A stretch of 38,839 bases of DNA. It comes from a virus. Taxonomy: Duplodnaviria > Caudoviricetes. Below, piece by piece: positions 1-38,839 of the stretch (positions within the stretch are counted from its first letter, which is position 1; every line of letters starts with the position of its first letter). The translations under genes were made by a program, and so were the position numbers. Where the stretch lies: positions 1-38,839 of the IMG/VR virus record IMGVR_UViG_3300034980_000491; one strand, 5' to 3'. Below the pieces are notes generated by a model that was not told the DNA's origin, ran no database searches, and saw only the letters and a list, made by a program, of their open reading frames with translations.

Positions 1-2
1 GT

Positions 3-704
3 GCTCTTTTCGGTCGCGGGATGATTACCGCAGTGGCTCCACAGGAGATGGAGCAGGAGTATCGACGGGCGATGCTTTCAAGATCCCGATTGAATGTCGT
101 CAACGAATTACCGGAAGCAGATATTTTAAATTCGGAATCCGTGAAAGCTATTCTTGCGGGGGACAAGGTGGTGGGCCGAGAGATTCGGGAAGCCCCGTTT
201 TCCTTTCAGCCTCGTGCGGGGCATTTGTTTGCTGCCAACACCCTCCCGGGCGTTCGAGACATGACCCGGGGGTTCTGGCGTCGTTGGATTGTGATTCAGT
301 TCAATCGGGAATTCCAAGAGGGGCAACAGGATCGAACGATTGCTTCTCGAATCATTCAATCCGAATTACCAGCGATTGCGGCTTGGGCTTTGCGCGGAGC
401 CGTGAGAGTATTCCAAACGGGAGCCTATACAATTCCGAAATCCAGCGCGGAGGCGTTGAAGGAATGGCGAACGAATGCAGATCAAATAGCTCAGTTTCTC
501 GATCAGAAATGCGAAATCGAGAATGCAGATTGCGAATGGATGGCCAGTGGTCAGCTTTACACGGCGTACAGCGCGTGGACGATCCGGTCGGGTCACAGGA
601 GCATGAGCCAAACGAAATTCGGAAAAAGGCTTTCCTCGCTAGGCGTAAAGAAAGAGAGACGGCGTTCGGGAATTTTCTGGAGCGTGAAGGTCTCAGGGGA
701 GTAA
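3..704 (+). CDS. P4/D5-family phage primase-helicase, C-terminal part (5' truncated by the window edge)
   Basis: The frame is open from the window start. SF3 helicase-like motifs LNVVNELP, VKAILAGDKV, FAANTLP and GFWRRWIVIQF are followed by a winged-helix-like end (QFLDQKC...LYTAYSAW...SQTKFGKRL). Confidence 0.85.
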   Translation, partial: ALFGRGMITAVAPQEMEQEYRRAMLSRSRLNVVNELPEADILNSESVKAILAGDKVVGREIREAPFSFQPRAGHLFAANTLPGVRDMTRGFWRRWIVIQFNREFQEGQQDRTIASRIIQSELPAIAAWALRGAVRVFQTGAYTIPKSSAEALKEWRTNADQIAQFLDQKCEIENADCEWMASGQLYTAYSAWTIRSGHRSMSQTKFGKRLSSLGVKKERRRSGIFWSVKVSGE

Positions 705-710
705 TTCGAA

Positions 711-984
711 AAAGTGTGTAGGGTTAATCCGAAAGTGTGTAGGGTTGACCCCGATTTGTGTAGGGTTGAGAGGGGGGTCGGTAAAAAAGTCGTAATAAGG
801 GCCTTTTCGAACAGATTGAAACGGTCCATTTTTGGTGCCCAAACCCTACACGCCGAAGTCGTTGAAAGGATAGGCGTTTTCTCAAAAGTGTGTAGGGTTA
901 AGGGTTTTTTTGGGGAACCATCAACATAGTCTTTTTTTATCTGATAAAGGAGATGCCAGAAAAGCATACACAACTATACACACT
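711..984. repeat. Iteron-like repeat cluster, probable replication origin
   Basis: TGTGTAGGGTT at 715-725, 736-746, 757-767 (21-bp period) and 889-899. Inverted copy at 842-851, degenerate inverted copy at 972-984, with an AT-rich flank. Confidence 0.7.
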
Positions 985-1033
985 CTCTATTTAGGAATTT
1001 GAATTAGGTTTTTCGTAGAATTGGGTTTTTGAT

Positions 1034-1396
1034 ATGGCTACTTCGGAATTGAGTGAGCAGATACAGGTTGTGCGGAAGTTGAAAGCGGTTGGGATTCTTT
1101 TTTGTGCGGTTCCCAATGGTGGGTTCCGGCATAGGGGGGAAGCGGTGAGGTTGCGCCAGAGCGGGGTTCAGGCCGGGGTGCCTGACCTTCTGGTGTTCGA
1201 CCCTCCCCCGGGCATGGAGGGGAAGGTGGGGACCGCTCTGGAGATGAAGCGCGAGGGGATGACGAAGAGTTCTGTCAGCGTGCGCCAGAAAGAGTGGTTG
1301 GACAATTTGGAGGAGAGGGGGTGGGTTTCTCTGGTTGCTTTTGGCTGGAGAGATGCCATAAAAAAACTGACAAAACTAGGATATGAGATTGAATGA
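1034..1396 (+). CDS. VRR-NUC domain nuclease (PD-(D/E)xK, resolvase-like)
   Basis: AVPNGG...GVQAGVPDLLV...ALEMKR...QKEWLDNLEERGW is the typical VRR-NUC signature. Confidence 0.88.
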   Translation: MATSELSEQIQVVRKLKAVGILFCAVPNGGFRHRGEAVRLRQSGVQAGVPDLLVFDPPPGMEGKVGTALEMKREGMTKSSVSVRQKEWLDNLEERGWVSLVAFGWRDAIKKLTKLGYEIE

Positions 1397-1713
1397 TAAT
1401 GGGGGCACAACATCACAAAGGGGTTTGGAAGTGGCAGACGTTGGCGCGGTACAAGAATTTGACTCGGAAGCTGGTCAGTGAAGTTGGCGCGATGCAGGTT
1501 GCCGAAGTTGTCGAGGTGCAGGTCTCTGTGATTCGTCGATGGGCGCTTGATGGTGTGGCACCCCCGGAATACGCGGTTGAGTTGATGGAACAATATCTGG
1601 TTGATTTGAAATCCATTGAGAAGGACAGGGAGCGGAGCGCGGAGAGGGGAGACGCGGAAGAGTTTTTTGTGTTCTACAAGTGGGACGAGGAAGAGGGATG
1701 GCAAGTGTCCTGA
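1396..1713 (+). CDS. Hypothetical protein, possible HTH DNA-binding protein
   Basis: Overlaps the upstream stop codon. GAMQVAEVVEVQVSVIRRWALDG resembles a helix-turn-helix. Confidence 0.55.
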   Translation: MMGAQHHKGVWKWQTLARYKNLTRKLVSEVGAMQVAEVVEVQVSVIRRWALDGVAPPEYAVELMEQYLVDLKSIEKDRERSAERGDAEEFFVFYKWDEEEGWQVS

Positions 1714-1814
1714 TTGTTCTCGCTGCTTCTGTGGTTGCAGCGGGTGCGGCTCGCCTTGTTCTTTCGGTTGGGTTCTGGCTCATTGGAAAGCGGGGCGGGG
1801 TTGATGATGAGTGA
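1698..1814 (+). CDS. Small membrane peptide (38 aa, not in the ORF track)
   Basis: GAGGAAGAGGG precedes the ATG; product MASVLIVLAASVVAAGAARLVLSVGFWLIGKRGGVDDE. Confidence 0.4.
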   Translation: MASVLIVLAASVVAAGAARLVLSVGFWLIGKRGGVDDE

Positions 1815-1921
1815 CATTTTTGTTTTGGCTTTCTTGGAATGGTTTTTGTTTGCGGGGTGGTTTATCGGGATCGGCTGGTTCCGATGGGAAGGGCCTTGCT
1901 GTTTTGATCTGGGGAGAACAG

Positions 1922-2368
1922 ATGGGAAAGAAGAGCAGAGGAAAGGGCAAAGAGAACGCGATCAACGAGGAGATTCAGAAACGGATTGACTCCCGGGATT
2001 GTGGGCCGTGCGAGGTGTGCGATCAAAAGACGCCGTGTGGATGGCGACAGGGAATGCTGTTGGACAAACACCGGCCCAATTCCATCGGGGTTGTTTTGAC
2101 GGGGCATGAGGTTCCTGATTATGGCCCTGTTTTGACGTTCGTTGAGTGCCGAGATAGTGCGCTGGAGACAGCCGAGGTTGAGAGAGTTGTGTGGTCGATG
2201 GCTCAGGAAGTTCCGCTGATTGTGGCGAAATCAGATGGCTCGATTGTGTGTGCTCTTGGACCCGAGACAACCCTTGAAGGATTGGAAAAAGCATTGGGCA
2301 TGACGGATGATGAAATAGAAACAATTGAGAAGAAAAAAGGAGCAAAGCCATCTATCATTTCGCTGTGA
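1922..2368 (+). CDS. Hypothetical protein with CxxCxxC cluster
   Basis: GGAG upstream of ATG 1922; RDCGPCEVC...TPCGW...HRPNSIGVV. Confidence 0.6.
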   Translation: MGKKSRGKGKENAINEEIQKRIDSRDCGPCEVCDQKTPCGWRQGMLLDKHRPNSIGVVLTGHEVPDYGPVLTFVECRDSALETAEVERVVWSMAQEVPLIVAKSDGSIVCALGPETTLEGLEKALGMTDDEIETIEKKKGAKPSIISL

Positions 2369-2624
2369 GTCTGTAGTTTTTCTGTTTCATTTCAGTCGGT
2401 CATGGTCTAGGGTGAACTTACGATTCGCTCGTGTACGTTTGAAATTTGGAATTAATGGATGGTAAATCGAATTTTGCAAGACGTTGTTTTTATTGATGAA
2501 TTCAGGGGCACAAAAGCCTCTTGTTTTTTTGTGACCACTCGGTCGCGTTTTGTTCTAAACAGCGATTTTTCCTGCGCGGCGCGGGGCCTCGCCTCGTGCG
2601 CGTGCGCGAAGGGGGGAAATTCCG

Positions 2625-3227
2625 ATGGCTGACGGCGACGAAAAACTGCTCGACGGAATCCGTCTCCCGGTGCGGAAAACGACCCCCGGAAGATGGACCG
2701 AAGCAGAAGAGCAGGAGTGGCTTGACGTAATCGAGATTTTGATGTCTCGGGGTGTCCGTCGCTATCACGTTTTGGCGCGTATGACGGGCATGACTCCCCC
2801 AGCCGCTAAACGCCTCATGGGGCTAATCAAAAAGGATTGGGCGGAGTCAATGCCGCAGGCGCTCTTAAACGAGAGAAGAGAAAACCTGTACCGCGAAGCT
2901 GAAGAGGTTTCCCGGCTCGCGTGGACCGCTGCGATGAACAACGAAAGCCCGACGATCCGCCTGTCCTACCTGAAGACCGTTTTGGAAGCGAACAAGCGCA
3001 AGGCGTCTCTGGTTGGCCTCGACCGGGTAGAGTTGCAGATTGATGCCCGTGTGCAGTCTCACGAGACTGTGGACGTTGTTTCGAAGGTGGAGCAGCGTTT
3101 CAGCTTGGCCCCGGGCGCTCTGGCCAACATCGGCAAGTCTGCGGCTCTTCTCCTGTCCCGACCGGACAACGACGACGACGAAGATGAGATGGTGATCGAC
3201 GTAGAGCCGGAACCCGTTCCCGCGTAA
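2625..3227 (+). CDS. Probable terminase small subunit
   Basis: N-terminal HTH-like region, helical middle, KRKASLVGLD (TerS-like RxxLLGLD motif) and an acidic tail ending VIDVEPE. Confidence 0.6.
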   Translation: MADGDEKLLDGIRLPVRKTTPGRWTEAEEQEWLDVIEILMSRGVRRYHVLARMTGMTPPAAKRLMGLIKKDWAESMPQALLNERRENLYREAEEVSRLAWTAAMNNESPTIRLSYLKTVLEANKRKASLVGLDRVELQIDARVQSHETVDVVSKVEQRFSLAPGALANIGKSAALLLSRPDNDDDEDEMVIDVEPEPVPA

Positions 3228-3711
3228 CGCATCCCACCGCCAGAACCCCCAAAAACCCATTTTCAAGTGCCTGTAATCGTTGGCCTTTTCGCAACGTCTG
3301 ATAACGTGTATTATGTAAACTTCATGGCCCTCAAGTGGTAAAAAACCCAACAAAACCAATGCCTTACCTGTGGTCTATAGGGGAAAACCCGGAGGCTTAG
3401 ATTTCGAGAATTTCGTGATTGGTGGGATGGCGTCCCGCTATTTCATGGTCCCCACATCCCACCGACCGCTTGATTTTACGAGAAAGCCCCTTGCGAAGAT
3501 GAAAGACGATCTGACGTTTTCGATTGCTTGTCTTTTCTCGTCGCCCTCTTGCAAAGGTGAAAGCAACGGGCCAGCGTTGTTTGACTACGAATGGATTTCC
3601 AAGGTTCCGATCAATGCGTTTTCTTTCGAAAAAGGCAGTCGATCAAGAGGGAATCTTTTTTGTCATTTTTTCGATTAGTCATAATCTGGAGATGTGGCGG
3701 GGAGGTGAGTC

Positions 3712-3939
3712 GTGAAAGAGGGAGATTGGATTGTCGATAGGACGTGCTCCCTGAGACCGCGTGTTGGCAAGATAATCACGATGTCTCCATCCTACCTCAC
3801 GATCCATTGGTTGACTGCATCACAACATGAGTGGGTGGCTTCAATGGATTCTGTGGTTCAGGACTTACAGACGGGCCTCTGGGAACATCGACCCGCCGCA
3901 CCTTGGCCGACCCGGATTTTCAGGGATCGGCTGTATTAG
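3712..3939 (+). CDS. Hypothetical protein
   Basis: Strong RBS GGAGGTG before GTG; MKEGDWIV start suggests a small beta-barrel. Confidence 0.55.
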   Translation: MKEGDWIVDRTCSLRPRVGKIITMSPSYLTIHWLTASQHEWVASMDSVVQDLQTGLWEHRPAAPWPTRIFRDRLY

Positions 3940-4046
3940 GTTTTCAAGACGTTGGGGGTTTCCTGTGTTGTGCTGGTGGGCTTTCGAAACCGGCTGGATT
4001 TTGTATTGCTGGGTTTGATTCTGTTGTTCCTGTTGAGGTTGATGTT

Positions 4047-4421
4047 GTGAATGTTGGTGCTGTTGGTGGAGTTGGTGCAGGAGCCGGGGCAGGCGCGGGC
4101 GCAAGCGCAAGCGCGGGTGCGGGCGCAGCAAATGGCGCAGGAAGCGTCTCAGGCGCGTCCGCCGCTGTTGAACCGGGGCAACACCAGCCCGGGAAGCCTC
4201 CAGCGTCCTCTGAGGGCGGCTCTGGGGCGGAGGAAGCATCCAAGGCCGATGGTCGGGCGTGCTATCCCCCCGGATCCTCTTCGATGGACACTCAGACGTT
4301 TTTGTCGATCCACAACATGGCGATCCAAGAGAGCCAGCCTACCGAAGGCATCGACTGGAAGAAGTTGATTGAAATGATGATGGCGATTGAGTTACTCAAG
4401 GCGATGAACGAGAACGGCTAG
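4047..4421 (+). CDS. Hypothetical protein with Gly/Ala-rich N-terminus
   Basis: GAGGT at 4035-4039 precedes an in-frame GTG. C-terminus MDTQTFLSIHN...WKKLIEMMMAIELLKAM is protein-like. Confidence 0.55.
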   Translation: MNVGAVGGVGAGAGAGAGASASAGAGAANGAGSVSGASAAVEPGQHQPGKPPASSEGGSGAEEASKADGRACYPPGSSSMDTQTFLSIHNMAIQESQPTEGIDWKKLIEMMMAIELLKAMNENG

Positions 4422-4606
4422 TGTCCCCCGTCAACCCTGCTCCCCCATTCATGTTCGCAATCCGTACAGCGCATGGCATAGACCCGGATTTGGAAGTTCG
4501 CTCCCGTATCCTCGGGATCCGGCTCTACGCGGACCCATTCCGCATCACTTGAATTGCACTCGGGGCAAGGGTCGATCCATCGTTTGAAGTCGTGTGGATC
4601 TGTCAT
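4418..4606 (-). CDS. Small zinc-ribbon protein
   Basis: CPEC...CTDC pair; GGTGGA upstream of ATG 4606. Confidence 0.65.
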   Translation of the reverse strand: MTDPHDFKRWIDPCPECNSSDAEWVRVEPDPEDTGANFQIRVYAMRCTDCEHEWGSRVDGGH

Positions 4607-4614
4607 GTGTCCAC

Positions 4615-4749
4615 CTACAGCATGAACAGGAGCGTGATAATAGCGACCACGCAAACAAGGCCAGCAAGGTCTTCGAGGATATCCGTGTTTCTGTTGTCTT
4701 GGATTCTCTCTACCATTCGTCTTCGGTTCTTCGTGTTCTTGTCGTTCAT
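4615..4749 (-). CDS. Small membrane protein (44 aa, not in the ORF track)
   Basis: AAAGGAG RBS; product MNDKNTKNRRRMVERIQDNRNTDILEDLAGLVCVVAIITLLFML. Confidence 0.55.
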   Translation of the reverse strand: MNDKNTKNRRRMVERIQDNRNTDILEDLAGLVCVVAIITLLFML

Positions 4750-4809
4750 GCCTGTTCTCCTTTGTTCGTTTCCTGATTGTTTGATCGACTTCGGGACTTC
4801 CGCAAATTT

Positions 4810-5229
4810 TTATTGGTTGTCCCACAATGCCTCAAGGTCTGCCACGTCTTCGGCGTCCAACACGGGGGCCTGTTCTCGCCCCTTGACCCGTCCAAGACTC
4901 CCAAGCACCGGGGGGTCAAGCAAGATGGTGTCACCGTTGACCGTGTGAATTCGAGTGGTCAGCGTTCGTGGTGATTGCCGGTTCTTGAGCATGAACCTCG
5001 CCCGTCGGATGTGCTCAGGTAGCTCCGCACGTCGGCTCCCGATGCTTGCAATCCGCTTCAGGTCTTCTTCTTCGCACGACCCCCGTACAACGTCGTCCTG
5101 CTCGATTCCTTGGAGCATGATCTGCCCCCAGATTTCCAGCCGTGCAAGTTTGGCTTCCTGCCCTTCTCGCGTCTCACGTATCGAAGCAATCATTTGCAGG
5201 ATTCGCCCGCCCTTCTCTTTCGGTGTCAT
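4810..5229 (-). CDS. Early hypothetical protein ending in the EQAPVLDAEDVADLEALWDNQ peptide
   Basis: AAGGAGAAAGGG RBS before ATG 5229. The last 21 codons match 18043-18105. Confidence 0.75.
   Translation of the reverse strand: MTPKEKGGRILQMIASIRETREGQEAKLARLEIWGQIMLQGIEQDDVVRGSCEEEDLKRIASIGSRRAELPEHIRRARFMLKNRQSPRTLTTRIHTVNGDTILLDPPVLGSLGRVKGREQAPVLDAEDVADLEALWDNQ
4813..4875 (-). repeat. 63-bp dispersed inverted repeat, copy 1 (partner 18043-18105)
   Basis: 56/63 nt and 17/21 aa identical by manual alignment. Confidence 0.9.
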
Positions 5230-5450
5230 GCCCTTTCTCCTTTCCGCAACGCGGCCTCGACCCCAAGCACAACGGTCATTCGACCGGGTGTGCATGGACT
5301 GAATTCTGTCACCACTTCCCATCGCCCGTTGATCTTGGCTTGCGCTGCTACCAGCCTACCGAGATACAGCAACCGGATATCCTGCCTCAGAATCTCCTCG
5401 GGGTAGCTTTCCGTTCTCCGCGAGGTCACATAGTCAATTCTATTTCTCAT
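5226..5450 (-). CDS. Hypothetical protein
   Basis: Overlaps both neighbouring genes; AGGA upstream. Confidence 0.6.
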   Translation of the reverse strand: MRNRIDYVTSRRTESYPEEILRQDIRLLYLGRLVAAQAKINGRWEVVTEFSPCTPGRMTVVLGVEAALRKGERA

Positions 5451-5862
5451 CTGTCCTATCCTTTAGAGGCTCGCGCCTCCAACTGTTTAGCCCTGAACAG
5501 CACCCCGCCCCCACGGACAGGCTCTTCTTTAGCCGCTCCGCCGTCTCTGCGTCCGCGTCGAGGATTAGCCCACACAGGTGCCTCTCCCCGTTCCATCGAA
5601 GCTCCGGGCAGGGACCGCTGGTCAGTGCGCCGTCATGCGCCCTTTGCGCCTCGTGACACGGGGCCTTCCAACAGCAATAGCCAGAACCTATGCAGGGCTT
5701 CGGTTTGATGTCGTAGTCTTCGTCTTCCAAGGCTCTGTCTTTATCCAGCAATCGTAGCAATACCGTCCTCCGTTCCTTGCCTTTCGATAGGCGGACCCGC
5801 ACTCCTTGCAGTGTGTTGCACCTTTCGCTCCCCTCTGGAGTTCGGAAAGCGTTTTCTGCCAA
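5440..5862 (-). CDS. Cys-rich hypothetical protein (start uncertain, possibly TTG at 5730)
   Basis: PCIGSGYCCWKAPC...CPELRW...LCGL...GAGCCSGLNSWRR. An overlapping frame (stop 5688) carries CKEC...CYDC and may be a separate zinc-finger gene. Confidence 0.6.
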   Translation of the reverse strand: MAENAFRTPEGSERCNTLQGVRVRLSKGKERRTVLLRLLDKDRALEDEDYDIKPKPCIGSGYCCWKAPCHEAQRAHDGALTSGPCPELRWNGERHLCGLILDADAETAERLKKSLSVGAGCCSGLNSWRREPLKDRTDEK

Positions 5863-6357
5863 TCAACCAAAACAAAACTCCCGCTGGTCACTCGTGCTCT
5901 CCTCAACGACGGGGGCTTCCTCAACGCTCAGGGCCGGGGTGGATTGCTTCCGAATTGCACGACGGATGCACATCATGCCGTTTTGCTGGTTTCGGATGTT
6001 CTCCATCCACGTTGCCGCGAACGTGCGATTTGCACGGACCCGACCGGGGGAGAACTTGGAAATCTCCCCGTCCTCGAAATACACAGCAACCTGATACCCA
6101 AAGCTGTCTTGGTAGGTCACAGGAATCCACTGACCGGAATCGGTGCGATGGAAAGTCATATCCGGGTCGCAGCACCTATCCCCATTCTGGGTGTAGTAGT
6201 GAGCGACCGAGTAGACGGTCTCAGAAAGGCGGTCAACGTGAACGGCCATGAATGACCCTTTGCTGTTGTCGATCTTGTACGCCTCTCCAATCTCCAGACC
6301 CTTGGTCAGAGTGTCGAGCATTTCCTCTGCCCTTTTTGATACATGAAACCTTGTCAT
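5863..6357 (-). CDS. Conserved phage/plasmid protein, DUF6908/DUF1249-like
   Basis: FMAVHVD...YSVAHYYTQNGD..CDPDMTF...FAATWMENIRNQ; strong RBS. Confidence 0.7.
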   Translation of the reverse strand: MTRFHVSKRAEEMLDTLTKGLEIGEAYKIDNSKGSFMAVHVDRLSETVYSVAHYYTQNGDRCCDPDMTFHRTDSGQWIPVTYQDSFGYQVAVYFEDGEISKFSPGRVRANRTFAATWMENIRNQQNGMMCIRRAIRKQSTPALSVEEAPVVEESTSDQREFCFG

Positions 6358-6391
6358 TTCCCTTTCTCCTTGCCCCTGTTCAGGGGGCTGT

Positions 6392-6667
6392 TTATGAAGT
6401 AGCAATCAGGAACAAGACGATTCGGTTGATCGCCTCGTCACCGCTCTCTCGAATGTGGGACCAATCCCAACACTGATCCTCGGCCCAATCCCGCGTGACC
6501 TTTCCGAAACCATCACCAAGCAAGTACGCCTGCTCCCAACGACCGTGACGAAGACCGTTCCCGATGGAATGCTTGCCTTTGGGATGAAGGCGATCCATCA
6601 CATAGACACGAGCCTCGGAAGGGTTGGAAAAGAGATAAGCGATGATTTCAGAATTGATATTGCCCAC
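6392..6667 (-). CDS. Hypothetical protein
   Basis: Hairpin plus AAAGGAG RBS before GTG; contains WDWSHIRES. Confidence 0.7.
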   Translation of the reverse strand: MGNINSEIIAYLFSNPSEARVYVMDRLHPKGKHSIGNGLRHGRWEQAYLLGDGFGKVTRDWAEDQCWDWSHIRESGDEAINRIVLFLIATS

Positions 6668-6696
6668 GGCAATTCTCCTTTGGCCCGTAGGCCGGT

Positions 6697-6981
6697 TTAG
6701 TAACCAAGCCCCTCTGCCATCACTTCGTACTTCTCCAAAGATCCATCAAGAGAAACGTCCATGAGACGCGCCTCGAACGCAGCGTTCTCCGCCAACTCAG
6801 CTTCATAGGCCGCGAGGGAACTGGAATACTCCAAGAGCGATTCCAACTCGGCCTCGGCCTGCGCCAGAGTGATAGTGTCGGAACGCATCCAACGCGGACG
6901 GATTCCGTGGATGTCCTTGTAGACATCGGAATAGAGGGAGAGTGTGTTTTCGAGGTCGGAGAGTGTGTTTTGGTTCAGCAT
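6697..6981 (-). CDS. Phage early hypothetical protein (YSDxYKDxHGxRPR type)
   Basis: LYSDVYKDIHGIRPR motif; first gene after the promoter at 7025-7053. Confidence 0.7.
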   Translation of the reverse strand: MLNQNTLSDLENTLSLYSDVYKDIHGIRPRWMRSDTITLAQAEAELESLLEYSSSLAAYEAELAENAAFEARLMDVSLDGSLEKYEVMAEGLGY

Positions 6982-7024
6982 TTTGTTTTCCCTTTCGTTT
7001 TCGTTTTTGTTTCTTCTGACGCTG

Positions 7025-7076
7025 ACATTACGCTTATCTCGTACCCCCGTCAACCCAATAGTACGCTTTTCTCGTA
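7025..7076 (-). promoter_or_regulatory. Sigma70-like early promoter with two palindromic boxes
   Basis: TTGACG-17 bp-TAATGT. Boxes TACGC-N5-TCGTA at 7029-7043 and 7062-7076. Confidence 0.75.
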
Positions 7077-7110
7077 AGTATTTCACAAACGCCGGAAATG
7101 ATTACTTTTT

Positions 7111-7506
7111 TTATTCGCTCTGAGACCAGACTCTTTGCGCTTTTCGCATTTGTCGGGCCTTTTGTTTCTTCTCTTTCCGGGCCTTTTTCTTCTCTGCTTT
7201 GTTGGTGCCCGAAGTGGGAGTCGAACCCACACGCCCCACAGGAGCAACGGATTTTAAGTCCGTTGTGTCTACCAGTTTCACCATTCGGGCTTCGAGGTCT
7301 TGCATCCGTGTGTCGAGTTCAACAACAACGGTTTGCAGTTCTTCGAGTGTCTTGATCATCTCGTCTTCGGATTCGATGCTCCGCTCTTCAATCTTTGTCT
7401 TCTCGGAGTAGAGTTCAACTACAGATCCCGCGAGTCCAATCAGCGCGATTGCTACGCCGCTCCATGTGGCGACTCCGGTCATTGTCCGTTTCTTTGTCTC
7501 GGTCAT
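7111..7506 (-). CDS. Membrane-anchored coiled-coil protein reading through tRNA-Leu
   Basis: GAGGAG RBS, 4-nt overlap with the upstream gene, hydrophobic helix, heptad repeats and a Lys-rich tail. Confidence 0.6.
   Translation of the reverse strand: MTETKKRTMTGVATWSGVAIALIGLAGSVVELYSEKTKIEERSIESEDEMIKTLEELQTVVVELDTRMQDLEARMVKLVDTTDLKSVAPVGRVGSTPTSGTNKAEKKKARKEKKQKARQMRKAQRVWSQSE
7203..7290 (-). tRNA. tRNA-Leu(UAA), CCA encoded
   Basis: GCCCGAA/TTCGGGC acceptor stem, D arm with TGG, ACGGA-CTTAAAA-TCCGT anticodon arm, long variable arm, GGTTCGACTCC and ACCA end. Confidence 0.95.
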
Positions 7507-7676
7507 TTGCTTTCTCCTCGAACAAGTTCGATGTATTGGATTAGGTATCCAGCATATCCCTTGTGGAGTGTTATGCCGTCAAGCTCAAAGACCGGCCCCT
7601 CGCATTCTTTGTGAGCCTTCTTCAGGCGTTTCAGGAATGCCGCGTCGGTTGGAATCTGCGGTCTCTCGTCTACCAT
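7503..7676 (-). CDS. Hypothetical protein
   Basis: GGAGG RBS; LKRLKKAH...FELDG...GYAGYLIQYIE. Confidence 0.65.
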   Translation of the reverse strand: MVDERPQIPTDAAFLKRLKKAHKECEGPVFELDGITLHKGYAGYLIQYIELVRGESK

Positions 7677-8029
7677 GTCTCTTCCTCCTGTCTGTCTGCC
7701 AAGGCAATCTTGACCCGTGACATTTGCTCTTCTTTCCAAAGAACTTCCGCTTCCCTCAGAGTCAGTTCTTTTTCTCTTTTCTCGTATTGTTCTCGAATCC
7801 AGTCGTTTCGGGTCTTGCCCGTGTTGGACGTTCGGTTGTGCTCTCGGAGTTCGTGGACAAGCCGTGACACGTCGTCTCCAGCGTGGTCAAGGTAAACCCC
7901 TTGTCTGTTGATCTGGATGTCGTGTCGCTTGAGGTACTTCTTTGCGATTCCACACAGTCCGCTCTTGCCTGCTTCGAACCGTCGCTTTTGCGCGGTGATG
8001 ATCTTATCGATTTCCTTCTTGCCATCCAT
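7670..8029 (-). CDS. Hypothetical protein
   Basis: TAAGGA RBS before ATG 8029; overlaps the next gene. Confidence 0.65.
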   Translation of the reverse strand: MDGKKEIDKIITAQKRRFEAGKSGLCGIAKKYLKRHDIQINRQGVYLDHAGDDVSRLVHELREHNRTSNTGKTRNDWIREQYEKREKELTLREAEVLWKEEQMSRVKIALADRQEEETW

Positions 8030-8042
8030 TGCGTTCCTTAAA

Positions 8043-8099
8043 TAGCCGGTGTGCCCCACGCTGGTACATCCAGCGTCTCAAAGCAGGGCACACCGGCTA
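8043..8099 (-). other. Stable stem-loop directly 3' of tRNA-Lys
   Basis: Perfect 14-bp stem TAGCCGGTGTGCCC/GGGCACACCGGCTA enclosing a 7-bp stem ACGCTGG/CCAGCGT. Confidence 0.6.
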
Positions 8100-8107
8100 A
8101 AGCAAAG

Positions 8108-8180
8108 TGAGCCGGGTGGGGTTCGAACCCACGACCCAAGGATTAAAAGTCCTTTGCTCTGCCACCTGAGCTACCGGCCC
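8108..8180 (-). tRNA. tRNA-Lys(UUU), CCA not encoded
   Basis: GGGCCGG/CCGGCTC acceptor stem, TAGCTCAG D arm, AAGGA-CTTTTAA-TCCTT anticodon arm, GGTTCGAACCC. Confidence 0.93.
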
Positions 8181-8185
8181 CTGTT

Positions 8186-8488
8186 CTAGTTGATGCTGAT
8201 TTTGTTGAGGTCCAGCCCTTCCTGTATTCCCCGGTGTACCAGATCGAGAAGTTCCGAGTCTGGGGCAACTCGCACTCCCGCCTTTCCCAAGGCCCATTTG
8301 AGTCCTATGCGCTCTTGCACGTCGTTCCAGAGGTTGTACTCCGCGCAGGTATCGATCAACCACTTGCGGGTCAGCTTGGACTTGTTCCATCGCTTCTGCG
8401 CGTGCAGGGCTTCTTTCATCTGGCGCGGGAGCATCTTGGCCCGTTCCATGATGTCGAGTTCTTTCAAGATATCTTCTTTCATGTACAT
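8186..8488 (-). CDS. Hypothetical protein
   Basis: Hairpin plus AAGGAGAAAGGG RBS before ATG 8488. Confidence 0.7.
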   Translation of the reverse strand: MYMKEDILKELDIMERAKMLPRQMKEALHAQKRWNKSKLTRKWLIDTCAEYNLWNDVQERIGLKWALGKAGVRVAPDSELLDLVHRGIQEGLDLNKISIN

Positions 8489-8519
8489 TCCCTTTCTCCT
8501 TTGGCCCGTAGGCCGGTGA

Positions 8520-8738
8520 TTAAAGTGGAAGAACCACGTCATGAGGGGAAACATGGGAGCCACCGAAGCGGGCGACGAGATCGTCGGCAAGGTCGGAGGG
8601 GAGAAAGTGAGCGGTCACAACGGGGCGATCATTGTCGTCGGCCCCGATGGTGAGACCGGGGTCAGCGAAGCCGTTGTCCTCGGTAAGCACGTCCTCGATG
8701 TCAGCGAGGCGGTTTAGGTTGTCGATGGTAAGATTCAT
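8520..8738 (-). CDS. Small acidic hypothetical protein
   Basis: Hairpin plus AAGGAGAAAGGG RBS. Confidence 0.7.
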   Translation of the reverse strand: MNLTIDNLNRLADIEDVLTEDNGFADPGLTIGADDNDRPVVTAHFLPSDLADDLVARFGGSHVSPHDVVLPL

Positions 8739-8770
8739 TTCCCTTTCTCCTTGCCCTGTTCAGGGGCGGT

Positions 8771-9184
8771 TTAGTTTGCGGCTCGGTTTCCCCACAGTCC
8801 GCCTTCATATTCTTTGAGCAGGCGCAAGTTGCGGCTCTGCTCGTCAGTCATGTAGGATTCTGTCCGGTTGTTTTTGAGGATTTTTTTAAGCACCTTCCAC
8901 GTTTCTTCTCCAGCTTTCTTCGCCTCTTCTGTCAAAAAATCTTTTTCAAAACGCCAGACGCGGGGGGCATCTGCCCATGTATTTATGATTGTTTGCAGCA
9001 CCAACAGCTTGACCTCAAAGGTCGTCTCGTCATCGCCCGTGGAGTTCTCGACCTCGAAGGCGTTGTTTTCCACTACGATTTTCTCGATGGCCAAAGAGTG
9101 ACGGTTGAACAAGGCATCTATTTTATTTAACGTCTCTGCCCCGCTCTCTGTTTCTTTTGCCAGTGTTCCTACGCTTGTTTCCAT
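8771..9184 (-). CDS. Hypothetical protein
   Basis: First gene after the promoter at 9223-9251; AAGGAGAAAGGG RBS. Confidence 0.72.
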   Translation of the reverse strand: METSVGTLAKETESGAETLNKIDALFNRHSLAIEKIVVENNAFEVENSTGDDETTFEVKLLVLQTIINTWADAPRVWRFEKDFLTEEAKKAGEETWKVLKKILKNNRTESYMTDEQSRNLRLLKEYEGGLWGNRAAN

Positions 9185-9222
9185 TTCCCTTTCTCCTTCG
9201 TTGTTCGTTCAACCTGAGATGG

Positions 9223-9272
9223 AACTTACACTCTACTCGAAACCCCGTCAAGCTAATTACGAAAAAAGTGTA
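9223..9272 (-). promoter_or_regulatory. Sigma70-like early promoter with two palindromic boxes
   Basis: TTGACG-17 bp-TAAGTT. Boxes TACAC-N5-TCGAA (9227-9241) and TACGA-N5-GTGTA (9258-9272). Confidence 0.72.
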
Positions 9273-9296
9273 AAATAATATCCAGTCCCCTTTTTT

Positions 9297-9722
9297 TCAT
9301 CCCGCGCAAACGGGGCCAATTCCTCGCTCGATGCTTTCGGGATCGGTGAGTTTCCGTCCGCACTTCCCGCAGCGCCCTTCGTGCCAGAACGAGAATGCCG
9401 GTGGAAACTCGTCATCGGAGTTGAGCACCGCGAGGGTAAACCGGAGCGCCTTGAAGCTCGGAGCGGTCGCGGAAATCCGCCCGTCTCTTTTCGGGACGAG
9501 TCTCGCGCCGTCGTCAAAGATGGTTCCGAGGTAGGAGTAATCCCCTTCGTTGTCCGACCCGGTGAGCACCTTCACGAAGAAGGGCTTGTCGCCCCCGCCC
9601 GCGACCTTGTAGGTGAACCGGGTTCCGGTGTTCTCCGAGACGACCGTGAAGGTCGCGGAGCCTTTGGCCGTCTTCGGGCTAAGTACAAACTCTCTGGCTT
9701 TCGTTGCGTTCAAAGTTTTCAT
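9297..9722 (-). CDS. DUF6011-type zinc-finger protein
   Basis: ATFTVVSENTGTRFTYKV...VLTGSDNEGDYSYLG...HEGRCGKCGRKLTDPESIERGIGPVC. Confidence 0.82.
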   Translation of the reverse strand: MKTLNATKAREFVLSPKTAKGSATFTVVSENTGTRFTYKVAGGGDKPFFVKVLTGSDNEGDYSYLGTIFDDGARLVPKRDGRISATAPSFKALRFTLAVLNSDDEFPPAFSFWHEGRCGKCGRKLTDPESIERGIGPVCAG

Positions 9723-9747
9723 TTCCCTTTCTCCTTCTCACCCTTTT

Positions 9748-10248
9748 CTAGGAACTAGATTCGGTGCGATTTTCAAAAATATGATCTCCGCCATGGTCTC
9801 GCTCTGCGACCAGTTCTTTCCAAATGGCGCGAGCCTCTTCGACGGGAAGGGTCTTTCTCGACTCCTTTTCCCACTCCGGGTATCCAGAGTAAGTGGTGTA
9901 CATATCGACAGTCTTTCCGCCAGCATTCGAAACGAACGCCATCCCGGTCATGTCCGCTTCGTCTTCACAGAAGTTGTAGTGAAGATAGTGCGTTGTTTCT
10001 TTGTTCATTTCGGCCTCTTCGTTGCGTGCGATTTCGGCCTTGGTGCTCATGATGAGGTTTTGCCATCCGTGCTTCGCCAGCTTCACAGCGAGCAGGATGC
10101 AGGACTTTGCCGGAACAAATCCGTATTCCTCACGGAAGCACTCGGAAGCGTGTTCACACATTTCAAAATGCGACAGCGGGTGAATCTCGTATGCCCGCAA
10201 AACCATCTCGGCAACCACTTGAATTTCTGATTTGTTCAAATAACGCAT
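9748..10248 (-). CDS. Hypothetical protein
   Basis: AAGGAGAAAGGG RBS before ATG 10248; first gene after the promoter at 10283-10312. Confidence 0.7.
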   Translation of the reverse strand: MRYLNKSEIQVVAEMVLRAYEIHPLSHFEMCEHASECFREEYGFVPAKSCILLAVKLAKHGWQNLIMSTKAEIARNEEAEMNKETTHYLHYNFCEDEADMTGMAFVSNAGGKTVDMYTTYSGYPEWEKESRKTLPVEEARAIWKELVAERDHGGDHIFENRTESSS

Positions 10249-10282
10249 TCCCTTTCTCCTTTGTTCGTTCAACCTGAAAATG

Positions 10283-10335
10283 ATACTACGAGATAATCGT
10301 AATAATAGTCAATCTAATTTTTCACTTTTTTTGTA
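10283..10335 (-). promoter_or_regulatory. Sigma70-like early promoter with palindromic box
   Basis: TTGACT-18 bp-TAGTAT. Perfect TACGA-N5-TCGTA at 10287-10301 and a degenerate copy at 10321-10335. Shares the leader TCAGGTTGAACGAACAA with the 9223 promoter. Confidence 0.7.
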
Positions 10336-10419
10336 CTCTTTGCAGAATTCTTGTAATTTCAACAACTTGCGCCGGGAATTATTTTTGTGAAGTTGTTTTT
10401 GTGGGGTACTGTGGCGACC

Positions 10420-10596
10420 ATGTGGGATGAGTTTATCCGCTGGATGTTGTTTCTGTTGTTGTTGCTGCTGTTGTTCGCATCGCTTATTGTGCTTTCGTGG
10501 ACTCAACACGCGCAGTTCCATAAATCCAAAGGGGGGTATTCCTCTTGGGTTTTTGTGCAGGCTGTGTCTGTTCTTCAGGAAGAAGACGCCGTATGA
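10420..10596 (+). CDS. Small membrane protein
   Basis: Poly-Leu hydrophobic helix; ATGA overlap with the terminase start. Confidence 0.45.
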   Translation: MWDEFIRWMLFLLLLLLLFASLIVLSWTQHAQFHKSKGGYSSWVFVQAVSVLQEEDAV

Positions 10597-12317
10597 CAGA
10601 AAAACAAACCGAGGCAGTCGCAGAACTGCTATCCACGTCCGAAGGGCGAAGGGCGCTGTCCATTCAGAGTCCGGTGTTTTTTGACACCTACTATTGCGGC
10701 ATGAGATTTGCGAAGCATCGAGAGCTTTGGTTGGAGACATTCGAATCAACAACACTTGATGCCGCAGAAAAAAACAGCAAGAACAAGTTGTTGGTCCTTG
10801 CCCCCCGTGACCACGGGAAGACCGAGGCGGGGATCTCCGTTGCCCTTCGCACCATCTGCTTGAATCGAAACGTGAGGATCTTGTGGATCTGCGAGTCGAG
10901 CACTCAGGCCGAAAAGAGAATGCGACGTGTCAAAAGTTTGCTGGAAAGCGACTTGATCACTGGCGACTGGTGCAGCGCGGAGGAAGAGGGCTACGGTCCA
11001 TTTCGAAAGACAGACAACGACCGTTGGATGTCCACACAGGTATATGTCCACAGAAGCCTTCAAAGCGTTGACCCTACACTCGAAGCGGTTGGGGCAAACT
11101 CCAGCGTGACCGGTGGTCACTTCGACCTAATCATCGCAGATGACCTCGAAGACGACCGAACGGTGTACAGCGCGACACAACGCAAAAAGACCCGTGACTG
11201 GTTTCGAGGAACGATCTCTCCGATGTTGTCCGTTGGCGGAACGATGGTGGTCATCGGTACGAGAAAACATCATGATGATTTATATTCACACATAATTGGA
11301 GATCCCACTTTTCGAATCATGCAGGACAAGGCCATTTCGAAATGGCCAGACAACTACAGCTTTCTCATGGAGAAGGACCAGTACAACCGGGAAGTGATCA
11401 CCGGGGTCAAAATCGAAGGGGAGGCGGAAGTTCTTTGGAAAGAAGAGCGTTCCATTGAATACTTGCTACAGGAAAGGCAGTCCGTTGGAAGCCGTTTGTT
11501 TGCCCGGGAATTTCAAAACGAAGTTCAAGACGATAGCGCGGCGGCATTCCGAATGGAGTGGCTGGAAACAGCAAAGTCGAAAGGAAAGAACTTTTGTCTT
11601 TATCAAATCCCTGACATTGACGATTTGGATATTGTTCAGGGGTGGGACTTGGCCTTGGTCACAGATTCGGAGGCCGCAGAAAACCGCGACACGGACTTTA
11701 CTGTTGGCGTGACGTGGGGGAGGGATCCAGATGGCAACCGGTATTTACTAGGATTATGTCGAAGGCGCGGCCTTTCTCAGGCGCAGTTGCAGGCGGTTGT
11801 GGTTCAAGAATATCTCCGCTTCAACAGTCGCCCGCGAATCGTCGCGGTAGAAAAAAACAACTTTGGTGAATTGCACTTCATGGGCCTTCAGCGAAGCACC
11901 GACCTTCCGCTAAAACCGCATTTGACAACGGGGAAGAATAAAGCAGATCCTTGGGACGGCGTTCCTTCCCTTTCCGTTCTTTTTGAAAACGGAAAAGTGA
12001 TATTGCCCACAGGCGATTTGGAAAGCAGGGATGCCATCAAGCCATTGGTGGATGAATTGTGGGGACTTGGAAGAGAGCGCCACGACGATACGGTTATGGC
12101 GCTTTGGATTGCGGAGACGGTTTTGAGAAAATCGGCATTCGTATATCGAATGAGCTTTTCCGAAGATTTGGAATTGGAAGGCGAGGCTGACGAAAGGATG
12201 TTGGGGGAAAGCGGCGGGGAGCAAAGAGTGAAGAAAGACCCCGTTATTCAAAAAATCGAAGACAATCATCTTGAGGGTTTATGGTCAAACCTTCCGGTTG
12301 ATTTGGATATTTCATAG
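10593..12317 (+). CDS. terL: Terminase large subunit
   Basis: Walker A APRDHGKT, Walker B FDLIIADD, VIGTR coupling motif, nuclease acidic motifs QGWDLA, VAVEKN and HDDTVMALWIA. Confidence 0.95.
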   Translation: MTEKQTEAVAELLSTSEGRRALSIQSPVFFDTYYCGMRFAKHRELWLETFESTTLDAAEKNSKNKLLVLAPRDHGKTEAGISVALRTICLNRNVRILWICESSTQAEKRMRRVKSLLESDLITGDWCSAEEEGYGPFRKTDNDRWMSTQVYVHRSLQSVDPTLEAVGANSSVTGGHFDLIIADDLEDDRTVYSATQRKKTRDWFRGTISPMLSVGGTMVVIGTRKHHDDLYSHIIGDPTFRIMQDKAISKWPDNYSFLMEKDQYNREVITGVKIEGEAEVLWKEERSIEYLLQERQSVGSRLFAREFQNEVQDDSAAAFRMEWLETAKSKGKNFCLYQIPDIDDLDIVQGWDLALVTDSEAAENRDTDFTVGVTWGRDPDGNRYLLGLCRRRGLSQAQLQAVVVQEYLRFNSRPRIVAVEKNNFGELHFMGLQRSTDLPLKPHLTTGKNKADPWDGVPSLSVLFENGKVILPTGDLESRDAIKPLVDELWGLGRERHDDTVMALWIAETVLRKSAFVYRMSFSEDLELEGEADERMLGESGGEQRVKKDPVIQKIEDNHLEGLWSNLPVDLDIS

Positions 12318-12372
12318 ACGCTTTCTATTTCGTTGGTTATTCTCCCATCAAATACGAGGCGAGGAGTCTTTC

Positions 12373-12714
12373 ATGTACAAGACAAAGACCTTTGATACAT
12401 CTAGTGCCGCGTACAACGTGGGCGGAACAAAATTTACAGTTACTCGGTATGATACGGGATGGGCGTTGGATGAGATTTATTCGACCCACCAGTTGACGCT
12501 TGAAGACATCGACGGTAGTTCGACAGGAACGGCCACGGTTAAGATTGGCGTTCCCGGTGGTACTTCCCTGAAAACCCATGCGACAGACATGAAGGTGGGA
12601 GACACCATCATGATTGAAGGCCCCCGGGTCAACATCATCGAAGTGGACATCACCCTTGGCACTGGCGCAAGCACCCCCAAACTCATGCTGACATCGGCAA
12701 CGCGAGGTATCTAA
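12373..12714 (+). CDS. Hypothetical virion-associated beta-rich protein
   Basis: GAGGAG RBS; Thr/Gly-rich beta-strand pattern; late operon position. Confidence 0.7.
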   Translation: MYKTKTFDTSSAAYNVGGTKFTVTRYDTGWALDEIYSTHQLTLEDIDGSSTGTATVKIGVPGGTSLKTHATDMKVGDTIMIEGPRVNIIEVDITLGTGASTPKLMLTSATRGI

Positions 12715-12715
12715 A

Positions 12716-14044
12716 ATGGCAACAGTTCGGGATGGAATCAGAGCACAAATTACAAATTCAGGAGAGCTTGGTACAGGCGTCACCGTTGACAACGTGGACA
12801 TCTCAGGCATCAAACTGAATTCGATGCCTACCGCTGCGGACGGCGACATCGACTGCAATGCTCAGGATTTAACGAACGCCGGGTCGTTGGCGGTTTCCTC
12901 TGGAAACGATGGCGATGGGACGATTGCTGTTCGGTCTGGAAACGCCTCCCAGTATTCGAAGATTTCAATGGGGACAGACTCAAACAAGGCAACCATTGGG
13001 TGCCCCGGAGCGGCTGACACGTTCTTTACCGGAGCGGCTCAGGGCGACCTTGTTATCCGGGCTGACGACAACAACAACAAAGTCCATATCGGGGCGGGCA
13101 CATCCGGCCCTGCTGGAATGGTCGTAACAGAGGTCTCCAATGTGGGGCGGGTCGGCGTGGGGACTTCCTCGCCAACGGTCCCTCTCGAAATTCAGGACAC
13201 CACCACAAGCAGCGCATCACAGGGCGGCAATCTTCGTCTCAGCGCGAATGACGGCGCGGTCATGGCCGACGGACACCGACTTGGCGTCCTCGAATTTGCT
13301 GGCGCGGAGGATACTGGCGGCTCGATTACAGTGGGCGCTAGAATCGAGGCGCTTTGTGACGCTACTTGGTCGGCATCGGAGAACGGTGCGGATCTGCTGT
13401 TCTACACTACCGATGGGAACGCTTCCCAAGCGGAGCAGATGCGTATTCTTGCAGACGGCAAAATCGGAATCGGGGTTGCCGATCCCGACGCGGCTCTGGA
13501 GGTTCTACAGGGAAGCGGAAACCAGTTGAAGCTGTCCTTCGACGGGACCGACAATGCGACTTTCGCGGTTGATACTGCGGGGGATCTGACAATCGTTCCC
13601 TCGGGCGGCGATGTCCTCGTTACCGGGACAGTCAAGGCGACTTCTGGCATCGAAGTTACCGGGGGGAATCTCAGTGTGACGGGGGGGATAACTACCACGA
13701 CGGGCATCGAGATCACGACCAATGAGGCGGATTCGGTGGCCGACGTAACTGCCTCTAAATCTTCTGGTTCTAATTTGGGGGGCGCTACGCAGACCGCACG
13801 AAAAGGTGTAGTTTCCTACACGTTCAGCGGTTCCGGCGACATTGACGCAGGAGCGACTGTTTATTCAGACATAGCGAACGCCACCTGTGACGCAGATAGT
13901 GTGGTTCTTGCCTGCCCAACCCATGCCTATATAGGTCTTGAAGTAGCCGCTGTTGGTGATTCCGGGTTTCGCATTTGGGTCAAAAATTTGAATGGCGGTG
14001 CTCCCCACACTGCGGACTTTACTATCAACTACGTTATTCTGTAA
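12716..14044 (+). CDS. Fibre/decoration-like structural protein
   Basis: Repeats GRVGVGTSSP..PLEI and EQMRILADGKIGIGVADP..ALEV typical of phage fibre proteins; beta-sandwich-like C-terminus. Confidence 0.75.
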   Translation: MATVRDGIRAQITNSGELGTGVTVDNVDISGIKLNSMPTAADGDIDCNAQDLTNAGSLAVSSGNDGDGTIAVRSGNASQYSKISMGTDSNKATIGCPGAADTFFTGAAQGDLVIRADDNNNKVHIGAGTSGPAGMVVTEVSNVGRVGVGTSSPTVPLEIQDTTTSSASQGGNLRLSANDGAVMADGHRLGVLEFAGAEDTGGSITVGARIEALCDATWSASENGADLLFYTTDGNASQAEQMRILADGKIGIGVADPDAALEVLQGSGNQLKLSFDGTDNATFAVDTAGDLTIVPSGGDVLVTGTVKATSGIEVTGGNLSVTGGITTTTGIEITTNEADSVADVTASKSSGSNLGGATQTARKGVVSYTFSGSGDIDAGATVYSDIANATCDADSVVLACPTHAYIGLEVAAVGDSGFRIWVKNLNGGAPHTADFTINYVIL

Positions 14045-14062
14045 GTTGAGGACTCGTGCCCG

Positions 14063-14461
14063 ATGCCAAAACCCCATGACCTAATTCCTCCCGCCACAGT
14101 TCGCGTTGTTGCTCAACGCGGGCTGAACCTTTACGAAAAAAGCGGTGGAGCGGGTTGCGAAGAACAGCAACTCGCCAAAGCCATTGTTTCCGAAGAGGCC
14201 CTTACACCCCAACAAGTTGATAGTCTTTCTGAGTTCTTCGATAGAGGAGCTTCGTGGAGAAAAAACATCCGACAACGCGGGTCTTCCGACTATTGCAAAT
14301 GGTTGATGTTGGGGGGGATGCTCGGCATGGGGTGGGTTCAAAAACTCAAGCGCGGCGAAAGCGCAAAGAAAGGGCGTCTTCAGAAAGTTGTGCGTTCTCA
14401 CAAAAAGGATGTCAGAAAGCGGTTTTCTGATATTGTTTCTCGTGTTTCTTCGCGGAGTTGA
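14063..14461 (+). CDS. Head-associated hypothetical protein
   Basis: PPATVRVVAQRGL...FFDR...WLMLGG..G..WV pattern, as I recall from phage head-region proteins; ends with FSDIVS. Confidence 0.65.
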   Translation: MPKPHDLIPPATVRVVAQRGLNLYEKSGGAGCEEQQLAKAIVSEEALTPQQVDSLSEFFDRGASWRKNIRQRGSSDYCKWLMLGGMLGMGWVQKLKRGESAKKGRLQKVVRSHKKDVRKRFSDIVSRVSSRS

Positions 14462-14463
14462 AA

Positions 14464-17400
14464 ATGCCCCAAGGTGTGGACGAGAAGGTTTGGAACAAAG
14501 CCAAGTCACTTGTTGAGCAGCAATATGGTTCTGCGAAAGACAAGTATGCGCTCGTCATGCACCTCTACCAAAAAATGATGGGCGCAAAGAAAGCCCATTC
14601 CTTTTCCGATATCATTTCCCTAGTCAAAGGCGGCGGTCCCTACATCGGCCCTCGCGGGGGCAAGTGGGCAGACGCAAAACATACGATCCCTTGGAAGGCA
14701 GGCGGGGCAAAGAAGAGCATTTTCTCAAGGCTGATGGATGCCATCAAGAAGAAGAAGAGGTTCTTTTCAGAGACAGCCTTGAGCGCCGTCAACAAGATGG
14801 TGGACTTGGACAAACTCAAAGAACTTCGAGATGCCTTGAAGTCCTCCATGAAGGAGGAGCCGAAAGCGAAGAAAGAGCCGGAAGAGAAGAAAGAGAAGAA
14901 AGAGGCAAAGAAAAAGAAGCCCGCTGCCCCCAAGAAGAAAGGCGGGGTCTCTGCGAAGCAATTGCTTGCAGCCATCGAGAAGCGCATTGCCAAGCTGGAA
15001 GGGAAGAAGCCAGAGAAGAAAAAACGCCCATCCTTTGAACAGCAAGTAAAGCAAATCTCTTCTTATGCGGAATTCAAAAGCCTGTATCAAAAAACGCTTC
15101 TTACCATGTTTTCGTATACACCGGGTGAGGCGGGGTCTGCGGTTTTTGCGGAAAAGATGGGCCACCTAGAAGATGCCTTTCCTGATTTCGCAAAGAAGTA
15201 CGACGAAGAGCAAGAGAAGAAGGGCGCTCTCAAGCCCGACGTTAGTGATGCCGGTGGAAAACAAGAGACAATCCGGCGTCCTGAGTTTTTGAGTTGGTTC
15301 GGGGATTGGACCAAGGGCAAAGGCTCCAAGGTTGTCAACGAGGCAGGAGAGCCGGAAGAACAATTCGGACACAAGCCCGTGAAGATGTTTCATGGGACTG
15401 CCGTGGGGGGGTTCACGTCTTTCGATCCAGACAAAGACAAAGGCGGGAACATTTTCGGTAAAGGGTTTTATTTTACAGCGGATCGGGAGATCGCAGAATC
15501 CTACACGAAGAAAGACGAAGAAAGCGCGGCAAGTCTTGCGACCCATTTGGAAGACGCACGAGGCAAGAAGGTTGAGAGCCTGAGCGCGGAGCAAGTTCAA
15601 AAAGTTTTCGACGCGAACTTCCGTCAGATGAAGGTTCGAGGCAAAAACGGATACGAACTCATCTCCCCTACAAATTTAAGCGTAGACCTGAATGCCTATG
15701 GGACACCGGGGTATTCTGGCGGGGCACCCCGCCTTATGTCCCATGAAGCAATAAAAGGGCAAATACTTGTCGCAATGGCTGATTCTGTGGACGCAAGCGG
15801 CACCGTGAAAATGGATCGGTTTTTTGAGGCATTGGAAACCCAACCTCACCTCCCCCCAAAAGGCGAACGAACAGGAATCGAGGATACAGCGGGCGAGTCT
15901 ACTCCAGACGTAAATCGCGCTCGTGCCTTGCGTACTTTTGGAGAGCCGCTGAGTTTGGGATATGGAGGCGGTCCCCCTGCGGAAGTGTTCGAGGTATATT
16001 TGTCGGTCAAGAACCCGATTGACATGGATAAAGAAGCCTCTCGGGAGGCGTTTAGCTCTCTCGCTCGATTTGAATTGGATAAACTTCTTGCGCGTTCAAA
16101 GTCTCGGTTTTCCAAACTAGAAGCAGACATAAAAACACAGAAGAAAGATTTAGAGGAAATCAAAAACGCCCCGATCAAGGATCAAACGTCGCAGTACCGT
16201 AGTTATCCGCACCCGGCCACGCAAGAGATAATTAGAGAAGAGGCAAAGCCGGGTCATCGCTGGGGAAGTCAGGGTGGTGGTCGCTTGGAGCAGATACCGC
16301 AAAGTGAAGTTGCTGCTTTCAATGAGAAAAAACACCTCCGAAGTGTGGAATATCATGCGGAAAGAGTAGAGCAGTCCATTGAATACTTGGGGTACGAAAA
16401 AGCGAGACTTGAGAAATATAAAAAAGAACTGGCTTCTGACAACCCGACTTATGAAGCGTACTTCAAGACCTTTGTTGTAGGTTACGATGAAGATGTCACA
16501 GCCATCGGCGGCGTGAAGGGTGAAGGCTCTTACGGGACTTCCTATGATGATCTGCTTGCTCTAAAAAAACACTTTCGAAAAAGCAAATATGACGAGGATC
16601 TAACTCATTGGAATGGGCAAGAAGTCAAAGCCGGTGACCCCGTGCATGAGATGTTCCATTTAAGCGATGCCGATACGTTGACGTGGGGAGATATTCATTA
16701 CCTCATAACCGACCGGCATCAATCCAGCAGCACCCAAAGTTCGTTTACCGAGTGGGCCAAGCGCGAGGGTCACGACGGAATCCATCACACGGGCGGTTGG
16801 AACATCGGGTCGAAAGAGCATTCCGTCTGGATTGCATTTGAGTCAGAGCAGATTAAATCGGTTGATTCGGAGAACTTCGATCCCAAGTCGGTTGATATTT
16901 ACAAAAGCAGAAACCCCAAGATGGCATCTACCTTTTCCAATATCCTTTCCCTAGTCAAAGGCGGTGGTCCATACATCGGCCCCCGTGGGGGCAAGTGGGC
17001 TGACGCAAAACATACGATCCCTTGGAAGCCTGAAAAGAAGAAGAGGAAAAAACGGTCCAAGTTTCCGTTCAGAGACGCTCAGACCTCCCTGTTCCCCCCC
17101 AGTCTGGCGGAGGGCAAGGTTTACGAGAACATTGACCTTACAGTCCGTAGAACGGAAGTGTGGAAGGATCCTCATCGACCAAGGGATCCAAACATAGCTG
17201 ACCAAAAAGCTATTGCACGGCGTGATTACAACCCGCTCCACCCATCTTCTGGCGACGACACTGCTCTGGAGGATGTGCAGGATATTACCAAGCGCGTGTT
17301 TGGCCGAGCTTTAACGGTGCAAGAGGTTTGTGCCCTCGCAGGACTCCCATCCAATGCCACAGCGAAAGTGCGCGTAGACTATATTGAACGGGAGGGGTCA

Positions 17401-18192
17401 AAACCGGAATTTCGGATACGGGTCTCGGGCCGGTTAAGCGTGGAAGGGGAAAGGTATGGCGGTAAAAGCGTCGGGCAGTGGCAGCGCACTATAACGAAAG
17501 ATAAAATTGAAAACGATTTGATGACTGTGGAAAAGGCGTTCCAAAAACGCGGAATCGGGGCGCAGAGCTTGTACGATGAGGCTTCGGCGGCTAACGCGCT
17601 GGGGATACCTAAGATCGAATGCTATGCCGCTGGACCAAGCCGTGAGTATCAAGGTTATTATGTCTGGCCCCTTTTGGGCTACTCAAGCGGCGAAATATCA
17701 TCAGAGGTAGCCAGTAGTTATGTGCGAAACAAACCTAGCGCCGACCGCAGCGACAGCAAATCCTATTTACAGGAAATGCAAGATGACCTTCAGGCACTGA
17801 TGTCTGAACATGGCGCGACCGCGACACCGCCGTACAAGGTATCGGACTTGATGACTTTTAAGGCGGGCCGCAAGTGGTGGAAAGAAAATGGAATAGGGGG
17901 CACCATGACCTTCGACACAACGACCGATTCCCCTTCCATGCAAGTAATCGAGGGCTTTGTCAGCAAAAGGAAACACAAAAATCGAATTAAGAAGTTCCAA
18001 TTAAGCAAGGCTCATAATCAAAGCAACGCGCCAGTCGGCGTTGAGCAGGCCCCAATGTTGGACGCCGAAGACATGGCAGTCCTTGAGGCATTGTGGGATA
18101 AGCAAGGCGCGACGATGAGCAAAGCCCGCTCCTTTTCCAATATCATTTCCTTGCTCAAATCAAATATTGACACCGGTTCAAATAGATCGTAA
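14464..18192 (+). CDS. Polyvalent probable internal virion protein: ChaB-like N-terminus, ADP-ribosyltransferase-like and GNAT-like domains
   Basis: ART-PolyVal-like motifs FLSWFGDW..SKVVNEAGEP..MFHGT..FGKGFYFT..VYLSVKNP..GHDGI..AFESEQIKS. GNAT motif A FQKRGIGA followed by GYYVWPLLGY. Two GPYIGPRGGKWAD tags. Confidence 0.8.
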   Translation: MPQGVDEKVWNKAKSLVEQQYGSAKDKYALVMHLYQKMMGAKKAHSFSDIISLVKGGGPYIGPRGGKWADAKHTIPWKAGGAKKSIFSRLMDAIKKKKRFFSETALSAVNKMVDLDKLKELRDALKSSMKEEPKAKKEPEEKKEKKEAKKKKPAAPKKKGGVSAKQLLAAIEKRIAKLEGKKPEKKKRPSFEQQVKQISSYAEFKSLYQKTLLTMFSYTPGEAGSAVFAEKMGHLEDAFPDFAKKYDEEQEKKGALKPDVSDAGGKQETIRRPEFLSWFGDWTKGKGSKVVNEAGEPEEQFGHKPVKMFHGTAVGGFTSFDPDKDKGGNIFGKGFYFTADREIAESYTKKDEESAASLATHLEDARGKKVESLSAEQVQKVFDANFRQMKVRGKNGYELISPTNLSVDLNAYGTPGYSGGAPRLMSHEAIKGQILVAMADSVDASGTVKMDRFFEALETQPHLPPKGERTGIEDTAGESTPDVNRARALRTFGEPLSLGYGGGPPAEVFEVYLSVKNPIDMDKEASREAFSSLARFELDKLLARSKSRFSKLEADIKTQKKDLEEIKNAPIKDQTSQYRSYPHPATQEIIREEAKPGHRWGSQGGGRLEQIPQSEVAAFNEKKHLRSVEYHAERVEQSIEYLGYEKARLEKYKKELASDNPTYEAYFKTFVVGYDEDVTAIGGVKGEGSYGTSYDDLLALKKHFRKSKYDEDLTHWNGQEVKAGDPVHEMFHLSDADTLTWGDIHYLITDRHQSSSTQSSFTEWAKREGHDGIHHTGGWNIGSKEHSVWIAFESEQIKSVDSENFDPKSVDIYKSRNPKMASTFSNILSLVKGGGPYIGPRGGKWADAKHTIPWKPEKKKRKKRSKFPFRDAQTSLFPPSLAEGKVYENIDLTVRRTEVWKDPHRPRDPNIADQKAIARRDYNPLHPSSGDDTALEDVQDITKRVFGRALTVQEVCALAGLPSNATAKVRVDYIEREGSKPEFRIRVSGRLSVEGERYGGKSVGQWQRTITKDKIENDLMTVEKAFQKRGIGAQSLYDEASAANALGIPKIECYAAGPSREYQGYYVWPLLGYSSGEISSEVASSYVRNKPSADRSDSKSYLQEMQDDLQALMSEHGATATPPYKVSDLMTFKAGRKWWKENGIGGTMTFDTTTDSPSMQVIEGFVSKRKHKNRIKKFQLSKAHNQSNAPVGVEQAPMLDAEDMAVLEALWDKQGATMSKARSFSNIISLLKSNIDTGSNRS
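14600..15011 (+). repeat. Tag plus K/E-rich module duplicated at about 18980-19382; tag part also at 16931-17028 and partly at 18121-18159
   Basis: 66 nt identical (14946-15011 = 19317-19382); similarity is lower over the rest. Confidence 0.9.
18043..18105 (+). repeat. 63-bp dispersed inverted repeat, copy 2 (partner 4813-4875)
   Basis: Encodes EQAPMLDAEDMAVLEALWDKQ. Confidence 0.9.
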
Positions 18193-18228
18193 CGTCCGAA
18201 ATGGTGACGAAAAACAGGAGCGTGTGAG

Positions 18229-21200
18229 ATGCCACAAGTTGGAGACCGTAAATTCCCGTACACAAAGGCCGGTATCAAGGCAGCGCAAGCGTATGCCAAG
18301 GTATCCGGGTTGGAAGTGAAATACAGCGAGAAGGACAAATCCCTTCTTATGAAGATGGGCATGGGAAAAGAGTACGGCTACAAGGGTGGCATCTTCACCG
18401 ACATCTTGAAGGGTAGTGGGAAGGGCGGACACAAGTACCTTTCCAAAAAGCCGGATGGAAAAGGCGGCTGGAACTATTCGTATAATGATCCAAAGAGTGG
18501 CACCGGGAAGGCCACTCCTGCTCTTGCTTTTGGCCATGAAGAAAAGCCCATGCGCCGTGGGGGGTTCAAGGTTTCTTCGAAAGTTCTTCGTATGTGGAAA
18601 GATCACGAAGAGTTGGGAAACAATCCCGCTGCTCATGTTTTCAAAGAGGAAAGAGCGCGTTTTGAAGCGACCCCCCGCGAGGACTTGCCCAAGTTGTTTG
18701 GTATCATTTCTGGGGGCGCGTCTGCCATTCCAGATGCACAAGATGTTCTGGCCAGAAATCCAAAGGCCGCATTTCAGGGATGGCTTCAAAATTTGGCAAA
18801 GGTGGACCCTCGCGCAGCGAACGTGGTTCGAGCGAAGCCTCAATATGCTGCCATGTACTTCCATGTTCACATGGAAAGGTTGAGTGGAAAGGATATGGCA
18901 GACGGCGTGTTTCAGCGTCTCTTTGAAACAGAAAGCGGCCACCCTGCTCAAATGAAAACAAAAAAGGCCATGTCTCCTTTCACCAACCTCATCAAGGGTG
19001 GCGGTCCATACATTGGCCCACGCGGAGGCCGGTGGGCTGACGCAAAGCACACCATTCCTTGGAAAGAGGAAGGGCCAAAGAAGAGCATTTTCGGAAGGCT
19101 GATGGCTGCGATCAAGAAGAAGAAGAAGTTCTTTTCGAAGTCTGCCCTGACCGCCGTCAACAAGATGGTGGACTTGGACAAACTCAAAGAGCTTCGAGAT
19201 TCCCTGAAAGCCTCCATGAAGTCGGCGGGGCCGAAAGAGCCGAAAGAGAAGAAAGAGCCGGAAGAGAAGAAAGAGGCGAAGAAAAGGAAACCCTCTGCCC
19301 CCAAGAAGAAGGGCGAGGTCTCTGCGAAGCAATTGCTTGCAGCCATCGAGAAGCGCATTGCCAAGCTGGAAGGGAAGAAGCCGATAGGCGTTCCCAAGGC
19401 TGCGAAGAGCGAGGCGACAAAGAGGCGAGAAAAACACCATAAGGCGGAGATCAGCAAGTTGCGGGCGAAGAAGGGTGATGCCGCCTTGATTGCCGGTCAT
19501 CATGCTGGGGATGGAGACGCGACCAAGAAACTACAAGCCAGAGCACAGGAATTGTTGCCCGGAGTACGCATTCAAGAGTCTCTTGACGTTGTTGCTACGG
19601 CTGCGGAGCATGGCGGAAAACTTCCAAAGGAATACGTTGAGCAAATGATTCGGGAAAACCGGGTCGCAGGGAAGAAGCCAACGTCGAAAGACGCCCGTGA
19701 GAAGCTGAAGGACATGGGGAAGAAGCGCCCCGGCCAGCCCGACATTGTAGCAGCGAAGAAGGTGGACAAGCCGAAGGGATTTCTTACCGGCCAATCGTGG
19801 TTAAGTGTCATGGAGACCTACGACAAGAACGAGGACAAGAACTACCACAGCGAGAACGCCGCTATGTTGGCCGAGGCTTTCGGCTTGCCGAAGGCATCTA
19901 TTGACGAGCTAAAGGCCCTGTCCGCTAAACGCGACAAGACAATGGACGATATGCAACGTCAAGGGGAGCTTGTACAAGGGCTATGGGGCATTGCCCAAGA
20001 GAAGGCCGATAAGGAACAGAGGTCGTGGGACGCCATTGCCGATGCGTTTCCGTCAGGTGAGAAAGACGCGCCGAAGGCGGAGAAACTTACGTTCAAAATT
20101 ACTGACCGTTTCAACACCGCAGGCGTAGACCAACATCAAGAGTCAGCCCGCATTGAACTTGAACGTCAAGGCTTTAAGGTTCGTCCTTACGTAGAGCGAG
20201 ATGCTTCCGGTATTCAGCGAAGGTATCTTGAGGTGGAAGGCGATCCAGAAAAGATTAGGAGCGCATCCAAAAAAATCATTGGCGGTGAGCGCGAAGAAGT
20301 GAAACCGGAAAAGAAGGCCGATAAGGAACAGAAGCCAACGTCGGAAGCGGGGGGGTCTGGTGCTGTAAACGCAAAGTATTTGGACAGCCTGCCTGCTGAG
20401 AAGAAGAGCAGGATCTTGACGCATATCGCGGATCACTATGGCGTTTCCGTTTCTGAGATCGAAAGTGAGCTTACACACGCGGAGGCAGAAGACCTGTTTG
20501 AGTACGCCGCAACTGACCGCGCTATGGCGATGGAGATTTACAACGACTTCAAGCGCAGGGGTCTTTTAGAAGAAGATAGGAGCGTTCACGTTTCTAAGCC
20601 GAAGGAAGACGCTCCCAAGGCAGAGCTTGCGACGGGAGAAGCAAACTTTTTGCTCAGTAGGATAGCGGGACAGGGCGGATTTTCTGTAAAGGCCAATCCT
20701 GCGAAGCCCGGTAATAATATCCAGAAACTTTTGGACGCTGGTTTAATTCACGAGGTTGGCGGAAAATGGCAACCCAAGGACCAAGCAAAGTCCCACAAGG
20801 AACGTCTCGCGGATATCCACAACGAAGGCTATCTCGCCTCCCCCAAACTAGGAACGGGCAACGCAGAGGGCCACGCAGAGCGTCATGCAGCCCACGAGAA
20901 GCAGCACAAGGAGATGGTGGAAGCTGGACACCTTGAGCATCTTGGCCACGGGGTTTATGCGGACAAGGCTCCGCCCAAAGCGACGGGTGGAAAGAAAGGC
21001 AAAGTCACTATCAAGCGAGGCGGCAGTGAAGCCGTAGAGGTTCCCGCTACCATCTACGGGAAAGGCAATTGGGCCATCACGAAAGATCCAAAGGAAGGCA
21101 AGTCCCGCGTGACAAACGTACAAGCTGGATTGGGATTCGGTGGCGAGATGTCAGGACCGCAAGCATCCTATGTCATGGCCCATCTCATGGAGATGGAAGG

Positions 21201-22269
21201 CAAGGGAGAGTTGGACGGTTTCGATCCGAACGATATGCACGGTGCTTCATCCAAGAATGCAATGGCCGCCATCAAGAAGGTGAGCGACCACTCCCGCGAA
21301 GAAGAAACCCGCAATATGCCAATCTGGACTCGTAGGGGCAAGGCGAAGACAGAGGCACGTCGCCGGGGCAAGGTTGCCGATGCAGAGAAGGCAGTTGCCG
21401 ATACCGCAGGGCGGAAAGCAAGCACCTTCAACAAGAAGGCCACTAAAGCAGATCACGATTCGGTGGAGAGCGCACACAATCGTGCGAGCAATTTTGAAGA
21501 TAGTGGAGCAGGTAGGGACAACCTTGAACAATCTCTTGTTGCCGACCATGATGGCAAGCGGTACATGGTCTCCACAGACGGCCACCGAATGTCCATGATC
21601 CCGGTGTCCAAGAAGGTCAAAGCGGATCAGAAGGTGTATCACGAAGCTGTGAAAGGCAAGAAAACCGGAAAGGTCGAAACCGCAAGTGCCGGTGAAGAGG
21701 GCAAAGGGGTTTTCCCTGCCTTCGAGCGTGTGATTCCAAATTTGACGAAAGAGAACACCCACACGTTCGATGCGGAGTCGCTTCACGCCCAAGCGCATTT
21801 GGCGACAACGACCGCTGGCAAAGACAACGGAAGCGTGTTTCTGTTCACCGACGAGGGGGGGGTCCACGCGCAAGGGAGCCATTCAGCGGCGCACAGCCCC
21901 CACAAAGATGACGTTGCCCGGGATATGCACGGACAGCGACACTCGGCAAAAGAGGAATACACCGGGGAAGAGAAAGGCATTCACATGAATCCCCGCTATC
22001 TCAAAGAGGCTCTTGCGGGAGCGAAAGGTGCCGTTGAGGTTCATTACGAAGGGCCGAACCATCCGATTCATATCCAGCGCGAAGACGGAGAAAGGCACGT
22101 CATTATGCCTGTTCACCACGAGATTCCTCCGAGCCATCCACACAAAAAGAGAACGAAGAAATCGTTGCTCCTTTCTGAGATGCTGTACGGGGTGAAAAAG
22201 CACAAGTTGAACGAGAAGAGACGTGCTCATTTTTCGGGAATTGTAAGCAAAAGAAGATCAACTTTTTGA
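18229..22269 (+). CDS. Polyvalent probable internal virion protein with C-terminal beta-clamp-like domain
   Basis: AGGAG RBS; MPQVGDRKFPYTKAG start, HKYLSKKPDGKGGWNYSY and a GPYIGPRGG tag. DnaN-like motifs MVSTDGHRM, FPAFERVIP, MNPRYLKEAL and HVIMPV. Confidence 0.8.
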   Translation: MPQVGDRKFPYTKAGIKAAQAYAKVSGLEVKYSEKDKSLLMKMGMGKEYGYKGGIFTDILKGSGKGGHKYLSKKPDGKGGWNYSYNDPKSGTGKATPALAFGHEEKPMRRGGFKVSSKVLRMWKDHEELGNNPAAHVFKEERARFEATPREDLPKLFGIISGGASAIPDAQDVLARNPKAAFQGWLQNLAKVDPRAANVVRAKPQYAAMYFHVHMERLSGKDMADGVFQRLFETESGHPAQMKTKKAMSPFTNLIKGGGPYIGPRGGRWADAKHTIPWKEEGPKKSIFGRLMAAIKKKKKFFSKSALTAVNKMVDLDKLKELRDSLKASMKSAGPKEPKEKKEPEEKKEAKKRKPSAPKKKGEVSAKQLLAAIEKRIAKLEGKKPIGVPKAAKSEATKRREKHHKAEISKLRAKKGDAALIAGHHAGDGDATKKLQARAQELLPGVRIQESLDVVATAAEHGGKLPKEYVEQMIRENRVAGKKPTSKDAREKLKDMGKKRPGQPDIVAAKKVDKPKGFLTGQSWLSVMETYDKNEDKNYHSENAAMLAEAFGLPKASIDELKALSAKRDKTMDDMQRQGELVQGLWGIAQEKADKEQRSWDAIADAFPSGEKDAPKAEKLTFKITDRFNTAGVDQHQESARIELERQGFKVRPYVERDASGIQRRYLEVEGDPEKIRSASKKIIGGEREEVKPEKKADKEQKPTSEAGGSGAVNAKYLDSLPAEKKSRILTHIADHYGVSVSEIESELTHAEAEDLFEYAATDRAMAMEIYNDFKRRGLLEEDRSVHVSKPKEDAPKAELATGEANFLLSRIAGQGGFSVKANPAKPGNNIQKLLDAGLIHEVGGKWQPKDQAKSHKERLADIHNEGYLASPKLGTGNAEGHAERHAAHEKQHKEMVEAGHLEHLGHGVYADKAPPKATGGKKGKVTIKRGGSEAVEVPATIYGKGNWAITKDPKEGKSRVTNVQAGLGFGGEMSGPQASYVMAHLMEMEGKGELDGFDPNDMHGASSKNAMAAIKKVSDHSREEETRNMPIWTRRGKAKTEARRRGKVADAEKAVADTAGRKASTFNKKATKADHDSVESAHNRASNFEDSGAGRDNLEQSLVADHDGKRYMVSTDGHRMSMIPVSKKVKADQKVYHEAVKGKKTGKVETASAGEEGKGVFPAFERVIPNLTKENTHTFDAESLHAQAHLATTTAGKDNGSVFLFTDEGGVHAQGSHSAAHSPHKDDVARDMHGQRHSAKEEYTGEEKGIHMNPRYLKEALAGAKGAVEVHYEGPNHPIHIQREDGERHVIMPVHHEIPPSHPHKKRTKKSLLLSEMLYGVKKHKLNEKRRAHFSGIVSKRRSTF

Positions 22270-22374
22270 AAATTGGTTTGAAATTGCTTCCTAGTAGAAG
22301 TGTGAGAGGGTAAAACCAAACTACAGATCAACAAGCACCCAGACAAAATCAGCGTGCTTTAGAGGAGAACGAAA

Positions 22375-23082
22375 ATGGCAGGACCGCAAGGCAAAGGCAG
22401 GAGTGGTGGTAAGTGGGTAGGTGGAGAGTCTAAAAAACCAAAGGCCGATTGGTCAAGCGGCTCCGGGTCAAGCGGCCCGTACATTGGCAAGCGTGGTGGA
22501 AAGTGGGCAGACCCCCAACACAAGATTCCGTGGAAGGAAAGCAAGCACGCGGGGAAAGCGGCTCCCAAGGAAAAGGAGCATGACTCGCATGGTGCAACGG
22601 AGTTGGAGTTGCATATCGACAACACCGAACATTTGGCCAATGAATCGGTTCGAGACCAGCATGGTGAACGCCAGACACAAAGAGGCGCGATTCACAGGAA
22701 CCTTGCTCGGAAAGTTGCAGCGGGCAATTATGACCACGCGCAGGCGGGCAAGTTGTTTCAGTACCATGTAGACGCGGCGGCAAAAGATTACCAAAAACAA
22801 CACGGTGGAAACTTTGACGCGGCCACGCGGCGACACGTTGCTAGAGGGATGGCTGACGAATTTCACCAAAATGTGAAAGACGGTTATCACGACCACCACG
22901 TTTCTTCTGGTGTTCATGCCAAGCGTGCGAAAGCGGGCGGCGGGCTGTCGAACATGGCCGAGCAGCATGGGAAGACCAAGAAAGGTCGTGAGGCCCTTTC
23001 CGACTTCTACAAGGGCCAAGAGCCAGAAGTCGATGATCGTTCTGAAAGGGAGAAGTTAGCTGATTTTGCCTTGGGTGCTTAA
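22375..23082 (+). CDS. Probable internal virion protein with GPYIGKRGGKWAD tag and a helical phage domain
   Basis: GAGGAG RBS; tag followed by ATELELHIDN...NLARKVAAGNYDHAQAGKLF...AAKDY. Confidence 0.75.
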   Translation: MAGPQGKGRSGGKWVGGESKKPKADWSSGSGSSGPYIGKRGGKWADPQHKIPWKESKHAGKAAPKEKEHDSHGATELELHIDNTEHLANESVRDQHGERQTQRGAIHRNLARKVAAGNYDHAQAGKLFQYHVDAAAKDYQKQHGGNFDAATRRHVARGMADEFHQNVKDGYHDHHVSSGVHAKRAKAGGGLSNMAEQHGKTKKGREALSDFYKGQEPEVDDRSEREKLADFALGA

Positions 23083-23097
23083 AGCACCGGAGGTAGC

Positions 23098-23247
23098 GTG
23101 AGCAGTTTTAATTTGATACTCAAGGACACACTTGTCCTTTTGATTGTGTGTCAGCTTGTTTTGTTTTTATTGGGATGGTCTTCTTTTGACGCTGAGAAAA
23201 AGAGAGACGCAGGCAGTGGCCAAACAAACATAACAGTTGTCAGGTAA
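23098..23247 (+). CDS. Small membrane protein (49 aa, not in the ORF track)
   Basis: GGAGGT RBS before GTG; hydrophobic TLVLLIVCQLVLFLLGW; fills the gap before the portal gene. Confidence 0.55.
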   Translation: MSSFNLILKDTLVLLIVCQLVLFLLGWSSFDAEKKRDAGSGQTNITVVR

Positions 23248-23257
23248 CGGAGATAGC

Positions 23258-24949
23258 ATGGGGTTGTTCGACTTTTTCAATAAGAAAGAAGAAGAGGTAG
23301 AAAAGTCGGACGCTTTGGAAAAGGCTCTTCCAAAAGGAATGGAGCCGCAGTCTTTCGATTTCAATCCCTATGATCACATGAACACGGGGTTCCTTTCTGA
23401 AGAGATTGGGAGCCTGTATCACCCCGGTGCGTCGGGCGGGTTGGAATACCAGACGCTTCGCAGGATGTCGCGTGTGCCATCTATCGCGGCCATTATGAAC
23501 ACCCGAGTCAATCAGGTGGCGGAGTTCTCTTCTCCGCAGGCGACCCCCTTTTCTTTGGGGTACACCATCCGTCTTCGAGACCGCCAGAAAGAGCCATCAG
23601 AAGCCCAACAAAAGAAAATTCAAGAGATGACCGATTGGCTCTCCACTTGCGGAGACCCCCGGCTGGGATTCACAAACACCTTCGAGGCTTTTCTTCGCAA
23701 GGTCGTGCGCGATTCCCTGACGTTGGATCAAGCGTGTTTTGAAGTGGTTCGAACGCGAGGCAACAAGATCGCAGGCTTTGTGCCTGTCGATGCCACCACG
23801 ATTCGACGTGCGCGACCGACGCAGAAAGAAAAGGACAAGGGCCGAAGAGACCCCGACAATACGGCTTTCGTGCAAATCGTAAAAGACCGCATTGTTGCAA
23901 AGTTTACTGAAAAGGAGCTTTGCTTTGGGATTCGACGCCCCCGGACGAACATCAACGCCAATGGCTACGGGTATCCCGAGCTTGAGGAGTTGATCAAAGT
24001 CGTCACCAACATCATCCACGCGGAAGTTTTCAATTCGAACAACTTCACAAACGGGATGCACGCTTCGGGAATCTTGGCAATCAAATCCAAGATGAACCCG
24101 CAGCTTTTCAGAGCTTTTCGACGAGAGTTCTATTCCATGTTGTCGAACGTCGGGAACGCACATCGGACTCCCATCGTTCAGCTTGACCCGGAAAACAAAG
24201 AAGACATTTCTTCCATCAACTTAACGAACACCAACCGCGAGATGCAGTTTGGGGACTGGATGTCCTACAACTTGCGTCTTGCCTGCGCCATCTTCTCGAT
24301 GGACCCCGCCGAACTCGGATACCAATACGGTAACGAGAATCAGTCTTCGTCTCTTGCATCGGAAGGTGTGGGCACAAAGATCACGGCTTCCCGCGAGCGC
24401 GGGCTTCGCCCCCTTCTTCGCGCTGTCGAATCTTGGATCAACCAATGGATTGTTTACGAAATGGAACCGTCCTTGGAGTTTGCTTTCCAAGGATTTGATC
24501 AAGTCAGCGAAGACGCGAAGCAGAAAGCGGACATCGAAAGCCTGAAGGCGTTTCGCACGATCAACGAAGTTCGAGCCATGTATGATCTCGAACCGATTGA
24601 CAACGAAGCAGCCGATATGGTTCTGGACCCTGCTTACATGAACATGGCTTTTCAAATTGATCAGCAAGGTGAAGAAGGGCAACCAGAGCAAGGCGACGAG
24701 TTTGGGGGAGTTGGTGAGGAGACAGAGGAGAGTGAAGAGTTTGGCGAAGAGGAAGCAGAGGCGGTAGAAAAGCCGGAAGAGGAATCCCCCGAATCCTCAC
24801 CCGAAGAGTTTTCCCGCAGCCTTTATGCCACACATTCTCCCGATTCCTGTAGCGTCTTAGGCTGCATCATTTGCGCCGAGGAGGATGCTCCCAACTTCCC
24901 CATCCTATCAACTCCGACAGTTAGGTCGGTTGTGGTGGAGGTGGAGTAG
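23258..24949 (+). CDS. Portal protein
   Basis: AIMNTRVNQV, FLRKVVRDSLTLDQACFE, VDATTIR, GYGYPELE, FTNG..GIL, DPAELG, GLRPLL and TINEVRA; acidic tail. Confidence 0.93.
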   Translation: MGLFDFFNKKEEEVEKSDALEKALPKGMEPQSFDFNPYDHMNTGFLSEEIGSLYHPGASGGLEYQTLRRMSRVPSIAAIMNTRVNQVAEFSSPQATPFSLGYTIRLRDRQKEPSEAQQKKIQEMTDWLSTCGDPRLGFTNTFEAFLRKVVRDSLTLDQACFEVVRTRGNKIAGFVPVDATTIRRARPTQKEKDKGRRDPDNTAFVQIVKDRIVAKFTEKELCFGIRRPRTNINANGYGYPELEELIKVVTNIIHAEVFNSNNFTNGMHASGILAIKSKMNPQLFRAFRREFYSMLSNVGNAHRTPIVQLDPENKEDISSINLTNTNREMQFGDWMSYNLRLACAIFSMDPAELGYQYGNENQSSSLASEGVGTKITASRERGLRPLLRAVESWINQWIVYEMEPSLEFAFQGFDQVSEDAKQKADIESLKAFRTINEVRAMYDLEPIDNEAADMVLDPAYMNMAFQIDQQGEEGQPEQGDEFGGVGEETEESEEFGEEEAEAVEKPEEESPESSPEEFSRSLYATHSPDSCSVLGCIICAEEDAPNFPILSTPTVRSVVVEVE

Positions 24950-25665
24950 TGAAGGCGGAAGATTACAACGCAGCGCAGATGGATGCTGGCCGGTTCACGC
25001 CATCCCACATCGTTCAGATGGTTCAGTTGTGGCAGGAGAAACACGGCCTTGACCCAGACGGGTATTGCGGCCCGAAGACTCAGGACACGTTTCCAACCGA
25101 GCTTCATGGCACAACTGAAGGCAGTTCGTTTCTTGGGAAGATGGCGCTTCAAGTGGCCACCGAAGAGATGGAAGCCGGTGCCCGAGAGATTGGTGGAAAC
25201 AATCAGGGGGAGTTTGTCGCCAAATACAAAAACCGCGACCCCTCAGATACGGACATGGGCGCTTGGTGCGCTGCCTTCTGCTCTTGGGTAATCGAAGAAG
25301 CGTGTAGACGAGTTAACATTCCGATGCCGTTTAAGCGATCTCAGGGCGCAAAGGTTCTCTGGAAAAACTGCGGCAATGCGGGAATGTTTGTTAACATCCC
25401 GGCCCCCGGGGATTTGGCGTGTTGGGATCGAGGAGACCTTCTTCCCAGCGGGAAGAAATCTTGGGCTGGACATATCGGATTCGTAGAGACGGTAAAGCTG
25501 GACTCAACTGGAAAACTGGTGGAGTTTACAACTATTGAGGGGAATGTCGGGGGGTACAAAAGAACAGGGGGCGCACCCGTGCGGAGATTCACGCACAGAA
25601 TGCACCTTGAAAAAAGGATGGAAGGATTCTCGCGTCTGCCAGATTCCGATATTCCTGTTGCGTAA
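24949..25665 (+). CDS. Peptidoglycan hydrolase: PG-binding domain plus CHAP domain
   Basis: WQEKHGLDPDGYCGPKT (PG_binding_1-like); catalytic AWCAAFCSW, GHIGFV and TIEGN. Confidence 0.88.
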   Translation: MKAEDYNAAQMDAGRFTPSHIVQMVQLWQEKHGLDPDGYCGPKTQDTFPTELHGTTEGSSFLGKMALQVATEEMEAGAREIGGNNQGEFVAKYKNRDPSDTDMGAWCAAFCSWVIEEACRRVNIPMPFKRSQGAKVLWKNCGNAGMFVNIPAPGDLACWDRGDLLPSGKKSWAGHIGFVETVKLDSTGKLVEFTTIEGNVGGYKRTGGAPVRRFTHRMHLEKRMEGFSRLPDSDIPVA

Positions 25666-25675
25666 GGAGGCTAAA

Positions 25676-26101
25676 GTGAACAACTTTTCCGAGATGATTG
25701 CTCCGTGGGTGGAAACCAAAAGGAGTGGTCTTGAGAAATCACAAAGATTTGAGCGGCTTCGAGGGCGCATTGCTTCCGTTGGAGATTCCGCTTCGTCGCT
25801 TGAAAAATCTCTGCAAGAAAAGCTGGCAGAGTTTGCTTCGTTGGAGCAGGAAGAGCAGGCGCAATGTCTGTTTGACTTTGCTCAAGCTGAAGAAGAAATG
25901 CAAAAGGCCAAAGAGCTATCGACAGAAGAAGTTGGAGAAGTGGTTGAGGAAGGAGAGTATTCTCCAGAACAAACCGATGCTGCACAATCTGACGATCTGG
26001 CTAAGGCCGATTCCTCAACTACAACTTCCGGCCCCGGAGACGAGGAAGACGAAGAGGAAGACGAAGATGAGGAAGAAGAGGACGACGAGGAAGAGGAGTG
26101 A
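25676..26101 (+). CDS. Acidic head-associated protein with LxKS/A motifs
   Basis: TAAGGAGG RBS before GTG; LEKS twice, MQKA, LAKA; poly-D/E tail. Confidence 0.7.
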   Translation: MNNFSEMIAPWVETKRSGLEKSQRFERLRGRIASVGDSASSLEKSLQEKLAEFASLEQEEQAQCLFDFAQAEEEMQKAKELSTEEVGEVVEEGEYSPEQTDAAQSDDLAKADSSTTTSGPGDEEDEEEDEDEEEEDDEEEE

Positions 26102-26376
26102 AGATCCACATCTCAGAGTCAAGACCGGGAGAGTTTCACGAATCTCGATCCGTTCTCGAAGCAAGGGCAAAGGCCGCAATACAAGCGGCCCTCGATACCT
26201 TGTCGGACTCCGAGCCTCCATTGAGCAAAGGGCAGAACACGCAAACGGCTCGTGGCGGCGAAGTCGATGCGATTGAAGAACTCACTAAACACATGGTTGG
26301 GTTGTACGAGAAACGAGCACAGCAGATGCTTGCTGACCTAGAGCGTGTTCTGGAGAGTTCTGTTGAAAGCAGATGA
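26098..26376 (+). CDS. Head-associated hypothetical protein
   Basis: GTGA overlap with the upstream gene; LSKG motif. Confidence 0.65.
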   Translation: MKIHISESRPGEFHESRSVLEARAKAAIQAALDTLSDSEPPLSKGQNTQTARGGEVDAIEELTKHMVGLYEKRAQQMLADLERVLESSVESR

Positions 26377-27418
26377 AGTAAATTCTCTTTTAGATGAAGT
26401 GATTCGAAAGCACCACGAAGCCTTTGTGGTGGAGATGGTAGGACCGCAAGCATCGGGATTGCCAGACGAAGAAATCAAAACTTTGATAAAAGAGGGCTTT
26501 CTCACCAAGGACGCTTCGACGGGAGTCCCTGTTCGAGGCAGTCGTCAGGAGCTTGATCCGTTTACCTTTTCGAGAGAGATGGGTCGCTCTATGGAGAATG
26601 CGGACCCGGCACGTCGTGCAGCCCTTCGTCAAATGCCGCTTTCCGGGTGGGTGAAAATCGTAGAGAAGGGGGCGGAGACGATCCGCGATGTAGTCCACGA
26701 GCACTCGACCGAACATCTATCCCTTCCAGAGCCACCGCGTCCCGCTGCATCCGTAGCTACCACACGTCCTGTTCGAGCAATTGAACCTACTCCCGGTCTT
26801 TCCAGACAGGAGCAGGAGGCGTATGTTCAGGCAATGGATCGTGCAGGTTCCTACATTCGAGGATTGGGCAATCGAATTTCTCAAAACACAGGTTCTCTTG
26901 TTCGTGAAGTTTGGGACAAGGAACAGATTGTTTTGGAAGTGGACCCGGCCCTGAGACAAGAGACGGTGGACATTGTTCGAGACAAGGTGGCAGACGCCTT
27001 TCGCCAAAGACAATCTGTCCAGAAACTTGTTTCCGAATTGGGGCACGCCACAAAGGATTGGGCGCGAAATTGGGAGCGCATTGCCAGAACGGAGTTGCAG
27101 GGATCTTACAATGAGGGTGTGATCCTCGATGCGATCAGGGTTTATGGGGACACCGCAGGCATGGCGAGGGTTCCAGAAACAAGCGCGTGCAGGCATTGTT
27201 TGAGATTGTTTTTGGATGAAGAAGGGCGTCCGCGTGTTTTTTCTATTCAAGAATTGCTATCCAATGGTACAAATGTCGGTAAGAAGCCGATGCAATGGGT
27301 TGCGACCGTGTGGCCAGCCCATCCGAATTGCAGATGTGACACCGTAACAGTCCCGCCCGGAATGAAAATCGGGAAAGACGGGATCTTGTTATTGGAAGGC
27401 GAGGAAGATGAAGATTGA
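26345..27418 (+). CDS. Head morphogenesis protein (MuF/SPP1 gp7-like); start may be TTG at 26363
   Basis: WERIARTELQGSYNEG, ACRHC and PAHPNCRC. Confidence 0.85.
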   Translation: MFWRVLLKADEVNSLLDEVIRKHHEAFVVEMVGPQASGLPDEEIKTLIKEGFLTKDASTGVPVRGSRQELDPFTFSREMGRSMENADPARRAALRQMPLSGWVKIVEKGAETIRDVVHEHSTEHLSLPEPPRPAASVATTRPVRAIEPTPGLSRQEQEAYVQAMDRAGSYIRGLGNRISQNTGSLVREVWDKEQIVLEVDPALRQETVDIVRDKVADAFRQRQSVQKLVSELGHATKDWARNWERIARTELQGSYNEGVILDAIRVYGDTAGMARVPETSACRHCLRLFLDEEGRPRVFSIQELLSNGTNVGKKPMQWVATVWPAHPNCRCDTVTVPPGMKIGKDGILLLEGEEDED

Positions 27419-28142
27419 TACCTTTTCGGTTTGGACGCCATTCGAGCTAATCAAAAGCGACGAAGCAGAGCCGTTGACCGGAAGAATCGGCGGAATTATT
27501 TCGACAGAAAGCACGGACCAGCAGGGAGAGCGCGTCCTTCAGGACGGAATCGACTGGACCTATTTCCTGAAACACGGATGGTTCAATTACGAACATCGTG
27601 CAGGACCGGACAACGTGCTTGGGCATCCCGAGATTGTTTCTGAAACAGACTTTGAGGGAAAGCCCGCAACCCGTGTCGAAGGTGTCTTGTATCTCCACAA
27701 GGCGAAAGCCAAAGAGATTTACGAAACAGCGATGGCGATGCAGAAAGCAAAGACAAGTCGTAGGCTTGGCTTTTCTGTTGAAGGGCAGGTTTTAAGCCGC
27801 GACAAAAACCAAATTGCGAAAGCAAAGGTTTTGAATGTGGCCATTACCGCTCATCCCGTAAATCCAGACGCCCGATTGGAGGTGTTGGCAAGGTCTCTGA
27901 CGTTGGATAAAGGCAACGTGGGATACCAGACACCGACGCAACCGGGCACTGGTTCTTTGTCCGCTCTGGTTCCACAGAGCATTTCCGATAAGTTGGCTTT
28001 TGCGACGTATGGTTCTTCGCAGAAGAAACGAAAACGGAAAATGACGGTTTCCGAACTAGCTGATATGTTGACAAGAATTTTTACGACGTTAGACTCGGCA
28101 CAAGCGTTGGAATCCGCTCGTAAGATTGCGAATTCGGTGTAA
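27408..28142 (+). CDS. Prohead maturation protease (HK97/U35-like fold)
   Basis: GIISTESTDQQGERVLQDGID, FNYEH, LGFSVEG and VAITAHPVNP. Confidence 0.9.
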   Translation: MKIDTFSVWTPFELIKSDEAEPLTGRIGGIISTESTDQQGERVLQDGIDWTYFLKHGWFNYEHRAGPDNVLGHPEIVSETDFEGKPATRVEGVLYLHKAKAKEIYETAMAMQKAKTSRRLGFSVEGQVLSRDKNQIAKAKVLNVAITAHPVNPDARLEVLARSLTLDKGNVGYQTPTQPGTGSLSALVPQSISDKLAFATYGSSQKKRKRKMTVSELADMLTRIFTTLDSAQALESARKIANSV

Positions 28143-28212
28143 TGATAACGCGATCTTTTTTTTGGTAGAGCCTTTTTTGGTTCGTTTTTGTGAATTCAAT
28201 AAGGAATGAAAC

Positions 28213-28854
28213 ATGAATAACGCACTTCTTGAGCACCTTAAAGGTGCAGGAATCGAGCCTGAAAAGGCGGAGGCCATTGCGAAAGGCTTTGTGGTTCCAG
28301 AAACCGTTGATGAGGAAGATACGGTGGATGTTGAACAGCTTACTAAAGCAATGAGTGAGCTTTCGGATACGATGGAGAAAGGATACGACACCGACTTTGA
28401 CGTTGAAGAAGCGTCTGTTGAAGTTGGGGTTGTTGAAGCCCTTGCGAAAGCCTCGGATATTCTCCTCGAAGAACACCGGGAGCAGAATTCTGCCATCGCG
28501 CAGGCTCTTCTCCGAATCGGTGAAGAAATCGTTGAGCTTCGTCAGGACTTTGGTCAGTTGGCCAAAGGCGTTGGCGGCGTTCAGGATGAAGTCCAGAAGT
28601 CGCTTGAGGCGGTCGAGGATTCCATCAACACTCCTCTCCTTCGGAAGTCTGTTGACTCTGAGGTTGAGGTGATTGACCACCCCGGGGATGTAGTGACGGC
28701 GGCAAGCGCCCCCGACCTTCTCACCAAGGCGCTTGGGGAAATGAAAAACGGTGTCGATAAGAACCGTGGTCGTGAACTGCGACAGGCTGTTGCTCTCTTG
28801 GAAATCCCGGGAACCAACGTGTCTGAAATCGCAACTCGTTTTGGACTTCACTAG
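28213..28854 (+). CDS. Probable scaffolding protein
   Basis: Acidic helical protein between protease and capsid with many LxK[AGS] motifs. Confidence 0.7.
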   Translation: MNNALLEHLKGAGIEPEKAEAIAKGFVVPETVDEEDTVDVEQLTKAMSELSDTMEKGYDTDFDVEEASVEVGVVEALAKASDILLEEHREQNSAIAQALLRIGEEIVELRQDFGQLAKGVGGVQDEVQKSLEAVEDSINTPLLRKSVDSEVEVIDHPGDVVTAASAPDLLTKALGEMKNGVDKNRGRELRQAVALLEIPGTNVSEIATRFGLH

Positions 28855-28876
28855 AATTGCGATTTAGGAGGAAACA

Positions 28877-30301
28877 GTGAACATCCCTAGTCTCCCCGGA
28901 ATGAACGAGATGGTCCCCGTGGCCGACCTCGTTGCATTGAACAGTGCCCTTCGGAAAGGTAACATTGGCTATCAAACGCCAACAGTCCCGTCTGCTGAGT
29001 CCAGCGACTCTCTGAGTCCGCTGGTTCCGCAGTCGATTGAAAGTTCTCTCGCTAGTGCGACTTACACGATGACTGAGTTGGCGATTTGGCCTGATATGCC
29101 GAAGCGTCAAGTCACGAACAACGTGCATGAGTTCAACGTGCTCAATGACCACGGTCTGGACCTTGACCCCTTCATTGTTGAGGGTGGTGGAGGAACCACG
29201 AATCGGTCTGAGTATTCCAGAGAGTCCATTAAAATCAAGTATTTAGCCGAACGTCGGGAAGTTTCGGACGTGGCTACGACTGTTGGAATTCTCGGAAGCA
29301 GCCCCAATGCGATTGCGGAAGAGACCGAGCGTGGAACCATGCGCCTGATGCAGAAGTTGGAGCGATCCATTCTTCACGCACAGGAAGGTCTTTCTTCGGA
29401 TTCGCGTCAGTTTGACGGCATCATCAAGCAGATTGAAGATGCAGGTCAGGTCACGGATATGCGAAACGGTGGAATCACTGCAAACAAGTTGCAGGAAGTT
29501 CTTGCCGATGTCTACGCGGCATCGTCGTCTGGGAAGGGCTTCGGTCGTCCCGACACGATCTACGTCGAGCCTCGCGTGCATGGCGACTTGATCAAGCAGA
29601 CTGTGGCTTACGGGCGACATGACCAACTTCAGGTTAGCGATAGCAGCCTGCTCTTCGGTCATCGTGACCTGACCATCATGGCCCCTTACGGCGCTGTGAA
29701 GGTGAAGGCTGCTCCGTTCCTGTTTACAAGCTACACGGCCCCGGCAACTGCATCTGGAACCACAGACGCGCCGAGCACTCCGTCCTTCGCGCAGCAACCG
29801 GTGCATGATTCGGGTCTTTCTGGCACTTCTCAGTGGACTGCCGCAGACGCGGGCGATTACATCTACAAGGTTGTTGCAGTCAACAAGTTCGGCTACTCGC
29901 TGTTCTTCACGTCTAATGCTGTTGCCGTCACCAGCGGAAACAAGGTTGAGATGAGCGTTACAGCCGATTCCGATGTTGACTTCTACCGCGTGTACCGTTC
30001 TGCAAAGGACGGTGCGGCGAGCACTTGCAAGTTGATCAAGGAAATTGCGAACAACACCGACCTTGGTTCCAACTGTTTAATCACGGACCTCAACGACGAT
30101 ATTCCCGACACTTCTCGGGTTCTGTTTTTGCAGAATGATCCGTCTGTAATTGAGTTCGTGAGGCTCTTGGATTTCTTGCGTAGACCTCTCGCGGAAATTG
30201 CCACTACTAAGCCGTTTTTATTGATGTTATTCGGTTCACCTATTGTAAAAGTTCCGACCAAGAACTTTTCACTGAAGAACGTCGGCATCTCGGCTGCGTA
30301 A
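28877..30301 (+). CDS. Major capsid protein
   Basis: AGGAGG RBS; LVPQSIE, VHEFN, IKYLAERREVS and QFDGIIKQI; inserted FN3/Ig-like domain (YIYKVVAVNKFG) as in SPO1/Twort-like capsids. Confidence 0.92.
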   Translation: MNIPSLPGMNEMVPVADLVALNSALRKGNIGYQTPTVPSAESSDSLSPLVPQSIESSLASATYTMTELAIWPDMPKRQVTNNVHEFNVLNDHGLDLDPFIVEGGGGTTNRSEYSRESIKIKYLAERREVSDVATTVGILGSSPNAIAEETERGTMRLMQKLERSILHAQEGLSSDSRQFDGIIKQIEDAGQVTDMRNGGITANKLQEVLADVYAASSSGKGFGRPDTIYVEPRVHGDLIKQTVAYGRHDQLQVSDSSLLFGHRDLTIMAPYGAVKVKAAPFLFTSYTAPATASGTTDAPSTPSFAQQPVHDSGLSGTSQWTAADAGDYIYKVVAVNKFGYSLFFTSNAVAVTSGNKVEMSVTADSDVDFYRVYRSAKDGAASTCKLIKEIANNTDLGSNCLITDLNDDIPDTSRVLFLQNDPSVIEFVRLLDFLRRPLAEIATTKPFLLMLFGSPIVKVPTKNFSLKNVGISAA

Positions 30302-30310
30302 GGTTTTTAG

Positions 30311-30348
30311 CCGGTTGTTGGCGGGTATTTAATCTCGTCAACAACCGG
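30311..30348 (+). terminator. Hairpin after the capsid gene (terminator or stabiliser)
   Basis: CCGGTTGTTGGCGGG/CTCGTCAACAACCGG 15-bp stem with G-U pairs; only a weak U tract. Confidence 0.55.
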
Positions 30349-30363
30349 TGATTTCTGATAGGT

Positions 30364-30392
30364 AAGTTACGATAATATCGTAACCCTGTCAA
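30364..30392 (-). promoter_or_regulatory. Antisense sigma70-like promoter with perfect palindromic box
   Basis: TTGACA-17 bp-TAACTT on the minus strand; GTTACGATA-A-TATCGTAAC palindrome at 30366-30384. Confidence 0.6.
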
Positions 30393-30417
30393 TACTTCTT
30401 TTGAAGGGGTTTTTGTT

Positions 30418-30669
30418 ATGGCAAAAGCGTGGTTTCACACAACTCTGACAGACACCAGCTTTGGAATCCAAGGTGAGGTGTTCAAGTTGAATTCGGAAGG
30501 GCTACTTTCTCCCCATCCAGAGAATGACGAAACGGTTCGAGCCTGCATTGAATATCCGCATACAGAACTTCGGGACATCCCCGATTCACCGGAAAAAGCA
30601 GCACCCAAGGCCGCGCCCAAGGCGGCTACCAAAAAGGCCGCTGCAAAAAAGCCTTCAAAGAAGGCGTAG
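30418..30669 (+). CDS. Small post-capsid protein with Lys/Ala-rich tail
   Basis: Position after the capsid gene; KAAPKAAPKAATKKAAAKK tail. Confidence 0.75.
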   Translation: MAKAWFHTTLTDTSFGIQGEVFKLNSEGLLSPHPENDETVRACIEYPHTELRDIPDSPEKAAPKAAPKAATKKAAAKKPSKKA

Positions 30670-30680
30670 GAGCAAAGTAA

Positions 30681-31046
30681 ATGGCCCTTACAGCAACACA
30701 GACTACCTTGCTTTCCTCGCTCACGGCGGCGAAGGCGAAGCTGGCCGACCAATCTGACGCGGCTGGCGTTGAGTACGGAGACTTCGCGCAGGTTCTTGAA
30801 TCTGCTGCTGCGTCTCTCACCCTGATTACTACCGGACAGACCACCATGTTAAGTAGTGCATCTACCGTTGTGGTCACCGTGGACAGCAAGTTCAACGGCA
30901 AGCCTATCTTTGCGATTTTGGGCGTGACCGATGGCACCAAGTCCATCATAAGTGCAGAGTGGACCGCAGCAACGCAATTCACCATCACTGCTTCGGCTGC
31001 GGTGTCGGCCAACCGGACTGTGTTTTACTTAATCGACGGACGTTAG
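30681..31046 (+). CDS. Virion structural/decoration protein
   Basis: AGGAG RBS; helical N-terminus plus a beta-sandwich-like C-terminus. Confidence 0.7.
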   Translation: MALTATQTTLLSSLTAAKAKLADQSDAAGVEYGDFAQVLESAAASLTLITTGQTTMLSSASTVVVTVDSKFNGKPIFAILGVTDGTKSIISAEWTAATQFTITASAAVSANRTVFYLIDGR

Positions 31047-31068
31047 CCAAAAATGATGGAGGAAGCCC

Positions 31069-32034
31069 GTGTCAATTTATACCGAGCTTTCTGCCGCTTG
31101 GCTAAAGAACACCTACCTGTTGGGCGTCGATCTTACGCTTGACGACGGTACGGCGTATCCCGACGAGATTTACACCAATTCAATCCAAGCTGCGGTAGCT
31201 TATCTTGAGCACGAGCTTGGTGTGATTTTGGATACGACCAGCTTTGTTGGTGAGCAACACGACGCTTACGAACCAAACAGGTCGGGCTTTTGGCCATTTC
31301 GTTTAGACCATAGGCCCGTTCGATCTGTTGAAAAGATGCAGATCAAATTGGGTGCTTTTCCTGCCGTCACGATTCCCAACAGTTGGGTTCAACAAGTCCA
31401 GCCGATGTATGGGCAAATCCACATCATTCCATCTCAGGAGATGTTGGGTTCCTATATTTTCCGAGCCGGGATTCCTCTGATTGCGGGTGATGTTTACCAG
31501 CCAGCGGAATACATCCCCGGCTATTTCCATTTCGACTACACCGTTGGGTTTGGTTTGGAATCGGGAACGGTTAGCATCGCGCAAGGGGTCTCTACCTCAG
31601 AGGTCACTCTTTCTTCTGCTTTTATGGACCCCCAATTCACCGTCACGACATCCATCACGGATGCACAAGGCGCGTCGGGGGCCAGCATCACAAGCAAAGC
31701 GAAAACTGGATTTACGATTTCCTTGGCACAAGCCCCGACAACGGGCGCGGCAACGATCTCGTGGACCGCAAGCGGTCTTCCGCAGGACATCAAACACGCG
31801 CTGGGGTATCTTGCAGCGATGCAGCCCTTGAATGTGGCGGGTGACCTAATTGCCGGGGCTGGTGTGGCCTCTTTCGCCACTTCCATCGATGGATTGAGTA
31901 CCAGTCTAAACACGACTTCTTCAGCGACTAATAGCGGCTACGGAGCGAGAATCCTCAATTATCTCAAGCAGTTAAAGGAATTGCTACCGGCGCTTCGGGC
32001 CAAATATAGAACGATAAACATCGGCGTCCTTTAG
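31069..32034 (+). CDS. Head-tail adaptor (neck 1) with inserted beta domain
   Basis: YLLGVDL, IQAAVAYLEHELG, LDHRPVRSVE, FDYTVGF...LPQDIKHALG and SIDGLSTS..TTSSATNSGYGARI. Confidence 0.8.
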   Translation: MSIYTELSAAWLKNTYLLGVDLTLDDGTAYPDEIYTNSIQAAVAYLEHELGVILDTTSFVGEQHDAYEPNRSGFWPFRLDHRPVRSVEKMQIKLGAFPAVTIPNSWVQQVQPMYGQIHIIPSQEMLGSYIFRAGIPLIAGDVYQPAEYIPGYFHFDYTVGFGLESGTVSIAQGVSTSEVTLSSAFMDPQFTVTTSITDAQGASGASITSKAKTGFTISLAQAPTTGAATISWTASGLPQDIKHALGYLAAMQPLNVAGDLIAGAGVASFATSIDGLSTSLNTTSSATNSGYGARILNYLKQLKELLPALRAKYRTINIGVL

Positions 32035-32044
32035 TGAGGGAATA

Positions 32045-33064
32045 ATGGCAGCAAAGTTGATTTTGGCAGCACAGACCCGACGCGGAGATGGCGTAGCCAT
32101 TTGTGCAGATGATCTTGTTCCACGCGATCCGACCTCTCGAACCTCCAATTTCATCCTCGTCAACGGAATGAAGGTGACGAACGGGAGTGTGAACTTTGTT
32201 CGCGGCGTTCCTTTCGGCGTAGACATTGATATTACCTATGCGGATCTCGTAGCTCTCGGAGCGGTCACGACGGGCTACATTGATTTGGTAAGTTCCTCTA
32301 CCTATGGTTTTTATGTAGTCCATGCCCATGCGAATTTGACGACTGCTTTTTTGAGGAGTTCCGCGCAGAATAGATTGCAAACAACGCTTTGTGACAACAC
32401 GGCGAGGAGCACAGGAAGAGCCACCTTCACCCTGACAGACAAGCCGAACGAAGGCTCCACCATCACGATTCGGGACGCCGATGGGACGAGCGTTGTTTTT
32501 GAAATCGACAACGAAGGTGACGGCGGGGCGGGGGCCAACGTCGAAATAGATGGAATTTATGCCGCAGGCGGTGGTTACACAGGAACGTCGGCAGACCTTG
32601 TGGCGAAAATCAACGCGCAAAGCGCCTTGAACATCGTTGCGAGCAACCCCTACCCCGGCAAAGTGGTTTTAATGCACGGAACGGCGGGAACGGCTGGAAA
32701 CGTAGCTATCGCGGTCAACGACCAGACACATTGGGATAGCGTGTGCTCCGTCAATGTGCCCACCGCCCTTGCGGGAGGCTCTGACGATGCTTTTTTGACG
32801 GCAATAGAGGTCGGGAACCGGGGGGCGAATTCGTCGGTTTACACAAGCACGGGCTACAAAGCCACGGAAAACGCAGAAAAAGGTGCGCGGCTACGAACGC
32901 CTAATAACAATTTTTTTCAAGCGAATGGTACGGACACCCTTCGAGCGATGTTCACTAGCTTGGACCTCAACGACCTGAGCGCGAGTCTTGTAAATGACGC
33001 AGACAACTTTGATACGTTTACGGCGGGCGCTATCAGCTTCCGCCTGACCCTCATGTTGTTGTAG
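32045..33064 (+). CDS. Virion structural protein (neck/collar decoration-like)
   Basis: Gly/Ala/Thr-rich; ATFTLTDKPNEGSTITIRD..VFEID; lies between neck genes. Confidence 0.65.
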   Translation: MAAKLILAAQTRRGDGVAICADDLVPRDPTSRTSNFILVNGMKVTNGSVNFVRGVPFGVDIDITYADLVALGAVTTGYIDLVSSSTYGFYVVHAHANLTTAFLRSSAQNRLQTTLCDNTARSTGRATFTLTDKPNEGSTITIRDADGTSVVFEIDNEGDGGAGANVEIDGIYAAGGGYTGTSADLVAKINAQSALNIVASNPYPGKVVLMHGTAGTAGNVAIAVNDQTHWDSVCSVNVPTALAGGSDDAFLTAIEVGNRGANSSVYTSTGYKATENAEKGARLRTPNNNFFQANGTDTLRAMFTSLDLNDLSASLVNDADNFDTFTAGAISFRLTLMLL

Positions 33065-33072
33065 GATTTTCA

Positions 33073-33885
33073 ATGCCAATTCTCCCCGGACTCAAACCCA
33101 GCAAGATTCGCCCCCGCGTTGATATGCGTGTGGACAATCTCCGCAGGCTTGTGTTCGAGAAGGGGATGCGGATTAAGTGGTCTATGGCCGCAGAATGTCC
33201 TTGTCAGGAATCCTTGACCCTTTCCGGTAAAACAGGGAACACGCGGGAATCGCGGGTGGATTGTGCGGGGTGCAGTGGGACAGGCATCGTCTATCATAGC
33301 GAGCAGGAAGTTGTTGGCATCGTAAGCGACCCAAACACAGATTACGACCGATTCCGAACGTATGGAGAGTATGAAACGGGTTCCCTTCGCATTTCTCTTC
33401 TCCCAGAACACGCCCCCGGGCCTATGGATCGATTGGAATTGCTCGACAATGTAATGGTGTTTAGAGAAACGAAAAAGAGAACGGCCAGCACAACAGAATC
33501 TTTGAGGTATCCGATTGTAAAGCGCACTTTCAAAGTGGGGTCTGCGGGGGACAACACGGTCTCCGTGACAACCACAATTGGCGTTTTGTACATGAGAAAG
33601 GCAACGACGGCGGGTGTAATCTCTTCTGACGTTCTTGAGGAAGGAACGGATTTTATAGTCAACTCAAGCGGCGAGATTGATTGGACTCTGGGAATTGCTG
33701 CGGGCACAGCCCCCTCTACCGGAGAGTTTTATTCCGCGAGTTTTTACGTCCATCCGACGTATGTTGTGACTGGTTTCCCGTACACCTTTCGTGATACGAA
33801 CATTCAACGCAAGTTGACCGCTCCGTCGTTTGAAAATATGCCCACGGCGGTGAACTGCAAGCTGGAATTCTTGGTGAAGACCTAA
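33073..33885 (+). CDS. Head closure/neck protein
   Basis: WSMAAECPC...CAGCSGTG zinc motif, MDRLELLD, EGTDF and YVHPTYVV. Confidence 0.78.
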   Translation: MPILPGLKPSKIRPRVDMRVDNLRRLVFEKGMRIKWSMAAECPCQESLTLSGKTGNTRESRVDCAGCSGTGIVYHSEQEVVGIVSDPNTDYDRFRTYGEYETGSLRISLLPEHAPGPMDRLELLDNVMVFRETKKRTASTTESLRYPIVKRTFKVGSAGDNTVSVTTTIGVLYMRKATTAGVISSDVLEEGTDFIVNSSGEIDWTLGIAAGTAPSTGEFYSASFYVHPTYVVTGFPYTFRDTNIQRKLTAPSFENMPTAVNCKLEFLVKT

Positions 33886-34706
33886 TGGCGACCATTGATT
33901 GGCAGGACATTTCGAAGACGCTTTCTTATGAGCAACTACAGCGCCAGCACAGGCTCGGCCTGAAGCTGATTAGCGAGTGGAAGCGCCTTGCCAACCAGAT
34001 GATTCCACAGGGGCGCGGGGGCCGAGTTTTAACCCAATACAAGAAAGGGATTCAGATGGTGGAAAACACCGCTGAACGAACCGTCATCGAGCTTGTTGGG
34101 ATGTTTCCGAATATGTTCGAGCAGGGCCTTGGTGCTGGCGGTGTGGGGTCTGACGTTAGGCCGTTCGATCTTCGACTTCATGTGCTCCGAAAAGCCGTTC
34201 CAAATAAAGTGCATCCCGGTAAAAATGGTTTGTATGCAAACGTGCCGTTCGAGCATACGCTTGGGTCGATTTCGGCTGCTGCGGTTCGAAAAAAAACGAT
34301 GAGTACGAAGATAAAAACTGCACAGGGAATGACGGCGATTATTAAGAAGAAAATATCAGCGCGAACAGCCGCAGAGCGATTGAAGGCGACAACGACGGAA
34401 ATGTCTCCGCAAGGAGAGCGGATCACCAGATATGGCGAGCGACTGGAGGCGGGTTTCGCGGACGTTAGCTCGAACGTGATTTCCGGGCAGAAACACGCTA
34501 CAGATATTCTTCATGGGGTCATTCGCATGGAGAAGGGGTATGCACAAAGCGGGGAGACGGGCGTTCAGCACAGAAGTTTCCGGCGAATTTCGCAGGGAGG
34601 AAAGCCGTGGATGTCGAAGGGTATTCCGGCTAGAAATGTAGCGAGAATTCTCACGCAGAGAATTCCTGATATCATGGAGAAGATGAGGCGTGGCGGGCTT
34701 ATTTGA
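33885..34706 (+). CDS. Neck/tail completion protein
   Basis: PNMFEQG..PFDLR, YANVPFEH and FRRIS..W...GIPARN; conserved position. Confidence 0.72.
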   Translation: MATIDWQDISKTLSYEQLQRQHRLGLKLISEWKRLANQMIPQGRGGRVLTQYKKGIQMVENTAERTVIELVGMFPNMFEQGLGAGGVGSDVRPFDLRLHVLRKAVPNKVHPGKNGLYANVPFEHTLGSISAAAVRKKTMSTKIKTAQGMTAIIKKKISARTAAERLKATTTEMSPQGERITRYGERLEAGFADVSSNVISGQKHATDILHGVIRMEKGYAQSGETGVQHRSFRRISQGGKPWMSKGIPARNVARILTQRIPDIMEKMRRGGLI

Positions 34707-35331
34707 CCTACATACGTTGATGGCTCTGGAGACGGGGTGGCCAACGCTTGTTGCCAGCAACGATGCTTGGGATGTTCTGTTTGAAGGGATTCCGTCTTCT
34801 GCCATTACTGAATGGAAAGCAGAGCTTGCTTCATCTGGCGTTGAGTTTGCTATGGCATATTCGCCCGGAGAAACGAAGTTCCCCGCTGTCTTCACTCGAT
34901 TGGAAGATGAGAAAACAGAAGTTCAACCAATGAACTTTTTCACGGGTAGGGTAGACACCCTTGACGGCGTGAAAACACAGATTGATGCGTTTGAGGTTGA
35001 GGAAACAATTGGAATCTATATTCTGGCCCCATCGCCGCAGTCTGCGAGGGCTTTGTTTGTTGGAATACGAGCTATAATGGTGTCCAGCCTAGACTGGCTG
35101 GTTCAAAACGGGAAATACCACTCTATCGAATATCTCGGGGGTGGTGATCTGGAACCGGAATCTGCTTTGCTGCCGGAGACTTTAGGTGTATTCATACGAG
35201 TGCAGCGTTGGAAAGCGTATTCGACAGCCCAAGTTCCGAACTTGGCGCTGGTAAACAAACCGGCCTTTGTTCATTCAACGGATGTCACGGTCGATAGTCA
35301 TACCGGCGGTGTGAGCGGATCAGAAGAGTAG
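34690..35331 (+). CDS. Probable tail terminator/completion protein
   Basis: Directly upstream of the sheath gene; FPAVFTRLEDE. Confidence 0.65.
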   Translation: MAGLFDLHTLMALETGWPTLVASNDAWDVLFEGIPSSAITEWKAELASSGVEFAMAYSPGETKFPAVFTRLEDEKTEVQPMNFFTGRVDTLDGVKTQIDAFEVEETIGIYILAPSPQSARALFVGIRAIMVSSLDWLVQNGKYHSIEYLGGGDLEPESALLPETLGVFIRVQRWKAYSTAQVPNLALVNKPAFVHSTDVTVDSHTGGVSGSEE

Positions 35332-35346
35332 AGTTAGGAGGAACCT

Positions 35347-37434
35347 ATGCCATCTGCAATTACTTTTAATGGAAATTTGACCCGGCGACCGGGTGTTTAC
35401 GCAACCATCGACGTTTCGGCTCTTCAGCAGAACACGCTTTCGATCAATCGCGTGGCCATCGTTGCGGATATGCCGTTCTTGAAGCCAAACACGGCCAAGA
35501 CGATCACGACGCAAAACGGATTGAAAAGCATTGAACCCGCTTCTGCTTTCCTGAAAAACGTAGCGAAGATCCTTTACAACCCGGCAAACGATGATCGGGT
35601 GTCTGGGAAACCGTCTGCGGTCATTCTTATCAGTCCAAACGCCTCTACACAGGCGTTCAAGGTTCTGCTGGGAACGAGCGCCATCGGTTCTTCGTCAGGA
35701 AATTCCGCGACCATCAAGGCTCGCGCCTACGGTGAAGTCGGGAATCGAACGACTCTGAGCATTGCGGCGGCGGCGGGCACCACGGACACCAAACTTCGAG
35801 ACATGACTGTTTCCCGGGATGGCGTGAGCGAGACGTTCACAAAACTCGGAAGCGGCCCTGTGGTGGAGTTGAAGGTCGAAGGCAACGCCCTTTACGGAAC
35901 GGGAGATGTGGAACTCACATACACTCGAACGGGCGGGTTGCAGCTTGATCAAACCCTTCAGGGAGCACCGGCTTCTGCTCTCAGCGGTACTGGTTCTAGT
36001 TTTACGACAGCATTTGGTGCTGGCGCTACTCTCCTGACAAGCGATGTTTTGAAAATCAACTGTGCGGGCAATGCCTCCATCGCCGGAACGGACACGCATA
36101 CGGTCACGGTGACAGGCTTGAATGAGCTTGGCGCAGCGACTACGGAAACACTCGGTTTTTCAAGCGGTGATGATGCAAAGACAACCACGGCGAAGTGGAG
36201 TCAGATCACAAGCATTGCCGGTGCTGCGGCTGCTAGTGGAGCCACAACCTTTACGTTTGTTCCTCGCTACACCGTTGGTCCGTCAGCCCTTGCGAAAGTT
36301 TCGGATTTGGTGGACTTGATCAATTCCTTCTCTGCGAATGGTCTCTCTGCCACCACGGTAAATCCCGCAGCTTTGGACTTTCCGTTCAACAAACTTGATG
36401 ACTTCACCACAACGGACATCAACGTAGATTCGACGCCCGGGGCAGGAGTTGCTTCGTCCTTTCGTGCGGACTTGTATCAGACCGTTTCGGTCATCAATGG
36501 CAAGTCAGCACTGGTTTCGATTGCAGAGGAAACTACGCCGAAGGCGGGGCCTCTGAACGCAATCAGCACAACCTTGGCCAGCGGGACGCAAGAAGCCGCC
36601 CCAGCCGGATCGTCTTGGGAAACGGCGCTTACTGTTCTTCGAAACAAGACGCTTGATCCACAGGTCATTGTTGTGATGTCCACGGATCAGGCCATAGCGA
36701 AGTCCGCACGGGCGCACTGCGCGTACATGGCGGGCGTGGGTGCCAATGAATGCAATGTGTGGGTGGGACAACCTAGCTTGGCGGCTCTTGGCGATTCGAC
36801 AACGGCGTCGAGCCTCGTTGCCAACGTCAACGCTTTGAACTCGCGCCATGTGTCAACGGTATTCCAAGACATCTTCATTGAAGATGCGTTGGGTGAATCC
36901 AGTTGGTTCCCGCCACAGTGGACAGCCTTGATGCTTGCGGGAATCCAAGCGGGCACGGACATTGGAATTCCAATGACTCGAAAGCTGGCAAACGTGCTGA
37001 ACGTGCGACAAAACGCGAACATCAATCTGTCAAACGACATTGAGACGCTTTTACAACACGGTCTTGTGACCCTCATGCCTTCTACGCTTGGCTTTCAAGT
37101 GGAAAGGAGCGTCACTACCTATCTGACGACCGACAACGCTGTGTTTTCGGAAGTCTCAGCAAATGAGTCGGTCAATACGTCGATTCGAGACCTTCGTGCA
37201 TATTTGGATTCCATCATTGGAGATCCCAATGTTTCCACAACGAAGGGTCGGATCAAATCCACGGTCTTAGCTCGATTGGAAAAGCAAGTTGAGACAGACA
37301 TCATTAAAGCGTTTCAAGGCGATAGCGTGGAAGTCGAAGACCTTGGAGACCGATATCGAGTTAAATATGTTGCGGCACCTGTCTTCCCCATCAACTTCGT
37401 GTTGATTGAAGCCACGTTCGTTAGCAGCATTTAG
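35347..37434 (+). CDS. Tail sheath protein
   Basis: RRPGVYATIDVS, ARAYGEVGN, AHCAYM, PMTRK, LLQHG, ERSVTTY and APVFPINFVLI. Confidence 0.93.
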   Translation: MPSAITFNGNLTRRPGVYATIDVSALQQNTLSINRVAIVADMPFLKPNTAKTITTQNGLKSIEPASAFLKNVAKILYNPANDDRVSGKPSAVILISPNASTQAFKVLLGTSAIGSSSGNSATIKARAYGEVGNRTTLSIAAAAGTTDTKLRDMTVSRDGVSETFTKLGSGPVVELKVEGNALYGTGDVELTYTRTGGLQLDQTLQGAPASALSGTGSSFTTAFGAGATLLTSDVLKINCAGNASIAGTDTHTVTVTGLNELGAATTETLGFSSGDDAKTTTAKWSQITSIAGAAAASGATTFTFVPRYTVGPSALAKVSDLVDLINSFSANGLSATTVNPAALDFPFNKLDDFTTTDINVDSTPGAGVASSFRADLYQTVSVINGKSALVSIAEETTPKAGPLNAISTTLASGTQEAAPAGSSWETALTVLRNKTLDPQVIVVMSTDQAIAKSARAHCAYMAGVGANECNVWVGQPSLAALGDSTTASSLVANVNALNSRHVSTVFQDIFIEDALGESSWFPPQWTALMLAGIQAGTDIGIPMTRKLANVLNVRQNANINLSNDIETLLQHGLVTLMPSTLGFQVERSVTTYLTTDNAVFSEVSANESVNTSIRDLRAYLDSIIGDPNVSTTKGRIKSTVLARLEKQVETDIIKAFQGDSVEVEDLGDRYRVKYVAAPVFPINFVLIEATFVSSI

Positions 37435-37450
37435 TTAGAGGAGACGGCAA

Positions 37451-37882
37451 ATGGCTGAAAAAAGAGCTTTTTCTGGGGCGCGGGCGATCCTGCGGATCAA
37501 CGGAAAGGAAGTAGGATACGCGACGGGCGTCAACGGTACGGAGACAATCGACTATCAGCCCATCGAGGTTTTGGGTGAAGTCGATGTCCTTGAGTACGAG
37601 GTTGTTGCACGTCGAGTGAACTTCACTGCTTCTTTCGTTCGAATTATCGACTCGTCTCTTTTCGCACAGGGATTTTTCCCAAAAGGCGGACAGGGAACGA
37701 CCGCCGATCTAGTTAACTTCCCCTCGATGGAAGCAGACGTTTTTGACACGGTGGGAGACAAGCCCATGTACCGATTTTCGGGCGTGAAGCCGACCACGCG
37801 GTCGTTCACGGTGGATCGCGGAAGCGTAATGACAACGAATGCTTCCTTTGTGGCGACACGCATGGTGGACGAGTCTCTATGA
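37451..37882 (+). CDS. Tail tube protein
   Basis: FSGARAILRINGKEVGYATGV...YQPIEVLGE; follows the sheath gene. Confidence 0.9.
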   Translation: MAEKRAFSGARAILRINGKEVGYATGVNGTETIDYQPIEVLGEVDVLEYEVVARRVNFTASFVRIIDSSLFAQGFFPKGGQGTTADLVNFPSMEADVFDTVGDKPMYRFSGVKPTTRSFTVDRGSVMTTNASFVATRMVDESL

Positions 37883-37907
37883 TGGAATTTTTTACAGGGG
37901 ATGACCG

Positions 37908-38366
37908 ATGGCTGAAAAGCTGGACCTACGGGCCTTAAAACAAGAAATCGCGGAAGAGCAATTAGATCATAAAGAAGATAAAGAGGAGCAACTTACGGAA
38001 CGGGAGATCCCATTCGAAGTTGTTTACCACTCGCCAGAAGGAACGCTTACCGATGTTCTTACCAGTCAAATCCTCAGTGGGGATGACAGGCGGCTGGTTG
38101 GGATTGCGGCGGCGAAGCTGTCCTTGCCCGTTCAATTTGATTATTTGCCAGCGAGTGAGCAAGCGAGGCTTAGTGCAATCTCTATTTGTACTTACCAGTT
38201 GAAAGACCCGCCTGCGTGGGTTTTGCGATGGATTCAGGAAGATATAGTTTTGCTTGATAGTATCTCTCGTGTTTTGGAGGAACACGAGTCCACATACTTT
38301 CGCAGAGACTCGGGAGAGGGTGGAGAAGATTCGGGATCTTCCCGAGTGGAGATTTCTACAAAATGA
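37908..38366 (+). CDS. Tail assembly chaperone
   Basis: Lies between tube and tape measure genes; LKDPPAW...TYFR. Confidence 0.75.
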   Translation: MAEKLDLRALKQEIAEEQLDHKEDKEEQLTEREIPFEVVYHSPEGTLTDVLTSQILSGDDRRLVGIAAAKLSLPVQFDYLPASEQARLSAISICTYQLKDPPAWVLRWIQEDIVLLDSISRVLEEHESTYFRRDSGEGGEDSGSSRVEISTK

Positions 38367-38586
38367 TCTTCCCTCTCTTCCTCAAAGCAAGTTAAGTCCC
38401 TCGTGGTTCAATGCCTCGCCTGCGGATCTCTTGGAAGCAGCGTTTCTTCGCGTAGAAGATTCTGACTGGAAAAGAGTTGTAACGAAAACGAATGCCCTGC
38501 CGGGTAAGCCTGTGGTAACAGGAGACCCCGTAATCGATCAAAGAGAGCAGGAGTTTTTCGAAAAGCAGGAGCGAGTCGGTGGCTGA
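38299..38586 (+). CDS. Tail chaperone extension in the +1 frame (probably reached by frameshift)
   Basis: The +1 frame is open across TTT CGC (38298-38303), has no convincing start of its own, ends TGDPVIDQREQE and overlaps the tape-measure start. Confidence 0.6.
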   Translation, partial: FAETRERVEKIRDLPEWRFLQNDLPSLPQSKLSPSWFNASPADLLEAAFLRVEDSDWKRVVTKTNALPGKPVVTGDPVIDQREQEFFEKQERVGG

Positions 38587-38839
38587 AAACAAACATAAAA
38601 CAAGAATTGAAGTTGAGTTTGACGACACCCAATCCAATCGCGCTCTTGACGGCCTTCAATCCCGCCTAAATCGAGTTCTCCAAACCGTAAATCAAATCTC
38701 TTCATCCTCTCGCGGCATGGTAGGCCCCGTATCGGGCGCTGGCGGCGGCGGTGGCGGCTTCGGTGGCGGCGGAGGCGGCGGAGGTATGCGCGGAGGCGCT
38801 GGAGGCGGCGGAGGCGGCGCTGGGGGCGGTGGAGGCGCA
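38579..38839 (+). CDS. Probable tape measure protein, N-terminal fragment (3' truncated)
   Basis: AGGAG RBS before GTG; MAENKHKTRIEVEFDDTQSNRALDGLQSRL followed by poly-Gly; follows the chaperone genes. Confidence 0.7.
   Translation, partial: MAENKHKTRIEVEFDDTQSNRALDGLQSRLNRVLQTVNQISSSSRGMVGPVSGAGGGGGGFGGGGGGGGMRGGAGGGGGGAGGGGGA

Follow-up and report, generated by a model that had tools for sequence, protein, structure and literature searches.

Two copies of a short peptide in a marine phage, and a candidate immunity-like inhibitor of a GNAT-fold family

The locus and its two peptide copies

The DNA analysed here (hereafter the window) is the whole of an IMG/VR record of 38,839 bases that is about 52% complete. 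It derives from a marine phage, and its sequence occurs in marine metagenomes; no RNA dataset is among the listed holders of the sequence. The window carries a primase and VRR-NUC gene, and small minus-strand genes from about 4400 to 10300. Downstream of this cluster lie genes for the terminase, two large unannotated proteins, the portal, a protease, the capsid and sheath-like proteins. Neither the GNAT region described below nor P0016 has a match in 50,697 GenBank phage records, and five capsid relatives (four of them less than 90% complete) carry no GNAT, no match to the polyprotein and no convincing peptide.

A gene of 139 amino acids occupies positions 4810-5229 on the minus strand. Its N-terminal 118 residues have no relatives and its C-terminal 21 residues are a copy of the peptide that concerns us here. 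A ribosome-binding leader, AGGAGAAAGG, lies at 5232-5241 on the same strand and is common to six other minus-strand genes; it occurs seven times on the minus strand of the window and never on the plus strand. Among the six frames across 4810-5229, this is the only one with a positive codon score (0.108) and no stop, and the scores of the neighbouring genes are 0.118-0.252 for four and -0.05 for the fifth. Judged by its leader and codon score, the ORF looks like a real gene. No relatives of the protein were found in viral contigs, the 5.8-billion set (76-244 aa), Pfam, PHROGs or the Atlas. The gene sits 1.8 kb behind the nearest upstream sigma70-like promoter match (TTGACG-17-TAATGT at 7025-7053, minus strand; a match to the pattern alone) and outside the late operon. 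Two related matches of the minus-strand cluster begin at 9251 and 10312; a stricter scan retained one, that at 10312, against a chance expectation of 3.8 sites. From its position and these weak promoter matches, the gene is likely to be expressed early.

The distal peptide copy at 4813-4875 (minus strand; EQAPVLDAEDVADLEALWDNQ) matches the native, fused copy at 18043-18105 (plus strand; EQAPMLDAEDMAVLEALWDKQ) at 56 of 63 nucleotides and 17 of 21 residues, as an earlier note on this DNA had reported, and the pair forms the longest inverted repeat of the window (self-blastn E 2e-16). Identity drops to background on either side of the 63 nucleotides, and the last codon of the minus-strand copy precedes TAA; the similarity is indeed in frame, confined to the module and ended by the stop codon. 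Three differences are synonymous and four are non-synonymous (pN 0.078 versus pS 0.25, which on seven changes in all proves nothing). The duplicated 63 nucleotides coincide with the bounds of a module that is conserved across the family described below. On the profile of that family the distal copy scores 27.0 bits and the native copy 26.8, and no other match in the window reaches 6. The distal copy keeps the E-D, L and W of the consensus, and has D at a position where 46, 23 and 11 of 92 family members have I, A and L, respectively.

An assembly artefact was ruled out by Logan contigs across each copy. Contigs from run X1, possibly the source sample, span 3500-7699 and 16803-18999. Elsewhere, contigs cover 4103-5266 in X2 and 4632-4889 in X3, so that assemblies from three studies, X1 included, carry the distal copy. 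Among the pieces listed for X2-X4 none runs across the plus-strand copy, and no listed piece runs across both copies.

The native copy belongs to a protein of 1244 amino acids (14458-18192, plus strand) encoded between the terminase and the portal, which combines an ART-PolyVal domain, a GNAT-fold domain and the peptide. The best stretch of the ART-PolyVal match lies at 15373-15528 (PF18760, E 4e-14, above the cut-off). The GNAT-fold domain at 17254-17985, recognised from its relatives and its predicted fold, belongs to a large unnamed family that counts 1,141 relatives at the level of 50%-identity representatives. NCBIfam and PHROG hold no family for it, and a PDB sequence search gave no significant match for the domain or the peptide and no similar complex. 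PF00583 is matched by 8 of 44 members of the GNAT family, with a best E of 7e-4. The AlphaFold2 model of the domain with its tail, built from 44 sequences, has a pLDDT of 83.5; in the fused model the tail helix reaches 94 and the linker before it stays below 50. The top matches from Foldseek and VIA are nearly all acetyltransferases, and they are weak (best E 1e-3; Z 7.9, rmsd 5.7, 150 aligned). TacT and AtaT are among the fold matches at Z 6.4-6.8; the better ones are uncharacterised phage proteins, the top one of which carries a head morphogenesis domain. A Q-K-R-G-I-G loop at 17542-17559 lies within the interface predicted below, and we take it to be the acetyl-CoA-binding motif A of GNATs, (Q/R)xxGx(G/A); the two glycines of the motif are kept in 84 and 88 of 92 rows of the family alignment. 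According to these models the region 17254-17985 has a GNAT fold with motif A, and its transferase activity is putative. By its sequence, with PF18760 beside a GNAT domain and a place near the head genes, the carrier is a polyvalent protein, and this gene context makes it likely that the protein is packaged and delivered with the DNA. A MuF domain is absent from 14458-18192 by Pfam and PHROGs, and a minor-head-like gene lies apart at 26345-27418.

Several other features of the window deserve mention. The minus-strand cluster includes tRNA-Leu(TAA) at 7203-7290 and tRNA-Lys(TTT) at 8107-8180, and a 40-nucleotide hairpin-plus-leader element precedes two of its genes (6354-6394 and 8735-8773). 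An inverted repeat of 30 nucleotides (29 of 30 identical) joins 7726-7755, in this cluster, with 11419-11448, in the interior of the terminase gene. A TTGACA-17-TAACGT sequence stands at 18167-18195 on the plus strand, directly 3' of the native peptide and before the next gene, and a relative of the promoter matches in the minus-strand cluster, at 30364-30392 (minus strand), points antisense into the end of the capsid gene. The next gene encodes a protein of 1346 amino acids (18229-22269). The C-terminal part of this protein has its hit in phrog_947 (E 1e-11), a family of DNA polymerase processivity factors, and is possibly a packaged domain of the sliding-clamp kind. The two large proteins appear to exchange modules, since they have about 390 nucleotides in common at 86% (14619-15011 and 18987-19382).

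The peptide as a module of the GNAT family

Many of the best 150 of the 1,141 GNAT relatives carry an acidic helix 20-50 residues past the domain, and the peptide family has the consensus LTxEDExILDxxWD. The seed set for the peptide profile comprised 36 seeds taken by a strict pattern from 208 domains, and at least 227 further loci came from three scans, with at most 80 each of 118, 84 and 382 confirmed stretches. The first profile sorted 249 distinct domains into 47 with a fused peptide (the window included), 46 with a peptide in another ORF within 450 nucleotides, 130 without a peptide, 15 that are truncated and 11 with an unmatched C-terminal end. Leaving out these 11, the window and 19 domains with less than 450 nucleotides of flank gives a set of 218. 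Within 450 nucleotides downstream, 102 of these 218 domains have a peptide, whereas the rate in control windows is 1 of 1500 (at least 12 bits, leave-one-out). It is fused in 52 cases, forms a separate ORF in 41 and overlaps the GNAT frame in 9. The 46 separate or overlapping ORFs that have a start have a median length of 61 amino acids, and many of them begin a few bases from the GNAT stop. After clustering at 60% identity, 84 of 171 clusters have the peptide (42 fused, 35 separate, 7 overprinted) and 87 have none. It is also found upstream of the GNAT, as a gene of its own or as an N-terminal fusion.

In eight overprinted loci the peptide is an ORF of 29-56 amino acids in the +1 frame, while the GNAT gene continues for 318-1001 codons; gene callers would tend to miss this form because it lies inside long genes. 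The ATG of the overprinted ORFs (L004:621-701, L007, L010, L033, L055, L065, L158 and L167) comes from the last helix of the GNAT, and the main frame over the peptide encodes a G-R-x-D-L-G-Q-D-L-G-like stretch that is present in several database proteins.

The association also holds in the reverse direction. DNA patterns built from the peptide alone retrieved 26 loci from IMG/VR, 12 already known and 14 new. A GNAT lies directly upstream in all seven new loci that score at least 30 bits (six of them distinct), and in none of the seven that score 17 bits or less. A profile search of small proteins yielded 63 candidates, 33 of which are free peptide proteins of 37-76 amino acids; none of these 33 is named or has a Pfam domain, and Pfam has no family for the peptide. 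The sequence flanking the peptide in free ORFs is unconserved. By these sequence comparisons the peptide is coupled to the GNAT family, whether as a tail fused to the domain, as a small ORF of its own or as an ORF overprinted in +1. The peptide being a family-wide module, a private duplication was ruled out as the reading of the repeat. Because the native position is the usual one in the GNAT family, we infer that the native copy is ancestral and the distal one derived.

The remaining 116 of the 218 GNAT domains have no adjoining peptide, and 16 of them have one elsewhere in the locus. There are 66 terminal domains whose locus lacks the peptide altogether; a coupled ORF of at most 100 amino acids follows 39 of them (a count made without a control), and such ORFs may be other types of immunity gene. 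Small ORFs behind peptide-less GNATs include E-L-P-(I/M)-E-E-F-like ones (L042, L079, L183 and L215) and a family of about 60 amino acids in planctomycete-type loci (L032, L110, L113 and L124). A further locus, L027:5534-11512, is an array in which a HipA/PI3K-like kinase gene stands with an ORF of 97 amino acids, a free ORF for the peptide and a gene whose protein has three GNAT domains, none of them with a fused peptide. A FastTree tree of the GNAT domains is weak, with stars on 27 of its 168 branches; mapping the fused and free forms onto it takes 16 changes, of which starred branches force 4, and since the tree is poorly supported we claim no order of these events.

Copies far from their GNAT are rare. 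A distal copy on the opposite strand occurs in 1 of 190 other loci, L088, where it forms a 40-aa ORF that has a leader and lies about 4 kb from the GNAT of that locus. A peptide match is present in 35 of 48 whole viral records; one match is distal and weak (G016:C1:526113, E 7e-4), and none of those examined is a clear early-gene graft. A set of 42 more records gave 32 matches, including two copies on short contigs without a GNAT. The first of these (L324:1289-1765, minus strand) is a stand-alone peptide gene on a 3.6-kb contig between chalcone-isomerase-like and RDD genes, from a genome (G060) that has a fused GNAT-peptide gene elsewhere; it is possibly a capture of the inhibitor by a host. 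The second (L317:627-1244, minus strand) is a peptide ORF close to that of L144, behind a different enzyme-like ORF that has no Pfam hit and that, by its motifs, presumably resembles the small alarmone synthetases; the arrangement of its sequence resembles that of an orphan immunity gene. Both orphan copies fit an immunity role. The graft in the window has no parallel in the 190 loci or in the 48 and 42 records.

This rarity leaves room for a neutral origin of the second copy: the peptide would be an inhibitor of the family, and its second copy a recent graft without function on a dispensable gene. A DNA identity of 89% suggests a young copy, the 139-aa gene has no relatives, and the genome has other short duplications such as the 30-nucleotide repeat at 7726/11419. 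However, what was copied is exactly the conserved module, and it forms the in-frame end of a gene that has a strong leader; the copy scores as high as the native one, and orphan copies are known elsewhere. We regard a neutral graft as rather unlikely.

The predicted complex and candidate processing

The GNAT domain (alignment of 92 rows) was modelled together with the C-terminal 32 residues encoded by the 139-aa gene (alignment of 76 rows). The pair reached an ipSAE of 0.88, and the best of three controls 0.00; the mark applied to this score is reached by 116 of 157 solved pairs versus 2 of 215 mismatched pairs. The runs agree in at least 85% of contacts, with a partner pLDDT of at least 72. 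Because the alignments hold 75 other copies of the peptide, the complex is a result for the family more than for the copy of the window. In the model the helix residues L25, L28 and W29 lie against L140/L141, M200, R206, V231 and F235, an extended arm (A14-L17) packs on V137/W138, and residues 87-92, 97-103 (motif A) and 123-127 complete the interface. Conservation is 0.58 at the interface versus 0.30 in the rest of the GNAT, a comparison that is partly circular because the loci were chosen on a GYxxW motif; interface residues are equally conserved in peptide-less and peptide-bearing domains. By textbook GNAT anatomy this region is presumably the acyl-CoA cleft, and binding of the peptide there would therefore inhibit the enzyme. 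The peptide is thus predicted to bind across the likely acetyl-CoA cleft, which the model supports without proving it, and we consider it probable that it binds and inhibits the GNATs of this family.

The pLDDT of the GNAT rises from 71-78 to 87-88 when the peptide is present, which is likewise compatible with a stabilising or activating partner, be it a chaperone or a separable piece of the fold; the second copy would then aid refolding or adapt the 118-aa part to the enzyme. The helix packs at high confidence in the models, and the rise is not matched with unrelated partners. Against this, the peptide is predicted to sit over the motif A loop, about half of the GNAT domains do without the peptide, the flanks of the free ORFs are unconserved, and a coupled small ORF following an enzyme is how immunity genes are arranged in PMC5576092. 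A stabilising partner is accordingly an improbable explanation, and inhibition remains the preferred one.

Two candidate prohead-protease sites border the native peptide, L-S-K/A at 18001-18012, between the GNAT and the peptide, and M-S-K/A at 18115-18126, after it (plus strand; the slash marks the putative cut). The pattern [LVIMF]xK[SAG] is frequent in the head maturation protease itself (27408-28142, plus strand, phrog_1028; 5 versus 1.2 expected) and in the probable scaffold, so named by position (28213-28854, plus strand; 8 versus 0.86), is at chance in 19 other proteins (14 versus 14.5) and is not enriched in the polyprotein (9 versus 7.4). In the family, K[SA] occurs in 31 of 46 fused linkers versus 24.7 expected, a weak enrichment. 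An in-frame ATG is present in 16 of these 46 linkers; the linker of the window has no in-frame start codon and so gives no sign of a nested free copy. In the passages cited, the prohead proteases of T4 (PMC9026906) and SPN3US (PMC10052503) cut behind short motifs, and most of the resulting pieces exit the head; by analogy, L-S-K/A and M-S-K/A could be cut during head maturation.

A repeated module, FSxIISL(V/L)K-GGGPYIGPRGGKWAD, opens the GNAT unit at 16918-17028 (plus strand). Further copies lie at 14587-14697 and 18955-19065 and partial ones at 18121-18159 and 22472-22542, so that the module spans three head-region genes, the polyprotein gene and the next two. It is a candidate capsid- or head-targeting and cleavage signal. 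At corresponding places in relatives there is a repeated motif of the type P-R-x(2-5)-G-x-(F/W).

The earlier note had also considered the peptide as a docking motif shared by two proteins for one host target. A short amphipathic helix at the ends of two unrelated proteins would suit docking on such a target or on the prohead. The idea finds no support, because the motif is often a tiny stand-alone or overprinted ORF: at 29-60 amino acids these ORFs have no further part to dock. The peptide moreover accompanies the GNAT and not other head proteins, is predicted to bind the GNAT, and differs from the motif that this phage does repeat on its head-associated proteins. We consider docking very improbable.

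Inhibition suggests how the enzyme might be made and delivered. The late-made polyprotein would be silenced by its own fused peptide, whose helix (L, L, W) is predicted to lie in a conserved groove with its N-terminal arm over motif A. The prohead protease would cut L-S-K/A and M-S-K/A, the piece of about 38 amino acids would leave the head, and the free GNAT enzyme would then be ejected with the DNA. A 63-nucleotide copy of the module, joined in frame to the end of a different gene, would supply a separately made inhibitor of the phage's own injected enzyme and of that of superinfecting kin. The earlier note's proposal of an antidote to the injected GNAT is strengthened in that the peptide goes with the GNAT family as a conserved partner and is predicted to bind the GNAT; early timing and injection are still what we infer. 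We lean slightly towards a distal copy that is a working early antidote, supplying the inhibitor in trans. The full chain, including arming by the protease and an early-gene antidote against the own and the kin's injected enzyme, is offered tentatively, and jointly with it the view that an inhibitor of 20 residues is reused across hundreds of phages in fused, separate and +1 overprinted forms and as orphans, one among cellular-type genes.

The second copy could instead be a late inhibitor that mops up enzyme freed outside the prohead or made without its tail. A free co-translated peptide is the family's other common form, and because the nearest GNATs on the weak tree include overprinted ones, the lineage of the window may have lost a free copy. 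Yet the 139-aa gene sits in the minus-strand cluster of small genes behind the sigma70-like matches, off the late operon, and 42 of the 171 clusters manage with a fused copy. We give a late role little chance, and retain the early antidote as the preferred reading of the second copy.

Comparison with known systems

How phages make packaged enzymes safely and shut them down after delivery is a largely open question. The unnamed family of 1,141 clusters now has a candidate inhibitor of 20 residues, which makes cloning, structure determination and a hunt for the substrate practical. The locus also illustrates how an immunity-like gene may shift among fusion, fission, overprinting and distant grafting. 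To our knowledge, GNATs of polyvalent proteins are known from prediction only. In full-text searches of the main text of openly accessible papers, by terms other than the motif itself, no description of the peptide came up. We favour the view that the peptide is an inhibitor of an acetyltransferase carried in the virion, immunity-like and, within these searches, undescribed.

In the text cited from Iyer et al. 2017 (PMC5512222), injection of polyvalent proteins is predicted, and the first of its GNAT families has ART-PolyVal beside the GNAT, as does the carrier in the window. Its GNAT section names no inhibitor or partner peptide; the likeness to the first of its two GNAT families is one of domain arrangement. 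T4 Alt is a packaged and ejected modifying enzyme that is trimmed at both ends by the prohead protease, its peptides mostly exiting the head (PMC9026906), and phiKMV Rac, as cited in PMC7824862, is a phage GNAT that acts on the host RNA polymerase. Unlike the system proposed here, the Alt propeptides are given no inhibitory role in the passages cited from PMC9026906, and those of PMC9026906 and PMC7824862 mention a second copy acting in trans for neither enzyme.

Short disordered antitoxin segments that bind a GNAT and hinder its use of acetyl-CoA and substrate, as in AtaRT, TacAT and KacAT, are a further parallel; in AtaRT the disordered tail of AtaR inhibits AtaT (passages cited from PMC7758455). 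The pair described here differs from type II GNAT-RHH systems in that the partner is downstream or fused and not upstream, the context is the virion, and the GNAT is larger, with a C-terminal extension. Pfam gave no hit to an RHH/DUF1778 antitoxin on neighbouring genes, the 139-aa gene or 75 peptides.

The MuF polymorphic toxins of phages likewise place an enzyme domain on a head-module protein with a small ORF behind it, which follows 89.4% of 191 muf toxin genes, and delivery at infection is proposed for them in the main text of Jamet et al. 2017 (PMC5576092), which mentions neither 'GNAT' nor 'acetyl'. The carrier in the window differs in having no MuF domain, and its partner is fused rather than encoded directly downstream, although a separate downstream ORF is found in 41 of 218 relatives. 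Unlike the MuF immunity ORFs, the partner is a motif of about 20 residues, which occurs in addition as a fusion, as an overprinted ORF and as a copy in a distant gene. The peptide-GNAT pair would work like a MuF toxin with its immunity protein and like a GNAT with its antitoxin tail, and is a member of neither group, while its carrier is a polyvalent protein.
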